Sequence record: PQ100635.1 | Source of the DNA: Escherichia phage PNJ-9 | Length of the DNA: 64,000 bases | Direction: 5' to 3' (one strand) | Part shown: piece after piece, positions 1 through 64,000 of the stretch | How positions within the stretch are numbered: position 1 is the stretch's first letter | How the letters are laid out: every line of letters begins with the position of its first letter | The notes under the pieces: model-generated | Databases searched by the model: none | The model's input: only the letters and a program-made list of their open reading frames with translations | What the model was told of the DNA's origin: nothing | Translations under genes and position numbers: made by a program

Positions 1-2
1 AA

Positions 3-434
3 AAACGTATTCGCGAACTTGTTATTGAAAAGAATAAGCAAGCCGCTTCTAAGGAACGTGAAATTCGTAAGCTCTTGGCTGAAGGACAAGATGTTACCAT
101 GCATGCTAAGCTTGGTCTTCTGTATCGTCGAACTGCCGAACAACTTAATACAAAAGCCGACGGGTACGCTGCTATGCGAATTGAAATTGCTCGTAAGGTG
201 GTTGAACTTGATGATGCTCGTCAGAACCTGGCAATCAAACTTGAATACATTCGTGAAACTCGAGCGGCCAATGCCCTTGGTATCTCTACGGCTGATGATG
301 TAATTGAAATCGCTGCACTGACTAAGGTTGATATCGAAGACACTCTGACTCGTGTTGAAACGTTCAATGGCACTCCAGCTGGTGTCGAAACCACTTCTGC
401 TGATGTACAAGAATATATTAACTCTTTGAAATAA
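3..434 (+). CDS. hypothetical protein, 5' end truncated by window edge
   Basis: Open frame from window start to TAA at 432-434; followed by stem-loop/T-run terminator. Confidence 0.55.
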
Positions 435-442
435 AATAATAC

Positions 443-464
443 GGAGGACTCCGGTCCTCCTTTT
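443..464 (+). terminator. intrinsic terminator
   Basis: GGAGGAC-TCCG-GTCCTCC stem-loop then TTTT. Confidence 0.65.
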
Positions 465-483
465 GGATAATAAAGGAGTTAAC

Positions 484-1080
484 ATGCGAAACCAAAATAA
501 TGATATTGACTCAATGTTCGAAGAGTTCCGAGATAAGGTAAATCCACCTACGTCTTTAGTTGATTCATTACGATATGTTGCAACTGGACGTAAATGGTAC
601 TGGTCGTCTTCTTATGAGACAACTGAATATGCAAATAACCGAAAATCTTTATTAGCCCCAGGTATTATGATTCATGATATCGGAGCTATTGCTAAACTAG
701 TTGCAGACCATGATATTAGATTCACTGATTTCGTTGCTCCTACGTGGTCTGTTTGTTGTTTAAACACTGAATGGGAATATATCAGCGAACGCTCTGAAGA
801 TTATTATGGTTTTAGAGACAAGCTTTTAAGGTCTAACATGTTTTATATTGATACAGAAGTTCTGGTCAATAATAAAAAATATTACTTTACGTTAATCGTC
901 GATTCTGAAACTATGTATGAAGGCAAGCCTTTGCTTAAAAGAGTTGATGCTTTAAGTGCTATTGATGCGCTTTATGAAACTATGGTTGTTAGTCCTAATT
1001 TCACTAACAATTTAATCCTTGAGCAATTTATTATGGAATGTAGAGAATATGTCAAAGCCAACCCTATACATGCCAAGTAA
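484..1080 (+). CDS. hypothetical protein
   Basis: ORF track 463-1080; first ATG at 484 preceded by AAGGAG. Confidence 0.6.
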   Translation: MRNQNNDIDSMFEEFRDKVNPPTSLVDSLRYVATGRKWYWSSSYETTEYANNRKSLLAPGIMIHDIGAIAKLVADHDIRFTDFVAPTWSVCCLNTEWEYISERSEDYYGFRDKLLRSNMFYIDTEVLVNNKKYYFTLIVDSETMYEGKPLLKRVDALSAIDALYETMVVSPNFTNNLILEQFIMECREYVKANPIHAK

Positions 1081-1444
1081 GCCCTGGGCGTATGAATACA
1101 AGCGTAAATTAATCCCAAATGAAGTACTATTTGGCCCTATTTTAGCTTTAGCGTTTTTAATCTTTATGATTATAGGAGCTATTTTAGATTCCAATAAAGT
1201 TATATCGTCTGATGCAGTGTTTTTACTTATTATACCCGGGTCGTTTATTGTACCATTTTTATTAATGCCTATTAACTGGGCAGGATATTGGTACCAAGGC
1301 CGTCATCACAGAGCTCGAGTTCGTGAGTGGAAAGTTCAGTGCGCAAAAGCCCAAGCTCAATATGATGAAGCTGTTAAAAAGTATGAATATGAAGAAGCTA
1401 TAGAATTCGTTAAGGAAATAAGATGCAAAAGCCTCAACTCTTAA
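1049..1444 (+). CDS. small membrane protein, C-terminal E-x-FhKEhRC tail family
   Basis: Hydrophobic helices; C-terminal EAIEFVKEIRCK resembles tails of ORFs at 1423, 4196, 5189; start ambiguous (1049 or 1070). Confidence 0.5.
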   Translation: MSKPTLYMPSKPWAYEYKRKLIPNEVLFGPILALAFLIFMIIGAILDSNKVISSDAVFLLIIPGSFIVPFLLMPINWAGYWYQGRHHRARVREWKVQCAKAQAQYDEAVKKYEYEEAIEFVKEIRCKSLNS

Positions 1445-1782
1445 CCGTATGGCCGTCTCTTGGTGAGAACATTCTAATTTTTATTATGAGTATTGGCATG
1501 GGATTTGCCTTTGGATTAGTTGGATTTCTTATTGACGGAGTTGTGTTAGGATTTATAGGGAATACAGGTGGATTCACAGACCAATGGCAGGACCTAAGAT
1601 ACACCCAAGCTTTTGCATCTATCGCATCATTTTGTACCGTAGTCTATTTTTACTACGATTTTATAAACCATAACAAGAAAAATAAAAAGGTTTACGCTTC
1701 TCAAATGATTAGTTATAATGAACTCCTAGCTAGACGTGAAAATGAAACAATAGAAAACTTTATTAAGGAATGTAGAAAATGA
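1423..1782 (+). CDS. small membrane protein, C-terminal ENFIKECR tail family
   Basis: Two predicted TM helices; C-terminus NETIENFIKECRK; AAGGA upstream of ATG. Confidence 0.6.
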   Translation: MQKPQLLTVWPSLGENILIFIMSIGMGFAFGLVGFLIDGVVLGFIGNTGGFTDQWQDLRYTQAFASIASFCTVVYFYYDFINHNKKNKKVYASQMISYNELLARRENETIENFIKECRK

Positions 1783-2084
1783 GTAAGATTATTGAAATTA
1801 AAGTACCAGAGTTTAATGATGCCAAATCCGCTTCAGATGCAATTTATAAACTTCTGAATCAAGCTGAACGCATCGAAGAAGAAGCAACAAAGATCGCAGA
1901 CCAATATGCTGTATCATTTTCTGTAGGTGATTATGGTAGCGGTCGTACTTATTATCCTAAGGGTGAAATTGTATCCCAGTGGATGAAAGATGAAATTGAA
2001 AATAATGGTGGTGATGTTAAACGTGAAGGTAATGGTTACGTTATTACTGAAGGTGCTTGGGTTTCTTCTTCTGCGATGTGCTAA
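1779..2084 (+). CDS. hypothetical protein, tandem paralog 1 (GWxSSxxC tail)
   Basis: ATGA overlap with upstream stop; C-terminus GAWVSSSAMC. Confidence 0.6.
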   Translation: MSKIIEIKVPEFNDAKSASDAIYKLLNQAERIEEEATKIADQYAVSFSVGDYGSGRTYYPKGEIVSQWMKDEIENNGGDVKREGNGYVITEGAWVSSSAMC

Positions 2085-2093
2085 GGAATCATT

Positions 2094-2366
2094 ATGTCTA
2101 AAGAACAAACCGAACTGGCTGAAGCCGTAGCAAAAATCTATGCAGCTATTGAGGCTGCCAAAGAAATTGCTGATAAACAAAACACAACATTCGACTTGTA
2201 TCCAGCTTATGGTATGGGTGGAACCTATCATTCACCCGGACAACTTAAAGCCGATCTTGAACGTTGTACAAAAAACGGCTATGCTGAATGGGCTGACGTT
2301 TACCAATACGACTACAACCTGAGCCTCGAAACTGGTGGTTGGATTGCATCTTCTCACACTTGCTAA
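2094..2366 (+). CDS. hypothetical protein, tandem paralog 2 (GWxSSxxC tail)
   Basis: C-terminus GGWIASSHTC; AAGGAA upstream. Confidence 0.6.
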   Translation: MSKEQTELAEAVAKIYAAIEAAKEIADKQNTTFDLYPAYGMGGTYHSPGQLKADLERCTKNGYAEWADVYQYDYNLSLETGGWIASSHTC

Positions 2367-2375
2367 GGAAACCAT

Positions 2376-2573
2376 ATGTCTCGTGAATTAGATTGTGCTG
2401 TACGTACGGCAGTAGCTGCTCTGGAAAACCTGTTCCAAATTGCAACAGAAGAACGCGAAGAAGTTACATTGTGGATTGAAGATAACGCAGGTCTGAATCT
2501 CCAGGACGCGATCTCATTATCCAATAATAGCATTACTGTTCAAGGCTGGGTATCATCTAGTTATTCTTGCTAA
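2376..2573 (+). CDS. hypothetical protein, tandem paralog 3 (GWxSSxxC tail)
   Basis: C-terminus QGWVSSSYSC; AAGGAA upstream. Confidence 0.55.
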   Translation: MSRELDCAVRTAVAALENLFQIATEEREEVTLWIEDNAGLNLQDAISLSNNSITVQGWVSSSYSC

Positions 2574-2577
2574 AACA

Positions 2578-2616
2578 GTTTACAACAAGATAGGGCTATG
2601 TTATAGTAGTCCTATC
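2578..2616 (+). promoter_or_regulatory. early-promoter-like cassette with flanking inverted repeat
   Basis: GTTTAC, 18 bp, TATAGT; IR GATAGGGCTA/TAGTCCTATC around -10. Confidence 0.5.
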
Positions 2617-2635
2617 AAATTAAATGGAGTCCACA

Positions 2636-2875
2636 ATGATTTATTACGAAAGTGTTGGAACTAAAGTGGTTGCTAAAACCATTACTCGTGAAAAGTTTGC
2701 AAAGATATTCGATATGCGTTATAAAAAATCTGAACACAAAGGCATCCGATTCGAAGATGCGCACTGTACAATTTGTCCTTATAATGAAGACATAAACGGT
2801 ACAATCGTTCCATTGGTAGAGGCTTCACATGACGACCTCTGGGATGAATATAATATCGCATGTCGCGAAATTTAA
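2636..2875 (+). CDS. hypothetical protein
   Basis: ORF track 2624-2875; ATG at 2636 with GGAG 6 nt upstream, just downstream of an early-promoter cassette. Confidence 0.55.
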   Translation: MIYYESVGTKVVAKTITREKFAKIFDMRYKKSEHKGIRFEDAHCTICPYNEDINGTIVPLVEASHDDLWDEYNIACREI

Positions 2876-2900
2876 GTAATCTAAATTCGAGGAAATTATT

Positions 2901-3857
2901 ATGATGTTAGTTATTGGTTCTCGTGCACTTCACTATCACAGTCTTATTGATTCTAACGCTATCAAAAATAGTGACTGGGACTTTATTGCAGACCAAGGTT
3001 CTTGGAATGCATTCAAAAATCAAATGATGGGTGTATATGTTCATCAAGATAACCCTGATGTCCAAGTTTTCAAATGCTTCCATAATGGACGCGAAACTCA
3101 TTTTGAAGCATATATTGTTCCGGCAATCACTAATGTCCGTGAATTAGTCGGTGAACTCACTCCTGAAGATTTCACGTCTTCTTATGACCTTTTAAAATAC
3201 GCCAAGAAAAATTTGACTAAAGACCGTTTGAACGGGTTTTACTGGGCAACTCCTGAGATATGTCTTGCAATTAAAATGTCTCATCGTTTCAAGAAAAATA
3301 ATCCATTCTTTTTAAAGACTATGAACCATATTCAGTATCTTCGTGGTAAAGGTGTTACACTGAACGATGAACTTACTGAAATTATGCTGAAACGCCAGAA
3401 AGAAACTTTGAACTATGCTCACCCAGTTCTTGACACTTCTAAAAGTGCGTTCTTTAAAGATGACATCTATACATATGACCATGATACTATTCACGAAGCC
3501 ATTGCACTAACAGACCGTCCGGCTTATACGTTTTACATGAAAGACGGTTCTGAAGTCATGACCTCACGCGAGAAGTTCGAATCGTTACCAGAAATGGTCA
3601 AATTGGCCGGCGTATATGAAGAATCATGTGTACTAGCGTTAGAACGTTCTCAGATTCCTAATAACTTTGAAATTAACCCTGAAGCCAGTTTCATGATGGC
3701 ATTAGAAAAAGTCTGCACAAGCATCACCTCCGGTTGGTTCCGTGAGTTCGCTTGGGAAAATTATAGCAAAGTAGTAAGTATGTATCAAAGCTTAGGACAC
3801 GACGATTACGTCAAGCGTTTCAAACAAAATTTTCATATGGTAAAACCTTTCAAATAA
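2901..3857 (+). CDS. hypothetical protein (318 aa)
   Basis: Long ORF with GAGGAAA upstream; no family assigned. Confidence 0.65.
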   Translation: MMLVIGSRALHYHSLIDSNAIKNSDWDFIADQGSWNAFKNQMMGVYVHQDNPDVQVFKCFHNGRETHFEAYIVPAITNVRELVGELTPEDFTSSYDLLKYAKKNLTKDRLNGFYWATPEICLAIKMSHRFKKNNPFFLKTMNHIQYLRGKGVTLNDELTEIMLKRQKETLNYAHPVLDTSKSAFFKDDIYTYDHDTIHEAIALTDRPAYTFYMKDGSEVMTSREKFESLPEMVKLAGVYEESCVLALERSQIPNNFEINPEASFMMALEKVCTSITSGWFREFAWENYSKVVSMYQSLGHDDYVKRFKQNFHMVKPFK

Positions 3858-3869
3858 TTTCACCAAACT

Positions 3870-3904
3870 GTTTACAAGGTCTGTAGTTGTTGATACTATA
3901 GACC
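3870..3904 (+). promoter_or_regulatory. early-promoter-like cassette with inverted repeat
   Basis: GTTTAC, 18 bp, TACTAT; IR GGTCTGTAG/CTATAGACC. Confidence 0.45.
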
Positions 3905-3936
3905 TATCAAAACAAATGAGTGAATGGAGATACAAA

Positions 3937-4137
3937 ATGACTACTTTGAATAAACGTTTCGGTAAAGCTAAACCTGGCTGTGCAGCAGAACGTCGTTACA
4001 TTTTCGCTCAGTTAGAAGATGTAGAGTATCAGATTAATCAAGTTCACATTACTGGCATCGAGCCTATGTGTGGCCTTGAAGCTCTTCGTGAAGTTCGTGA
4101 CGGGTATCGTCGTGATATCGAAGAAATGTCAAAATAA
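3937..4137 (+). CDS. hypothetical small protein
   Basis: ORF track 3916-4137; ATG at 3937 has better spacing to GGAG. Confidence 0.5.
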   Translation: MTTLNKRFGKAKPGCAAERRYIFAQLEDVEYQINQVHITGIEPMCGLEALREVRDGYRRDIEEMSK

Positions 4138-4176
4138 GTGTACAAACTGATAGGGCTATGTTATAGTAGTCCTATT
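4138..4176 (+). promoter_or_regulatory. early-promoter-like cassette with inverted repeat
   Basis: GTGTAC, 18 bp, TATAGT; same GATAGGGCTA...TAGTCCTAT module as at 2589. Confidence 0.45.
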
Positions 4177-4195
4177 AAAACATGAGGAGAATATT

Positions 4196-4501
4196 ATGAA
4201 ATTAACAGAAACCAACCGAATTGGTCTTTTAACAATACTTGCATCACCTTTTTACGCAGCCCTTTCTGTTGCAGTATTACAAAAGGCTTACGATATGGAT
4301 GGTGTTCCTGGTTTTATATTCTTATCGCCGTTTTTGCTATTCGTTGGAGCATTGTTATTATATGCCACGACTGGTTTCGACCATAATGTCTGGGTCAATT
4401 ATAAATGTAAATTGTCTGAAGAAGAACACGCAGAAGCTCGTAAAAAAGCTATTGAATCTACCAATCTAGAAAATTTCATTAAAGAATGTCGAGGAAAATA
4501 A
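4196..4501 (+). CDS. small membrane protein, C-terminal ENFIKECR tail family
   Basis: TM helices; C-terminus STNLENFIKECRGK; GAGGAG upstream. Confidence 0.6.
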   Translation: MKLTETNRIGLLTILASPFYAALSVAVLQKAYDMDGVPGFIFLSPFLLFVGALLLYATTGFDHNVWVNYKCKLSEEEHAEARKKAIESTNLENFIKECRGK

Positions 4502-4502
4502 T

Positions 4503-5189
4503 ATGAATAGTTCTAAAGTGTTTAATAGTCAAGCTCGTGCAGTAGGTGGTTTTGCCGGCGGTATTTCTAATGATAAAATCAAGAACGAGCCTATGTTCTT
4601 CAACTGTAGTTTAGAATTTGCTTATAATAATGGCGGTCCTATTACTCGCTCTTTCATTATGAACTTGCCGGATGATTGGAACACCGACCAGGTTGTATTT
4701 GATTCACGAGTCCACATGCTGATGCCTGGTTGGTATCCTGCTATTCCTGGATATCACCATGATGACGTACCACGCCCAGATATTCCAACAGGACAACATT
4801 TTATTACTGCAGGACAACCTGATTATGACAACCCTCGTTACCATTCTGAACATATTCTTGGTCTTGTTAACGCTGATGTGTGTCCTACTCATTTTGCAAC
4901 AGGAACTGCAGAGTTCAGTCAGATTCCTGATGGCGAACTTATCTATCGCCAGTGGCACAAAGAAGTCCTCGAAAAAATCGAAAAAGGCGAACTAGAGAAA
5001 TGGGAAGCTCCGGACCGTACTCTTCTTCAGTTTGATTGGCAAACATGGCACACTGGTTCTCGTGCAATTAGTAATGGATGGCGGTGGTTCGGACGTGTAT
5101 CTCGTAATACAGACCGAGTTAAAAAGATTACCAATGAAATTCGTGTCAACGCCCAAGTTTATCTGGAATTCCCTATGGAAGGCTGGTAA
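4503..5189 (+). CDS. hypothetical protein (228 aa)
   Basis: ORF track; starts 2 nt after upstream stop. Confidence 0.6.
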   Translation: MNSSKVFNSQARAVGGFAGGISNDKIKNEPMFFNCSLEFAYNNGGPITRSFIMNLPDDWNTDQVVFDSRVHMLMPGWYPAIPGYHHDDVPRPDIPTGQHFITAGQPDYDNPRYHSEHILGLVNADVCPTHFATGTAEFSQIPDGELIYRQWHKEVLEKIEKGELEKWEAPDRTLLQFDWQTWHTGSRAISNGWRWFGRVSRNTDRVKKITNEIRVNAQVYLEFPMEGW

Positions 5190-5668
5190 TGATTAACAAT
5201 AATATAGACGATGGCAATGAAGGTATTTCATACTATTCAGTAGATTGGACAGGATGTCCATCCTACTTAGTGAAACATATTTGCCAAGAATTTAAAATCG
5301 ACCAGCCAGCAGGTATTATCGTGAACAGATACATTAATGGATATCAACCTATCGATGAAGTAATACGAACAACTCAAGCTGAGCTTGAAAAGTTTTTCAA
5401 TAAGTGCCAATGGATAACAGGATGGATTATATTTGTACCGTCAGTGTGGTTTTTTAGTACTAAGGTGAGTTCTTTCGGTTTTGTTGATATTATTGCTATC
5501 TTATTAGCATCTAGTATCATAAGTGTTGTTGGTGGCATCATTGGCGGCGGTACCGCCGCCATCATTATTAATCTTGTTAAAAGTAGTTTACAGGAACGTA
5601 AAGACAAGATAAAGGCCAAGAATAATGAAGTTGAACGTTTTATTACCGAATGCAGGAATTTGAGATGA
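5189..5668 (+). CDS. membrane protein, C-terminal ERFITECR tail family
   Basis: TAATG overlap; Gly-rich TM segment; C-terminus NNEVERFITECRNLR. Confidence 0.6.
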   Translation: MINNNIDDGNEGISYYSVDWTGCPSYLVKHICQEFKIDQPAGIIVNRYINGYQPIDEVIRTTQAELEKFFNKCQWITGWIIFVPSVWFFSTKVSSFGFVDIIAILLASSIISVVGGIIGGGTAAIIINLVKSSLQERKDKIKAKNNEVERFITECRNLR

Positions 5669-5901
5669 GTATAGCAATTTACATTAAATCGGAATCGTGT
5701 GATAGTTATCTGTACACATACGATAAAGATGTGTCAGAAGAAAAAATCAAAGACGACCTTAATATGGACCTTGATATGTTCCGTCCTATTGCAGATTACA
5801 AACTTGCGGTCTCTAATAGTGAAAGTCCATCTAAAGAAACGCGCATTGAAGAATTTATGTCCGAATTAATGGCCAAATCATGGGACCGAGATGATGAGTA
5901 A
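5665..5901 (+). CDS. hypothetical acidic protein
   Basis: ATGA overlap with upstream stop; ORF track 5650-5901. Confidence 0.5.
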   Translation: MSIAIYIKSESCDSYLYTYDKDVSEEKIKDDLNMDLDMFRPIADYKLAVSNSESPSKETRIEEFMSELMAKSWDRDDE

Positions 5902-6349
5902 GAAAAATAAAGTGAAAGAACTATCAGCAGGTATTATTTTCCTTACCGAAGATAAAGAATTATTCATGGGGCGTGTAACTGGTTCTCGTCCTAAAGGTGC
6001 ATTAGCTCATCGGTGGGATATTCCTAAAGGTCGTGTCGAGCCCGGTGAATCTCCTATCGAAGCCGCTATTCGTGAATGCGAAGAAGAAACTGGGTTTACA
6101 CAATATGACCCTGCCTTCCTGAAAGACCTAGGTGAACATCATTACTCAGACAATAAGAATATTCATCTGTTCCTATATACCATCCCTGTAGAGCACGAGC
6201 AATTCAGAAACAGTGTTTGTAATTCCTATCATACGTTCCCAGACGGACGACAGATTCCTGAATTTGATGCATTCGCTTTAATTAAACCTTCTCAGTGGGA
6301 ATATGTAATGGGCAAATCATTATATAAGGTGCTCACTACCATCCTATAA
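5891..6349 (+). CDS. nudE: Nudix hydrolase NudE
   Basis: Nudix box GRVEPGESPIEAAIRECEEETG; matches T4 NudE (e.1) position next to lysozyme. Confidence 0.9.
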   Translation: MMSKKNKVKELSAGIIFLTEDKELFMGRVTGSRPKGALAHRWDIPKGRVEPGESPIEAAIRECEEETGFTQYDPAFLKDLGEHHYSDNKNIHLFLYTIPVEHEQFRNSVCNSYHTFPDGRQIPEFDAFALIKPSQWEYVMGKSLYKVLTTIL

Positions 6350-6351
6350 GT

Positions 6352-6382
6352 AATAAATACCTCCTATAAACGTGGGAGGTAT
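6352..6382 (+). promoter_or_regulatory. RBS-sequestering hairpin with late-promoter-like TATAAA in loop, upstream of e
   Basis: ATACCTCC (6357-6364) pairs with GGAGGTAT (6375-6382) covering the SD; loop TATAAACG. Confidence 0.5.
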
Positions 6383-6383
6383 T

Positions 6384-6872
6384 ATGAATATATTTGAAAT
6401 GCTTCGTAATGACGAAGGTCTTAGACTGACTTTATACAAAGACACTGAAGGCTTTTGGACAATTGGCATAGGTCATTTAGTAACAAAGAACCCGTCTTTA
6501 GCTGTAGCTAAAGCTGAACTTGACAGAATGATCGGGCGTAAATGCAACGGTACAATTACCCTTGATGAGGCTGAAAAGTTATTTAATGAAGACGTTGATA
6601 AAGCTGTTCGCGGAATCTTGGGTAATGCTAAACTTAAACCGGTATATGATTCTTTAGATGCGGTTCGTCGATGTGCATTGGTCAATATGGTCTTCCAAAT
6701 GGGTGTAGCAGGCGTCGCTGGTTTTACTAATTCTCTTCGTATGCTTCAACAGAAACGTTGGGATGAAGCGGCAGTAAATCTAGCACAATCTAAATGGTAT
6801 CGTCAGACACCTAATCGCGCGAAACGCGTAATCTCAACATTTAAAACAGGAACTTGGAAAGCGTATATATGA
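6384..6872 (+). CDS. e: endolysin (T4 lysozyme)
   Basis: [31 protein letters not shown]... near-identical to T4 lysozyme incl. catalytic E11/D20/T26 region; GGGAGG SD. Confidence 0.95.
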
Positions 6873-7150
6873 AAACATATAGCGAATTTTTATCAGAATC
6901 TATTCTTAACGAAGCTACTGACACATTTGCAACTAAGCTAGGTGCAGCTTTGGTTGAAGCTGAAAGTCTATTAGCACGTATTTCTGAACTTGCTAGTAAG
7001 ATAGATACTCGCAAATTTGAACGTACCAGCGATATCGTTAAGCTTGAAGCCTTGTTGCGTATGTGCGATAAACCGGAAGAAATCGCTAAGAACGGCTCGC
7101 TGATGAAACAACGTCTTGAAAAATATATTTCAGGCGCTTCAGAAAAATAG
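6869..7150 (+). CDS. capsid-targeting-sequence (CTS) protein, internal-protein-like
   Basis: N-terminus [10 protein letters not shown] resembles T4 internal-protein CTS MKTYQEFIAEA; ATGA overlap with e. Confidence 0.55.
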
Positions 7151-7151
7151 T

Positions 7152-7203
7152 GTTTACTTCCTCCAAGGACTTTGATACTATACATTCATCAACTACTTGG
7201 AGG
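7152..7203 (+). promoter_or_regulatory. early-promoter-like cassette; inverted repeat includes denV SD
   Basis: GTTTAC, 18 bp, TACTAT; IR CCTCCAAG/CTTGGAGG. Confidence 0.5.
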
Positions 7204-7208
7204 AAATT

Positions 7209-7622
7209 ATGACCCGTATCAATTTAACACTTGTTTCTGAACTGACCGACCAACATCTTATGGCTGAGTATCGTGAATTACCACGCGTATTTGGTGCAGT
7301 CCGTAAACATGTTCAAAACGGTAAACGTGTAAAGGATTTTAAAATCTCTCCAACATTTATCTTAGGCACAGGTCATGTAACATTCTTTTACGACAAACTC
7401 GAATTTTTACGTTTACGTCAAATCGAGCTAATCGCCGAATGCTTGAAACGTGGTTTCAAAATCAAGGACACGACTGTCCAAGATATTTCCGACATCCCTG
7501 CCGAATTTCGTAATAATTATGTCCCGTCCGAAGCGTCCATTGCGATAAGTCAAGCACGCTTAGATGAAAAAATTGCTCAGCGCCCGACTTGGTACAAATA
7601 CTATGGTAAATCAATTTACTAA
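7209..7622 (+). CDS. denV: endonuclease V, pyrimidine-dimer DNA glycosylase
   Basis: [31 protein letters not shown] matches T4 DenV N-terminus; 138 aa. Confidence 0.93.
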
Positions 7623-7628
7623 GGAAAA

Positions 7629-7889
7629 ATGAAAATGTATCAAGAATTTATCGCTGAAGCAGATGCCAAAGGTCATAAATTTAAAGTTAAAGCTTTCATT
7701 GGTGATGCGGAAGACTTTGGCTCATTAAAACGTAATGGGTATTTTTTCTTAGGTGGCGATGGTAAAGAAATCAACACCTATGCAAAACGTAGTGAAATTG
7801 CTTATGTTGTAGCAAGCCCTAAAGTAGATGTTGACGATATTGGATACGATTTTAACAACTTCGGAATTATTTCTGGCGGTAAAGCTTAA
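7629..7889 (+). CDS. internal protein (CTS-bearing head cargo)
   Basis: N-terminal MKMYQEFIAEA CTS motif. Confidence 0.7.
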   Translation: MKMYQEFIAEADAKGHKFKVKAFIGDAEDFGSLKRNGYFFLGGDGKEINTYAKRSEIAYVVASPKVDVDDIGYDFNNFGIISGGKA

Positions 7890-7892
7890 ACG

Positions 7893-7922
7893 GTTTACGC
7901 TTAAGTATTAATATGGTATAAT
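7893..7922 (+). promoter_or_regulatory. early-promoter-like element
   Basis: GTTTAC, 18 bp, TATAAT. Confidence 0.45.
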
Positions 7923-7952
7923 TACTCTATCAAAACAAACAAGGAAACAAAA

Positions 7953-8255
7953 ATGAAAACTTATCAAGAATTTATCACCGAAGCGCGAGTAAGTGCAGGT
8001 AAATTAGAAGCCGCTATAAATAAAAAGGCCCATTCATTTCATGATTTGTCCGATAAAGACCGTAAGAAACTTGTAAGCCTTTATATTGACAAAGAGCGTA
8101 TTCTCGCTCTTCCTGGCGCTAATGAAGGTAAACAGGCCAAGCCTTTGAATGCTGTCGAAAAGAAAATTGATAACTTTGCTTCTAAATTCGGTATGTCTAT
8201 GGATGACCTTCAGCAAGCGGCTATCGAAGCAGCTAAAGTAATTAAAGGTAAATAA
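7953..8255 (+). CDS. internal protein (CTS-bearing head cargo)
   Basis: N-terminal MKTYQEFITEAR CTS motif; 100 aa, lysine-rich. Confidence 0.75.
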   Translation: MKTYQEFITEARVSAGKLEAAINKKAHSFHDLSDKDRKKLVSLYIDKERILALPGANEGKQAKPLNAVEKKIDNFASKFGMSMDDLQQAAIEAAKVIKGK

Positions 8256-8257
8256 CA

Positions 8258-8287
8258 GTTTACTTTCTCCTAGAATTGTGATAGTAT
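8258..8287 (+). promoter_or_regulatory. early-promoter-like element
   Basis: GTTTAC, 18 bp, TAGTAT. Confidence 0.4.
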
Positions 8288-8345
8288 ATTCATAATTACT
8301 TGGAGTGGTAAATACAGAAATGGACAATTCATAGGTCATTCCATA

Positions 8346-8364
8346 GCCCCAACCTTAAGAGAAA
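8346..8364 (+). repeat. repeated leader motif GCCCCAACCTTAAGAGAAA (copy 1)
   Basis: Immediately upstream of ATG 8369; second copy at 8848-8868. Confidence 0.5.
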
Positions 8365-8368
8365 CTAA

Positions 8369-8698
8369 ATGAAAACATATCAAGAGTTTATCACTGAAGT
8401 TACATTATCTGCGGAACAGAAAGCTGCTATCGAAGAAGCTAAAAATCCCAAAGTAACATATAAAGTAAATAGTAAAGGCGTTTTTGATGGCTTGGTTCAA
8501 GACCCTGAATTGAAAAAAGCTCTTTCTAAAACTAATGCGTACTTTGCTCCTAAATTTAACACAGCCGGCGTACTTATTGGATTGGATGTATTCAACTCTA
8601 AAGGTGTTCTATCTAATGCCTTTGGTTATGCCGCTAACAAAATTACCAAAGCCGCATGGGAATCCAATACCAAACAAGCTCAAAAGCCTAGAGTATAA
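8369..8698 (+). CDS. internal protein (CTS-bearing head cargo)
   Basis: N-terminal MKTYQEFITEV CTS motif. Confidence 0.7.
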   Translation: MKTYQEFITEVTLSAEQKAAIEEAKNPKVTYKVNSKGVFDGLVQDPELKKALSKTNAYFAPKFNTAGVLIGLDVFNSKGVLSNAFGYAANKITKAAWESNTKQAQKPRV

Positions 8699-8847
8699 TT
8701 CTTGCCTAATAAAGGGAAACGCAACCTCTCCTTATGAACGTCGAGTCCTCTGAGTGATGTACCTTTTCCAACCTGTAATAAGGTCGAGCCCAAGTGCGGT
8801 AATGGGTTTACATAGCGAGTCGAAGGACCTAACATGTGCCACGGAAT

Positions 8848-8868
8848 GGCCCCAAACCTTAAGAGAAA
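8848..8868 (+). repeat. repeated leader motif GCCCCAAACCTTAAGAGAAA (copy 2)
   Basis: Immediately upstream of ATG 8873. Confidence 0.5.
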
Positions 8869-8872
8869 TAAT

Positions 8873-9412
8873 ATGAGAACATTTTTAACTGGACCTTATC
8901 TATCCCTGATGAATGCTTTTACACACCATTCTGATGCTAGAGTAGAAGAAATTTGTAAGAACGGTTATGTCCCACCATTTGAAGACGTACTCAAGCAGTA
9001 CTGTACACTTCGTTTAGACGGTGGCAGACAATCAGGTAAATCGACCGCAGTAACTAATTTTGCTGCTAATTGGCTGTATGACGGTGGAACAGTTATTGTT
9101 CTTTCTAATACTTCAGCTTATGCTAAAATTTCTGCTGGCAACATTGAAAAAGAATTTTCTCGTTATTCTAGCGACGATATTCGATTCCGTTTATTTACTG
9201 ATTCTGTCCGTAGTTTTATTGGCAATGAAGGTTCTAAATTCCGTGGATTAACGCTTTCTCGTATTCTGTATATAATTGACGAGCCTATTAAAGCTCCTGA
9301 TATGGATAAGATTTACAACATACATATTAAAACAGTCCAACACTGTTGCAAAAGCAAATATTGCATCGGCGGTATTGCTCGTCCTCAATTTTTTGTGATT
9401 GGAATGCAATGA
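8873..9412 (+). CDS. hypothetical protein with Walker-A-like GGRQSGKST
   Basis: ORF track 8834-9412; ATG 8873 follows repeated GCCCCAAACCTTAAGAGAAA element. Confidence 0.5.
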   Translation: MRTFLTGPYLSLMNAFTHHSDARVEEICKNGYVPPFEDVLKQYCTLRLDGGRQSGKSTAVTNFAANWLYDGGTVIVLSNTSAYAKISAGNIEKEFSRYSSDDIRFRLFTDSVRSFIGNEGSKFRGLTLSRILYIIDEPIKAPDMDKIYNIHIKTVQHCCKSKYCIGGIARPQFFVIGMQ

Positions 9413-9717
9413 TGACCACTATTGAAGTTTTTGAGTATTGTTATAACAGCCCAGTATGCAATAAAAGGGCTCTTGTAGAAAATTACGAGATTTACCATTT
9501 TAAACCTAAACGATATCGTTTGACTAAAGGTCCGTTCGCAGGGCAGCAGGTTCTTTGTACTGCTCCTAATGCACGGTTGATGACTAGTATTCCGCATTTC
9601 AAAATGGAATTTACTGATGGGCCATTTAAGGGATTAATCACTCAAAGTTTAATGGCGTTTAATTCCGACCCATTTTTGATTAAAGAAAAATCTTGGATAA
9701 ATTTATTTTCTAATTGA
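9409..9717 (+). CDS. hypothetical protein
   Basis: ATGATGA overlap with upstream stop. Confidence 0.5.
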   Translation: MMTTIEVFEYCYNSPVCNKRALVENYEIYHFKPKRYRLTKGPFAGQQVLCTAPNARLMTSIPHFKMEFTDGPFKGLITQSLMAFNSDPFLIKEKSWINLFSN

Positions 9718-9723
9718 GGTTAT

Positions 9724-10086
9724 ATGAAAGCATATCAAATTCTTGAAGGTGAACATAAAGGCACTATTTATTTTGAAGACGGTACTCAAGCCCGGATTAT
9801 TGTCTCTAAGACTTTTAAAGAAGACGCTATTGTAGATCCAGAAATTTTCTACGGTTTGAATGCTCGTGAAATTGAAATTGAACATCAACCTAAAGTTAAA
9901 ATTGAAGGTGGTCAGCACCTGAACGTTAACGTTCTGCGTCGTGAAACTCTGGAAGATGCAGTTAAGCATCCGGAAAAATATCCGCAGCTGACCATCCGTG
10001 TATCCGGATATGCAGTTCGCTTTAACTCTCTGACTCCGGAACAGCAGCGCGACGTTATCGCTCGTACCTTTACTGAGAGTCTATAA
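9724..10086 (+). CDS. hypothetical protein
   Basis: ORF track; GAGG upstream. Confidence 0.6.
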
Positions 10087-10310
10087 TGGCTAAATTGATT
10101 ATAGAAGGGTCTGAAGATGTTTTAAAATGTTTTGCCGCCTGGTTTAGTTGCTCAGGCGAGCAATCATTCATTGAAGCATTTAGAATGGGTGATATTACTG
10201 GAAACTATCCGGCAACTGATATCACTGTACGTGGATATGGTATTAATGAGCCTATCCAATTGGTCGAATATGACCTTGCCACCGATGAGGAAATTCCTTA
10301 TGTCGATTGA
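10086..10310 (+). CDS. hypothetical protein
   Basis: TAATG overlap. Confidence 0.55.
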   Translation: MAKLIIEGSEDVLKCFAAWFSCSGEQSFIEAFRMGDITGNYPATDITVRGYGINEPIQLVEYDLATDEEIPYVD

Positions 10311-10545
10311 AGACATCAAAGGCTACAAGCCACATACCGATGATAAAATCAGTAAAGTGAACGCTATTAAAGACGCAGAAGTTCGTTTAGGACTTATTCT
10401 GGACGCCCTGGCAGAAGAAGCATTATCAGCAAATACTCCTGAAGCTCTGACGGCTTTGTCCCAATTGAACTGTGCTAAAGAACGCCTAAAGGAAGCTAGT
10501 ATGTGGGCTTGTCGTGCGGTATTTCGACCAGAGGAAAAATACTAA
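10300..10545 (+). CDS. hypothetical protein
   Basis: Internal ATG of ORF 10132-10545 overlapping upstream stop. Confidence 0.5.
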
Positions 10546-10844
10546 TGGCTCAAATCCTATCAGGCTTTGGAACTCATTATGAAGCATCTCGACGCATAAC
10601 TGAAAGCAATCCTTTTGGCCTTGTTCCGAAGCACAAGAAAATTCAAAGCCTTGATGACTTTGAGAATCGCCTATGGGCCCTCTTTAATGAGTACAAGGCA
10701 TATCTGAAAGAAGACGCTGACGATTGTCTTGAAGAAGATGAGATTGCGTATTACGAACAACGCCTTGAACAGCTCAAGAACTTCCACCAGGTTCGTGACG
10801 AAGTATCTAAAGCAGTTAAAAAGTTAATTCCTTTCAAAGAGTAG
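10545..10844 (+). CDS. hypothetical protein
   Basis: TAATG overlap; ORF track 10503-10844. Confidence 0.5.
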
Positions 10845-10894
10845 TTTACTTCTCCTCTAGTTGTGTTACTATAGACCTGTCAACTAGAGGAGAA
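10844..10894 (+). promoter_or_regulatory. early-promoter-like cassette; 14-bp inverted repeat includes regB SD
   Basis: GTTTAC, 17 bp, TACTAT; IR TTCTCCTCTAGTTG/CAACTAGAGGAGAA. Confidence 0.5.
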
Positions 10895-10901
10895 ATCAAA
10901 A

Positions 10902-11360
10902 ATGACTATCAATTCTGACGTTTTTATCCGCCGTAATAAACTCCGTCGAATCTTTGAAACGGAGTTCCGCAAAATAAATGCCGGTATAAAAGATGCTGCA
11001 AAGTCTCTTGGACTACCAGGCTTTCATATCAAGTATTCTCAACATCTCTTAGATCGTGCTATCCAGAGAGAAATAGATGAGAACTACGTTTTTGAATTAT
11101 TTCGTAAAGTAAAAAATCATGTTAAAGAAGTTGCAGAATTTTTATCAATGCCGGCACGTCCAGATGTTGATGAAGATTTTGTCGAAGGTGTCGAATATCG
11201 CCCAGGCCGTTTAGAAATAACTGATGGAAATCTTTGGTTAGGACTTACAGTTTGTCGCGAAAATCCAGCATTCAAAATGAAGACTCTTCAATGCAGAATG
11301 GCTATTATTAACAATAAACGACTACCAGGAAAAGCTTCTAAAGCAGTGATTAAAATCTAG
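10902..11360 (+). CDS. regB: endoribonuclease RegB
   Basis: MTINSDVFIRRNKLRR...SQHLLDRAIQREIDE...RPGRLEITDGNLWLG matches T4 RegB along whole length. Confidence 0.93.
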   Translation: MTINSDVFIRRNKLRRIFETEFRKINAGIKDAAKSLGLPGFHIKYSQHLLDRAIQREIDENYVFELFRKVKNHVKEVAEFLSMPARPDVDEDFVEGVEYRPGRLEITDGNLWLGLTVCRENPAFKMKTLQCRMAIINNKRLPGKASKAVIKI

Positions 11361-11368
11361 AGGTAAAC

Positions 11369-11911
11369 ATGAGAAAAGCACTACTCGCTGGTCTATTTGC
11401 TCTTTCATTATCAGCACATAGCTCCGAGCATACTTTTAGTAATGTCCAACTCGATAACTTGAATTATGCTTATCAGTTTGGGGAACAGTTTTCTAAGGAT
11501 GGAAAATTTAAAACGCATGAAAATATGCATAAGAAAGGACTTGGATACATAATGGCCGCAATACTATGGCAGGAATCATCTGCCGGTATTAATCTTAAAG
11601 ATAAGAAAGGTCACCATGCGTATGGAATGTTCCAAAACTATCTACCAACAATGAGGGCAAGAATTAACCAGCTTGGTTATAATATGACTGATGCCCAAAT
11701 TAAGAAAATGCTATCTAAGCGGTCTAATTCAACCAGATGGGCTTATATCGAATTTTCTTATTGGTTAAATATACATAACGGGGATATAAGAAAAGCTATA
11801 TCCTCATATAATGCGGGATGGAAGACAAGTGCTGGAAGTAAATATGCTTCTGAAGTCCTAGAAAAGGCTAATTACCTTAAATCAAATAAACTACTGGAAA
11901 TAAAAGAATGA
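11369..11911 (+). CDS. secreted lytic-transglycosylase-like (SLT-domain) protein
   Basis: Signal peptide MRKALLAGLFALSLSA; SLT-like motif WQESSAG...AYGMFQ. Confidence 0.6.
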   Translation: MRKALLAGLFALSLSAHSSEHTFSNVQLDNLNYAYQFGEQFSKDGKFKTHENMHKKGLGYIMAAILWQESSAGINLKDKKGHHAYGMFQNYLPTMRARINQLGYNMTDAQIKKMLSKRSNSTRWAYIEFSYWLNIHNGDIRKAISSYNAGWKTSAGSKYASEVLEKANYLKSNKLLEIKE

Positions 11912-12255
11912 CCAAAGTGTTGGCTTTAATAGTTGGCTTGGTTTCATTTAACGCTCTTGCTAATACTACATATACTGATGTAACGGAGTATACAAATAGA
12001 ACGGCGTCTGATTATTGTGGTAAAAGTCAAGAGTGTAAAGTAGATTTTTCACAAAAATTGTTATATGCGTATAAAGACGGAGAAAAAGATGGGGCGTCTA
12101 GTAGGTTCAAGGCGTCTACCTTAATTAAAAGATACTATAAAAAATGGCAAATATTAGAATGCTCGGTGGCGGAACCTAAAGATAAGGCAGCATGCAATTC
12201 TATGGTGGACCGTCTAGTTGACTCTTATAATAGAGGACTTGCAGCAAGTGATTAA
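11908..12255 (+). CDS. secreted/periplasmic hypothetical protein
   Basis: Signal peptide MTKVLALIVGLVSFNALA; ATGA overlap. Confidence 0.6.
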   Translation: MTKVLALIVGLVSFNALANTTYTDVTEYTNRTASDYCGKSQECKVDFSQKLLYAYKDGEKDGASSRFKASTLIKRYYKKWQILECSVAEPKDKAACNSMVDRLVDSYNRGLAASD

Positions 12256-12715
12256 AAACTATATCAAGGGCGATATTGTCGCCCTGTTTTCTAAAGGTAA
12301 TAATATTGCTCATGGGTGTAATTGTTTTCATACAATGGGCGCTGGTGTGGCAGGACAATTAGCAAAGGCTTATCCAAAAATTTTAGAAGCCGATAAACTT
12401 CAAACCGAATTCGGTGATGAGACTAAACTCGGGACTTATTCGGTTTATGAAAAATATTTTAAGACCCATAAAGCTTATTGCTTTAATCTTTATACACAGT
12501 TTGAGCCGGGACCTAATTTTGAGTACTCTGCTTTAATGAATTGTATAATAGAATTAAATGAATTCGGAAAGAATAAGATAACAAAGCCTGTAATTTATAT
12601 GCCAAGAATTGGTGCAGGTATCGGTGGTGGAAACTGGGATGTCATCGAAGAGATTTTAGATACGTATTCCACTAAACTAGAAATTGTGATTGTTGATTGG
12701 GAACCGTTATTATGA
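12218..12715 (+). CDS. macro-domain protein (ADP-ribose binding/processing)
   Basis: Macro signature NIAHGCNCFHTMGAGVAGQLAKAYP and GAGIGGG; non-ATG (TTG) start on track, true start uncertain. Confidence 0.6.
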   Translation: MTLIIEDLQQVIKNYIKGDIVALFSKGNNIAHGCNCFHTMGAGVAGQLAKAYPKILEADKLQTEFGDETKLGTYSVYEKYFKTHKAYCFNLYTQFEPGPNFEYSALMNCIIELNEFGKNKITKPVIYMPRIGAGIGGGNWDVIEEILDTYSTKLEIVIVDWEPLL

Positions 12716-12924
12716 ATATACATTATCCACATCCATATGACCCAAAGAATAAGGTAGTAATTATTCGTCAATGGGAACGCATTTGTCGTACCAAATGTCC
12801 AATTAATAGTCCACATGATGTAGATAAAGACTACATCGGAACATTCGTTGAATATACCTTTATTGATAAGAAAGGTCGTAAACAGCATGTAGAAGAATAC
12901 TGCTTAAAGGTGACATGGTTATGA
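12712..12924 (+). CDS. hypothetical protein
   Basis: ATGA overlap. Confidence 0.5.
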   Translation: MNIHYPHPYDPKNKVVIIRQWERICRTKCPINSPHDVDKDYIGTFVEYTFIDKKGRKQHVEEYCLKVTWL

Positions 12925-13106
12925 GTTTAAGTAAAGAACAAAAAGACAAACTCTTTTCTCTTATCCACGAAGTTATGGATAAAAATAGTGAATTGGAAAA
13001 AGTTTGTAATGAATGCGGTCCTTTTAGTGCAAACGAGTACGAAGAACTTTCTAAAGAATTCGATAATAAAGAACAAGAACTTATTAATTATATAAATTCC
13101 TTATGA
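12915..13106 (+). CDS. hypothetical small acidic protein (paralog pair)
   Basis: ORF track; resembles next ORF (EQK..LF.L..E pattern). Confidence 0.5.
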   Translation: MVMSLSKEQKDKLFSLIHEVMDKNSELEKVCNECGPFSANEYEELSKEFDNKEQELINYINSL

Positions 13107-13291
13107 TTACTCGCGAACAAAAGAACGAAATATTATTTTTAGTTGGTGAAATTATTAGTTTAGAAAAGGATTTGTCTTTTGAAATATCTTCTGAATATGG
13201 AGATGCCGAAACATATTACGAATTAGTAAAATCTATCGATAAAGCTGAAAATGATTTAAAAACATATTTAGAAAATTTAACTAAGGATTAA
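13103..13291 (+). CDS. hypothetical small acidic protein (paralog pair)
   Basis: ORF track; ATGA overlap. Confidence 0.5.
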   Translation: MITREQKNEILFLVGEIISLEKDLSFEISSEYGDAETYYELVKSIDKAENDLKTYLENLTKD

Positions 13292-13292
13292 A

Positions 13293-13874
13293 ATGGCTAG
13301 TTTAATTTTTACATATGCCGCTATGAACGCTGGTAAGTCTGCTTCATTACTTACAGCCGCACATAACTATAAAGAACGTGGCATGGGTGTATTAGTTCTT
13401 AAACCGGCTATTGATACTCGCGATTCAAAAGGTGAAATAGTCTCTCGTATTGGTATTCGTCAGGACGCCAATATAATTACAAAAGACATGGATATCTTTG
13501 AATTCTATAAATGGGCTGCAGCACAAAAGGATATTCATTGTGTATTTGTTGACGAAGCTCAATTCTTAACTACTGAAAAGGTGTATCAACTTAGTCGTAT
13601 TGTTGACGTATACAATGTGCCGGTAATGGCATATGGACTACGAACAGATTTTAAAGGTAATCTATTTGAAGGTTCTCAAGCATTAATGGCTATTGCCGAT
13701 AAGCTTGTTGAACTTAAAGGTGTCTGTCATTGCGGTAAAAAGGCCACAATGGTAGCTAGAGTCACGGAAGACGGACTTCCAATTACAGATGGCAGTCAAA
13801 TTGAAATTGGTGATACTGATAGATATGTGTCATTATGCCGGAAGCATTGGAATGATTTGACAGGGTTGTTATAA
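13293..13874 (+). CDS. tk: thymidine kinase
   Basis: P-loop AAMNAGKS, FVDEAQF Walker B, C-terminal CxCG...C zinc site; 193 aa as T4 Tk. Confidence 0.93.
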   Translation: MASLIFTYAAMNAGKSASLLTAAHNYKERGMGVLVLKPAIDTRDSKGEIVSRIGIRQDANIITKDMDIFEFYKWAAAQKDIHCVFVDEAQFLTTEKVYQLSRIVDVYNVPVMAYGLRTDFKGNLFEGSQALMAIADKLVELKGVCHCGKKATMVARVTEDGLPITDGSQIEIGDTDRYVSLCRKHWNDLTGLL

Positions 13875-13901
13875 ATACTAATATCTAACCAAGAGGTATA
13901 T

Positions 13902-14114
13902 ATGCAGCAATTAAACGAAAGACAACTTCGTAATCTTACTGTAACCCAACTGGATGAAATCCGAAGAGAATTAGGACATTCTATTTCTCATTTAAACGAG
14001 GATATCCGTCAAACTGGTTCTAAAGCTGATTATACACGCAAGCGCAAGCTGGAAAAATACCTCACAGATGTTAAGGCCGTCCAAAGGCGAAAAATAAATA
14101 CTGGCCAAAATTAA
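13902..14114 (+). CDS. hypothetical protein
   Basis: ORF track; GAGG upstream. Confidence 0.55.
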
Positions 14115-14126
14115 CAGGAGGCCTAT

Positions 14127-14429
14127 ATGGCCTTAAGAGCGATAGCTGTCATGGCGATGCTGGGGTTTTTTGCAGCAACAACTCCTATCGTTGGTACTGC
14201 GTACACTGACCCATATTTTGATAACTTTATGGAATCAGGGATTAAAAACGTATATACTTTGTTTGAAATTCAAAATGTCGAGAATTCTGAAAAATTCTAT
14301 AAGTATATGGTAAAGCATTACAAAAATAGCCCCTGTGATGATGCATTTGAATGTCATGAACAAGGCATAAAAACTGCCAGACAATTTGCCGAGTTCATGA
14401 AAATAAAATTAGAGCCTACATCTATCTAA
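14127..14429 (+). CDS. rI: lysis inhibition regulator RI
   Basis: MALRAIAVMAMLGFFAATT...DPYFDNFMESGIKNVYTLFE matches T4 RI; signal-anchor; AGGAGG SD; terminator downstream. Confidence 0.9.
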   Translation: MALRAIAVMAMLGFFAATTPIVGTAYTDPYFDNFMESGIKNVYTLFEIQNVENSEKFYKYMVKHYKNSPCDDAFECHEQGIKTARQFAEFMKIKLEPTSI

Positions 14430-14436
14430 TTTACTA

Positions 14437-14463
14437 GCCCCTTCCTTATGGTTGGGGCTTTTT
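14437..14463 (+). terminator. intrinsic terminator-like hairpin after rI
   Basis: GCCCC ... GGGGC stem then TTTTT. Confidence 0.5.
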
Positions 14464-14474
14464 GGCATCTATCA

Positions 14475-14526
14475 GTTTACTTCTCCTCAGGTTGTGTTAT
14501 AGTAGTCCTTACTTACTAGAGGAGAA
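14475..14526 (+). promoter_or_regulatory. early-promoter-like cassette with inverted repeat
   Basis: GTTTAC, 17 bp, TATAGT; IR TCTCCTC/GAGGAGA. Confidence 0.45.
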
Positions 14527-14530
14527 CGTT

Positions 14531-14710
14531 ATGTCACGTAAAGAAAAAATTTCTAAGTTAATGTTTTTGATTGAAGAGTACGCTAATGCGGTATCTGATT
14601 GGGAAAATGCTCATGGTTGCGAAGATGGAGACATCGACATTAACAGAGCTATGAAAAAGATGGCCGAAGCCCACTCCGAATTGCAAATGTATGTTAACGA
14701 GATTATGTGA
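14531..14710 (+). CDS. hypothetical protein
   Basis: ATG at 14531 after GAGGAG inside promoter cassette. Confidence 0.5.
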   Translation: MSRKEKISKLMFLIEEYANAVSDWENAHGCEDGDIDINRAMKKMAEAHSELQMYVNEIM

Positions 14711-14717
14711 GGATATT

Positions 14718-14927
14718 ATGCTTTACGATTATACTGGAAAATCTGAAGACGGTGTACTTGAACTTTTACCTGAAAGCGCTGAAGATGACGATATGACGAC
14801 GGTGATGTTTTGTAAAAATGGTCCTGGGGATAAGGGATGGATTTATCTTCGTCAAGAAAATGACCTAATTGTTTTGGACCCTAAACAAGTTGAAGAACTT
14901 TATCAACATTTAAAACACAATCGGTAG
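14718..14927 (+). CDS. hypothetical protein
   Basis: ATG after GAGGA; ORF track 14691-14927. Confidence 0.5.
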   Translation: MLYDYTGKSEDGVLELLPESAEDDDMTTVMFCKNGPGDKGWIYLRQENDLIVLDPKQVEELYQHLKHNR

Positions 14928-14961
14928 TTTACATCTTGGTAGGACTATGTTATAGTAGTCC
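14927..14961 (+). promoter_or_regulatory. early-promoter-like cassette with inverted repeat
   Basis: GTTTAC, 18 bp, TATAGT; IR TAGGACTA/TAGTCCTA. Confidence 0.45.
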
Positions 14962-14984
14962 TATCAAAACAAACGGAGAACAAA

Positions 14985-15095
14985 ATGAAACTTTTGCTTA
15001 TCGCTTATGTTGTAGTACAATACAATTATCCGATGTTTACTTATAACATGGTAAACGGCATAGTGAATCTTATTGAAACGAGTATGGTAAAATGA
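14985..15095 (+). CDS. small hydrophobic peptide (36 aa), not on ORF track
   Basis: ATG preceded by GGAG (7 nt), downstream of promoter cassette; ATGA-coupled to next small ORF. Confidence 0.35.
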   Translation: MKLLLIAYVVVQYNYPMFTYNMVNGIVNLIETSMVK

Positions 15096-15271
15096 CCCGT
15101 GAACAAGCTAATAAATTGATGGACCTTATCCATGACTTACGTGAAGCTGATTCAGATTTAAATGATGTAGCTTATCATGCAGTAAATGACTGTGGAGACT
15201 TTTATGAAAAACAAGTTGATTCTCGTCAGAATGATTTGGTGAATTTTGTTGAAACTTTAATTGGTGAATAA
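15092..15271 (+). CDS. small acidic protein (59 aa), not on ORF track
   Basis: Fills gap between promoter and 15273 ORF; stop 1 nt before next ATG. Confidence 0.4.
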   Translation: MTREQANKLMDLIHDLREADSDLNDVAYHAVNDCGDFYEKQVDSRQNDLVNFVETLIGE

Positions 15272-15272
15272 T

Positions 15273-15803
15273 ATGAAAACTGTAATTGAAACAACCGAAC
15301 TGTTCGGTGATTTGACTATCGAAAAACGTGGTAATGTATACGTTCTGACTCAGGAAGATGATGGTATTACTATTTGTCCTATGGAACTAGACGAGATTTT
15401 GAAACTCAATCCGCCTGGTCATGCATCGGCAATTAATATTGGTGGAGACCTTCAGGCTCGTTTTTATCATGGGCTTTATAACGGTGCTAATATCGAAACT
15501 GAAGACAAATGCCTTTCTATCGATAACTGGAAAACATTCGTTGCTAAGGTGAAAGAATTCTTGGAATCCGAACCACCTGAAAAGGCTAAACTTAAATGGG
15601 GTATCAGTCGTGGTGCTTACATTATTAATCCAATAGCTCCAAACTATACCACGACTTTGGCAGTCATGAATTCTTATGAAGATGGTGATGTCGTAACTAT
15701 TCGCCAAAATGATGATTTACGTTCACATGTTACTACATTTACCAAAGACGAAGCTGTAGCTCTTAAAGCTTATCTTGATTCTATTATCCCGACTTTGAAA
15801 TAA
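15273..15803 (+). CDS. hypothetical protein
   Basis: ORF track 15261-15803; ATG at 15273. Confidence 0.6.
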   Translation: MKTVIETTELFGDLTIEKRGNVYVLTQEDDGITICPMELDEILKLNPPGHASAINIGGDLQARFYHGLYNGANIETEDKCLSIDNWKTFVAKVKEFLESEPPEKAKLKWGISRGAYIINPIAPNYTTTLAVMNSYEDGDVVTIRQNDDLRSHVTTFTKDEAVALKAYLDSIIPTLK

Positions 15804-15812
15804 GGAATTATT

Positions 15813-16286
15813 ATGATTATCAATGAAAACTCTTGGCACTTTAAAATTTATGCCGCGTTCAATAGTACATGGAATCGCCCTAAAACGTTGTGTGCTTATT
15901 TTTGGAAAACGTTAATCCCGGTATTGTCTGTTTCAATTATCGGATTTGCGATTTTAGCAGCAGTAACAATCATTGGCCAGGAAATTTTAACTAGATTCTT
16001 TGTTTTTAGCAGTCTATGGACATTAGTTCCAGCCTCAATTGGCGTAGGCATTTTAATGGTAGCAGTCATGGCTTTTATTTCTGCCGGGTTGGTAATTGGT
16101 CCGTCTTGGTTGTTAGACAAATATAACGACAGAAAATATTATAAAGAAATTGAGTTCATTGCACAAAACCAAGAACGAATTAAAAATGGACTTGAACCTA
16201 TTGAACGTAAGAAATCATTAATAGGTGAATACATTAAAGCTCGTAAAGAAAAAGTCTGTCCTACTCTTGAATATAAGGCTAAATGA
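15813..16286 (+). CDS. membrane protein
   Basis: Multiple hydrophobic helices. Confidence 0.6.
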   Translation: MIINENSWHFKIYAAFNSTWNRPKTLCAYFWKTLIPVLSVSIIGFAILAAVTIIGQEILTRFFVFSSLWTLVPASIGVGILMVAVMAFISAGLVIGPSWLLDKYNDRKYYKEIEFIAQNQERIKNGLEPIERKKSLIGEYIKARKEKVCPTLEYKAK

Positions 16287-17272
16287 TGAAAACAATTATG
16301 AAAGGCTACTTTGGTAGCCACCTTTATGGAACGTCTACTCCTGAATCTGACGTCGATTTTAAAGAAATTTATGTCCCTCATGCTCGTGATATCTTGACCG
16401 GTAACGTTAAAGAACACATGAGCAAGAACACGAATAACACATCTTCTAAGAACACAAAAGACGACGTGGACCATGAGTTGTATAGTCTCAAATATTTCTT
16501 TAAACTAGCTGCGGACGGTGAAACAGTCGCATTAGATATGCTTCACACTCCACCAAGTTTAGTAGTTAAATCTGATTTGCCTGATGTATGGAAGTATATT
16601 CAAGATAACAGGTCTCGTTTCTATACCACTAACATGAAATCTTATTTAGGGTATGTCCGTAAGCAAGCTTCTAAATATGGTGTCAAGGGTTCTCGACTAG
16701 CTGTTCTTCGTCAAGCCCTTAAACGTTCTAATGAATGGGGACAATACTTTGATAATGGTGCAGTAATTCGTTTATCACATATGAAGAATGTTCTGCCTGT
16801 AGGTGAATTTGCTTCGTGGGTTGAAACTGAAAACGAGAAAACAGGTAAGCAAACATTCTATAATCTGTTAGACCGTAAATTCCAAGACACGTTAACCAAT
16901 AAAGAGTTCAATGCCATCCTTGTTAAACTGGAAGAGAACTATGGCGAACGTGCTCGTAAGGCAGAAGCTAACGAAGGTATTGACTGGAAAGCATTGAGTC
17001 ATGCATGTCGTGGTGGACTTCAATTATTGGAAATTTACAAAACAGGCGACCTGGTTTACCCACTTCAGGATGCTCCATTTATTCTCGATGTTAAGCTTGG
17101 TAAACATACGTTTAAAACTGTACAAGAATTCCTAGAAGATATCGTTGACCAAGTTGAACATGCGTCAGAACAAGCTGCCAAGAACGGTATGCAACAAAAA
17201 GTAGATATGAGTTTCTGGGATGATTTCCTTGAGCAAGTCTATCTCGAAAATCATAATTCTTACTATAAATAA
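16283..17272 (+). CDS. Pol-beta-superfamily nucleotidyltransferase-fold protein
   Basis: GS-x9-DVD motif in YFGSHLYGTSTPESDVDF near N-terminus. Confidence 0.6.
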   Translation: MMKTIMKGYFGSHLYGTSTPESDVDFKEIYVPHARDILTGNVKEHMSKNTNNTSSKNTKDDVDHELYSLKYFFKLAADGETVALDMLHTPPSLVVKSDLPDVWKYIQDNRSRFYTTNMKSYLGYVRKQASKYGVKGSRLAVLRQALKRSNEWGQYFDNGAVIRLSHMKNVLPVGEFASWVETENEKTGKQTFYNLLDRKFQDTLTNKEFNAILVKLEENYGERARKAEANEGIDWKALSHACRGGLQLLEIYKTGDLVYPLQDAPFILDVKLGKHTFKTVQEFLEDIVDQVEHASEQAAKNGMQQKVDMSFWDDFLEQVYLENHNSYYK

Positions 17273-17303
17273 ATAGATAAATAACCATTCACTTGAGGTA
17301 AAT

Positions 17304-17573
17304 ATGAAAAAATTAGTAATTGGTTTATTCGCAGTAATGATTGCGTTCTCTGTTGGTGCAGCCAGCGGTAGTGCAGGAGCTGGTGGTAACCAAACTTCTG
17401 GGCCTTCTAATGGTTCGGTAAATGCATCACATTCTCAGGGTATTGAGAACATTAAATCAAGCTATATTAATAGCACGGCCGGACAAGCAACTGAAGCATG
17501 GTCAAAGGGACGAGTAGTTACTCGCTCCGTATTCTGTGATATGCCTAATTATGTTGCTAAGTGCGATAAGTAA
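17304..17573 (+). CDS. secreted small protein
   Basis: Signal peptide MKKLVIGLFAVMIAFSVGAA; terminator downstream. Confidence 0.6.
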   Translation: MKKLVIGLFAVMIAFSVGAASGSAGAGGNQTSGPSNGSVNASHSQGIENIKSSYINSTAGQATEAWSKGRVVTRSVFCDMPNYVAKCDK

Positions 17574-17576
17574 ATG

Positions 17577-17597
17577 TGGGGACCTTCGGGTCCCTTT
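17577..17597 (+). terminator. intrinsic terminator-like hairpin
   Basis: GGGACC-TTCG-GGTCCC then TTT. Confidence 0.5.
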
Positions 17598-17624
17598 AGG
17601 GGGTTAAAATATTTTTAAAAAGTA

Positions 17625-17656
17625 GTGTACATGCTTTTAGGATATGTTATTATAGA
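17625..17656 (+). promoter_or_regulatory. early-promoter-like element
   Basis: GTGTAC then TATTATAGA. Confidence 0.4.
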
Positions 17657-17691
17657 CCTATCAAAACGAAATGAGTAAATTGGAGAATAAA

Positions 17692-18672
17692 ATGTTCAAC
17701 GTTCAAATCAAAAAAGGTATCTATCGTAATAACGAAATCTCTGGTTCTTATGTTGCCACAAAGACCTGGTTCCCAGCAAAGCTTAATCCTGAATGTTCCC
17801 ACTTAGGTGATGGTAAAATTTTCGTTATGATTGATGGTTCTGAACGCGGAGTATGGGTCTTCAAATCAGACATCGTAATGGAAGGAGTTGAGACGTCACC
17901 AGTTGCAGTTGTTGAAAGCACTGAAGATATGAAAACTCGTATCAACAAACGTTTTAAAGTAATGAACATGATGACGAATGGCATTATCGATGGCAAAATT
18001 CGTTCACTCATTATTTCAGGTGCAGCTGGTATTGGTAAGACGTATTCTCTGGATAAAGCACTTAATAATGCTAATGATAACGGTTTCATCAAATACAAAA
18101 GCATTAATGGTAAAATCTCTGGTATTGGCCTTTACGAACAACTTTGGCTCAACCGTGATGCGGACAGCGTTCTCTTAATCGACGACGTTGACGTATTCTC
18201 AGATATGGACATCTTGAACCTTCTTAAAGCAGCATTAGATACTGGAGATAAACGCAAAGTTTGCTGGAGCACTGCGTCATCTTATCTCGATGATAAGGGT
18301 ATTGATAAAGAATTTGAGTTTGAAGGTACTATCGTTTTCATTACAAACGTTGATATCGATAAAGAGTTAGAACGCGGTTCGAAACTTGCCCCACACCTTC
18401 AAGCTTTAGTATCTCGTTCAGTGTATCTCGACCTTGGAGTACACTCTAATGAAGAGATTATGGTTCGAGTTGAAGATGTAATATTATCTACTGACATGAT
18501 GCAGAAACGTGGTCTGACAGATGCAGAAACGTATAAAGCCTTGTCCTGGATGAAGGCTAACGTATCTCGTCTTCGCAATGTATCATTACGTACGGCTCTT
18601 TACGTAGCAGATTTTATTTCAACTGATAAAGATGGTTGGGAAGAAATCTCGGAAGTTACTTTACTGAAATAA
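17692..18672 (+). CDS. P-loop ATPase (AAA-like)
   Basis: Walker A GAAGIGKT, Walker B LLIDDVD; ATG 17692 with GGAG upstream. Confidence 0.65.
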   Translation: MFNVQIKKGIYRNNEISGSYVATKTWFPAKLNPECSHLGDGKIFVMIDGSERGVWVFKSDIVMEGVETSPVAVVESTEDMKTRINKRFKVMNMMTNGIIDGKIRSLIISGAAGIGKTYSLDKALNNANDNGFIKYKSINGKISGIGLYEQLWLNRDADSVLLIDDVDVFSDMDILNLLKAALDTGDKRKVCWSTASSYLDDKGIDKEFEFEGTIVFITNVDIDKELERGSKLAPHLQALVSRSVYLDLGVHSNEEIMVRVEDVILSTDMMQKRGLTDAETYKALSWMKANVSRLRNVSLRTALYVADFISTDKDGWEEISEVTLLK

Positions 18673-18810
18673 GCTTATAGGAAGTTCTGAGGTAACAAAA
18701 GCCATAAAGATGAATAATCATATGGCTTACCTCAAAGAAGGACACCAGGAACCTACTGAGGGCATAGAAATATTTAAAAATAATGATGTACAAATCAAAG
18801 AGGATATGTT

Positions 18811-19098
18811 ATGGATTTTATGCAAAAAATTAAAGCCGCAGTAGAACTCTATGCTCATCGTATGGTTAGTTCTACGATGCAATATAGCGAGGAGGTTCGC
18901 CAGGACTCTTCCTTGAAAGGAAAAACTAAAGCCTTAATTACCTTAGACCGTCTACAAAAGAATGCCCTAGAGTTGTTCCAGTACGACAAGGATGCATATA
19001 AGAAAGAACAGGAAGAGAAACTTAAATCCGAAAAATTACAGAAAATTCCGAAGTCGGTTTGGTTCAGTGGAAAAAATACCGAAAAAAGTTTCTTTTAG
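18811..19098 (+). CDS. hypothetical protein
   Basis: ORF track. Confidence 0.55.
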   Translation: MDFMQKIKAAVELYAHRMVSSTMQYSEEVRQDSSLKGKTKALITLDRLQKNALELFQYDKDAYKKEQEEKLKSEKLQKIPKSVWFSGKNTEKSFF

Positions 19099-19100
19099 TT

Positions 19101-19136
19101 GTTTACAAGGTCTATGGTTGTGTTATTATAGACCTA
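19101..19136 (+). promoter_or_regulatory. early-promoter-like cassette with inverted repeat
   Basis: GTTTAC, 17 bp, TATTAT; IR AGGTCTAT/ATAGACCT. Confidence 0.45.
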
Positions 19137-19156
19137 TCAACTACTGGAGGTAAAAC

Positions 19157-19684
19157 ATGAACGCTAAAGATATTTTCAACCTGGTAAATTATAACGACGG
19201 TAAATTTAAATCTGAAGCACAAAGCAAGTTCTTTAATGACGTTGCTTATGGTAACGAGATTACCGTGGACGGAGGTCAGATTTTCAAATCTCGCTGGAAT
19301 TGGATTGCTATCATCGATTCAGTTGGAATTGTGGAAGTCTACAAAAACACTAACAAAAAACGTACATTATTCTGGTCTCGTGAAACTAACGAGCAGTACA
19401 AAAAGGATAAAGCATCTCGTTTATCTAAAGTAACCCAGGAAGATATCGAGTTTATCAAGAAAGATATCGAGATGTACGAAAATTTAATCGCTGAAGACCA
19501 GGCAGTACTCGATAAGTTTGATGAAATTAAAGCTTCTCGTGAAATCCCTGACTTCATGAAAGAAACAGTAAATGAACGATACGCTCTCACTTCAGAACGT
19601 ATTGCAAACTATACAAAACAGAAAGCAGAACGTATTAGTACTCTTCGGAAATTTGAAGAACGTTTAAAGACGGTTCACGCATAA
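19157..19684 (+). CDS. hypothetical protein
   Basis: GGAGG upstream. Confidence 0.6.
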   Translation: MNAKDIFNLVNYNDGKFKSEAQSKFFNDVAYGNEITVDGGQIFKSRWNWIAIIDSVGIVEVYKNTNKKRTLFWSRETNEQYKKDKASRLSKVTQEDIEFIKKDIEMYENLIAEDQAVLDKFDEIKASREIPDFMKETVNERYALTSERIANYTKQKAERISTLRKFEERLKTVHA

Positions 19685-19711
19685 ACGCTTTACCCAAGGA
19701 CGGGTTATAAT
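19684..19711 (+). promoter_or_regulatory. middle-promoter-like element (MotA box + -10)
   Basis: AACGCTTTA, 13 bp, TATAAT upstream of 19747 ORF. Confidence 0.45.
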
Positions 19712-19746
19712 GGTTTTGAGTTCCAATTCAATCTGAGGAAATAGTT

Positions 19747-20742
19747 ATGAGCATTACATCTGATGCGGTAAAACATGAAATTAACGGTTTATGTGCTTCA
19801 CAGATTAAAGTGTGGTTTAAAGACCATAATGATCGCAGAGCACTTAATTATGAGCAAATTGCTATCCAAGTTCATCAATTACTGACTAGTAAATTTGATT
19901 TTCATATGCCGTCTGAAATCTATACTAATCTACCGCGAGCGCTTATTAAAGCGTGTAAAGGTTACGGAAAATCAATGGCCGATGGAATCTTCAGCGCGCT
20001 GAATAAACTTAACGTTCTGTCGATGATTAACTCTAACAACATCCTGCGTAATCTAGGACGTACTGATTTGTTCGGTCGGGAACAGTGTAAAATGCCTTTG
20101 AAATGGATTGTTGCTCATCTTAACGAGAACCAAACACGTTTTATGGCCGTATCAGCACGCTTACAAATGGGCCTAGATCGTCAGATGAACTTTAAAACTC
20201 ATCCACGTTATTCAGGTTCAACAGACTTTTATAAATGTGAGCTTCAAAAGGTTGCAGGTAAAACTGTCTTAGTAGTTCGTGTAACGTTTGAAGGACGACG
20301 ACAAGGATATTTTGACCTAATCGGCTCTGGTCTTAAACATTGCGGATTTATTGACGAAGTTGATATCAAGCGAGACAGCATTGGATACCGTATTGGATAT
20401 GTTTGTACTCTTAAAGAAGAGATTTCAGGACCAGTACCAGGACTAAAAGACGTTAGATATAAAGACGAGCTCGTTGAAGAAATAAAAGAAGTTGAATATG
20501 ATATCAACCAAGAAGATGCTCTTAAAGACCTTATTGATGAACTGAACCAAGACGTTATTCCGGTTCAGAAATTTGAATCAAAACATGCTGAGCAAATCAA
20601 ATACTTTGAAGCTTTGATTAACGAACTTAATGTAACTATTCAACAGACTGACGATGAAATCTCGCGATTAGCAGGCTTAAACGGTAAAAATAAAACAGAA
20701 CGAGCTAATCTTATTCAGGTAGTAAAACTTCTTAAGGAATGA
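19747..20742 (+). CDS. hypothetical protein with C-terminal coiled coil
   Basis: 331 aa; predicted coiled-coil tail; MotA-box middle promoter upstream. Confidence 0.6.
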   Translation: MSITSDAVKHEINGLCASQIKVWFKDHNDRRALNYEQIAIQVHQLLTSKFDFHMPSEIYTNLPRALIKACKGYGKSMADGIFSALNKLNVLSMINSNNILRNLGRTDLFGREQCKMPLKWIVAHLNENQTRFMAVSARLQMGLDRQMNFKTHPRYSGSTDFYKCELQKVAGKTVLVVRVTFEGRRQGYFDLIGSGLKHCGFIDEVDIKRDSIGYRIGYVCTLKEEISGPVPGLKDVRYKDELVEEIKEVEYDINQEDALKDLIDELNQDVIPVQKFESKHAEQIKYFEALINELNVTIQQTDDEISRLAGLNGKNKTERANLIQVVKLLKE

Positions 20743-20771
20743 TGTACAACCAAGGATGGTTGGAGTATAAT
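20742..20771 (+). promoter_or_regulatory. early-promoter-like cassette (duplicate of 21762)
   Basis: TGTACAACCAAGGATGGTTGGAGTATAAT. Confidence 0.45.
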
Positions 20772-20797
20772 AAATTTTTCAACATGAGGAATATAAA

Positions 20798-21757
20798 ATG
20801 GCTTCTATTACACGTAGAGAACTTATCAAAGAATTTACCTCGAACGCATATACCCCAGGACCTAATCCTATCCGTATGCCTGTAAAGACTCCTGAAGAGA
20901 TTGAGGAAATCTGTTCATATTATGGGATTAATTCTCGTAAGTTTACTCAATTTGAATGCGTTACTAACACACCCGTTAAAGAGTTCATTAAAAATGGTGA
21001 GTTCAGCCGTTTATTGGCCAAACAGAAACTTCGTAATTTTTGTATCGGCGGCAACGGACAATATTTTGCTAAACAGTTCAGAAATAACCTTAACAATCTG
21101 ATGGCCATTGCTTCTCGTATTCGTCCTCAAGCAATTAACATGAAACATTTGAAATATACTTACGATAAGTTAGAAATCATGGTTATCAGTGAGAACGAGT
21201 TCACTCTTACGTATAAACCTAAGAATGATAACGTTGCTCGTGTATTCCACCAAGCGTTGGAAGTTTTAGGTGATAATATCCACCAGATTAAAGCAATTTA
21301 TTCTCGTGAGCTTAATATTATCAACCCTATCAAGAATAAGGGCCATATCGCTATCCAGGCTCGTGTATCTGTTGGTAAAAAGGTTCCTGCGCCATGGTGG
21401 CACAAAGACTCTGAATACTATCAAAATCTTAAAAAGGAAAATGCAACGTTCGAAGCATCGCTTACTGGGACCCCAATTGAACAGGCCGAAGTCCTAAGTG
21501 CTTATTCTACTTCGGGTAAATCAATGTTTAAAGGTTTGCCAAATGTGTGCAAACTGTCTGCAGTAAAACTAAATGTTTCTAATGACCTTCTTCCGGCCGA
21601 AGATTACCATTACAATCAAATCAAGGCCACTATGGACCAACTGTCTGTTGAACTTGACAAAGCACAAGCTAAGCTTCGTGATGCTCAAAGTGTTGTAACG
21701 AATCTCCAGTTGCAGTATTCTAAACTTTTTAACGCAATGAATGCATTAAAATCATAA
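20798..21757 (+). CDS. hypothetical protein with C-terminal coiled coil
   Basis: 319 aa; near-identical promoter cassette to next gene. Confidence 0.6.
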   Translation: MASITRRELIKEFTSNAYTPGPNPIRMPVKTPEEIEEICSYYGINSRKFTQFECVTNTPVKEFIKNGEFSRLLAKQKLRNFCIGGNGQYFAKQFRNNLNNLMAIASRIRPQAINMKHLKYTYDKLEIMVISENEFTLTYKPKNDNVARVFHQALEVLGDNIHQIKAIYSRELNIINPIKNKGHIAIQARVSVGKKVPAPWWHKDSEYYQNLKKENATFEASLTGTPIEQAEVLSAYSTSGKSMFKGLPNVCKLSAVKLNVSNDLLPAEDYHYNQIKATMDQLSVELDKAQAKLRDAQSVVTNLQLQYSKLFNAMNALKS

Positions 21758-21761
21758 ATCA

Positions 21762-21791
21762 GTTTACAACCAAGGATGGTTGGAGTATAAT
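21762..21791 (+). promoter_or_regulatory. early-promoter-like cassette (duplicate of 20742)
   Basis: GTTTACAACCAAGGATGGTTGGAGTATAAT. Confidence 0.5.
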
Positions 21792-21819
21792 GAATCTATC
21801 TTAACGAGAGGAAAATATT

Positions 21820-22770
21820 ATGACACGTTCACATTACATTGATTATTTTGCAGGTCTTATCGCTAATGTTCATGCCCAACGTGCTTCTGGTTCATTAGGA
21901 TTTGATGTTCCACACCGAGATGTAGTAAGTGGTATTCTTCGCGATTTTGGTACATATACCGGCCAAGAAAATCATATCTGTAAAGATACTCAAAATGCGT
22001 ATTCTCATTCATTAGGGACACTGCTTCAATGGTTCAAACGTTCTCGTTTATTATCTTCTACTGTAGCTCGCGATAACATTAAAAACTTTATGAAGCCGAG
22101 CTTTATTAAATCTGTGACATCTAAAACCGATTTGGTTGAATTCACTATTGTTAATGATGTTAAAAAGACTCATTTGGCTGATTGGTTATCTACCATTCCT
22201 GAAACTAAATTTGCTGATAAATTTGCTTGTGAATTCAATAACCAAGTGAATATGCTTTTTAAACATTCTCGTAAATTATTCACAGGTGGCGATGATCGTA
22301 CAAATACAGTTCATGTTAAAGATTGGGTTACTGCAGTATTCAAACCAACCGGTAATGGTAACGCATCATTATCAATTGATATCCAGGTTCCTTATTACTA
22401 CTCACGTAATCTCGGTACCATGAAAGCCGAAGAAATTAATAAGCACAACAAAACCATTCGTTCGCTGTCTTATAAACTTCGCATGATGTTAAGAATCATG
22501 GACGTGGTAGAAATGTATGATGAAACCGAAGATAACGGTTCGATGTTATTCAGTTCTCGTATTCAAATTAAGCTGAAGAATCCTAACGAGTATAAGCCTA
22601 AGCCTATTAAAGAACCTAAAGCAGAAAAGGTTGATATCATGGCTGAAGAACGTGAGTACCTCAAATCTCGTCTGAAAGAAGTCGAAGCCCAGATTGCAGA
22701 ACAAACTAAATCGTTAAAAGCTCTGAATGCGAAAGCGGACGGTTTACGAAATGCCATTGAGGTTTTATAA
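21820..22770 (+). CDS. hypothetical protein with C-terminal coiled coil
   Basis: 316 aa; coiled-coil tail. Confidence 0.6.
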   Translation: MTRSHYIDYFAGLIANVHAQRASGSLGFDVPHRDVVSGILRDFGTYTGQENHICKDTQNAYSHSLGTLLQWFKRSRLLSSTVARDNIKNFMKPSFIKSVTSKTDLVEFTIVNDVKKTHLADWLSTIPETKFADKFACEFNNQVNMLFKHSRKLFTGGDDRTNTVHVKDWVTAVFKPTGNGNASLSIDIQVPYYYSRNLGTMKAEEINKHNKTIRSLSYKLRMMLRIMDVVEMYDETEDNGSMLFSSRIQIKLKNPNEYKPKPIKEPKAEKVDIMAEEREYLKSRLKEVEAQIAEQTKSLKALNAKADGLRNAIEVL

Positions 22771-23075
22771 TGAAACTACGTCTTTTAGAGGATATTGATA
22801 TGAGCACTAATCACGGCTTGGTTAAGTTTATTGACGATAGTTCAAAGATTGAATTTGTTCAGCGAGATAAAATCCACGGTGAAGAAGAGTTCGTTCCTCC
22901 AGCATGGAACGAAATCATGAAAATGGTTGAACGACGTGAAAATGCTGCCAAATCGGCAGCAAAACATCCATGTCCGGAATGTGGAACTATCCAAGTCCAA
23001 CTGGTTAACTGGACCACTGATAACTTGAAATTGAAATGCCGTAAATGCTTCCACAAATTTGAGAGAACATTATAA
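22770..23075 (+). CDS. zinc-ribbon protein
   Basis: CPECG...CRKC four-Cys motif; TAATG overlap. Confidence 0.55.
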   Translation: MKLRLLEDIDMSTNHGLVKFIDDSSKIEFVQRDKIHGEEEFVPPAWNEIMKMVERRENAAKSAAKHPCPECGTIQVQLVNWTTDNLKLKCRKCFHKFERTL

Positions 23076-23488
23076 TGAGATATAGCCTTCGTTGTTTTAT
23101 CGCAGCTTTAGTTTTTGCTATTATTCCATTCATTTGGAACAGCCAGAATACTTACATGGAAACTAAAGTAATTCCTGTGGAGGTAGTGGAATTAATCTCA
23201 GGCCAATCTACAGGAAAATATTCTAAATTGGAATTTATTGCAGTTTATAAAGATGAACAAGGTCGAGTTTTTGACAGGCATGTATCACCGTCGTTTTATA
23301 CGCTTCTGAATAAAGGTGATACGATAGCTATAGAAATTCGTGAGATGGATATCAAACAAACTACTAAAGATAACTTGATTTGGTTCTTTGGTACAGTGTT
23401 GTTGGTTTCTATCTGTATCACAGGTTTTATTACATGTATTGTATTTGGCATTGCATATTTAATCGATGAAAGGAAAAATAATGTTTAA
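23075..23488 (+). CDS. membrane protein
   Basis: N- and C-terminal TM helices. Confidence 0.55.
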   Translation: MRYSLRCFIAALVFAIIPFIWNSQNTYMETKVIPVEVVELISGQSTGKYSKLEFIAVYKDEQGRVFDRHVSPSFYTLLNKGDTIAIEIREMDIKQTTKDNLIWFFGTVLLVSICITGFITCIVFGIAYLIDERKNNV

Positions 23489-23744
23489 AGTGTACGGGTA
23501 CGACTCTACTATTCATAAATGCATTTATTGCGATAATGCGAAACGATTGCTGACTGTTAAGAAACAGCCATTCGAATTCATTAATGTTATGCCAGAAAAA
23601 GGTGTTTTTGATGATGAGAAAATTGCTGAGCTTCTGGTTAAGCTTGGACGTGAATCACAAGTCGGATTGACTATGCCTCAAGTGTTTGCTCCTGATGGAA
23701 CTTCGATCGGTGGCTTTGACCAACTACGAGAATATTTTAAATGA
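23481..23744 (+). CDS. nrdC: glutaredoxin/thioredoxin NrdC
   Basis: MFKVYGYDSTIHKCIYCDNAKRLL... near-identical to T4 NrdC; CxxC active site. Confidence 0.93.
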   Translation: MFKVYGYDSTIHKCIYCDNAKRLLTVKKQPFEFINVMPEKGVFDDEKIAELLVKLGRESQVGLTMPQVFAPDGTSIGGFDQLREYFK

Positions 23745-24097
23745 CATATTCATTAAATCTTAAAGATTTCCAAGATGTATACGAAGTTTGTGCCAATGAA
23801 CTTGGTCCTGATGCTCCAACTATTATTGAAGTTTTAAATGTGCTCCCTTCATCATTAGCTTACGAAGCCAAATCATGGGGTTGGAACGACACTGTCGTTC
23901 GTGATGACCTTTACGTCCTGATGAACGATATGATGCTTAAAAAGGCAGAACCGGTTGCACCAATGGTTACCATTACCGTTGAAGAATATAATCGCCTGCA
24001 AGCCATTGAAGAGCTTCTGTGGAACATTGAATGTGACCTGCCATCCGGACTAGAATCCTGGATTGATTATGAAGAGCTCAATAAACTCCGGGGTTAA
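23741..24097 (+). CDS. hypothetical protein
   Basis: ATGA overlap. Confidence 0.55.
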   Translation: MTYSLNLKDFQDVYEVCANELGPDAPTIIEVLNVLPSSLAYEAKSWGWNDTVVRDDLYVLMNDMMLKKAEPVAPMVTITVEEYNRLQAIEELLWNIECDLPSGLESWIDYEELNKLRG

Positions 24098-24146
24098 ACC
24101 GTGGTATTCGGCTCGATGGGAGACAGTCGAGCCAGACGTCGAAACA

Positions 24147-24176
24147 GTTTACAATGACGAAGAAACGTGTTATGAT
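24147..24176 (+). promoter_or_regulatory. early-promoter-like element
   Basis: GTTTAC, 18 bp, TATGAT. Confidence 0.4.
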
Positions 24177-24225
24177 GAACCTTCAATAAATGAATTAATT
24201 GATATGGAAATGGGAAGAGATTATT

Positions 24226-24396
24226 ATGCAAGTTAAATTATTGTACCGTTTATTAAAAAATGGCAAGCATGATTGGTATTTGCTTATTAAAACCGATCCG
24301 AATTTTTTCTCTGGACAACCATTTACAGTTCGTCCTACTAAACGTCAGCTTCGCAAAGCTAAACGTTCCCATCGTAACTTTTATAGAGAATATTGA
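24226..24396 (+). CDS. small basic protein, RPTKRQ-tail family
   Basis: C-terminus VRPTKRQLRKAKRSHRNFYREY. Confidence 0.45.
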   Translation: MQVKLLYRLLKNGKHDWYLLIKTDPNFFSGQPFTVRPTKRQLRKAKRSHRNFYREY

Positions 24397-24397
24397 T

Positions 24398-24811
24398 ATG
24401 AATATTTCTGAAACTCGCGGTAAATGGTTCAAGATTGTTAAAGAAGACGAAGAACTCCAAGATAAGTTTCCTGAATTAAAGAAAGATACGATCATCAAGG
24501 TAATTGGTACTACTACCGAAGATGGTTATGGCGACCATGGCATTATCGAAGTGATGTTGAACACAGGTGAGAAACTTTGCATCTATGACCGTGATACTTC
24601 TCTTTGGTGCTTCTGGGAATCCCATTCAATAGATGAACTCGAAGAAATTGACCAAGTAGTTTGTGATGGTGGACTTGGCGAATTCGAAGGTGAACGTATT
24701 TCTTATGCTTTAGCTAAATTAGCCGCCCAAGAAAATAATGACGGTTATGAAGGTAATCTGATGCAAGCCGCAGCGGAATACATTGAATATTTAGAAAGAC
24801 GTTTAAGTTAA
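24398..24811 (+). CDS. hypothetical acidic protein
   Basis: ORF track 24260-24811; ATG at 24398. Confidence 0.55.
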   Translation: MNISETRGKWFKIVKEDEELQDKFPELKKDTIIKVIGTTTEDGYGDHGIIEVMLNTGEKLCIYDRDTSLWCFWESHSIDELEEIDQVVCDGGLGEFEGERISYALAKLAAQENNDGYEGNLMQAAAEYIEYLERRLS

Positions 24812-24820
24812 GGGCTTATT

Positions 24821-25000
24821 ATGAAAACTGCATTATTTTTTGGCGAAAGAACAAACGGTCAAAAATCTTGGAAATTTGTTATAATTGGTGCTCCAAACAA
24901 TCCGAACATGAGGACTTCAATCATTTCGGTAACACGTCCTACTAAAAGAATGATTCGCCAATACAAACGTTTCCATCGTGACTTTTATAACATTTATTAA
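24821..25000 (+). CDS. small basic protein, RPTKR-tail family (59 aa), not on ORF track
   Basis: C-terminus TRPTKRMIRQYKRFHRDFYNIY paralogous to 24226 ORF. Confidence 0.4.
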   Translation: MKTALFFGERTNGQKSWKFVIIGAPNNPNMRTSIISVTRPTKRMIRQYKRFHRDFYNIY

Positions 25001-25002
25001 AT

Positions 25003-25034
25003 TATAAATACCCTTATCTAATATGGTAAGGGTT
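25003..25034 (+). promoter_or_regulatory. late promoter TATAAATA plus RBS-sequestering hairpin upstream of gene 49
   Basis: TATAAATA at 25003-25010; CCCTTA/TAAGGG inverted repeat with 3' arm overlapping the SD. Confidence 0.55.
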
Positions 25035-25038
25035 TATT

Positions 25039-25512
25039 ATGTTATTATCTGGCAAATTATACAAAGAAGAAAAACAAAAATTTTATGATGCACAGAATGG
25101 TAAGTGTCCTATTTGCCACCGTGAATTAGACCCTGATGTTCAAGGTAACCATCTTGACCACGACCACGAATTAAACGGGCCAAAAGCAGGTAGAGTTCGT
25201 GGGTTACTCTGTAATCTGTGCAACGCAGCAGAAGGCCAAATGAAGCATAAGTTCAACCGTTCCGGTCTTAAAGGACGTGATGTCGACTACCTCGAATGGC
25301 TTGAAGCTCTTCTTGCTTATTTGAAACAAGATTATTCTGATAATAATATCCATCCTAATTTTGTTCCAGACAAAACTAAAGAGTTCTCAAGACTAGGTAA
25401 AGAGGAAATGATGGCTGAGATGCTTCAAAGAGGATTTGAATATAATGAATCTGATACCAAAACACAATTAATAGCTTCATTCAAAAAGCAGCTTAGAAAG
25501 AGTTTAAAATGA
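25039..25512 (+). CDS. 49: endonuclease VII (Holliday junction resolvase)
   Basis: MLLSGKLYKEEKQKFYDAQNGKCPIC...HLDHDHELNG matches T4 gp49; 157 aa. Confidence 0.95.
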   Translation: MLLSGKLYKEEKQKFYDAQNGKCPICHRELDPDVQGNHLDHDHELNGPKAGRVRGLLCNLCNAAEGQMKHKFNRSGLKGRDVDYLEWLEALLAYLKQDYSDNNIHPNFVPDKTKEFSRLGKEEMMAEMLQRGFEYNESDTKTQLIASFKKQLRKSLK

Positions 25513-26046
25513 AAATTGAAAAAGAAATTGAAGGATTAATTCATAAAACTAATAAAGATCTTTTGAACGAGAATGCTAATAAAGATTCTCGTGTTTTTCC
25601 AACTCAACGGGACCTTATGGCTGGTATTGTGTCTAAGCACATTGCCAAAAATACGGTCCCGTCTTTTATTATGAAAGCACATGAAAGCGGAATTATCCAT
25701 TTCCATGATATTGATTATTCTCCTGCTCTTCCATTTACTAATTGCTGTTTAGTCGATTTAAAGGGGATGCTTGAGAATGGATTTAAATTAGGCAATGCTC
25801 AAATTGAAACGCCTAAATCGATTGGTGTTGCTACTGCAATTATGGCACAAATTACTGCGCAGGTTGCTTCCCATCAATACGGTGGAACTACATTTGCGAA
25901 TGTAGATAAAGTCCTTTCTCCTTATGTTAAACGCACCTACGCAAAACATATTGAAGATGCAGAAAAATGGCAAATCTCTGATGCGTTGAATTATGCCCAA
26001 TCTAAAACAGAAAAAGATGTCTATGACGCGTTCCAGGCGTATGAGT
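25509..26046 (+). CDS. nrdD: anaerobic ribonucleotide reductase NrdD, exon 1
   Basis: Class III RNR N-terminal region; frame interrupted at 26046 by group I intron. Confidence 0.85.
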
Positions 26047-27079
26047 TAATTTAATTCAGGCTCATGTAAAACCGGTCTAAACGGGGAACCTCTCTAGTAG
26101 ACAATCCCGTGCTAAATGTTCTTTTGAACTAAATGCCTAACGACTAACCGTGATGAATGTAGCGGTGTAGAATAGAAGCTAATGCTATTCGAAACGGCCG
26201 GCATCGAAAGATGAAGATATAGTCTAATCTGCATGGCGACATGCAGCAGTCATCTTGTATAAATAAGATTATCTTATGAATACGAGGTGAAACAATGAAA
26301 TGGATAAAAAGACGTTGTACTAAAATAAAAGATAAAGACGCATTTACATACTTAGTTAAGTTTTCTAATGGTGACATTTATATCGGTTATAAAAAATTTA
26401 GAACAATTAAAAACAAGCCCACAAACTGGAAAACTTACACAACGTCATCTAAGTATATAAATGAACGCTTAAAAACTGATACACCTACTAAATGGATAAT
26501 TTTAAAAACATTTGATAGTTATAAAGATGCATTAAAACATGAAGAAGAGGTCATACGTAAATATTTTTATAGCAAAAAATGTTTAAATAAATCCATAGGC
26601 GGTAAAAAGTTTTATAAGCATCCGGATACTGAAGAACATATTCAAAAATTAAGAGATGCTCATAAGGGTAAAGTGTTATCCGAATCTCATAAAAACAATA
26701 TAAAATCTTCTGTAGCTGAATATTATGCTAAAAACGGAAGATCTAAGGAACATGTGCAAAATAATATCAATAGTCGAAAAAGTAAAAAACAAGTATCGAT
26801 AAAGCTTAAAAATAAAACTTTTAGAAGTTTTAAAAAAGCAGCGGAATATTTAAATTGCACTGAAAGTGAAGTCGAAACTCATCCTCTTGTTTTGAGTATT
26901 AAGACTACTATTCATAAAGTTCCTGAATATGTGGTTGTTGACGGTATTAAGTATACGTCTTATATAGAAGCAGCTAAAGCGCTAAATTTTCATCCTAGCA
27001 CTATAAAAGAACGTTGCATATCTATGGACTATCCAAATTTTGTTGTTTCATATAAACGGGCATGAATTTGCGACTCATG
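26047..27079 (+). mobile_element. group I self-splicing intron in nrdD (T4 sunY/nrdD-type), 1033 nt
   Basis: P1: exon UAUGAGU pairs with GCUCAUG with U.G at splice site; conserved core CTAAACGGGGAACCTCTCTAGTAGACAATCCCGTGCTAAAT; P10 CUGAAU pairs with AUUCAG; omega G at 27079. Confidence 0.85.
26295..27065 (+). CDS. intron-encoded GIY-YIG homing endonuclease (I-TevII-like)
   Basis: GIY-YIG-like FTYLVKFSNGDIYIGY; lysine-rich, AT-rich; located 3' of intron core. Confidence 0.8.
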   Translation: MKWIKRRCTKIKDKDAFTYLVKFSNGDIYIGYKKFRTIKNKPTNWKTYTTSSKYINERLKTDTPTKWIILKTFDSYKDALKHEEEVIRKYFYSKKCLNKSIGGKKFYKHPDTEEHIQKLRDAHKGKVLSESHKNNIKSSVAEYYAKNGRSKEHVQNNINSRKSKKQVSIKLKNKTFRSFKKAAEYLNCTESEVETHPLVLSIKTTIHKVPEYVVVDGIKYTSYIEAAKALNFHPSTIKERCISMDYPNFVVSYKRA

Positions 27080-28371
27080 CTGAATATAATGATGAAGTAA
27101 ATACACTTTTCAGCTCTAATGGACAAACGCCTTTTGTAACAATTACATTTGGCACGGGAACTGACTGGACTGAACGAATGATTCAGAAAGCAATTCTGAA
27201 AAATCGTATTAAAGGTCTTGGCCGTGACGGGATAACTCCTATTTTCCCTAAACTTGTTATGTTCGTTGAAGAGGGTGTCAATCTTTATAAAGACGACCCG
27301 AACTACGATATTAAGCAGCTTGCTTTAGAATGCGCAAGCAAAAGAATGTATCCTGATATTATTTCAGTTAAGAACAATAAAGCTATTACTGGTTCTTCAG
27401 TTCCTGTTTCTCCGATGGGCTGTCGTAGTTTCTTGAGCGTATGGAAAGATTCGACTGGTAATGAAATTCTTGATGGACGTAATAATCTTGGTGTTGTAAC
27501 ACTGAATCTTCCTCGTATTGCATTAGATTCTTATATTGGAACACAATTCAATGAACAGAAATTTGTTGAGCTATTTAATGAACGAATGGATCTGTGTTTT
27601 GAAGCTTTGATGTGTAGAATTAGTTCTTTAAAGGGTGTTAAAGCAACTGTAGCTCCTATTCTTTACCAAGAAGGTGCATTCGGGGTTCGTCTTAAACCTG
27701 ATGACGATATAATTGAGTTATTTAAAAATGGTAGAAGTTCAGTGTCCCTAGGATACATTGGTATTCACGAATTGAATATTCTTGTCGGACGTGATATTGG
27801 ACAGGAAATTTTAACTAAAATGAATGCTCGTCTTAAGCAGTGGACTGAAAGAACCGGTTTTGCTTTTAGTTTATATTCTACTCCTGCTGAAAACCTTTGT
27901 TATCGCTTCTGTAAACTTGATACAGAAAAATATGGAAGTGTAAAAGATGTCACCGATAAAGGCTGGTACACTAACAGTTTCCACGTTTCAGTAGAAGAAA
28001 ATATTACTCCATTTGAAAAGATTTCTCGTGAAGCCCCATATCATTTCATTGCAACAGGCGGTCACATTTCTTATGTTGAACTTCCAGATATGAAAAATAA
28101 CTTAAAAGGTCTTGAGGCTGTCTGGGATTATGCTGCACAACATTTAGATTATTTTGGTGTTAATATGCCAGTAGATAAATGTTTTACATGTGGAAGTACT
28201 CATGAAATGACTCCTACTGAAAACGGATTTGTTTGTTCAGTTTGTGGAGAAAGTGATCCTAAAAAGATGAACACCATAAGAAGAACATGTGGTTATTTGG
28301 GAAATCCGAACGAACGCGGATTTAATCTCGGTAAAAATAAAGAAATCATGCATAGGGTTAAACACCAATGA
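27080..28371 (+). CDS. nrdD: anaerobic ribonucleotide reductase NrdD, exon 2
   Basis: Continues frame after intron; C-terminal Zn site CxxC...CxxC and glycyl-radical region RTCGYLG. Confidence 0.85.
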
Positions 28372-28838
28372 ATTATGATAGATTTTATCCTTGCGATTTT
28401 GTGAATGGCCCTGGTTGCAGGGTCGTTCTTTTCGTTACAGGTTGTTTGCATAAATGCGAAGGGTGTTATAATAAATCAACATGGAACGCTAGAAATGGTA
28501 TTCCATTCACTGGTGAAACACTAGAACAATTGATTGAATGTTTGAATAATGATTATATAGAAGGATTAACTATAACCGGAGGAGATCCTCTCTATCCTGA
28601 TAACCGAGATGTTATTCATCGCATTGCTCAAACAGTAAAAAATCTTTATCCCAATAAAAGCATTTGGTTGTGGACAGGATATAAGTTTGAAGATATTAAA
28701 CAACTAGAAATGCTTAAATATGTTGATGTTATTATTGATGGGAAGTATGAGAAAAATCTTCCGACTAAAAAGATGTGGCGAGGATCAGATAATCAGCGAC
28801 TTTGGTCAAATACCGATGGGGTGTGGAAACATGATTAA
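28368..28838 (+). CDS. nrdG: anaerobic RNR activating enzyme NrdG (radical SAM)
   Basis: CLHKCEGC radical-SAM cluster motif; ATGA overlap with nrdD. Confidence 0.92.
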   Translation: MNYDRFYPCDFVNGPGCRVVLFVTGCLHKCEGCYNKSTWNARNGIPFTGETLEQLIECLNNDYIEGLTITGGDPLYPDNRDVIHRIAQTVKNLYPNKSIWLWTGYKFEDIKQLEMLKYVDVIIDGKYEKNLPTKKMWRGSDNQRLWSNTDGVWKHD

Positions 28839-28948
28839 ATTGAATTACATTATGGATACTATAAATGATATGATTTTTCGTTTTGGTCCAGAATTTTATT
28901 CGCAGTATAGTTTGGTGTTTATCAATGCTTAGTTAATTAAGGGTAAAT

Positions 28949-29164
28949 ATGTATAAATTTCGTAAAGGTTTAGCTGATTTTCTTACAACTGTAACGTTCT
29001 TTTTGTTTATGGCAGTTGGAGCTATTTTTCTTATTCCTTTTACTGTTGTATTTTTCTTGATTAGTTTAATTTCTCCGGAAAAGGGTTTATCCTCCAGCGA
29101 ATTCAATGAACGTTTGGACAAAATTACTAATAAACTGAATTCTGTTCTTGATAAAAAGGCTTAA
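28949..29164 (+). CDS. small membrane protein
   Basis: Hydrophobic core FFLFMAVGAIFLIPFTVVFFLISLI. Confidence 0.55.
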   Translation: MYKFRKGLADFLTTVTFFLFMAVGAIFLIPFTVVFFLISLISPEKGLSSSEFNERLDKITNKLNSVLDKKA

Positions 29165-29166
29165 TT

Positions 29167-29484
29167 ATGATTAGTTTTGAGCGGTATGTGGTAGAGAGTT
29201 GGAAAGGTTTTGATATGTTCGGTAATGACTATTATTTTTACGAATGTAATCTAAATCCTAGTTTTTGGGCTGGACGTGAACGAGATCTCGAAGAAATTAG
29301 TGTTCGCGCCGAATTGTTAGGTGAACTGCCTACGGTTTATTTTACCTTTGATGAATCTGGATTTGTTATCCAGGTTTATTTTCCTGAAGAAAACTCTGGT
29401 GAGGATTCTGTTAATCCTCCTTATTGGGCTTACCAAGGAATTATTTCTCGTGGAACAAAACTCGAACTTAAAGAACAAGATTGA
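29167..29484 (+). CDS. hypothetical protein
   Basis: ORF track. Confidence 0.55.
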   Translation: MISFERYVVESWKGFDMFGNDYYFYECNLNPSFWAGRERDLEEISVRAELLGELPTVYFTFDESGFVIQVYFPEENSGEDSVNPPYWAYQGIISRGTKLELKEQD

Positions 29485-29773
29485 AATTTATGGCATCCCT
29501 GAAGAAGTAGGACGTTGTCCCGGATGTTATACTGTTACAAAACTTTTAAAGGAGCTCAATGCTCCTTATACATTTTATAAAGTCCTCACTAATAATGGTA
29601 AGATTGAATATGACCGTCCTTTAATCGTATCTCTTGCTAAACGTGCAGGATTCACTTCACTTAATATTCGTTATCCTGTCATATTTTTAAATGATAAGAA
29701 ACAAAGGAATATTGCAGAGTTTAAAAAGTCCTTGATTTCATTAGGATACGACTCTGATATCATAGAAGATTGA
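29450..29773 (+). CDS. glutaredoxin/NrdH-like redoxin
   Basis: KIEIYGIPEEVGRCPGCY with CPGC active site; in-frame GTG at 29450; terminator downstream. Confidence 0.5.
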   Translation: MEQNSNLKNKIEIYGIPEEVGRCPGCYTVTKLLKELNAPYTFYKVLTNNGKIEYDRPLIVSLAKRAGFTSLNIRYPVIFLNDKKQRNIAEFKKSLISLGYDSDIIED

Positions 29774-29796
29774 CCAGGTGCCGCCTGGTCTTCTTT
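29772..29796 (+). terminator. intrinsic terminator-like hairpin
   Basis: GACCAGG-TGCCG-CCTGGTC then TTCTTT. Confidence 0.5.
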
Positions 29797-29882
29797 ATCT
29801 CATTTCTAATATAATCCATTGGAATCTTCACTTCACTATCTCCTTGTGCCCCTCTCAAATCGAAAATATTTTCATAAAACAG

Positions 29883-29910
29883 TTTACATCCTCAATAGAT
29901 GTGTTAAGAT
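29883..29910 (+). promoter_or_regulatory. early-promoter-like element
   Basis: GTTTAC then GTGTTAAGAT; similar to element at 59292. Confidence 0.4.
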
Positions 29911-29938
29911 TAAACCATCTACTATAGAGGAAAATAAA

Positions 29939-30121
29939 ATGACAATTGAAGATAAAGAAATTAAGGTCGACCAGTACTATTCTGTCAATGGTAATGCAAT
30001 ACAGATAACCAGAGTTTCAAGCCTGGATGTTTGGTACCGTTCAATCAAATATCCAGAAATTGGTGAAATGCTTTGTGACCGTGGTATCTTCTGTTCAATT
30101 GCGAAGGAAATTAAGCCATGA
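29939..30121 (+). CDS. hypothetical protein
   Basis: ATG after AGAGGAAAA; ORF track 29819-30121. Confidence 0.5.
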   Translation: MTIEDKEIKVDQYYSVNGNAIQITRVSSLDVWYRSIKYPEIGEMLCDRGIFCSIAKEIKP

Positions 30122-30366
30122 TTAGTTTAGATTCAAAGAAAGTTGTTCTAACTCTTAATGTAAACAACGAACGTCCAGTATTCGTTACCATTTCCGATTT
30201 GCATGTTGAAATTGCTAATGGCGTCCGTACTTATCAAACGTCTAAAACACATTGGGACTATATCCCAATGTTGACGCTTACTCAGCGTTTAGAATCAATC
30301 GGTCTTAAAGACCTTTCAGTAAGTGAAATGAATTTTATCAAACGCATTGTATCAATCAACCTCTGA
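30118..30366 (+). CDS. hypothetical protein
   Basis: ATGA overlap. Confidence 0.55.
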   Translation: MISLDSKKVVLTLNVNNERPVFVTISDLHVEIANGVRTYQTSKTHWDYIPMLTLTQRLESIGLKDLSVSEMNFIKRIVSINL

Positions 30367-30373
30367 GGTACTT

Positions 30374-30667
30374 ATGGGTAAAACGTATCGTCGTAAAGAT
30401 TTGAAAGTTCGTGATTACGACTATTTTGGTAAACGTAAAGCTCCTGACGGTGTTAGCCACAAAGACATGGTTGAAAACATTTTCCGCTCAGATAAATGGA
30501 AACGTATGAAAGGCGTTGATTCTGAAGTCAAGAACGAAATGAATCGACAACTCCGCAAAGAAGTTCGTAAGTTGAAAAAAGATGTTTACAGTAAAGAAGA
30601 TTATGATTATAATACTTCTCATACTGAAGCCAAACGTAAAGCTAATGAATGTTATCGTTACAGTTGA
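30374..30667 (+). CDS. hypothetical basic protein
   Basis: ATG after GAGG; Lys/Arg-rich. Confidence 0.5.
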   Translation: MGKTYRRKDLKVRDYDYFGKRKAPDGVSHKDMVENIFRSDKWKRMKGVDSEVKNEMNRQLRKEVRKLKKDVYSKEDYDYNTSHTEAKRKANECYRYS

Positions 30668-30674
30668 GGAAATT

Positions 30675-30809
30675 ATGAATATCAAACGAATGCTTTTTAA
30701 GCAGGGATTATATACTTTAAATGCTAATCCAAAGGGTGATACAACTAAATGGTCTGTAAATGACTGGATTAAGTTCATCGATGAAAATGGGGCGTGGAAC
30801 ACAAAATGA
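30675..30809 (+). CDS. hypothetical small protein (44 aa)
   Basis: ATG after GAGGAAA. Confidence 0.35.
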   Translation: MNIKRMLFKQGLYTLNANPKGDTTKWSVNDWIKFIDENGAWNTK

Positions 30810-31006
30810 ATCCTGAAAATATTGTGTCATGGCAACTTCGTGAAGAACGTGCCGAATTCTTTGCCAATATGAAACTCAACGGCGTTGAGGATGAAGACTT
30901 TTTACGTTGGTTCTGGATTTACAAATACAAAGAATGTCAACATGCTGTGCTATTGACTTGCGCAACTATGTACGAAGGCTGGAAAGGCGCTAAAAAGTTC
31001 GGTTAA
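30806..31006 (+). CDS. hypothetical protein
   Basis: ATGA overlap. Confidence 0.5.
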   Translation: MNPENIVSWQLREERAEFFANMKLNGVEDEDFLRWFWIYKYKECQHAVLLTCATMYEGWKGAKKFG

Positions 31007-31017
31007 TAATATACAAC

Positions 31018-31051
31018 GATAGGAAGACGAATGTTATTATCTTCCTATCGT
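31018..31051 (+). promoter_or_regulatory. perfect 12-bp inverted repeat (hairpin) upstream of 31072 ORF
   Basis: ACGATAGGAAGA ... TCTTCCTATCGT, 10-nt loop containing TGTTATTAT; no T-run. Confidence 0.4.
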
Positions 31052-31071
31052 CTTAAAATGAGGAAAATATC

Positions 31072-31311
31072 ATGGCCCAAGAATTAGATTTTATCAAATT
31101 CAAAAAACACCTCGACGTTAAAATTGGGGATTCAATTGTTAGGATTGAGTATGACATTTTAACAGATGCTATTACTGTTAGTTGTGATGGAAATAGTTTC
31201 AGCTTCGATACAACCGAAAATAAATACCCAATCTATAAAGGCATCTTTGATATGGGTGTTGATATTACTCCACGTGATACAAATTACTTACTTTTCATGC
31301 TTAAAAAATAG
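31072..31311 (+). CDS. hypothetical protein
   Basis: GAGGAAAA upstream. Confidence 0.55.
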   Translation: MAQELDFIKFKKHLDVKIGDSIVRIEYDILTDAITVSCDGNSFSFDTTENKYPIYKGIFDMGVDITPRDTNYLLFMLKK

Positions 31312-31377
31312 TATATAAACTCTTGAGAGCAGAGTATAATTCTCTCATTGGATAATAAAATAACCGAGGAAAATAAT

Positions 31378-31710
31378 ATGTCTACTAAAATCAAAAACGT
31401 AGTTAATTCTTTCGCTTTCGATAAAGTTGTTGCTCTTCTGGAATCCGGCAATATTGTTACTCCTCAAGTCCTTGACGCGTGGGAATTCCGTCTTTATGAA
31501 ATTATGCAAAAACACGACCAGAAAATTGGACGTAATTCTATTCGTGAAATTCTAGTACAATATATTCTTTCTGAATTTGACGTTGCTGCATTTGGTGTTG
31601 AATCTAAAGCTTATCAGAAACATGAAATCTCTGAAAAGACTATCCGTCGTATGAAAAATCAACGTAAGAAAAAATTCGTTGACCTGAAAATTGTTAAGGC
31701 GGTAAAATGA
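31378..31710 (+). CDS. hypothetical protein
   Basis: GAGGAAAA upstream. Confidence 0.55.
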   Translation: MSTKIKNVVNSFAFDKVVALLESGNIVTPQVLDAWEFRLYEIMQKHDQKIGRNSIREILVQYILSEFDVAAFGVESKAYQKHEISEKTIRRMKNQRKKKFVDLKIVKAVK

Positions 31711-31934
31711 GCGTATTAACAGAAACTTTGATTAATGACCTGCGTCTAGCTGGTTATGAAGTTGGTACAAATAGTCTAGGTCTTTCTCAGATTGAAGGGC
31801 TTGGATTTATCCTAGAATATGAATTCAAACAATGGTGGCTATATACTACGGCTGACGATGCGTTGAATATCGATTTCGTTGACCAATTTGATTCGTTGGA
31901 TGATGCTCTTGAAGCAGCAAAGGAACTAGAATGA
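31707..31934 (+). CDS. hypothetical acidic protein
   Basis: ATGA overlap. Confidence 0.55.
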   Translation: MSVLTETLINDLRLAGYEVGTNSLGLSQIEGLGFILEYEFKQWWLYTTADDALNIDFVDQFDSLDDALEAAKELE

Positions 31935-32200
31935 AATTAACTCGAATCAGTATAACTGAAGAAAAGCTGGGCGAATTTTATGTTGACGAATATATGAAAG
32001 TCACGTATTTTCCATTCGTTAAAGGTGTTGGTTTTTGGGAAACTCATGTATCTCAATTAAACGAAGGCGACTATAACGAAACACATGAGAACTTTTTAGA
32101 TTTTCTTTATAATGCCGGTCTTACTGAGCTTTATATCGATATCCATGAGTTCAAACGTTTAATGGAAAAAGTGTTTCAGGCTTATTGTTTGCTCCGATAG
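31931..32200 (+). CDS. hypothetical protein
   Basis: ATGA overlap. Confidence 0.55.
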   Translation: MKLTRISITEEKLGEFYVDEYMKVTYFPFVKGVGFWETHVSQLNEGDYNETHENFLDFLYNAGLTELYIDIHEFKRLMEKVFQAYCLLR

Positions 32201-32207
32201 TATCTCG

Positions 32208-32251
32208 TGCTTTAAGATAGGTCTCTAAATATTATGATATAATAGACCTAT
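32208..32251 (+). promoter_or_regulatory. promoter-like region upstream of gene 55
   Basis: TGCTTTA MotA-box-like, TGATATAAT -10, IR ATAGGTCT/AGACCTAT; box to -10 spacing long. Confidence 0.35.
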
Positions 32252-32272
32252 GAATTGAGCTAAGAGGTACTT

Positions 32273-32830
32273 ATGACTGAACAAAAACCTAAAAATAACT
32301 ATGTGAATAATAAAGAGCTTCTCGCCGCTATAATCGAGTGGAAAAAGGAGCTCTTAAATAATAAAGACCCAAACAAAATTATTCGTCAGAATGATACCAT
32401 CGGTTTAGCAATTATGCTTATCGCCGAAGGCCTGTCCAAACGTTTCAACTTTTCAGGATATACCCAGTCTTGGAAGCAGGAGATGATTGCAGATGGGATT
32501 GAAGCCTCTATTAAGGGACTTCATAATTTCGACGAAACTAAGTACAATAACCCACATGCATACATAACTCGAGCTTGTTTTAATGCTTTTGTCCAACGTA
32601 TCAAAAAAGAGCGTAAGGAAGTTGCAAAGAAATATAGTTACTTCGTTCATAACGTCTACGACAGTCATGACGATGATATGGTAGCGTTGGTAGATGAAAC
32701 GTTTATTCAAGACATCTACGATAAAATGACGCATTATGAAGAATCCGCTTATAAAGCTCCTGGGGCTGAAAAGAAGGAAGTTGTTAGCGATTCGCCTAGT
32801 TTGGATTTTTTATATGAGGATGACAATTGA
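32273..32830 (+). CDS. 55: late-transcription sigma factor gp55
   Basis: [35 protein letters not shown]...[29 protein letters not shown] matches T4 gp55; 185 aa. Confidence 0.93.
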
Positions 32831-33029
32831 CATCTCTAACTACTTAGAAGAACCTTTTGACGAAGCAATCCCTTATTTGGTAAAACTGTTGGGTCGTGAA
32901 TTTAAAATTAATTTTGACATCGACCCTTTGAACCCACATGACGTGTCATTTTCGATAAATGGGACTCCGGTTGAGTATGAGTTCTGTATTGAAGAGGATG
33001 GACGTTTTTATTTTAATTTAATGAGATAA
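32814..33029 (+). CDS. hypothetical protein
   Basis: Internal ATG of ORF 32736-33029 overlapping end of 55. Confidence 0.45.
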
Positions 33030-33030
33030 T

Positions 33031-33354
33031 ATGACTACCGAGATTATTGAAAATAAAGAAGCAGAAGATGCAGTAGCTAAAATGCTACAAGAAATCCAAA
33101 AGAAAAATGAAGCTGAAGCACGTAAAAAATCCGAAAAGATTCTTAAAAAGAATCGTTTTGAGCTAAACCGTCTTTATGCTCATGCTCAAGAAGCAGCAAT
33201 TCAAAACAACTTCGAAGCTTACGAATATGCTATTAAGAAATCTCGGGATATTCTACGACAACCATATAATGACAAGTTAATTAAAATCCAGTGGGTTACT
33301 ACTCGTCAGGCTATTGAGGACATCATTAATGGCGCTAGTTCAAACAAAGTTTAA
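33031..33354 (+). CDS. hypothetical coiled-coil protein
   Basis: Lys/Glu-rich. Confidence 0.5.
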   Translation: MTTEIIENKEAEDAVAKMLQEIQKKNEAEARKKSEKILKKNRFELNRLYAHAQEAAIQNNFEAYEYAIKKSRDILRQPYNDKLIKIQWVTTRQAIEDIINGASSNKV

Positions 33355-33535
33355 ACGTCTTAATCTGAACGCAGGATTCACCCTTAAATTGGGAGGTCCT
33401 CTTTGTGTTAAAATTTCCGAAAAGGAATATCACGACGGTTCTATTACAGAAATTTGTCCGCCTATTGTAAAGGCAGACCCAAAACAACTCGTGTGGGTCG
33501 ATTCATTTCAAGTTAAGAAATGGTGGAAACGATGA
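33329..33535 (+). CDS. hypothetical protein
   Basis: ATG 33329 with GAGGA upstream; ORF track 33314-33535. Confidence 0.4.
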   Translation: MALVQTKFKRLNLNAGFTLKLGGPLCVKISEKEYHDGSITEICPPIVKADPKQLVWVDSFQVKKWWKR

Positions 33536-33574
33536 GAGAAATCGATTTAGGCATTTTCTGAGAGGTGCTTATGC

Positions 33575-33748
33575 ATGACGAACATCCCGACTTCTGAAAA
33601 TTTCGATAAAATCCGTAAAGGCAAAGCAGAAAGAATGAGACGTTTTAAAGAGTCTTATGATAAAGCTAAAGCCGAAGGAACTATTACATACAAGCCCATT
33701 CGATTTAAAAGTTCAAATGAGCCTCTGTACGGTGTACTATGTGGATAG
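33575..33748 (+). CDS. small basic protein (57 aa), not on ORF track
   Basis: ORF ends at the stem of a strong intrinsic terminator. Confidence 0.35.
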   Translation: MTNIPTSENFDKIRKGKAERMRRFKESYDKAKAEGTITYKPIRFKSSNEPLYGVLCG

Positions 33749-33771
33749 GAACTCTTCGGAGTTCCTTTTTT
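33748..33771 (+). terminator. intrinsic terminator
   Basis: GGAACTC-TTCG-GAGTTCC then TTTTTT. Confidence 0.7.
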
Positions 33772-33817
33772 GCTTTATAAACGGATGATAGAATGAATTA
33801 ACTAATGAGGAAATAAT

Positions 33818-34837
33818 ATGAAAATTTTAAATTTAGGTGATTGGCATTTAGGCGTTAAAGCTGATGATGAGTGGGTTCAATCAATCCAGTTGGATGGAAT
33901 TAAGCAGGCGATAGAATATTCTAAGAAAAATGGAATTACTACATGGATTCAATACGGCGATATTTTTGATGTGCGAAAAGCAATCACGCATAAAACTATG
34001 GAGTTCGCACGTGAAATAGTTCAAATGCTTGATGATGCTGGTATTACCCTACATACTGTTGTAGGAAACCATGATATGCACTTTAAAAATACTTTAACTC
34101 CAAACGCTTCTACTGAGCTTTTAGCTAAATATCCTAATGTTAAAGTATATGATAAGCCTACTACAGTAGATTTTGACGGATGTTTGATTGATTTAATTCC
34201 TTGGATGTGCGAAGAAAATACTGGTGAAATTCTTGAACATATCAAAACTTCATCTGCTTCTTTTTGTGTTGGGCACTGGGAACTGAATGGTTTTTATTTC
34301 TATAAAGGAATGAAGTCTCATGGGCTTGAACCTGATTTTTTAAAGACCTATAAACAAGTCTGGTCCGGCCACTTCCACACAATCTCTGAAGCTGCTAACG
34401 TCAAGTATATTGGGACACCATGGACCCTTACTGCAGGTGATGAAAACGACCCGCGCGGATTCTGGGTATTTGACACTGATGTTGAACGTATGGAATTTAT
34501 TCCTAATGAAACAACATGGCATCGACGAATCACTTATCCGTTTAAAGGCAAAATCAATTATTCTGATTATACTAATCTAGCCTTACGTGTTATAGTATCA
34601 GAAATTGATTCAGAGTTGACTAAGTTTGAATCTGAACTTGAAAAAGTAGTTCACTCTCTTCGTATGGTTTCTAAAGTTGATAACAGTGTTGAATCTGATG
34701 ACGACCAGGAAATCGAGATTAAATCACTTCAAGATATCATTAAAGAATATATTGACGCGATTCCAGATATCTCAGACGAAGACAGAGAAGCGCTGGTCAA
34801 ATATTCCAACGAACTTTATATTGAGGCAACACAATGA
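33818..34837 (+). CDS. 47: recombination nuclease subunit gp47 (Mre11-like)
   Basis: Calcineurin-like phosphoesterase motifs LGDWHLG, GDIFD, GNHD; 339 aa as T4 gp47. Confidence 0.92.
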   Translation: MKILNLGDWHLGVKADDEWVQSIQLDGIKQAIEYSKKNGITTWIQYGDIFDVRKAITHKTMEFAREIVQMLDDAGITLHTVVGNHDMHFKNTLTPNASTELLAKYPNVKVYDKPTTVDFDGCLIDLIPWMCEENTGEILEHIKTSSASFCVGHWELNGFYFYKGMKSHGLEPDFLKTYKQVWSGHFHTISEAANVKYIGTPWTLTAGDENDPRGFWVFDTDVERMEFIPNETTWHRRITYPFKGKINYSDYTNLALRVIVSEIDSELTKFESELEKVVHSLRMVSKVDNSVESDDDQEIEIKSLQDIIKEYIDAIPDISDEDREALVKYSNELYIEATQ

Positions 34838-35085
34838 CTTTAGATGAATTTAACAATGCTGGACTCAGGCTTGAAGTTGAAATGGACGTTAAAGATGATG
34901 ATGGATTCGAGAACACTATCAAGTATTGGATTGAGCCATTACGCGTTGAAGGCAATGAAGTTAAAGCAGTTCATGTCTGCACTGACTGGGCTATTGAATT
35001 TAGCTTTAATATAATGGACAACGATACTCCTGGCTCTATTCTTAAAATGGCTGAAGCGTGTATTGAGGATGCATATAATGACTAA
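34834..35085 (+). CDS. hypothetical acidic protein
   Basis: ATGA overlap. Confidence 0.55.
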   Translation: MTLDEFNNAGLRLEVEMDVKDDDGFENTIKYWIEPLRVEGNEVKAVHVCTDWAIEFSFNIMDNDTPGSILKMAEACIEDAYND

Positions 35086-35938
35086 GACTGATTATGAAAC
35101 TCAAATTTATAAAATTCTTAAAACCTCCTTCCCTTCGTGGGAAGGACTTGATGAGTATTTAAACTTTATAAAAACTAATTCCACTAATAAAGTAAAAGGA
35201 CTGACTCAGGTTCACCATATACTACCAAAATCTATTTTTCCAGATTTTAAAACATGTAAATGGAACTTGTGTCATTTAAGTCATTATAACCATTTTATTG
35301 CACATAGCATTTTGGCAAAAACTGGCAACCACAAGATGATTAACGCGCTTCAAAGAATGTATACCGGGCGATTTAATTTAAATTGTACAACGCATGAACT
35401 AAATAATATAGCCGAGGCGTATTCTTTAGAATTCGAAAATGTTTGTAAAGTTAATTCTATAAAAATGACATTATACTATTCCAATCAGGATAATAGAATT
35501 AAGATTAGTCAAGCTTTAAAAGCATGGTTTAAAAATCCGGAAAATTTAAAGAAACACAGAATTATGACAAGTTCAAAGGAATTTAAAGAAACCGTCTCTA
35601 TTATGACCCAAAAGTGGTTTAGTGACCCTATTAATAAACAAAAACATTTGGATGCTTGTCGTAAAATATCTAAAACAGCCGAATATAGAGAATCATTATC
35701 GGCTGGAGTTTCACGCAGTTGGAAAAATCCTAAAGTTAGAGACACTCATTTGAAATCTAGAAGAAAAGGATATCATTGGGAAAATTTTGATATGCTTTAC
35801 GTTGAATGGGTTAAAATGAACAAACCTAAATATGTGACTTTTTCTAAAAATTTAGTCAATTTAGGATATCCTATACAAAGTTCTTTACAGGCTTTAGTTT
35901 CTGAATTCATGAGGAAAAATTTAAGTGAAAACATTTAA
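35078..35938 (+). CDS. freestanding HNH homing endonuclease (Mob-like)
   Basis: HNH motif VHHILPKS...N...H..H; repeated W-x-NP-x-K modules; AT-rich; inserted between 47 and 46. Confidence 0.75.
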   Translation: MTKTDYETQIYKILKTSFPSWEGLDEYLNFIKTNSTNKVKGLTQVHHILPKSIFPDFKTCKWNLCHLSHYNHFIAHSILAKTGNHKMINALQRMYTGRFNLNCTTHELNNIAEAYSLEFENVCKVNSIKMTLYYSNQDNRIKISQALKAWFKNPENLKKHRIMTSSKEFKETVSIMTQKWFSDPINKQKHLDACRKISKTAEYRESLSAGVSRSWKNPKVRDTHLKSRRKGYHWENFDMLYVEWVKMNKPKYVTFSKNLVNLGYPIQSSLQALVSEFMRKNLSENI

Positions 35939-37613
35939 ATTAAATCGTGTTCGTTATAAAAATATAATGTCTGTTGGGCAAAATTTTATCGATATCCAAT
36001 TAGATAAAGTCCAAAAGACCTTAATCACAGGTAAAAATGGTGGTGGTAAATCTACGATGTTAGAAGCCATTACTTTCGGACTTTTCGGTAAACCATTTCG
36101 TGATGTTAAGAAAGGGCAAATCGTTAACAGCACGAACAAGAAAGAGCTCTTAGTTGAGCTTTGGATGGAATTCGATGGTAAAAAATACTTCATTAAACGT
36201 GGCCAAAAGCCCAATATTTTCGAAATCTCCGTTGACGGTGTTCGTCTTGATGAATCTGCCAGCAGTCGTGACTTCCAAGAAGAATTTGAACGCAGCATCG
36301 GAATGTCATACGCGTCTTTTAAACAAATCGTTGTGCTTGGGACGGCAGGGTATACCCCTTTCATGGCTCTTAGCACCCCTGCTCGTAGAAAACTTGTCGA
36401 AGACCTTTTAGAAGTCGGCACACTCGCTGAAATGGATAAAATCAATAAGTCTCAAGTTCGAGAACTTAATTCCCAGGGACAAGTTCTCGATGCCAAGAAA
36501 GATGGCGTTATCCAACAAATTAAGATTTATAACGAGAATATCGAACGTCAAAAGAAATTATCTGGTGATAATGTAGCGCGCCTACAGAATATGTATGACG
36601 ACCTAGCCAAAGAAGCTCGTTCATTAAAAGCAGAAATCGAAGAAGCTAATGAGCGACTACTTAATATCGTTCTTGATGAAGACCCTACTGAGGCATTCAA
36701 CAAGATAGGACAAGAAGCATTCTTGATTAAATCTAAAATTGACTCGTATAACAAAGTTATTAAGATGTATCATGACGGTGGTACATGTCCTACTTGTGCG
36801 TCGCAATTGCACCAGGGTGATCCTATTGTCTCTAAGATTACCGATAAGCTTCACGAATGTAATCACTCATTCGAGCAACTTACATGTCACAGAGATAATC
36901 TGAGTGTCCTAGTGGACGAATATAGAGCTAATGTTAAGACTAAACAGGACCTTGCATCTGATATTCGTACCAAGAAACAAGCAATGATTGCCACTATTGA
37001 TAAAGCTAAGAAAGTTAAAGCTGCAATAGAGCAAGCCTCAGCAGAATTTATCGACCATGCCGATGAGATAGCTTTGCTTCAAAAAGAACTTGATAAAATC
37101 ATTAAAACAAAATCTGATATCGTTCTTGAAAAATACCATCGTGGTATTATCACAGATATGTTAAAAGATTCTGGTATTAAAGGTGCTATCATTAAAAAAT
37201 ATGTGCCTCTGTTCAACAAGCAGATTAACTATTATCTTAAAATCATGGAAGCTGATTACGTGTTTTCTATTGACGAAGAATTCAATGAATCTATAAAATC
37301 ACGTGGTCGTGAAGATTTTAGTTATGCTTCATTTAGTCAAGGTGAAAAGGCACGTATCGATATCGCATTGTTGTTTACATGGCGAGATATTGCTGAAAAA
37401 GTCTCCGGTGTTAAAATCAACACTCTGATTCTTGATGAGGTTTTTGATGGTGCTGTCGATTCTGAGGCTGTTAAGGCTATAGATACCATTCTTGGAAGTT
37501 TACAAAATACTAATGTGTTCATTATCTCTCATCGAGACCATGACCCTCAGCGGTATGGACAACATCTTCAGATGAGCAAAGTTGGACGATTTACGGTAAT
37601 GACTGTTTCATAA
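35925..37613 (+). CDS. 46: recombination ATPase gp46 (Rad50/SbcC-like)
   Basis: Walker A GKNGGGKST, long coiled coil with CPTC zinc hook, Walker B LILDEVFD; N-terminus as T4 gp46. Confidence 0.93.
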   Translation: MKTFKLNRVRYKNIMSVGQNFIDIQLDKVQKTLITGKNGGGKSTMLEAITFGLFGKPFRDVKKGQIVNSTNKKELLVELWMEFDGKKYFIKRGQKPNIFEISVDGVRLDESASSRDFQEEFERSIGMSYASFKQIVVLGTAGYTPFMALSTPARRKLVEDLLEVGTLAEMDKINKSQVRELNSQGQVLDAKKDGVIQQIKIYNENIERQKKLSGDNVARLQNMYDDLAKEARSLKAEIEEANERLLNIVLDEDPTEAFNKIGQEAFLIKSKIDSYNKVIKMYHDGGTCPTCASQLHQGDPIVSKITDKLHECNHSFEQLTCHRDNLSVLVDEYRANVKTKQDLASDIRTKKQAMIATIDKAKKVKAAIEQASAEFIDHADEIALLQKELDKIIKTKSDIVLEKYHRGIITDMLKDSGIKGAIIKKYVPLFNKQINYYLKIMEADYVFSIDEEFNESIKSRGREDFSYASFSQGEKARIDIALLFTWRDIAEKVSGVKINTLILDEVFDGAVDSEAVKAIDTILGSLQNTNVFIISHRDHDPQRYGQHLQMSKVGRFTVMTVS

Positions 37614-37650
37614 ACGCTTTAACATGATGTGGTTATAATGACCACATCAA
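37613..37650 (+). promoter_or_regulatory. middle-promoter-like element (MotA box + -10) with inverted repeat
   Basis: AACGCTTTA, 12 bp, TATAAT; IR GATGTGGT/ACCACATC. Confidence 0.5.
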
Positions 37651-37667
37651 ATTAAATGGAGAACAAC

Positions 37668-37856
37668 ATGGAGTATTCAACCGGGCAACATCTTCTCGTT
37701 GTCCCTGAAATTAAAAAATATGTTTTGACCAATACGTTTTCAGGTGAAGAACATATTGTTACCGAACAAATGCTCAAATCTGCTTTTAAAGATGAGTATA
37801 ATAAAATAATGTCTAATCGCAATTCCGCATGGACAGTTACCGACTTCTACGAATAA
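37668..37856 (+). CDS. hypothetical protein (T4 45.2 position, 62 aa)
   Basis: ATG after GGAG; size and position fit T4 45.2. Confidence 0.55.
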   Translation: MEYSTGQHLLVVPEIKKYVLTNTFSGEEHIVTEQMLKSAFKDEYNKIMSNRNSAWTVTDFYE

Positions 37857-37868
37857 GAGAGAAATAAT

Positions 37869-38285
37869 ATGTTTACTACTGCTAAAGGTTTCACTGCTGC
37901 TGATCTGAAAGTTACTTCTATCCGTACTGACGCTAACCCACATAACCATAATCGTGTTCGTAAAGCATGGGTCCTGCATTGTGATGACGCAAGTGCTAAA
38001 AAACTCCAATCTTTGCCACAAGAAACTCGTTTTATGATTTATGGTTTTATTGATAATGATGTATCTGATATGTGGATTCATCTGATGCGTAAGCACTATA
38101 AAGATTCTATTGAAGCCGGCGGAAAAATCGTTCTTGATAAAGATGGTTCTGAACGTCTGGAAGATTTCTATTGTGTTGATGCCGACGAACAACTAATTGC
38201 AGCTGGCGAAATTGTTGCTTCTAAAATTCCAGAATATATTGAATCACTGCCTGAAGCTATTAAAAAGCAAATGGTTGCTGCATAA
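37869..38285 (+). CDS. hypothetical protein (position of T4 rpbA)
   Basis: GAGAGAAA upstream; function assigned by synteny only. Confidence 0.5.
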   Translation: MFTTAKGFTAADLKVTSIRTDANPHNHNRVRKAWVLHCDDASAKKLQSLPQETRFMIYGFIDNDVSDMWIHLMRKHYKDSIEAGGKIVLDKDGSERLEDFYCVDADEQLIAAGEIVASKIPEYIESLPEAIKKQMVAA

Positions 38286-38325
38286 TAAATTTGTTAAACT
38301 TTGAATTGTCTTGAAAGGAAATAAA

Positions 38326-39012
38326 ATGAAACTGTCTAAAGATACTATCGCTATTCTGAAAAACTTTGCCTCTATTAACTCTGGCATTCTGCTGAGTCAA
38401 GGTAAATTTATTATGACTCGTGCAGTTAATGGTACCACTTATGCGGAAGCAAATATCTCTGATGAAATTGATTTTGACGTAGCACTTTATGATTTGAATA
38501 GCTTCTTAAGCATTTTGAGTCTAGTGTCTGATGATGCTGAAATTTCAATGCACACCGATGGCAATATTAAAATTGCAGATACACGTTCCACGGTTTATTG
38601 GCCTGCCGCTGACAAGAGCACCATTGTTTTTCCTAATAAGCCAATTCAATTCCCAGTGGCTTCTGTGATTACTGAAATTAAAGCTGAAGACCTTCAACAA
38701 TTGCTTCGAGTTTCACGTGGTCTTCAGATTGATACAATTGCTATTACAAATAAAGATGGTAAAATTGTTATCAATGGCTATAATAAAGTTGAAGATTCCG
38801 GACTAACTCGTCCTAAGTATTCTTTGACTCTTACCGATTATGATGGTTCTAACAACTTTAACTTCGTAATCAATATGGCTAATATGAAAATTCAGCCGGG
38901 TAATTATAAAGTAATGTTGTGGGGAGCTGGTGATAAAGTTGCAGCCAAGTTTGAAAGCCCTCAAGTAAGTTATGTTATTGCGATGGAAGCCGATTCTACT
39001 CACGACTTCTAA
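38326..39012 (+). CDS. 45: sliding clamp gp45
   Basis: MKLSKDTIAILKNFASINSGILL... near-identical to T4 gp45. Confidence 0.95.
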   Translation: MKLSKDTIAILKNFASINSGILLSQGKFIMTRAVNGTTYAEANISDEIDFDVALYDLNSFLSILSLVSDDAEISMHTDGNIKIADTRSTVYWPAADKSTIVFPNKPIQFPVASVITEIKAEDLQQLLRVSRGLQIDTIAITNKDGKIVINGYNKVEDSGLTRPKYSLTLTDYDGSNNFNFVINMANMKIQPGNYKVMLWGAGDKVAAKFESPQVSYVIAMEADSTHDF

Positions 39013-39015
39013 GTC

Positions 39016-39042
39016 AAAGCTTTACGTTTATTGTGATACGAT
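39016..39042 (+). promoter_or_regulatory. middle-promoter-like element upstream of gene 44
   Basis: AAAGCTTTA MotA-box-like, 12 bp, TACGAT. Confidence 0.35.
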
Positions 39043-39087
39043 TATGGAGGAGAAATCCTCCAGTTTAATGATAATGAGGAAAATTAC

Positions 39088-40050
39088 ATGATTACTATCA
39101 ATCCCAAAGAACACATTCTAGAACAGAAATATCGTCCTTCTTCCATTGACGAATGTATTCTGCCTGCGTATGACCATGAAACATTCAAGTCTTTAGTATC
39201 TAAAGGAAAACTTCCTCATATTATTTTGCACTCTCCTTCTCCTGGTACAGGTAAAACAACTGTAGCAAAAGCATTATGTAATGATATCAACGCTGAAATG
39301 ATGTTCGTCAACGGTTCCGATTGTAAAATTGATTTTGTACGCGGTCCGTTAACCGCATTCGCTCGTTCAGTCTCAATGGAAGGCAAGCCTAAAGTTATTG
39401 TTATTGATGAATTTGACCGTAGTGGTCTCGCCGAATCACAACGTCACCTTCGTACGTTTATGGAAGAATTCTCTAGTAACTGTTCTATTATTATTACTGC
39501 TAACAACATCGATGGAATTATTGAACCATTACGTAGTCGTTGTCGAGTTATCGAATTCGGACGTCCAACCGAAGAAGATAAAATCTCGATGATGAAGAAA
39601 ATGATTCATCGTATGGTTGAAATCTGTAAGAACGAAAATATCGAAATCGCTGATATGAAAGTTGTTGCAGCTCTGGTTAAAAAGAACTTCCCGGACTTTC
39701 GTCGTACAATTGGTCAATTAGACCAGTACTCGTCTAAAGGTGTTCTTGATGCGGGTATTTTGTCTATCGTAACTAATGACCGTGGCACAGTCTCTGATGT
39801 TATTGAAGCAATGAAGAACAAAGATATCAAACAGCTTCGTGCATTAGCTCCAAAATATGCTGCTGATTATTCATGGTTCATCGATAAATTAGTTTCAGAA
39901 TGTTATGACCAAGTTGCACCTGGTAAAAGTATTATTTCGCTTTATGAAATTGCAGGCGAAAACAATAAGTTTCATGGATTAGCAAGTAATATTGAATTAC
40001 ATGTTATGTATATGCTTCTTCAACTGACCTGCGAACTGACTTGGAAATAA
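39088..40050 (+). CDS. 44: clamp loader large subunit gp44
   Basis: [18 protein letters not shown]...[10 protein letters not shown] Walker A; matches T4 gp44. Confidence 0.95.
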
Positions 40051-40051
40051 T

Positions 40052-40615
40052 ATGAACTTATTCGATGATGACGTCCGGCTTAACGAGCACCAAATTGCAT
40101 GGAAGTCTAATGACGCTGATGCGATTCAAAAATGTGCTGATATGTTTAAAGAAAAACCTGAGAATGAATTCTTTAAAATCATTAATGCTATTAATGAAAA
40201 GAAATCTATGTCAATTGCTCAGGTCGACTACTCAAAATTTATGGTTGAGAACTCATTATCCCAGTTCCCAGAATGTATGCCAGCTGTTTACATGATGAAC
40301 TTAGTCGGTTCTGAATTAAGTGATGAAGCGCACTTCAACTATATGATGGCGGCAATTCCGCGTGGTCGTCGATTCTCTAAATGGGCTAAACTAGTCGAAG
40401 ACACTTCAGAGTTACTAGTTATCAAACTGTTGATGAAACATTACACAATCAACATGAATGATGCTACTGAGTATAAGCGGCTCCTTGAAAAAAATAACAA
40501 GTTGCCAATAGTCCTTAAAGAACTGAAGGCCATGGTCACTGATGAGTTTCTCAAAGAAGTTACAAAAAATGTGAAAGAACAAAAACAATTTAAAAAATTA
40601 GCATTGGAATGGTAA
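40052..40615 (+). CDS. 62: clamp loader small subunit gp62
   Basis: Position and size (187 aa) as T4 gp62. Confidence 0.88.
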
Positions 40616-40617
40616 AA

Positions 40618-40986
40618 ATGATTGAAATTAAATTGAAGAACCCTGAAGATTTTCTGAAAGTCAAAGAGACTTTGACCCGTATGGGCATCGCTAATAACAA
40701 GGATAAAGTCCTTTACCAGTCTTGTCATATCCTCCAAAAGCAGGGTAAATATTACATCGTCCACTTTAAAGAAATGTTGCGTATGGACGGACGTCAGGTT
40801 GATATTGATGGTGAAGACTATCAGCGACGTGATTCGATTGCTCAGTTGCTTGAAGACTGGGGATTGATTGTTATTGAAGACTCTGCTCGTGAAGATCTGT
40901 TTGGCCTGACTAATAACTTCCGTGTTATCTCTTTTAAACAGAAAGATGACTGGACTTTGAAAGCAAAATATACAATTGGTAATTAA
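40618..40986 (+). CDS. regA: translational repressor RegA
   Basis: MIEIKLKNPEDFLKVKETLTRMGIANNKDKVLYQSCHILQK matches T4 RegA. Confidence 0.93.
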   Translation: MIEIKLKNPEDFLKVKETLTRMGIANNKDKVLYQSCHILQKQGKYYIVHFKEMLRMDGRQVDIDGEDYQRRDSIAQLLEDWGLIVIEDSAREDLFGLTNNFRVISFKQKDDWTLKAKYTIGN

Positions 40987-40990
40987 AGCA

Positions 40991-41010
40991 ATGGGACTTC
41001 GGTCCCATTT
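40991..41010 (+). terminator. intrinsic terminator-like hairpin between regA and 43
   Basis: ATGGGAC-TTCG-GTCCCAT then TTT. Confidence 0.5.
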
Positions 41011-41067
41011 GGAGTATAATAAGTTCATCAACAAACAAAAGACAATAACTCGTCTAAAGGAAATTAA

Positions 41068-43779
41068 ATGAAAGAATTTTACTTAACGGTTGAACAGATT
41101 GGTGATTCAATTTTTGAACGTTACATCGATTCTAACGGCCGTGAACGTACTCGTGAAGTAGAATATAAACCATCACTGTTTGCTCATTGTCCAGAAAGTC
41201 AGGCCACGAAATATTTTGATATCTATGGTAAGCCGTGCACTCGTAAGTTGTTCGCTAATATGCGTGATGCCTCCCAATGGATTAAACGCATGGAAGATAT
41301 CGGACTTGAAGCACTTGGCATGGACGATTTCAAATTGGCGTATTTGTCTGACACTTATAACTATGAAATCAAATACGACCATACAAAAATTCGTGTGGCT
41401 AACTTCGACATCGAAGTAACATCTCCGGACGGGTTCCCTGAGCCGTCACAAGCAAAACATCCGATTGATGCTATCACCCATTATGACTCAATTGATGACA
41501 GGTTTTATGTATTTGACCTTTTGAATTCTCCATATGGTAATGTAGAAGAATGGTCTATTGAAATCGCTGCTAAGCTTCAAGAACAAGGCGGTGATGAAGT
41601 TCCATCCGAAATTATCGATAAAATCATTTATATGCCGTTCGATAACGAAAAAGAATTGTTGATGGAATATCTCAACTTCTGGCAGCAGAAAACTCCTGTC
41701 ATTTTGACTGGATGGAACGTTGAGTCATTTGATATTCCATATGTGTATAACCGAATCAAGAATATTTTTGGCGAATCTACTGCGAAACGTTTATCACCAC
41801 ATCGCAAGACTCGTGTTAAAGTTATCGAAAACATGTATGGTTCTCGTGAAATCATTACATTGTTCGGTATCTCTGTTCTTGATTACATTGACCTTTACAA
41901 AAAATTCTCTTTTACCAATCAACCATCGTATTCTCTGGATTATATTTCAGAATTTGAATTGAACGTTGGTAAACTGAAATATGACGGCCCTATTTCTAAG
42001 CTTCGTGAAAGCAATCATCAACGATATATTTCTTATAACATCATCGACGTATATCGGGTATTGCAAATTGATGCTAAACGTCAGTTCATCAACTTGAGTT
42101 TAGACATGGGTTATTATGCTAAGATACAGATTCAATCTGTGTTTAGCCCAATTAAAACATGGGATGCTATTATTTTTAATAGCCTTAAAGAGCAGAACAA
42201 GGTGATTCCACAAGGTCGTTCTCATCCGGTTCAACCTTATCCCGGCGCTTTTGTTAAGGAACCTATTCCAAATCGATACAAATATGTAATGAGTTTCGAC
42301 CTTACATCTCTGTATCCAAGTATTATTCGCCAAGTGAATATTAGCCCAGAAACAATAGCAGGAACGTTTAAAGTAGCTCCATTGCATGATTATATTAACG
42401 CTGTTGCTGAACGTCCTTCTGATGTGTACAGTTGTTCTCCTAACGGCATGATGTATTATAAAGACCGTGACGGTGTTGTTCCAACTGAAATCACTAAAGT
42501 CTTTAATCAACGTAAAGAACATAAAGGTTACATGCTTGCAGCTCAACGTAACGGTGAAATAATTAAAGAGGCATTGCATAATCCTAATCTTTCTGTTGAT
42601 GAACCATTAGATGTTGATTATCGTTTCGACTTCAGTGATGAGATTAAAGAAAAGATTAAAAAGTTGTCTGCTAAATCTCTTAATGAAATGTTGTTTAGAG
42701 CTCAACGTACTGAAGTTGCAGGTATGACTGCCCAAATTAACCGTAAATTGCTTATCAACTCACTTTATGGTGCGCTTGGCAACGTTTGGTTCCGTTATTA
42801 TGATTTGCGTAATGCTACTGCAATCACAACATTTGGTCAAATGGCTTTACAGTGGATTGAACGTAAAGTTAATGAATATCTGAATGAAGTTTGTGGTACA
42901 GAAGGTGAAGCTTTCGTTCTTTATGGTGATACAGACTCTATTTACGTATCTGCTGATAAAATTATCGATAAGGTTGGTGAATCTAAATTCCGTGATACCA
43001 ACCATTGGGTAGACTTCTTAGATAAGTTTGCACGTGAACGTATGGAACCAGCTATTGATAGGGGTTTCCGTGAAATGTGTGAATACATGAACAATAAACA
43101 ACACTTAATGTTCATGGACCGAGAAGCTATCGCTGGGCCTCCACTCGGTTCTAAAGGTATTGGTGGATTCTGGACTGGTAAGAAACGTTATGCATTAAAC
43201 GTGTGGGATATGGAAGGTACTCGTTACGCTGAGCCTAAACTCAAAATTATGGGTCTAGAGACTCAGAAATCTTCGACTCCTAAAGCAGTACAGAAAGCTC
43301 TTAAAGAATGTATTCGTCGTATGCTTCAAGAAGGTGAAGAATCATTACAAGAATATTTTAAAGAGTTTGAAAAAGAATTCCGTCAATTGAATTATATTAG
43401 CATCGCGTCGGTATCTTCTGCGAATAACATTGCTAAATATGATGTAGGTGGATTCCCTGGTCCCAAATGCCCGTTCCATATTCGTGGAATTCTGACGTAT
43501 AACCGGGCTATCAAAGGTAATATCGATGCACCGCAAGTTGTAGAAGGTGAAAAAGTATATGTTCTGCCTTTACGTGAAGGAAACCCATTCGGTGATAAAT
43601 GTATCGCATGGCCTTCTGGTACTGAAATCACAGATTTAATTAAAGACGACGTACTTCATTGGATGGACTACACTGTTCTCCTTGAGAAGACATTTATTAA
43701 ACCACTTGAAGGATTCACATCAGCAGCGAAACTCGATTACGAGAAGAAAGCATCTCTTTTCGATATGTTCGATTTTTGA
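41068..43779 (+). CDS. 43: DNA polymerase gp43 (family B)
   Basis: 903 aa; exo motifs FDIE, YNIIDV; pol motifs DxxSLYPS, YGDTDS. Confidence 0.96.
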   Translation: MKEFYLTVEQIGDSIFERYIDSNGRERTREVEYKPSLFAHCPESQATKYFDIYGKPCTRKLFANMRDASQWIKRMEDIGLEALGMDDFKLAYLSDTYNYEIKYDHTKIRVANFDIEVTSPDGFPEPSQAKHPIDAITHYDSIDDRFYVFDLLNSPYGNVEEWSIEIAAKLQEQGGDEVPSEIIDKIIYMPFDNEKELLMEYLNFWQQKTPVILTGWNVESFDIPYVYNRIKNIFGESTAKRLSPHRKTRVKVIENMYGSREIITLFGISVLDYIDLYKKFSFTNQPSYSLDYISEFELNVGKLKYDGPISKLRESNHQRYISYNIIDVYRVLQIDAKRQFINLSLDMGYYAKIQIQSVFSPIKTWDAIIFNSLKEQNKVIPQGRSHPVQPYPGAFVKEPIPNRYKYVMSFDLTSLYPSIIRQVNISPETIAGTFKVAPLHDYINAVAERPSDVYSCSPNGMMYYKDRDGVVPTEITKVFNQRKEHKGYMLAAQRNGEIIKEALHNPNLSVDEPLDVDYRFDFSDEIKEKIKKLSAKSLNEMLFRAQRTEVAGMTAQINRKLLINSLYGALGNVWFRYYDLRNATAITTFGQMALQWIERKVNEYLNEVCGTEGEAFVLYGDTDSIYVSADKIIDKVGESKFRDTNHWVDFLDKFARERMEPAIDRGFREMCEYMNNKQHLMFMDREAIAGPPLGSKGIGGFWTGKKRYALNVWDMEGTRYAEPKLKIMGLETQKSSTPKAVQKALKECIRRMLQEGEESLQEYFKEFEKEFRQLNYISIASVSSANNIAKYDVGGFPGPKCPFHIRGILTYNRAIKGNIDAPQVVEGEKVYVLPLREGNPFGDKCIAWPSGTEITDLIKDDVLHWMDYTVLLEKTFIKPLEGFTSAAKLDYEKKASLFDMFDF

Positions 43780-43819
43780 TATAATGTCATGGACGGTAAA
43801 CTAATTAAACGAGAGAAAT

Positions 43820-44455
43820 ATGAAAACTACTCCTATTACTATCGCTATTGACGCAATCATAAAACAATCTTCTTCTTTGGCCGCTATGGCCAAAGTAATT
43901 AGTCAAAACCCTGCTCGTTATAATGCTATTCTAGAAACTCTTCGACGCCCGGGACTTAGTAATTATGAAAGCCGAGTAATTATTACAGGTGTTGGTAAGA
44001 ATGCTAATATTGCAACTAAAGCTTCTGAGACATTTGCTTCACTCGGTATCCCGAGTATGTACTTGAACACTGGGCATTATTCTCACGGTGATGCAGGATT
44101 CATTGCGCCTAATGATGTGTTGATTCATATTAGTCGTTCTGGTAAAACTGAAGAAATGATAGGCGTGGCTAAGCATCTTAAAATGATTCGTCCGAACGTC
44201 AAACAGATTCTGTTGCATTGTAACCCAGACATTCCACAAGAATACGAAGCTCTTTTTGATTATACGTTCTGTACAGGCATCGCAGTAGAGGTTGATGAGA
44301 ATTCTCTGGCTCCGACCATGTCCACTACATTGTTGTTAGCGCTTATCGATACGTTTGCTATCAACCTTTCGTCTGAACGTGGATTTACCTCTAATGACTT
44401 CCTTAAGTTCCACCCTGGCGGTGCACTAGGTGCCATGTTACGAGGCGAACAATGA
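43820..44455 (+). CDS. SIS-domain sugar-phosphate isomerase (KdsD/GmhA-like; arabinose-5-phosphate isomerase candidate)
   Basis: GVGKNANIATKASETFASLGIPS...HGDAGFI...DVLIHISRSGKTEE follows KdsD-type SIS pattern; single SIS domain, 211 aa. Confidence 0.7.
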   Translation: MKTTPITIAIDAIIKQSSSLAAMAKVISQNPARYNAILETLRRPGLSNYESRVIITGVGKNANIATKASETFASLGIPSMYLNTGHYSHGDAGFIAPNDVLIHISRSGKTEEMIGVAKHLKMIRPNVKQILLHCNPDIPQEYEALFDYTFCTGIAVEVDENSLAPTMSTTLLLALIDTFAINLSSERGFTSNDFLKFHPGGALGAMLRGEQ

Positions 44456-44595
44456 AAGCAATAACAATAGGACTTTTACTATTGATGCTTGTCATGACTA
44501 TCTACTGGAGCTTAACGGCTCCAGTAATGATTCCGACTCTTATAATCGGATGGATTATGATTGGACTACAAGCAAAGTATGAATGCTTTAACTAG
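44452..44595 (+). CDS. small membrane peptide (47 aa), not on ORF track
   Basis: ATGA overlap with SIS gene stop; hydrophobic. Confidence 0.4.
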   Translation: MKAITIGLLLLMLVMTIYWSLTAPVMIPTLIIGWIMIGLQAKYECFN

Positions 44596-44636
44596 AATAG
44601 TGTACAATACTCCTACTTACCAATGAGGACCACAAC

Positions 44637-46325
44637 ATGAAAAAAGCTGTTATTCTTGGTGCTGGACTGGCAACTCGTTTGTATCCAATAACGCATCATA
44701 TTCCTAAGGTGCTTGTTAACTATAAACAAGACACTATTCTGAGCAATTTGTATACAATTTATTCTGACCTTGGCGCAGATGAAATTATTGTAGTAGTTCA
44801 TTCAAAATTTGCTGAAACTGTTCGAGCTTATTGTGAGCAAGAAGGGTTCAATGTGACTATTCGTACAGTTGATGAAGCGTATGGTTCTGCTTATGCTCTT
44901 GCTAAATTGCACAAAGATTTAGACGGCCATAATGTAATTGTTAACTGGTGTGATATTATTCCTGATTTTGGTTCGTGGTCTTGGAATGTTAACGCAATCT
45001 ATGTTAAGGGTGACGAATGTCGATATAATTTCGACGGTGAAAATATCACTAATGTAGGTTCAACAGGTGGTAATGTTGTAGGAATTTATCAGTTCAAAGA
45101 CTGGGAATTCTATATGGGTTCTACTGATGAGGAAATTCATGAATACTGCAAAGGACGTGATTTCGTAGAATTCCTTTACGGCAGCGCATTCAATAAATCA
45201 GAGCTTATGAATATCATCGACCTTGGTGATATGCCTAAACTTGAAAAAGCTCATGAAGTTCGTGAACTTAATCGTAGTTTTAATGCAGTTGAAATTGGCG
45301 AAGAAACGGTAACAAAGATTGCTTTAACAGAACAGGGCGTTGCACTTCAAAAAGATGAAGTCAATTGGTATAAGAAAGTTAAATCAGATTCAGTTCCACG
45401 GATTGTAAGTTATCATCCTGGCGGCCACTTTATTATGGAACGTATTAAAGGTAAGCCAGCATTTGAATATATTAAATCCAAATCAAGTCTTGCTCGTCCA
45501 CAAATTGTTGATGCAATTTTAGATGCACTGAAATTCAGCACAGACACTTATTTTGTAAGTCCTGAAACTGTTCGTCGTGATTTCACTAAAGAATTCTATA
45601 CTAAAGTTATTGATCGTTGTGAAAGTATTCAACCATTGATTGATTCATTTGGTAAAATCACACATGTGAACTACACTAAGATTGGGCGTCTGAAGCCAAT
45701 GTTGAAACAAGCTTTAGAACACCTTATTCGTTATCATAACCGTTCTCAGGGACAGTACTCTGTTATTCATGGTGACCCGAACTTCAGTAATACTATGATT
45801 ACTGATAATGGTGAAGTCAAGTTTATCGACCCTCGTGGATATTTTGGTGAAACCAAGATTTATGGGCCAAAATTGTATGATGAAGCTAAAGTGCTTTACG
45901 CTGTTTCAGGTTATGATGAATTCAACGCTAATCCGACTTGGGGACAGTTTACTATTGATGAAACAACTTGTAATGTGACTATTAACATCAATCCGTTAGT
46001 TTACAAATATGGAAAGATGAGTTCGTTTAATGAGTATCATCATTTGGCTGTAGCAATTATCTGGATTGCATTAGGTGGTTATTTCAAGAATAATCCACTT
46101 AAAGCGGTAGCCGCATATTATAAAGGTATGGAACTTCTGACTAAGCAATTACGTAATATGGGCCGTGTACTTCAAGACGGCTCTATTAGTTATGATGTAG
46201 CAGAACCTGTAACGGCTACTCTGATTACAAAAAATCCTGGTAAATGGGTACTAACTGATAAAGAAACTGGTGTTTCTTATCGTCCAATCGGTGGCGATAT
46301 CACTCATCAATGGGAACGAATCTAA
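44637..46325 (+). CDS. bifunctional sugar-1-phosphate nucleotidyltransferase / APH-type kinase
   Basis: N-terminal NTase motif ILGAGLATRLYP; C-terminal kinase motifs IHGDPNFSN and FIDPRG (Brenner motif). Confidence 0.7.
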   Translation: MKKAVILGAGLATRLYPITHHIPKVLVNYKQDTILSNLYTIYSDLGADEIIVVVHSKFAETVRAYCEQEGFNVTIRTVDEAYGSAYALAKLHKDLDGHNVIVNWCDIIPDFGSWSWNVNAIYVKGDECRYNFDGENITNVGSTGGNVVGIYQFKDWEFYMGSTDEEIHEYCKGRDFVEFLYGSAFNKSELMNIIDLGDMPKLEKAHEVRELNRSFNAVEIGEETVTKIALTEQGVALQKDEVNWYKKVKSDSVPRIVSYHPGGHFIMERIKGKPAFEYIKSKSSLARPQIVDAILDALKFSTDTYFVSPETVRRDFTKEFYTKVIDRCESIQPLIDSFGKITHVNYTKIGRLKPMLKQALEHLIRYHNRSQGQYSVIHGDPNFSNTMITDNGEVKFIDPRGYFGETKIYGPKLYDEAKVLYAVSGYDEFNANPTWGQFTIDETTCNVTININPLVYKYGKMSSFNEYHHLAVAIIWIALGGYFKNNPLKAVAAYYKGMELLTKQLRNMGRVLQDGSISYDVAEPVTATLITKNPGKWVLTDKETGVSYRPIGGDITHQWERI

Positions 46326-46711
46326 TGCACCGTGTAAAAAACATGCTTAATCTTTGTTTTGATGTCGATGATTGCATCACGGAATGGAATAACAATCGTG
46401 ATTACGTGAACTTCAAACCAGACGTCGAAATGGTGTCTGCCATTAATGCCCTATATGATGCAGGGCATACAATAACGCTTTACACTGCTCGCGGTATGAA
46501 GTCAGTCGGTCCTGGTCGTATAGCAATTGACATTCTCCCAAGTCTGATTCAGAACTTGGCAAACATTGGATTGAAGTACCATAATTTGCTAACACATAAA
46601 CCAGTATATGATTGGATTATCGACGACAAAGCTATGCGTCCTGACGAATTCAAAGCTCTTATGAATAAAGGCGAATTCGAAACATTTAAATCATATAAAC
46701 CGAATCTATAA
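46325..46711 (+). CDS. HAD-superfamily phosphatase
   Basis: HAD motif I FDVDDCIT near N-terminus, motif IV WIIDDK; TAATG overlap. Confidence 0.65.
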   Translation: MHRVKNMLNLCFDVDDCITEWNNNRDYVNFKPDVEMVSAINALYDAGHTITLYTARGMKSVGPGRIAIDILPSLIQNLANIGLKYHNLLTHKPVYDWIIDDKAMRPDEFKALMNKGEFETFKSYKPNL

Positions 46712-46765
46712 TAATTTAAGTAAGACCTGCAAAAACCATCGCAACAATTAACGCGAGATGCAAAA

Positions 46766-47926
46766 ATGAATACCTTTAAAATCGGAACGAATTTTGATTT
46801 AGCTCTTCTTGATAAAATCGTAGAGCTCAATAAAACTTATCCTAATAGCTTGATAAACGAAGTATACGGCTCTACCAGAGAAATGGCTTTTGTAGCAGCC
46901 AGACCTGATTTTAGGCTTCCTGACGTTGACAAAAAGATGTTAGAAGATTACGTTAAACGTTGTAACGAATTAGGTATTTGCTTTAACTATACACTCAACA
47001 CGATAAATCCTGGTTCAAAAAGAGAACTAGTTGAGTGGAAGAAGAAAGCTATTCAGGATTATGTTCAGTATCTTTGGTCAATAGGCGTATGGCGTATTAC
47101 TATCGCTAACCCTGTTGTTATGGAAATTGTTCGTGAAGTCAATAAAGACATTGAGATTGAAGTTTCAACAATTCTACATGTCGATGCTGTAACTCAAATC
47201 AAATACTTGCATGACCAATATAATATCAAAAAGGTCTGCTGTGGAATTCATAAGAACCGTTCAGTTTCTTTCCTGAAGCGTGCAGCAGAGTTTTGTAATA
47301 AGAACAATATAATATTTGAAGTTCTTGTAAATGAGTTCTGTTCTAATGCTGGTAAAGGGTATACAACACATTGTAGCTATCGTGACTCTTGCTATATTTT
47401 CCATAGCACCGATGTTACAGTAGATGATGCTAAATCCTTAAACGGATATCCAATGCAGCACTGTATTAAAGCTCGTGATACAGACCCATTTAACTGGTTG
47501 AGAACTCGTTTTGTTCGTCCTCAAGATTTGAAACTTTATAATGATATTGGTATCACTCAATTCAAAGTTTCAGGACGTACAGGTAGCACAGACTACATTT
47601 TGAAAGTTCTTGAAGCTTATGCTTCCGAAAAATTTGAAGGTAATTTGTTGGAATTGTGGAAGCCTTTAGAGACCATTTTCACTCTTGAAAATGAGACCGA
47701 GTTTTCACATACGGTAAATATTGAAACCTCTTTGTTAGATGGCTTTTTAGAAAAAAGGTGGTTCAGACATCCAGATTTCGATTGTGCTAATGAAATCTGC
47801 GGGACGACGTGTACATATTGTGAAAGATATTATAAACGTCAATTATCTAAAAACGGGTTAGCAGAAAACTCTATATCTATTATTGATATAACTAACTCTG
47901 ATGACGCTTTGAGGTACCCGGAATGA
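46766..47926 (+). CDS. Cys-rich protein of unknown function (candidate metal/Fe-S enzyme)
   Basis: 386 aa; C-terminal CANEICGTTCTYC (Cx4Cx3Cx2C) plus Cys pairs; no family assigned. Confidence 0.6.
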   Translation: MNTFKIGTNFDLALLDKIVELNKTYPNSLINEVYGSTREMAFVAARPDFRLPDVDKKMLEDYVKRCNELGICFNYTLNTINPGSKRELVEWKKKAIQDYVQYLWSIGVWRITIANPVVMEIVREVNKDIEIEVSTILHVDAVTQIKYLHDQYNIKKVCCGIHKNRSVSFLKRAAEFCNKNNIIFEVLVNEFCSNAGKGYTTHCSYRDSCYIFHSTDVTVDDAKSLNGYPMQHCIKARDTDPFNWLRTRFVRPQDLKLYNDIGITQFKVSGRTGSTDYILKVLEAYASEKFEGNLLELWKPLETIFTLENETEFSHTVNIETSLLDGFLEKRWFRHPDFDCANEICGTTCTYCERYYKRQLSKNGLAENSISIIDITNSDDALRYPE

Positions 47927-48066
47927 TTTCTAGAAAAACTTTTAACCACCAACTTAACGAAGAGATTTTGACTATGAAAATTAACAGCAACGAACAAATT
48001 CTTAAAAAGGCCCTGATGGGCCTTTTTAAAACTAAAGCGGCTAAAGTGATTAAAGAACCTGTTTAA
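47923..48066 (+). CDS. possible small ORF (47 aa), not on ORF track
   Basis: ATGA overlap with upstream stop; contains a terminator-like hairpin, so may be non-coding. Confidence 0.25.
   Translation: MISRKTFNHQLNEEILTMKINSNEQILKKALMGLFKTKAAKVIKEPV
48009..48027 (+). terminator. terminator-like hairpin in 47927-48204 gap
   Basis: GGCCC-TGAT-GGGCC flanked by A-run and T-run. Confidence 0.45.
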
Positions 48067-48160
48067 TTGGAATACTACGCTGATGCATTTCTTCATAGTG
48101 TTCTTGGAAGTATCGATGCTGAAGCTTTACGTTATATCAACATTGTCAAGAAATTCAAAT

Positions 48161-48185
48161 AAGCTTTACGAATTGAGTATATAAT
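48161..48185 (+). promoter_or_regulatory. middle-promoter-like element upstream of 42-like gene
   Basis: AAGCTTTA, 11 bp, TATAAT. Confidence 0.45.
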
Positions 48186-48204
48186 AAATTGTATTGAGGT
48201 AAAC

Positions 48205-48921
48205 ATGGGAAAACATAACACAATGAAATATATCAAAGCCGCAGATTTTCAAACCGCATTTAAAGCAGTCAATCGTGAAATTTTAGAAAACCCGGAATTC
48301 GTAACTGATTCTCGTATTGGACGTTGTAATGAAATTGGGTCTATGACAGTAGTTGTTGATACCCCTTCATCATTCAAAATGACCGACCCACGTATTAACC
48401 GCATCTCTTATGAATATGCCGAAGACTTCTGGAAATTTATGATTTCTGGTGGTACTGATGCAGAAGAAGCATTTAAGGCATATCCTAATGTCGCTAAATT
48501 TATTTCTAAACCAAAATCAGATGCTTTGCCTGCGAACTTCAACACTTTCTATGGTCCTCGCATTGCGGCCCAATTACCAACTCTTCTAAAAGAACTTAAA
48601 GAGAAACCTAACTCTCGAAGAGTTGTGTTCCAAATTCTAGAAAGTTCTGATCAGGCTTTGCTTGATTCGGATGAAACGCTTGAATATCCATGTACTGACT
48701 CAGTGACTTATTATATTCGTGATGGTAAGCTTTATACCCACTGTCATATGCGTTCTCAGAACTGTGCTGTTGTTATGCAGTTGGATTTTTATCTCCAAGG
48801 AAAATTACTTCATTATATCGCTAACGAATGTGGTGTAGAAGTTGGTGATTATACTCATACCATGGTAAGTGCCCATGTGTTTGAACGTGATTTTGATTAT
48901 GTTAAAGGATTCCTTGACTAA
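48205..48921 (+). CDS. 42: thymidylate-synthase-fold pyrimidine hydroxymethylase (divergent gp42-like)
   Basis: PNSRRVVFQI, catalytic-Cys segment PCTDSVTYYIRD, MRSQN...DFY align to T4 gp42; much more divergent than neighbours. Confidence 0.65.
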   Translation: MGKHNTMKYIKAADFQTAFKAVNREILENPEFVTDSRIGRCNEIGSMTVVVDTPSSFKMTDPRINRISYEYAEDFWKFMISGGTDAEEAFKAYPNVAKFISKPKSDALPANFNTFYGPRIAAQLPTLLKELKEKPNSRRVVFQILESSDQALLDSDETLEYPCTDSVTYYIRDGKLYTHCHMRSQNCAVVMQLDFYLQGKLLHYIANECGVEVGDYTHTMVSAHVFERDFDYVKGFLD

Positions 48922-49820
48922 TGGCTATTTTCCGCGTACCTATCTTGAGTATGCGGTCTTATGAAACTGGTCAGTATGCTATCCTTAAGGATGGCAACTT
49001 CCAACTTCATTTGCACCGTGCTAATCCAGGTGATGTAATTACATATCCACGTAATGCATCTGATATTAAAGAATGTGAACGTCTTTTCCCAGAATTTAAG
49101 TTTGTTCCATTATGGTATAAAGATAACGCATATAACACTCGTAAATATTTCTGGTCTGAAAATGAATTTGTGGTTGATTCATTAATTGCTTATTATGATT
49201 GTGATTTTCTAATCACAGATATCACTGGATATGACGGCGCTTTTGATGTGGAATTCAATTTCAATATCACTGCAGACCCTAATAAACCACGTTTTTATAT
49301 TGACGAATTCTTAAAAACCGATATGTTGTCGGTTAATCGTTCACTTCAAACTACTGTGTTGAATAAACGTCAAAAGGAAGTGCTGGTTAACGCTGGTGCC
49401 GATGGTAATAAGATTATCGTAACCCAGAAAGTTATACGTCCTTCCATCATGCAGCGTCTTGTAGGTGATTTGGCTCCTATTCATCTAGATGGTATTTTTC
49501 ATCCATTTCGAATTAGTGACCCGTGCTATCGTTTTGAACAAGTGGTTGAATGTGCAATTCAATTAGGTCAACCGCTTTATATAACCGATCCAAATAATAG
49601 CTTCGACAGAAATAAGTATCCTGAAGAAGCGCTGATTCGAATTTTTAAACCAACTAAAACTGAGTACTATCAAATTCTTAAAGGACGTCCGAAGATTCAA
49701 TATTTCGAAAATCCTGAAGAAGTATTTCATCCAGGTCTTGGCGAGTTCATCTACTTTAACGCTTTAATTTCTTCGCCGTATAATATACCTAAATATGAAG
49801 ATGTTGTAATCGAGGAATAA
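48921..49820 (+). CDS. hypothetical protein at beta-gt locus (candidate DNA sugar transferase)
   Basis: 299 aa; TAATG overlap with 42-like; no similarity to T4 beta-gt noted. Confidence 0.55.
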   Translation: MAIFRVPILSMRSYETGQYAILKDGNFQLHLHRANPGDVITYPRNASDIKECERLFPEFKFVPLWYKDNAYNTRKYFWSENEFVVDSLIAYYDCDFLITDITGYDGAFDVEFNFNITADPNKPRFYIDEFLKTDMLSVNRSLQTTVLNKRQKEVLVNAGADGNKIIVTQKVIRPSIMQRLVGDLAPIHLDGIFHPFRISDPCYRFEQVVECAIQLGQPLYITDPNNSFDRNKYPEEALIRIFKPTKTEYYQILKGRPKIQYFENPEEVFHPGLGEFIYFNALISSPYNIPKYEDVVIEE

Positions 49821-49821
49821 A

Positions 49822-50370
49822 ATGGCTAAAATTATTTTAGTAGATGGCCCGGATAATGCTGGTAAAACAACTTTCATTAATGACATAATGGAAATTAGTG
49901 AAAGATATGTAAAGATTGATTTCCCTAAACGAACAGTTGATGGACGTTTCGATGTTAAGTCTCGAAATGAAGTTGGCTGTTTCGAAACGATGTTGAATTA
50001 TTTAGACCCTACTAAGATTTATCTGTTAGACCGTGGATATATTAGTAACTGGGTTTATGGACGTATTCGACAAGATGCGGACTCGGTTCTTGACGTTTAT
50101 GAACAGGATTATGTTCGTCTTTGCCAAAACCATGATGTGTTCACAATTATTTTAACACGTAACGAAATGACTGAAAGTTTTGAAGACGACCTTATTACTT
50201 TGTCTTCGTTCGGTTTTAATACAGTCATTTCATATTTTGAAGAGTTTGCAATTCATAACGAAATCCAAACGTATCAATTACTTAATCATGATGGTGCTAA
50301 CAAAGTTATAGGATTTAATGCAAGCGAACGTAATAATTTGATTACAGAAATTATCAAATGGGCTCGTTAA
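49822..50370 (+). CDS. thymidylate-kinase-like P-loop nucleotide kinase
   Basis: P-loop VDGPDNAGKTT and DRGY (DRY-like) motif. Confidence 0.6.
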   Translation: MAKIILVDGPDNAGKTTFINDIMEISERYVKIDFPKRTVDGRFDVKSRNEVGCFETMLNYLDPTKIYLLDRGYISNWVYGRIRQDADSVLDVYEQDYVRLCQNHDVFTIILTRNEMTESFEDDLITLSSFGFNTVISYFEEFAIHNEIQTYQLLNHDGANKVIGFNASERNNLITEIIKWAR

Positions 50371-50469
50371 GAGCCTGTTTAAAGTTTTAAATGCTGTATA
50401 ACCCTTAGTATATAATCGTCTTATCTTTTAAACATGAGTAAAATATAATGATGCCTATGGAAAAATACA

Positions 50470-51642
50470 ATGTCTGATTTAAAATCTCGTCTGATTAAAG
50501 CTTCTACTTCTAAAATGACTGCAGACTTGACTAAGTCTAAGCTGTTTAATAATCGTGATGAAGTCCCTACTCGTATTCCGATGTTGAATATTGCATTAGG
50601 TGGTGCACTGAATGCCGGGTTGCAATCAGGCTTAACTATTTTTGCTGCTCCTTCTAAACACTTTAAAACGTTGTTTGGACTGACCATGGTTGCAGCATAT
50701 ATGAAGAAATATAAAGATGCAATCTGTTTGTTCTATGATTCAGAATTTGGTGCTTCAGAATCTTATTTTCGTTCAATGGGTGTTGATTTAGACCGTGTAG
50801 TTCATACACCAATTCAGTCAGTCGAACAACTTAAAGTTGATATGACTAATCAGCTTGACGCGATTGAACGCGGTGATAAAGTTATTATCTTTATCGATTC
50901 AATCGGTAATACTGCATCTAAGAAAGAAACTGAAGATGCATTGAACGAGAAAGTTGTAGGTGATATGTCTCGTGCTAAGGCACTTAAATCTCTTTTCCGT
51001 ATTGTGACCCCGTATCTGACTATTAAAGATATTCCGTGTGTTGCAATTAACCATACCGCAATGGAAATTGGCGGATTGTATCCTAAAGAGATTATGGGCG
51101 GTGGTACAGGTATTCTTTATTCTGCTAACACTGTATTCTTTATCTCTAAACGTCAGGTTAAAGAAGGTACAGAATTGACCGGTTACGACTTCACGTTGAA
51201 AGCAGAAAAATCTCGTACAGTTAAAGAGAAATCTACTTTCCCGATCACGGTTAATTTCGATGGTGGTATCGACCCATTCAGTGGCTTGTTAGAAATGGCA
51301 ACTGAAATTGGTTTTGTAGTTAAGCCTAAAGCTGGTTGGTATGCTCGTGAATTCCTTGACGAAGAAACAGGTGAAATGATTCGTGAAGAAAAATCATGGC
51401 GTGCTAAAGCTACTGATTGTGTAGAATTCTGGGGACCGTTGTTTAAACACAAACCTTTCCGAGATGCAATTGAAACTAAATATAAACTAGGTGCTATCTC
51501 TTCTATTAAAGAAGTTGATGACGCTGTTAACGACCTTATTAATTGCAAAGCAACAACTAAAGTTCCGGTTAAAACTTCTGATGCTCCGTCTGCAGCAGAT
51601 ATAGAAAACGACCTTGACGAAATGGAAGATTTCGATGAATAA
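50470..51642 (+). CDS. uvsX: recombinase UvsX (RecA-like)
   Basis: 390 aa; MSDLKSRLIKAST...; RecA-fold P-loop; acidic C-terminus. Confidence 0.95.
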   Translation: MSDLKSRLIKASTSKMTADLTKSKLFNNRDEVPTRIPMLNIALGGALNAGLQSGLTIFAAPSKHFKTLFGLTMVAAYMKKYKDAICLFYDSEFGASESYFRSMGVDLDRVVHTPIQSVEQLKVDMTNQLDAIERGDKVIIFIDSIGNTASKKETEDALNEKVVGDMSRAKALKSLFRIVTPYLTIKDIPCVAINHTAMEIGGLYPKEIMGGGTGILYSANTVFFISKRQVKEGTELTGYDFTLKAEKSRTVKEKSTFPITVNFDGGIDPFSGLLEMATEIGFVVKPKAGWYAREFLDEETGEMIREEKSWRAKATDCVEFWGPLFKHKPFRDAIETKYKLGAISSIKEVDDAVNDLINCKATTKVPVKTSDAPSAADIENDLDEMEDFDE

Positions 51643-51976
51643 TCTCGATGATTTAAATCTAGAAATCGTTGATGAATCCCCTTCTTCGGAAGGGGAAGAC
51701 ATTCGCAAAGAACGAGTGTTTAATGAATCTCTTAAAATTATCCGTTCAGCAATGGAAAATGTCATTCAAGAGATTCTGATTACGCTTGAAGATGGTTCTC
51801 ATCATATAGTCTATATTACAAAACTAGACTGGGTTGATGGTAAAATCGTAATGGACTTTGCAGTTCTTGACCAGGACAGAAAAGCAGAACTTGCACCGCA
51901 TGTTGAAAAATGTGTTACAATGCAAGTACAACAAGCTTTTAATGAACGGACCAAGAAAAAATTTAAATTCTTTTAA
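51635..51976 (+). CDS. 40: gp40-like protein
   Basis: ATGAATAA overlap with uvsX stop; position between uvsX and 41 as in T4. Confidence 0.55.
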   Translation: MNNLDDLNLEIVDESPSSEGEDIRKERVFNESLKIIRSAMENVIQEILITLEDGSHHIVYITKLDWVDGKIVMDFAVLDQDRKAELAPHVEKCVTMQVQQAFNERTKKKFKFF

Positions 51977-51985
51977 GGAGTTATC

Positions 51986-53428
51986 GTGGTAGAAATTATT
52001 TTGTCTCATCTAGTATATGACCAGGCTTATTTTTCTAAGGTCTGGCCTTATATGGATTCTGAGTATTTTGAGCGTGGACCGGCAAAAAACGTCTTTAAAA
52101 TTATAAAGAGCCACGTTAACGAATATAATGCAATGCCGTCTATCAACGCATTAAAGGTGGCTTTAGATAACAGTTCTTTAACTGAAGCCGAATATAAAGG
52201 AACTTCAGATCTAATTGAAAAATTGGCTGATACTCCTGAAGACCACGAATGGTTGGTTAAAGAAACTGAGAAATATGTCCAGCAAAAAGCGATGTATAAT
52301 GCTACATCCAAAATCATTGAGATTCAGTCTAATGCTGAACTACCTCCAGAACAACGTAACAAGAAAATGCCTGACGTAGGAGCTATTCCTGATATTATGC
52401 GTCAAGCACTTTCAATTTCGTTTGATAGTTATGTTGGGCATGACTGGATGGAAGACTATGAAGCACGCTGGCTTTCTTATCTGAACAAAGCACGTAAGGT
52501 CCCGTTCAAATTAAACATTCTGAATAAAATCACTAAAGGTGGTGCTGAAACCGGTACACTGAATGTTTTAATGGCTGGTGTTAACGTTGGTAAATCTTTA
52601 GGCCTTTGTTCACTTGCTGCAGATTATCTTCAAACAGGTCATAATGTTCTTTATATTTCCATGGAAATGGCTGAAGAAGTTTGTGCTAAGCGTATAGATG
52701 CAAACATGCTTGACGTATCACTTGATGATATCGATGATGGTAACGTATCTTATGCCGAATATAAAGCCAAGATGGAAAAATGGCGTTCAAAATCCACATT
52801 AGGACGTTTAGTAGTTAAACAGTATCCTACTGGTGGAGCTAATGCTAATACATTCCGTGCATTGCTTAATGAATTGAAACTCAAGAAGAACTTTGTGCCA
52901 TCTGTAATCATGGTTGATTACTTAGGTATTTGTGGGTCTTGTCGTATCAGAGTTTACACTGAAAATAGCTACACATTAGTTAAAGCTATCGCAGAAGAAC
53001 TTCGTGCATTAGCAGTAGAATCTGAAACAGTTCTATGGACTGCAGCTCAAGTAGGACGTGCAGCATGGGATGCTTCGGATATGAACATGAGCGATATTGC
53101 AGAATCAGCAGGTTTACCAGCAACGGCAGATTTCATGTTGGCCGTAATTGAAACCGAAGAACTTGCACAAGCTGAACAACAACTTATCAAACAAATCAAA
53201 TCACGATACGGTGATAAGAATAAGTGGAATAAATTCCTGATGGGTGTACGTAAAGGCAACCAGAAATGGGTTGAGATTGAGCAAGAAGGCATGAACACAC
53301 CTAACACAGTAAATGAAAACGCAGGTGCTCAGATGCGTCAGGCAGAGGTGAATCGTACGGAACGCGTAGGTAAAGCCAAAACAACCCGTGCTGACCTAGA
53401 TAGCTTAGCCAATGAGTTAAAATTTTAA
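51986..53428 (+). CDS. 41: replicative helicase gp41 (DnaB-like)
   Basis: MVEIILSHLVYDQAYFSKVWPYMDSEYFE...; Walker A GVNVGKS; apparent GTG start after AAGGAG. Confidence 0.95.
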   Translation: MVEIILSHLVYDQAYFSKVWPYMDSEYFERGPAKNVFKIIKSHVNEYNAMPSINALKVALDNSSLTEAEYKGTSDLIEKLADTPEDHEWLVKETEKYVQQKAMYNATSKIIEIQSNAELPPEQRNKKMPDVGAIPDIMRQALSISFDSYVGHDWMEDYEARWLSYLNKARKVPFKLNILNKITKGGAETGTLNVLMAGVNVGKSLGLCSLAADYLQTGHNVLYISMEMAEEVCAKRIDANMLDVSLDDIDDGNVSYAEYKAKMEKWRSKSTLGRLVVKQYPTGGANANTFRALLNELKLKKNFVPSVIMVDYLGICGSCRIRVYTENSYTLVKAIAEELRALAVESETVLWTAAQVGRAAWDASDMNMSDIAESAGLPATADFMLAVIETEELAQAEQQLIKQIKSRYGDKNKWNKFLMGVRKGNQKWVEIEQEGMNTPNTVNENAGAQMRQAEVNRTERVGKAKTTRADLDSLANELKF

Positions 53429-53433
53429 TAAAA

Positions 53434-53453
53434 AGGAGACTTCGGTCTCCTTT
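53434..53453 (+). terminator. intrinsic terminator after gene 41
   Basis: GGAGAC-TTCG-GTCTCC then TTTCGGGGTTT. Confidence 0.55.
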
Positions 53454-53516
53454 CGGGGTTTACATCTCCCTCTAGGCATGATATGATGTACTTACACTAA
53501 CCGAGAGGAAAACATT

Positions 53517-53891
53517 ATGAATATGTCTCAAGCAATTTTTACTGCAATCACCGAAAACACAACTGTTGAAGTAGTTTCTCCGCTGGCAACCTACGTTATT
53601 CTTGCTCCTAAAACTATTGTATCTCGTATGGAAAACATGGGCAAACGTATCGTACAAATTGTTGGAGCCGGAAATCAAAAACTTGATTATCTGCGAACCA
53701 TCAAAGCTTATGAACATTTCCAACTCGAAAAAGGTTCTCCTATCCAGGTAGAACTCGTAAATGGTGATATCGTTCGAGCAATGTTCCATCATTTCTATGC
53801 ATTGAATGACCCATCTAAAGCAGTTCGTTTAATTGCATACGACGCAAACCAAAACGAAATCAACGCAGATGTATCTAAATTACGTTTTTAA
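53517..53891 (+). CDS. hypothetical protein
   Basis: GAGAGGAAA upstream. Confidence 0.6.
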   Translation: MNMSQAIFTAITENTTVEVVSPLATYVILAPKTIVSRMENMGKRIVQIVGAGNQKLDYLRTIKAYEHFQLEKGSPIQVELVNGDIVRAMFHHFYALNDPSKAVRLIAYDANQNEINADVSKLRF

Positions 53892-53941
53892 GTTTACTTC
53901 TCCAGTAGTTGTGTTATTATAGACTTATCAACTACTGGAGA
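53892..53941 (+). promoter_or_regulatory. early-promoter-like cassette with 13-bp inverted repeat
   Basis: GTTTAC, 17 bp, TATTAT; IR TCTCCAGTAGTTG/CAACTACTGGAGA. Confidence 0.5.
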
Positions 53942-53946
53942 ACAAA

Positions 53947-54264
53947 ATGAAAACCATCGATTGTAAAGCAGAATTTAAGATTTTTTATCACGGTTCAAGT
54001 AGTTCAGCTAACATCGAAAACATGCTTTGTCCTCCTGAGGAAACAGGAGTTCTGTCTGAAACTGGACGTAAGAAAAACTTGGATCGTGTATTCTTTACTG
54101 AAGATATCGGTTTAGCAAAGATTTATGCAGGACGAGCAGCACGCTCTTATGGAGGTGAACCACGTCTCTATCGAGTAATTTCTCCGGTAGACGTAGTTCA
54201 AATGAATAATACTAAAGGTGCTACAGTTTATCACGCTGAATGGGCATTTTGCGAGGAAATATGA
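53947..54264 (+). CDS. hypothetical protein
   Basis: ORF track; downstream of promoter cassette. Confidence 0.6.
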   Translation: MKTIDCKAEFKIFYHGSSSSANIENMLCPPEETGVLSETGRKKNLDRVFFTEDIGLAKIYAGRAARSYGGEPRLYRVISPVDVVQMNNTKGATVYHAEWAFCEEI

Positions 54265-54452
54265 GCAAATTAACTAAAGTTACTTTTATCGGTTGGTTTA
54301 AAAGCGGCGAGATGTTCACTAAAGATATCATGTTATCAGGTGACCGTGAAGAAATCGAGTGGGTTACGGTACAACTTGCTGAAGTGAACAAAGCATTAGT
54401 TAAAGCATTTGTTAATGACGAGAAAGTTTTTGAAGCTGATTTCAGAGGATAA
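54261..54452 (+). CDS. hypothetical protein
   Basis: ATGA overlap. Confidence 0.5.
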   Translation: MSKLTKVTFIGWFKSGEMFTKDIMLSGDREEIEWVTVQLAEVNKALVKAFVNDEKVFEADFRG

Positions 54453-54453
54453 T

Positions 54454-54666
54454 ATGTATTCAACTGTGTTTAAACCATCAACATACGAATTTGCATCAAC
54501 TACACAATGGAAAGCTCTTATTCTGGAAGGATGGGAACTAATGATGGACTGTGAAGCATCTGAAAAGTTTCCACACGGCAAAGTGGACTTCGTTAAATTT
54601 GCTGTACGTCCGACTAAACGACAGATTCGTCAAGAAAAACGCAAATTTCGCAAAAGTTTAAAATAG
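54454..54666 (+). CDS. small basic protein, RPTKRQ-tail family
   Basis: C-terminus VRPTKRQIRQEKRKFRKSLK. Confidence 0.5.
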   Translation: MYSTVFKPSTYEFASTTQWKALILEGWELMMDCEASEKFPHGKVDFVKFAVRPTKRQIRQEKRKFRKSLK

Positions 54667-54668
54667 AT

Positions 54669-54698
54669 GTTTACAAGCATCGCATACTGTGTTACTAT
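54669..54698 (+). promoter_or_regulatory. early-promoter-like element
   Basis: GTTTAC, 18 bp, TACTAT. Confidence 0.45.
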
Positions 54699-54726
54699 CT
54701 TTCTATCAACTACAGAGGAAATTGAA

Positions 54727-55095
54727 ATGAAAAAATTAATCGCTTTAGCAATGGTATTTGGATTAACCGGATGTGGTGCCCACGGCTTTATCCCTAATAA
54801 CGTTGGCCAACTGATTTACAATCCGAATGTTAAACAGTATGACCAACCTAAAGTTGAAGTGGAAGACCCGGTTACTGTAGGTAATCGAATGATTCAAGCT
54901 GATGCCCATGCTCAACGTTATCGTGACTCTGATACTGTAGCATTATCAAAAGAACAACGCGTTAAAGAACATTGTCTACAGGCTACTGAAATCGCATTCA
55001 TTCGCTATGTTGAAACAACTGGTAAAGAGCCTACCCAGAAACAAATCGCGAATAACTACGTCCGGTGTATTGAACGTTTAAACAAATTTAATTAA
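54727..55095 (+). CDS. lipoprotein
   Basis: Signal peptide with lipobox LTGC. Confidence 0.6.
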   Translation: MKKLIALAMVFGLTGCGAHGFIPNNVGQLIYNPNVKQYDQPKVEVEDPVTVGNRMIQADAHAQRYRDSDTVALSKEQRVKEHCLQATEIAFIRYVETTGKEPTQKQIANNYVRCIERLNKFN

Positions 55096-55155
55096 TTGGT
55101 TACACCAAAGTTAAAACAAGATATTATAAACATAACAAATCAAGAGGAAATTAAC

Positions 55156-55404
55156 ATGGAATTATTCGTAGCTAGTTCAGTAGCAGTTTTAATCGCAGGT
55201 ATTGGTTCAATCGTCATTTATATGTTGCCTTGGGTAATCGCACTTATTCGTGGCACAAAAAGCACAACAGCAATCTTCTTTGTATCTTTACTCTTTAACT
55301 GGACGATGATTGGTTGGATTGGAACTTTAATTTGGTCTATCGTTGCCGAAAAGAAATCTGCTCAGCAGCCTCAACAAGTAATTATTATTCGCGAAAAAGA
55401 ATAA
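55156..55404 (+). CDS. small membrane protein
   Basis: Two TM helices. Confidence 0.55.
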   Translation: MELFVASSVAVLIAGIGSIVIYMLPWVIALIRGTKSTTAIFFVSLLFNWTMIGWIGTLIWSIVAEKKSAQQPQQVIIIREKE

Positions 55405-55407
55405 AGT

Positions 55408-55441
55408 TGTTTACATTATAGATGGACTATGGTATAGTAGT
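55408..55441 (+). promoter_or_regulatory. early-promoter-like cassette with inverted repeat
   Basis: GTTTAC, 19 bp, TATAGT; IR GGACTA/TAGTCC. Confidence 0.45.
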
Positions 55442-55467
55442 CCTATCAAATCAACTAAGGAGTTAAA

Positions 55468-55761
55468 ATGAAAAAGTTATCATTGGCAGCAATCTTACTT
55501 GCGGTATCATGTGCACCAGCTCCAGTTACAGCAGGTTATGATAAAGACCTCTGTGAGTGGTCAATGACTGCAAATCAAGAAGATGTTGAACAACAAATCT
55601 TCTCTGATATCATGAACATCACTAAACGAGACCGTCCTAATATGGTTAATAAAGTTGTTGAACAACTTAAGTCTGGTGGTATTATGCAGTACAATTATGT
55701 TTTGTATTGTGACCCTAATTTCGATAACAAAGATATCGTAACCGAAATCACAGGTGAATAA
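55468..55761 (+). CDS. periplasmic protein, spackle (Sp)-like by size and synteny
   Basis: 97 aa with signal peptide MKKLSLAAILLAVSCAPAPVTAG; between 41 and 61 as T4 sp. Confidence 0.5.
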   Translation: MKKLSLAAILLAVSCAPAPVTAGYDKDLCEWSMTANQEDVEQQIFSDIMNITKRDRPNMVNKVVEQLKSGGIMQYNYVLYCDPNFDNKDIVTEITGE

Positions 55762-55762
55762 T

Positions 55763-56413
55763 ATGATTTATTACATGCACAAAAACGCACCATTTAAATA
55801 TGGTAAATTTCCTAATGCACAATGTTATAATATAACGCCGAATGAAAATAATAACGGATACCATATTGGTGTAATTTTTGTAATTGTTAAAGATAACGAA
55901 ATCGTTGCCTGGGCAGATTTTAAAGGTACAACATATGATGTTAATCCTGTGCCTTTCACATATTACAATATAATGGATTTGGCATATGATTATAATTGGT
56001 TTACTCATGACACGTTGGCTCATATTGAAGGTGTAGGATTTGACATCTCTTATTCTAGCTATTCATTATGTCCTATGAGCCGAGCTCACGGTAAAGATGT
56101 ATCATATCTTTCAATTCGGAAACGTGTAAACTTCAAACGTAGTACAGAGTATGTTGGTGGACTCTTTGTTAAAGATAATAAAATAACCCGTATTAGTTAT
56201 CCTTTAAGTGTAGGTCAAAAAGATGTTGATGTTGATTTAGACTTAACTGAAAGTAACATTAATCGTATTGCTTCTGTATATTTTGATATCGATGAAAAAA
56301 TTGTAGTGTGTGGATACGAATTACCACCTGAAGAAAAGGCTGAAACAATTGAAGTCGAATTAGAAATTTCTGTTGATGACCAAATATTTAATGCATTTAT
56401 GAATCGAGGTTAA
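55763..56413 (+). CDS. hypothetical protein
   Basis: ORF track 55754-56413. Confidence 0.55.
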   Translation: MIYYMHKNAPFKYGKFPNAQCYNITPNENNNGYHIGVIFVIVKDNEIVAWADFKGTTYDVNPVPFTYYNIMDLAYDYNWFTHDTLAHIEGVGFDISYSSYSLCPMSRAHGKDVSYLSIRKRVNFKRSTEYVGGLFVKDNKITRISYPLSVGQKDVDVDLDLTESNINRIASVYFDIDEKIVVCGYELPPEEKAETIEVELEISVDDQIFNAFMNRG

Positions 56414-56414
56414 A

Positions 56415-56612
56415 ATGACTACTGCAATTTGCACTGGTTCTAAAATTAGTGTTTTTACAAGTTTTGAAGATTATGAAGTTGTTTCAAAACACCAATGCCA
56501 TATTAGCGTAAAAGCTAATGATGGTGTAATTTGGAATATTCCACAGTATGAAGGCACTACATATGAAGTCACAGATGTAAATGGTGACAAAGCAATCTTT
56601 GTAATTGATTAA
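56415..56612 (+). CDS. hypothetical small protein
   Basis: ORF track. Confidence 0.5.
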   Translation: MTTAICTGSKISVFTSFEDYEVVSKHQCHISVKANDGVIWNIPQYEGTTYEVTDVNGDKAIFVID

Positions 56613-56631
56613 ATATACTCAGGAGGTACCT

Positions 56632-57099
56632 ATGGGTATTATTAACACTGCAATAGATTCTGTTTACGCATATAAGTTTATTCGACTAATGCAAAAACCT
56701 TTTACCGAATGGAAAGCATACGAAGCCAAAATCATCGATGAACGTGGAAGTGTTCTTAAACGTCCTTCTACTCCCGAAGAGAAAGCTGCGTATACACCTT
56801 TTCATGCTTCAGTTCGTTCAATGAAGCGAATGATGAGCACCGTTCCAGGTCTTAATGGAATGGCCTCAATGATGTCTGCCTGGAGTGCTGTAGCTTCACG
56901 CTATAACATTACTGAAGAACAACAGAAAGAAATATTTAAAGAACTCCCTTTATTTGAGGATATGGTTGCTGGTGATTCAGGCGGTAGTCCTCAAGCTATT
57001 GCATCAGGAACAACTACAGGTGCAGTCGTAAATAAAGGTCCAGAACAAATTCCTTCCAAGAAAAGAAAGCGAATTAAAGTAAATATTAATAAGTTGTGA
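56632..57099 (+). CDS. hypothetical protein
   Basis: ATG after AGGAGG. Confidence 0.55.
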   Translation: MGIINTAIDSVYAYKFIRLMQKPFTEWKAYEAKIIDERGSVLKRPSTPEEKAAYTPFHASVRSMKRMMSTVPGLNGMASMMSAWSAVASRYNITEEQQKEIFKELPLFEDMVAGDSGGSPQAIASGTTTGAVVNKGPEQIPSKKRKRIKVNINKL

Positions 57100-57138
57100 T
57101 ATGATGGCCTTATTAATTTAAGGCCTCTGGAGAATACT

Positions 57139-58161
57139 ATGGCTGAATGGATAGATAATGAATTTGCTTATCGTGCGTTTTCTCACCTACCTCGTTTTAG
57201 ACAAATCAATAATTCAAGCACATTTAAATTAACATTTCGTTGTCCAGTTTGTGGCGACTCCCAGACAGATGCAATGAAAGCTCGCGGTTGGTATTATGGC
57301 GGTACTCCTGGTAATGTACATTGCTATAACTGCCAATACCACAATACAATTTCCGGATACTTAAAAGAGTATGATGAAGAGCTTTACCGCGAATATCTAA
57401 TGGAAGTTCGTAAAGAAAAAGCTAGAATGGAACCAAAGATTGAAAAGGTTCCTGAAGCTAAGCCGGAGCCAGAGAAAAAGACTATAAATTCTTTGCCGTC
57501 TTGTTCTCGTCTGGACAAGCTGCCTGAAGAGCATCCTATTGTGAAATATGTTAAGTCTCGATGCATTCCTAAAGAATCATGGAACAGATTATGGTTCACA
57601 TTAGAATGGCCTAAATTGGTCAACAAGATTCAACCTGGTACGTATAAGAAAGAGATTCCCGAACCACGTTTAGTGATTCCTATTTTTAATAAAGACGGGA
57701 AGGCTGAGTCATTCCAAGGACGTGCACTTCGTAAAGATGCTCCTCAGAAATATATCACTATTAAAGCGTTTGAGTCTGCAACAAAAATTTATGGTGTTGA
57801 ACGTGTTAAGGAAGGAGACGTCTGGGTAATGGAAGGCCCTATTGATAGTTTATTCATACCCAATGCAATCGCTATTACAGGCGGCTCAATAGATTTAGAT
57901 GTGGTACCATTTAAAGAACGTCGGGTATGGGTAATGGATAATGAACCTAGGCATCCGGATACTATAGCTCGCATGAAGCGATTAGTTGATGCAGGCGAAC
58001 GTGTCATGTTCTGGGACCGAGCTCCATGGAGATCAAAGGATGTGAATGATATGGTAATGAAAGAAAATGCAACACCACAAGAAATTTTAGAATATATGAA
58101 ACAGAATATTTCAAGTGGGTTGCATGCTAAAATGAGATTATCTCGTTATTCTAAGATTTAA
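57139..58161 (+). CDS. 61: DNA primase gp61
   Basis: Zinc ribbon CPVCGDS...CYNC; 340 aa; T4 gp61-like. Confidence 0.92.
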   Translation: MAEWIDNEFAYRAFSHLPRFRQINNSSTFKLTFRCPVCGDSQTDAMKARGWYYGGTPGNVHCYNCQYHNTISGYLKEYDEELYREYLMEVRKEKARMEPKIEKVPEAKPEPEKKTINSLPSCSRLDKLPEEHPIVKYVKSRCIPKESWNRLWFTLEWPKLVNKIQPGTYKKEIPEPRLVIPIFNKDGKAESFQGRALRKDAPQKYITIKAFESATKIYGVERVKEGDVWVMEGPIDSLFIPNAIAITGGSIDLDVVPFKERRVWVMDNEPRHPDTIARMKRLVDAGERVMFWDRAPWRSKDVNDMVMKENATPQEILEYMKQNISSGLHAKMRLSRYSKI

Positions 58162-58355
58162 ACAAGCCCTATAATAGCAAAGGCCAAATCAACTACAGTA
58201 TCTAATGGAACAGAAGGAACCATAACACCATGGGCAACTAACAATGGCGCAATACCGAAGTTCCATGAAATAATGCCACCTACAACTATTGCAGCGATAG
58301 CAGTTTTCTTTTTATTGCCTTTAATAGCGTTGATTAACGATGGAAGTTTAAACAT
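58158..58355 (-). CDS. small membrane protein on minus strand
   Basis: AAGGAG 6 nt upstream of ATG on minus strand; two hydrophobic segments; only convincing minus-strand gene. Confidence 0.55.
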   Translation of the reverse strand: MFKLPSLINAIKGNKKKTAIAAIVVGGIISWNFGIAPLLVAHGVMVPSVPLDTVVDLAFAIIGLV

Positions 58356-58445
58356 AATATCTCCTTAGTTACCTTATTATTTATTACGCTTTATAAAATT
58401 AATGTTAGAATTAACTTCTCTTATACTGAATTGAAAGGAAAAATA

Positions 58446-58967
58446 ATGGCACACTTTAACGAATGTTCACAACTTATTTCTGGTGTTGATAAAGCAGAAG
58501 AAGCTTATTTTAATGCTCTGATTCACGAAGATAAAGACCCTCTGCAGGTAATGCTTGATATGCAGAAATCTTTACAGGTTCGTCTGGCAAATGACAAGCC
58601 TGAACATAACAAACATCCTGATGAATTGGCTACTGCTGGTGATGTTGTTGATTGGCTGCGTAATCAGAAAGATTATATTGATGATGAATTCCGTGAACTG
58701 CTGACTTCACTTGGTGGTATGAGCAATGGTGAAAAAGCCGCTAGCTCTGTATGGAAGCCGTGGAAGGCACAACATGCTGAATATCGAAATCGTCGTATCG
58801 ATGAACTGTCTCCTGAAGACCAGCTTGAAATTAAATTTGAAATGATTGATATTCTGCATTTCGTTCTAAATATGTTCCAAGGTCTAGGACTTTCTGCTGA
58901 AGAAATCTTCAAACTGTATTACCTGAAAAACCAACACAACTTTGAACGCCAGGATAATGGTTACTAA
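58446..58967 (+). CDS. 56: dCTP pyrophosphatase gp56
   Basis: MAHFNECSQLISGVDKAEEAYFNALIHEDKDPLQVMLDMQ matches T4 gp56. Confidence 0.93.
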   Translation: MAHFNECSQLISGVDKAEEAYFNALIHEDKDPLQVMLDMQKSLQVRLANDKPEHNKHPDELATAGDVVDWLRNQKDYIDDEFRELLTSLGGMSNGEKAASSVWKPWKAQHAEYRNRRIDELSPEDQLEIKFEMIDILHFVLNMFQGLGLSAEEIFKLYYLKNQHNFERQDNGY

Positions 58968-58973
58968 TTAAGT

Positions 58974-58981
58974 TATAAATA
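58974..58981 (+). promoter_or_regulatory. late promoter TATAAATA upstream of soc
   Basis: Exact TATAAATA about 30 nt upstream of soc ATG. Confidence 0.55.
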
Positions 58982-59012
58982 CACCTGTAATTAAACAACA
59001 AAGGAGTTAATT

Positions 59013-59249
59013 ATGGGTGGTTATGTAAACATCAAAACCTTTACGCATCCTGCAGGTGAAGGCAAAGAAGTTAAAGGTATGGAAGTTTCTGTACCGTTTG
59101 AGATTTATTCAAACGAACATCGGATTGCAGATTCTCATTATCAGACTTTCCCGTCTGAAAAAGCTGCTTATACAACGGTAGTAACTGATGCCGCTGATTG
59201 GAAAACTAAGAACGCTGCAATGTTTACCCCTACACCAGTAAGTGGTTAA
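59013..59249 (+). CDS. soc: small outer capsid protein Soc
   Basis: GYVNIKTF...HYQTFPSEKAAYTTV matches T4 Soc; TATAAATA late promoter upstream; strong terminator downstream. Confidence 0.85.
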   Translation: MGGYVNIKTFTHPAGEGKEVKGMEVSVPFEIYSNEHRIADSHYQTFPSEKAAYTTVVTDAADWKTKNAAMFTPTPVSG

Positions 59250-59257
59250 TAATTCAA

Positions 59258-59282
59258 GGAATCCTTCGGGATTCCTTTTTTT
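59258..59282 (+). terminator. intrinsic terminator after soc
   Basis: GGAATCC-TTCG-GGATTCC then TTTTTTT. Confidence 0.75.
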
Positions 59283-59291
59283 GTTTCTACA

Positions 59292-59321
59292 GTTTACAAC
59301 CACTAAAAACTGTGTTAAGAT
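59292..59321 (+). promoter_or_regulatory. early-promoter-like element
   Basis: GTTTAC then TGTGTTAAGATA. Confidence 0.4.
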
Positions 59322-59349
59322 ATTCTTACTTACTCAAGAGGAGAACAAT

Positions 59350-59577
59350 ATGTTAAATCGTTGGATTAAACCTAATAACACATTAGGTGCTTTGATTGCT
59401 CAAGAAGTTTCATTGAAATACGGCCTTGGATATTATGATGATGTAGTCGTACACTCGTTCATGATGGATGGTGAAGACGTCAAATTTAATGCCGAAATCC
59501 GTTGGGATGACGGTGGTGTTCGTTTTGTTCGAGGAACAATTAATGCTTACGATGCTGAAGAAGTTGTTTGCTGTTAA
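59350..59577 (+). CDS. hypothetical protein
   Basis: ATG after AGAGGAGAA. Confidence 0.55.
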   Translation: MLNRWIKPNNTLGALIAQEVSLKYGLGYYDDVVVHSFMMDGEDVKFNAEIRWDDGGVRFVRGTINAYDAEEVVCC

Positions 59578-59590
59578 ACCAGGCGAAGGT

Positions 59591-59791
59591 ATGATGCCTA
59601 TTCCTGATACACACGAAAAAAGTTGGGAATATATCGGTGATGGAATGATGGAAGAAGTTGTTCGTCCAAAAACAAAACAGGTTAATGCTTCAAGCTCTTC
59701 CGATTATAATCATTCATACGTATCGTCTTGGCCTGGTGATTCCGGGTCAAGTTATTCTGATTGTGGTTCAAGCTCAGGGAGCTGTGAATGA
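59591..59791 (+). CDS. hypothetical Ser-rich protein
   Basis: Internal ATG of ORF 59468-59791; start uncertain. Confidence 0.4.
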   Translation: MMPIPDTHEKSWEYIGDGMMEEVVRPKTKQVNASSSSDYNHSYVSSWPGDSGSSYSDCGSSSGSCE

Positions 59792-59967
59792 ACAAAATAG
59801 TAAAATGGTTTAAAAGCTTGAATGATGGAGTCGAACCAGAAGATTGGCTGGATGTTCTTGAAGAGAATATGGCTAAAGAATTCCAGAAACACGAAGAGAA
59901 ACTCATCGAAGATGAAGGCGAACGTATTGTAAAACTTTATATGGGTGAACCATCGAGGAAATTATAA
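59788..59967 (+). CDS. small acidic protein (59 aa), not on ORF track
   Basis: ATGA overlap upstream and TAATG overlap downstream. Confidence 0.4.
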   Translation: MNKIVKWFKSLNDGVEPEDWLDVLEENMAKEFQKHEEKLIEDEGERIVKLYMGEPSRKL

Positions 59968-60431
59968 TGGATGCTATGTTATTTAAAATGTATTTGCTTG
60001 AAGCCAAATCGTTTAAACATATACCAGTAGAAGATAAGACTCCACTAGAAATAGCTATTCTCATTAACAAAAGTCTAAATAATCCGCAATATATCGTAGA
60101 AGAATTCTGTAAATTGCAGATTCCTAAAGGTTACAAAATTCGTGTAGAGCGAGTTGGAGCTATTACTCATTCTAAAAATTCTCCGTTTAGTCTTGAAGAA
60201 GGCATAAAGGACTTAGGTTATGAATCTACGGAAAATGCAGTTTATGTGAATCCTGAAAAGCGTTTAGACTTGTTTGAAAAGCGAGACCATAAGTATTTTG
60301 CCAAAAAATACTTTATTACATCATTAGCAGATTTAACCCATTTGCAACGAGCTATTTGGAAATTTTTTAAGACAAAAGGTGTAGCGCTAGAAACATTCTC
60401 TGAACCTGCTAGTTTTTATCTCGGTGAATAA
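59967..60431 (+). CDS. hypothetical protein
   Basis: ORF track. Confidence 0.6.
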   Translation: MDAMLFKMYLLEAKSFKHIPVEDKTPLEIAILINKSLNNPQYIVEEFCKLQIPKGYKIRVERVGAITHSKNSPFSLEEGIKDLGYESTENAVYVNPEKRLDLFEKRDHKYFAKKYFITSLADLTHLQRAIWKFFKTKGVALETFSEPASFYLGE

Positions 60432-60432
60432 T

Positions 60433-60612
60433 ATGGACTTGATGAGTATGTTTGATGAGCCTGAAGTTGAGGCTCCTAAAGTGCATCGTAGTGAACTTGT
60501 TGATGAACTAGATAGTATTATACAACGACACGGCTTTAGTTTACCTGTTGAAGCCCTGAAAGACCTTGCCTCTTATTATGACGACCCTCCACCATGGAGT
60601 CCTTGGAAATGA
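60433..60612 (+). CDS. hypothetical acidic protein
   Basis: ORF track 60424-60612. Confidence 0.45.
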   Translation: MDLMSMFDEPEVEAPKVHRSELVDELDSIIQRHGFSLPVEALKDLASYYDDPPPWSPWK

Positions 60613-60773
60613 AAGAGAAATTTAAAGAGAAATTCTTACTAGAAATCAAGGAAAAAGACTTTGAGACATGGTATCGAATGGTGAAAGGGTTGACGTTGCT
60701 TTTTAAAGCATCCTTATTCATGTTAGAACAACCTGGCCCTGATGGTCCTTTAGTAGGAAAGCTTAAAAAGTAG
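60609..60773 (+). CDS. possible small ORF (54 aa), not on ORF track
   Basis: ATGA overlap with upstream stop; reading not fully verified. Confidence 0.25.
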   Translation: MKEKFKEKFLLEIKEKDFETWYRMVKGLTLLFKASLFMLEQPGPDGPLVGKLKK

Positions 60774-60801
60774 TTTACATTCCCTCCTCTCGTGTTATGA
60801 T
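60774..60801 (+). promoter_or_regulatory. early-promoter-like element
   Basis: GTTTAC, 16 bp, TATGAT. Confidence 0.4.
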
Positions 60802-60901
60802 AGGCTTATCTTTAAATGGAGGTCTATCATGACATGTCAATCTGAACTTCAAGAACGCGAATACCTAACAAAATCATTCATTTAAAAATGTTGAATTTTT
60901 A

Positions 60902-60931
60902 GTGTACAAACTCTTCCGATGATGATACTAT
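60902..60931 (+). promoter_or_regulatory. early-promoter-like element
   Basis: GTGTAC, 18 bp, TACTAT. Confidence 0.4.
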
Positions 60932-60959
60932 ACCTTTATCAACCACAGGAGAAACCTAA

Positions 60960-61568
60960 ATGTTTATGCCGTATAACGAGTGTGAAATTGAAGAAATGGT
61001 TCGTCGTGCTCAATGCCCAGACTATCAGGATGAACTTCAGTACAAAATCGATGAGCAATTCAGCGACATTGAACAAAGTGTACTATGGCAATGTATGGAA
61101 AACAAGCCAGACAGCATCCAACAAGATTTAAGTGCAATTGTTCGTAGAAATTGGACGTCTTCTGTTCCTGAGACAATGTATCGTGGAATCTCTAAGAAAA
61201 CTATGGCCACACTCGATGATAAAGGCGTTGGTAGTATTATTAAATTTGATAGAGTAATGAGCTTTAGTCCGGTGTTTGGTGTAGCACGTAACTTCGCTTC
61301 GTATAATTTTTACGGAACATTTAATATGTTCTGCATCAAAGATGCACCATTTGCTTTCAACTTCCGTGAACATATGCTTAACATGATTCTGGCTGCGCCA
61401 TCTTGTGAGTTCAATGGAGCTTTCCCTGAAGCGACAAGACGGTCTAATGCTAGACTTATATCTGACGAATGTGAATTTATGCTCCCTATAGGGACTACAC
61501 TGCGTGTAGATTCTATTATTCAAGATGGACGTTATACAATCTGGAATCTGACTATTGTCAGTTACTGA
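60960..61568 (+). CDS. mono-ADP-ribosyltransferase (ModA/ModB-like)
   Basis: R-S-ExE order: YRG, SFSPV, ECEF; 202 aa; near srd/dda as T4 mod genes. Confidence 0.55.
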   Translation: MFMPYNECEIEEMVRRAQCPDYQDELQYKIDEQFSDIEQSVLWQCMENKPDSIQQDLSAIVRRNWTSSVPETMYRGISKKTMATLDDKGVGSIIKFDRVMSFSPVFGVARNFASYNFYGTFNMFCIKDAPFAFNFREHMLNMILAAPSCEFNGAFPEATRRSNARLISDECEFMLPIGTTLRVDSIIQDGRYTIWNLTIVSY

Positions 61569-61642
61569 CTGAATTGGAATAACCGGATGGAACTCAGAAC
61601 CATTATAACACATAAAAAATTAAAGCATTTTATGAAAAAGAG

Positions 61643-61670
61643 TGTACACTACCTGAGGGCATGATATTAT
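61643..61670 (+). promoter_or_regulatory. early-promoter-like element
   Basis: GTGTAC then GATATTATAGG. Confidence 0.4.
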
Positions 61671-61720
61671 AGGACATATCAGCTAAATGACCTAACGTCC
61701 GTAAGACAGAGGAAAATATT

Positions 61721-62467
61721 ATGTTATCAAATAATAAAATTAACAAAATCAATCGTCGTCTTGACCACACCAGAGCTTCTGCGAAGAGACGCTCTAAGGA
61801 TTTTAACTTAGACTTTAATTACCTTAAAAACATTCTTGATCAAAAGGTCTGCGCTTACTCAGGTGAATCTTTCAATAACTCTGTTGAAGGTGAGAAATTA
61901 TCCTTAGAACGTTTTAATAACGATATCGGCTACATTAAAGGTAATGTTATCCCAGTTAAGAAAAAATATAACACAGCTCGTTCTGATTTAACATTAGAAG
62001 AACTTATTGAGAAACGTGATGCCATTGCAAGACGTATCGCTAATCCTTCTGCTCGTAAAGTAGAGAAACTTAATCTCGACGAGAAGAAATGGGCCCAAAT
62101 TAAAAAGGTTTATGATACTATTTTAAAAATCCGAGCAAAACGTGAAAATCGTGTTAAGCATATGGCGAACATGATGAAAAATCAACCTTTATCTGACGAA
62201 GCTAAACTTAGAATTGTTGCTTTGAAAGCACGCATTAATGGCTCGCATCAAGCAGAAGGCCATGAACTTACTAAACTCAACGTTCTTCTTAAAGGCTCTG
62301 ACTGGAAAACTAAAACTAAATTAACTGACGCTGAATCGCTTTTCGATACATATGATAAAGTTATCAAAGGTCTGCAACGGTTTGAAAAGATTGGTTTCAT
62401 TGGTAAATTAAAATTGAAACGTGGCTTACCACTTAGCGCATCATTATTCCAACTGATTAAAGGTTAA
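61721..62467 (+). CDS. hypothetical basic protein (position of T4 srd)
   Basis: 248 aa; synteny only. Confidence 0.55.
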   Translation: MLSNNKINKINRRLDHTRASAKRRSKDFNLDFNYLKNILDQKVCAYSGESFNNSVEGEKLSLERFNNDIGYIKGNVIPVKKKYNTARSDLTLEELIEKRDAIARRIANPSARKVEKLNLDEKKWAQIKKVYDTILKIRAKRENRVKHMANMMKNQPLSDEAKLRIVALKARINGSHQAEGHELTKLNVLLKGSDWKTKTKLTDAESLFDTYDKVIKGLQRFEKIGFIGKLKLKRGLPLSASLFQLIKG

Positions 62468-62469
62468 TT

Positions 62470-62781
62470 ATGGTTTATGTATATGCAATAGTTTATCGAG
62501 ATATGGAAGGATTTACTGTCCCGGTTCCACTTGATGAGCATCGTCCTGCAGTATTTTTTAGAAAGGATATTGCAGATAAAGTTTTCGATACTTTGAAAAC
62601 ACAGTATAAAACAGATTTAAAAATGGGAGTTCTAAGAATGGTCGAAACTCCGCGTAAGTTCTGGTTTAATAAGCTTGAAATGAAACACGTTAAACTAGAT
62701 GCGGAGACGCAAAAATTGTATCAACGAATCCTGGACACAGGCCGTATTGTTAGTATTCCAATTGCAGGGACTTTACGATGA
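62470..62781 (+). CDS. hypothetical protein (dda.1 position)
   Basis: ORF track; ATGA overlap with dda. Confidence 0.55.
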   Translation: MVYVYAIVYRDMEGFTVPVPLDEHRPAVFFRKDIADKVFDTLKTQYKTDLKMGVLRMVETPRKFWFNKLEMKHVKLDAETQKLYQRILDTGRIVSIPIAGTLR

Positions 62782-64000
62782 CATTTGATGATTTGACTGA
62801 AGGCCAGAAAAACGCCTTCAACGTTGTTATGAACGCTATTAAAGAAAAGAAACATCACGTAACTATTAATGGGCCTGCCGGTACAGGTAAAACAACCCTT
62901 ACTAGATTCATCGTTGAAGCCCTTATTTCTTCTGGAGAATCAGGTATTATTTTAGCAGCCCCTACACATGCTGCTAAAAAGGTTCTAAGCAAACTTGCCG
63001 GTCAAGAAGCATCGACTATTCATAGCATTCTTAAAATCAACCCAACTACATACGAAGAAAACGTATTGTTTGAACAGAAAAAGGTTCCCGACTTAGCCTT
63101 GTGTCGTGTACTGTTATTTGATGAAGCGTCAATGTGCGACCGTTCTCTGTTTAAAATAATGTTAGCTAGTATCCCTAAATGGTGTACAGTAATTGGAATC
63201 GGCGACCGTTGCCAGATTCGTCCGGTAGACCCAGGCGAATCAACTGCGTATCTAAGTCCTTTCTTCACTCACAAAGACTTCGTGCAATGCAACCTTACAG
63301 AAGTTAAACGTAGCAATGCACCAATTATTGATGTTGCGACTGATATTCGTAATGGCAAATGGATTTATGATAAAGTAGTTGATGGACATGGTGTTCACGG
63401 ATATACAGACCTTAAATCGTATATGATGAACTATTTTAACGTCGTTAAAACTCCTGAAGACCTTTTCGAAAATCGAATGATGGCATTCACAAATAAGTCG
63501 GTGGACAAGTTAAATTCAATTATTCGCCGAAAACTTCTTGAAACAGAAAAACCATTTATTAAAGACGAAGTCATTGTTCTACAAGAGCCGTTTACTAAGA
63601 CATATAAGCTAGATGGTAAAAATATGACCGAAATGCTTTTCAATAACGGTCAATTCGTTCGTATTCGAGATGCTGTAGAAACGTCTACATTCGTTAAAGC
63701 ACGTGGTGTTTCAGGCGAATATATGATACGATACTGGAATCTTACAGTAGAAACGTATGGGGATGATGAAGAATACATCCGCGAAGATATAAAGGTTATT
63801 TCTTCTGAAGAAGAGCTTTATAAATTCAATTTGTTTTTGGCTAAGACCGCAGAAACATACAAATTTTGGAATAAAGGTGGTAAAGCTCCATGGAGCGAAT
63901 TCTGGGATGCTAAACGTATGTTCACTAAGGTGAAGGCACTACCAGTATCAACCTTCCATAAGGCCCAGGGTATGTCTGTTGACACGGCCTTTGTTTATAC
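62778..64000 (+). CDS. dda: DNA helicase Dda (SF1B), 3' end truncated by window edge
   Basis: MTFDDLTEGQKNAFNVVMNAIKEKKHHVTINGPAGTGKTT matches T4 Dda. Confidence 0.93.
   Translation, partial: MTFDDLTEGQKNAFNVVMNAIKEKKHHVTINGPAGTGKTTLTRFIVEALISSGESGIILAAPTHAAKKVLSKLAGQEASTIHSILKINPTTYEENVLFEQKKVPDLALCRVLLFDEASMCDRSLFKIMLASIPKWCTVIGIGDRCQIRPVDPGESTAYLSPFFTHKDFVQCNLTEVKRSNAPIIDVATDIRNGKWIYDKVVDGHGVHGYTDLKSYMMNYFNVVKTPEDLFENRMMAFTNKSVDKLNSIIRRKLLETEKPFIKDEVIVLQEPFTKTYKLDGKNMTEMLFNNGQFVRIRDAVETSTFVKARGVSGEYMIRYWNLTVETYGDDEEYIREDIKVISSEEELYKFNLFLAKTAETYKFWNKGGKAPWSEFWDAKRMFTKVKALPVSTFHKAQGMSVDTAFVY

Follow-up and report, generated by a model that had tools for sequence, protein, structure and literature searches.

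A counterpart of the locus considered here is that of phage T4, where dam lies between gene 61 and gene 56, as the original prediction stated and as the reference record NC_000866.4 confirms. In this record dam occupies positions 16846..17625 of the complement strand and gene 61, on the same strand, positions 17935..18963; a gap of 310 bp separates them. T4 Dam is a soluble protein of 259 aa encoded on the early strand. The second point of comparison is a family of small proteins catalogued as phrog_2024 and as pVOG VOG1982 (RB32ORF030w and relatives), which are encoded at the 3' end of the primase gene. The copy in phage RB51 is annotated as RB32ORF030w, and its record notes similarity to RB69ORF029w. 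As for literature on T4 late or antisense transcription at 61-dam, on T4 ribosome profiling, on RB69ORF029w/RB32ORF030w and on OE5505, the searches returned nothing on the ORF described below.

The window, i.e., the whole stretch of DNA that was analysed, comprises 64,000 nucleotides of Escherichia phage PNJ-9 (PQ100635.1) and comes from a Mosigvirus of the RB69/JS09 kind. Its primase-to-dCTPase segment is 98.7% identical to that of Escherichia phage ST0 (Mosigvirus JS09 species, RB69-like), in which the counterpart of the window spans 159039..170496 plus 1..52841. The features of the segment and its surroundings are as follows.

57139..58161, plus strand: gene 61, DNA primase (phrog_47, E 8.9e-102), convergent with the 65-aa ORF
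58158..58355, minus strand: CDS of a small hydrophobic protein of 65 aa with an ATG start, MFKLPSLINAIKGNKKKTAIAAIVVGGIISWNFGIAPLLVAHGVMVPSVPLDTVVDLAFAIIGLV, corresponding to FDI17_gp087 of phage ST0
58366..58361, minus strand: Shine-Dalgarno sequence AAGGAG of the 65-aa ORF, 5 nt (ATATT) ahead of the ATG at 58355..58353
58378..58385, minus strand: T4 late-promoter-like element AATAAATA (consensus TATAAATA, -13 to -6), 22 nt before the ATG
58386..58411, plus strand: middle-promoter-like region of gene 56, with a MotA-box-like ACGCTTTA at 58386..58393, a 12-nt spacer and the -10 sequence TAGAAT at 58406..58411
58446..58967, plus strand: gene 56, dCTPase/dUTPase (MazG-like; phrog_173, E 1.6e-45), divergent from the 65-aa ORF
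58974..58981, plus strand: TATAAATA directly upstream of soc (59013..59249, phrog_1715), which serves as the internal late-promoter comparison

The gap between primase and dCTPase is 284 nt long, has 198 nt taken up by the ORF and is otherwise non-coding. The stop codon of the ORF overlaps that of the primase by 4 nt (TTAA, 58158..58161), and the primase itself has about 74% amino-acid identity to Tequatrovirus primases. The original prediction of a hydrophobic 65-aa ORF on the minus strand amid plus-strand genes is borne out by the ST0 annotation, where it is the sole minus-strand CDS in the stretch corresponding to the window. The strong Shine-Dalgarno sequence is present as described, with a spacing of 5 nt instead of the claimed 6 nt, which is a trivial correction. 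An SD-like 4-mer at -16..-4 is found for only 1 of the 40 minus-strand ATG-initiated ORFs in the window that have 60 aa or more, namely this one, compared with 61 of 127 plus-strand ORFs. The observation of the 65-aa ORF is correct and non-random.

Profile comparison places the ORF within phrog_2024 (E 2.6e-27, residues 1-65 aligned to positions 1-65 of 65), a profile that is also matched by the T4, CJ20 and paralogue copies. The members of phrog_2024 and VOG1982 have the same length, the same position at the primase 3' end and the same orientation as the window ORF, and share the ATAAATA and SD arrangement upstream; there is no substantive difference between phrog_2024 and the window ORF, itself a member. 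The gene is thus already catalogued as a hypothetical protein, with its function unassigned in phrog_2024. The RefSeq label for FDI17_gp087 of ST0 is 'hypothetical protein', and the identical 65-aa sequence has been deposited many times under the same name. Two word-indexed protein searches return close T-even-like phage proteins only, each unnamed or 'hypothetical', and Pfam, NCBIfam and PDB sequence searches with the 65-aa protein give no relatives. According to an exhaustive HMM profile search among 1.84 billion representative proteins there are 6 matches, all from T-even-like phages. One of these 6 sequences resembles an artefact of C-to-T-converted reads.

Synteny-guided comparison distinguishes three sequence types of the family, distributed as follows.

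A-type: Mosigvirus, Tequatrovirus and Gaprivervirus
B-type: Dhakavirus; also as a tandem upstream paralogue in ESCO47 and a metagenomic contig, and as remnants downstream of the ORF in P8 and CJ20
Third type: Jiaodavirus and Kanagawavirus

The A-type is found by tblastn in 692 phage records, and the B-type and the Jiaodavirus type in 140 and 169, respectively; the T4-type small ORF occurs in about 533. All three types have a common core, W-N-[FLY]-x3-P-x4-[HQ]-[GA]-x3-P-x4-[DEQ]. The ORF lies at the primase 3' end and is convergent with the primase in at least six genera, its position and orientation being conserved in Tequatrovirus (including T4), Mosigvirus, Gaprivervirus, Dhakavirus, Jiaodavirus and Kanagawavirus, and in one Yersinia phage.

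According to the substitution pattern, this ORF is a genuine protein-coding gene of Tevenvirinae. With eight copies aligned by codon (window, ST0, BEU50, ESCO47, a metagenomic contig, T4, Yersinia phage P8 and Gaprivervirus CJ20), dN/dS between genera ranges from 0.04 to 0.38, with synonymous sites saturated. Between the window and ST0 there are 0 nonsynonymous and about 4 synonymous changes (pN 0, pS 0.083). Moreover, two independent deletions of three codons, in BEU50 and P0032, keep the frame, and Rfam gives no match for 57900..58600. Taken together, the substitution pattern, the in-frame indels and the lack of an Rfam match exclude both a chance ORF and a purely non-coding constraint.

It had been claimed that the ORF sits 'where T4 has dam'; T4, however, has both dam and an orthologue of the ORF at the equivalent place and in the equivalent orientation. 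The orthologue is located in the gap between dam and gene 61 (17738..17938, plus strand), encodes 66 aa with 55.6% identity, likewise shows the 4-nt overlap with the primase stop and is preceded by the SD GGAGG. It is absent from the annotation of NC_000866.4, and its exact protein sequence has no NCBI accession in the protein collection. The promoter-side neighbour of the T4 copy is dam, whereas that of the window ORF is gene 56. T4 Dam resembles the 65-aa ORF in map position only, dam being placed between the small ORF and gene 56, and the two have no homology. Since T4 carries both genes, the ORF is independent of dam and does not replace it.

As for dam itself, the claim that the window has no Dam-type ORF holds: tblastn with T4 Dam gives a best E of 6.4. 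The same search for a dam gene elsewhere in the genome, run on the complete closest genome (ST0), finds none (best E 4.6), while the positive control on T4 gives 1e-174. The whole-genome annotation of ST0 contains no methyltransferase, and a search for [DNS]PP[YFW] in combination with motif I (AdoMet-binding) recovers T4 Dam and nothing credible in ST0. The dam-less order 61-ORF-56 is also seen in the Tequatroviruses RB51 and teqdroes, Gaprivervirus CJ20, Yersinia phage P8, Dhakavirus IME281 and Jiaodavirus pKp20. In Kanagawavirus CIP9 the ORF is accompanied by another gene, of 95 aa and on the early strand, at the T4 dam site; the gap between 61 and 56 in Karamvirus UFV01 holds an early-strand ORF of 94 aa and none on the minus strand, and in Krischvirus 011D4 gene 61 abuts gene 56. 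Dam proteins at least 90% identical to T4 Dam occur in only about 182 phage records, compared with the 533 or so that have the T4-type small ORF. A 61-56 locus without dam is the common state, and the pattern suggests that the T4/T2 lineage acquired dam as an accessory insertion, not that the lineage of the window lost it. In T4 the counterpart of the region upstream of gene 56 in the window is, by alignment, the dam-56 spacer, where the mot box and -10 of P(M)16.53 are annotated; the T4 ORF-dam spacer also resembles this upstream region. These intergenic alignments fit dam having been inserted as a cassette between two divergent promoters; in T4/T2 it would be an accessory cassette set between the promoter of the small ORF and that of gene 56.

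The original prediction also held that loss of Dam methylation would fit a different DNA modification regime, which stands in its parts and falls in their connection. Dam is absent, and the lineage of the window very probably modifies its cytosines differently. Arabinosyl-hmC is the form present in RB69, and JS09-type phages have close homologues of the candidate genes (PMC6024577). Homologues of the ST0 sugar-isomerase genes are present in the window at 43820..44455 and 46325..46711. RB51 and teqdroes, however, are close T4 relatives and also dam-less, and thus the absence of dam is not specifically tied to arabinosyl-hmC. Being the common state, it says nothing specific on the sugar-modification regime.

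Regarding the predicted product, the 65-aa protein has a GRAVY of 1.20, and its most hydrophobic 19-mer (1.93) covers residues 22-40. The basic cluster is N-terminal, and the C-terminal 24 residues have a net charge of -2 and end in AFAIIGLV; among A-type orthologues the N-terminus has a net charge of +5 and the C-terminus of -2. The AlphaFold2 model, built from an alignment of 11 sequences, has a pLDDT of 80 and contains helices at 3-11, 15-41 and 51-62. Foldseek with this model returns only family members from BFVD and nothing meaningful from PDB. Given the charge distribution and the positive-inside rule, the product is predicted to be a bitopic inner-membrane protein with a single span, the N-terminus inside and the C-terminus outside. 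An invariant Asn in the middle of the membrane is a typical driver of helix-helix binding, and oligomerisation or binding of a partner is therefore proposed for this protein.

The element upstream of the ORF points to late expression, and the transcription start is predicted near 58372. In all nine upstream loci that were read (window, BEU50, T4, Yersinia phage P8, CJ20, metagenomic contig L010, ESCO47, Dhakavirus IME281 and Jiaodavirus pKp20) ATAAATA precedes the start codon of the first minus-strand ORF by 15-23 nt and is followed by a strong SD. The base preceding it is A, G or C across these loci, and the flanks have diverged. At -13 of the late element the window has A, T4 has G and several other phages have C; T at this position is poorly conserved in T4-like phages according to Nolan et al. 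(PMC1524935). In the 64 kb of the window WATAAATA occurs 12 times compared with 19.5 expected, and only 2 of these sites are on the minus strand. The other minus-strand AATAAATA, at 9765..9772, was dismissed, as it lies within a plus-strand gene and has no credible ORF behind it.

The same layout can be followed through the ST0 genome. There, 26 of the 57 NATAAATA sites (46%) have an SD, an ATG and an ORF of at least 50 aa 12-45 nt downstream. For four permuted 7-mers used as controls the fraction is 3-8%, and for the fifth (TAAATAA), which overlaps the motif, it is 21%. In ST0 the rI, inh, lysozyme e and gp15 homologues have AATAAATA, SD and ATG in this arrangement, and the 65-aa ORF runs in the same direction as the structural (late) genes. 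In the T4 record X01416 a putative late promoter is annotated before soc. A scan of the minus strand reveals neither a sigma-70-like promoter near the ORF nor a terminator-like site after it. Because ATAAATA occurs in the layout shared with rI, inh, e and gp15, late, gp55-dependent expression is predicted for the 65-aa ORF and is considered likely.

The late element AATAAATA stands back to back with the middle-promoter-like region of gene 56, which, given its similarity to T4, presumably functions as a middle promoter. In dam-less phages the reverse complement of the late element abuts or overlaps the MotA box of gene 56, the shared sequence being TATTTATGCTTCA in P8 and CJ20. Part of the conservation of the late element could therefore serve the gene 56 promoter on the opposite strand. 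Conservation of ATAAATA merely as a flank of the MotA box is, however, unlikely to be the whole story, since in T4 GATAAATA stays with the ORF despite dam, which separates it from the MotA box.

Several other explanations of the locus were weighed against that of a genuine late gene. A chance ORF with conservation owed to non-coding constraints (primase 3' UTR, promoter or origin sequences) might be considered, given the small size of the ORF, the AT-rich genome, the many antisense ORFs of comparable length and the adjoining homologue of the oriA promoter. This explanation is hardly credible and is effectively refuted already by the substitution pattern, with dN/dS far below 1 at saturated dS and in-frame indels, to which are added an SD unique among minus-strand ORFs, the existence of a profile family and the absence of an Rfam match. 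That the locus is chiefly a late promoter driving antisense RNA into gene 61, with shut-off of the primase late in infection and the peptide secondary, is improbable, although the ORF is always convergent with gene 61, usually with the 4-nt overlap, and has no terminator-like site after it on the minus strand. An antisense RNA needs neither strong purifying selection on an amino-acid sequence nor paralogues and in-frame indels, and the SD is strong and conserved. Similarly, the ORF could be seen as taking the place of dam and marking a lineage-specific loss of Dam methylation linked to arabinosyl-hmC, as dam is missing from both the window and the ST0 genome and genes for arabinosyl-hmC are present in the lineage. 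The T4 and RB51 loci, however, already contradict this: T4 has both the ORF and dam, RB51 and teqdroes have no dam and yet show the 61-ORF-56 layout, and the site between the ORF and gene 56 holds other cargo in Kanagawavirus and Karamvirus. We regard such a replacement as very improbable.

The remaining explanations accept the gene and differ in its timing or role. Expression could be early or middle, as would suit a membrane protein of superinfection exclusion or immunity such as Imm or Sp, since the ORF is inside the early/middle block near imm-like and sp genes and its promoter element departs from TATAAATA at -13. T4 Imm and Sp are also small envelope-targeted accessory proteins encoded a few kb from the ORF; their genes, however, are on the early strand and expressed early, whereas the 65-aa ORF is on the opposite strand behind a late-type element, and there is no sequence similarity between them. 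In addition, no sigma-70-like or MotA-type promoter was found on the strand of the ORF, which opposes the early transcription running from 61 to 56, and its ATAAATA and SD layout is that of bona fide late genes in ST0; early or middle timing is thus rated unlikely. A holin or another part of lysis timing (an antiholin or lysis-inhibition factor), which would build up late in the inner membrane and form lesions or modulate the T holin, is in our estimate a doubtful alternative as well, and a lysis-related role is a minority possibility. The product is small, hydrophobic and predicted to be late, with at least one transmembrane domain predicted, as in other small phage membrane proteins such as T4 holin T and the class II or pinholin-type holins (S21, T7 gp17.5), and T4 holin T has the very topology predicted here, N-in with a single TM and C-out. 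Promoters of the AATAAATA type precede rI and e in ST0, and one depositor named a T4-type orthologue 'Holin', a label given without support. In contrast to those holins, the C-terminus is hydrophobic and acidic instead of a typical charged hydrophilic tail, and there is no sequence or fold match to characterised holins. The gene lies outside the lysis cassette, away from endolysin, t, rI and spanins (ST0 positions: e, 165.4 kb; t, 70.7 kb; spanins, 92.8 kb; counterpart of the ORF, 46.5 kb), and t, encoding holin T itself, as well as rI, rIII-like and spanin genes are already annotated elsewhere in ST0. As for type I toxins of the Hok/TisB kind, the ORF is hydrophobic and antisense to the read-through path from 61 to 56; no dedicated antisense RNA gene was found for it, and there is neither an Rfam match nor toxin homology.

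The explanation that fits best as a whole, and that we consider probable, is a genuine, late-expressed gene for a small inner-membrane accessory protein, independent of dam. The ORF has its own short leader, a strong SD and a gp55-type (N)ATAAATA about 22 nt upstream of the ATG, and would be transcribed late, toward the structural genes, from a compact divergent region shared with the gene 56 middle promoter. Facing the cytoplasm, the N-terminal part of the product would consist of a short amphipathic helix and a Lys cluster (net +5). It would be followed by one transmembrane helix (about 18-41) with an invariant Trp-Asn in mid-membrane and a Pro, by a conserved His/Gln-Gly...Pro turn and, in the periplasm, by a C-terminal helix that is acidic and amphipathic. 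The membrane-embedded invariant Asn may mediate self-association or the binding of a partner membrane protein. At the weakest step of this scheme, the product would act on the envelope late in infection, as an accessory factor that is not essential. A more specific and rather speculative version is that of an overlooked late gene whose bitopic product uses the Trp-Asn to bind and tune a membrane machine late in infection, with holin T/RI lysis timing or membrane-bound prohead initiation as candidates.

The reference record NC_000866.4 is without a gene on which purifying selection clearly acts and which at least six genera of Tevenvirinae have in common. The late-promoter-type element and the adjoining gene 56 middle promoter, the counterpart of the T4 oriA promoter, would make up a compact divergent control region. 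The spot between both promoters appears to be an insertion site for accessory genes, occupied by dam in T4/T2 and by ORFs of 94-95 aa in Karamvirus and Kanagawavirus, and the missing dam is an ordinary, common polymorphism. If the product does tune a membrane machine, it would add a component to a T4 pathway whose parts were believed to be completely catalogued, and its overlooked gene would be common to roughly a thousand sequenced T-even-type phages, T4 included.

Insertions recur in the short stretch that separates the small ORF (58158..58355, minus strand) from gene 56. This spacer is occupied by dam in T4 and T2 and by an early-strand ORF of 94-95 aa in Karamvirus and Kanagawavirus. Yersinia phage P8 carries a homing endonuclease on the other side of the small ORF. 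The regions concerned are as follows.

Window 58356..58445: insertion-site region
L002 (T4 segment) 3787..3846 and 4627..4738: insertion-site regions
L021 (Kanagawavirus CIP9) 1670..1957: insertion-site region
L016 (Karamvirus UFV01) 2826..3110: insertion-site region
L007 (Yersinia phage P8) 2786..3553: P8 region at this locus

As for T4, an orthologue of the small ORF lies in the 310-bp gap between dam and gene 61, preceded by a GGAGG Shine-Dalgarno (SD) sequence and GATAAATA, and is unannotated in NC_000866.4. No NCBI accession for its exact protein sequence is present in the protein collection. The small ORF is also without annotation in several other records, e.g., IME08, VR7, and F48.

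L002 4739..4939 (NC_000866.4 17738..17938), plus strand: T4 orthologue of the small ORF, 66 aa

The locus also varies in copy number. ESCO47 and a metagenomic Mosigvirus-like contig have a tandem 67-aa paralogue directly upstream of the small ORF, and in both the ATAAATA element is shifted to the front of the pair. Degraded paralogue remnants are found downstream of the small ORF in P8 and CJ20, and Dhakavirus retains only the paralogue type.

L010 (metagenomic contig) 2305..2508: tandem 67-aa paralogue
L012 (ESCO47) 2305..2508: tandem 67-aa paralogue
L007 (P8) about 2700..2783: paralogue remnant
L008 (Gaprivervirus CJ20) about 2707..2760: paralogue remnant

Tiny ORFs at this locus bear implausible product names in several relatives; in P8, for example, a 33-aa ORF is named "DNA packaging ATPase" and ORFs of the mrh region "molybdenum ABC transporter."

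L007 (P8) 2715..2816 and neighbours: features with implausible product names

In the 61-aa protein database match P0040, nearly all differences from the T4-type protein are A-to-V, T-to-I, S-to-F/L, P-to-L, or H-to-Y substitutions. Such changes are typical of a gene assembled from C-to-T converted (bisulfite-like) reads, and P0040 was therefore rejected as a divergent relative and regarded as a database artefact.

Besides the small-ORF site, the window has only one other minus-strand AATAAATA (9765..9772), which falls within a plus-strand GrcA-like gene. Neither a credible ORF nor an SD is found downstream of it, and the site probably either arose by chance or marks an antisense late start.

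According to observed-to-expected (O/E) ratios, no other 4-bp palindrome in the window is nearly as depleted as GATC (30 observed vs 207 expected, O/E 0.14). The ST0 genome (L003-L006) and T4 (L002 and L013) were also examined, giving GATC ratios of 0.22 for ST0 and 0.34 for T4 13-72 kb. Across these three, GATC is depleted both with and without a phage dam gene, and more strongly without it.

Regarding DNA modification, the window contains homologues of two ST0 genes annotated as sugar isomerases, which adjoin the DNA polymerase gene.

Window 43820..44455 and 46325..46711: homologues of the ST0 arabinose-5-phosphate isomerase and phosphoheptose isomerase genes

RB69/JS09-type phages have been described as carrying arabinosyl-hmC as a DNA modification, and these homologues are consistent with it.
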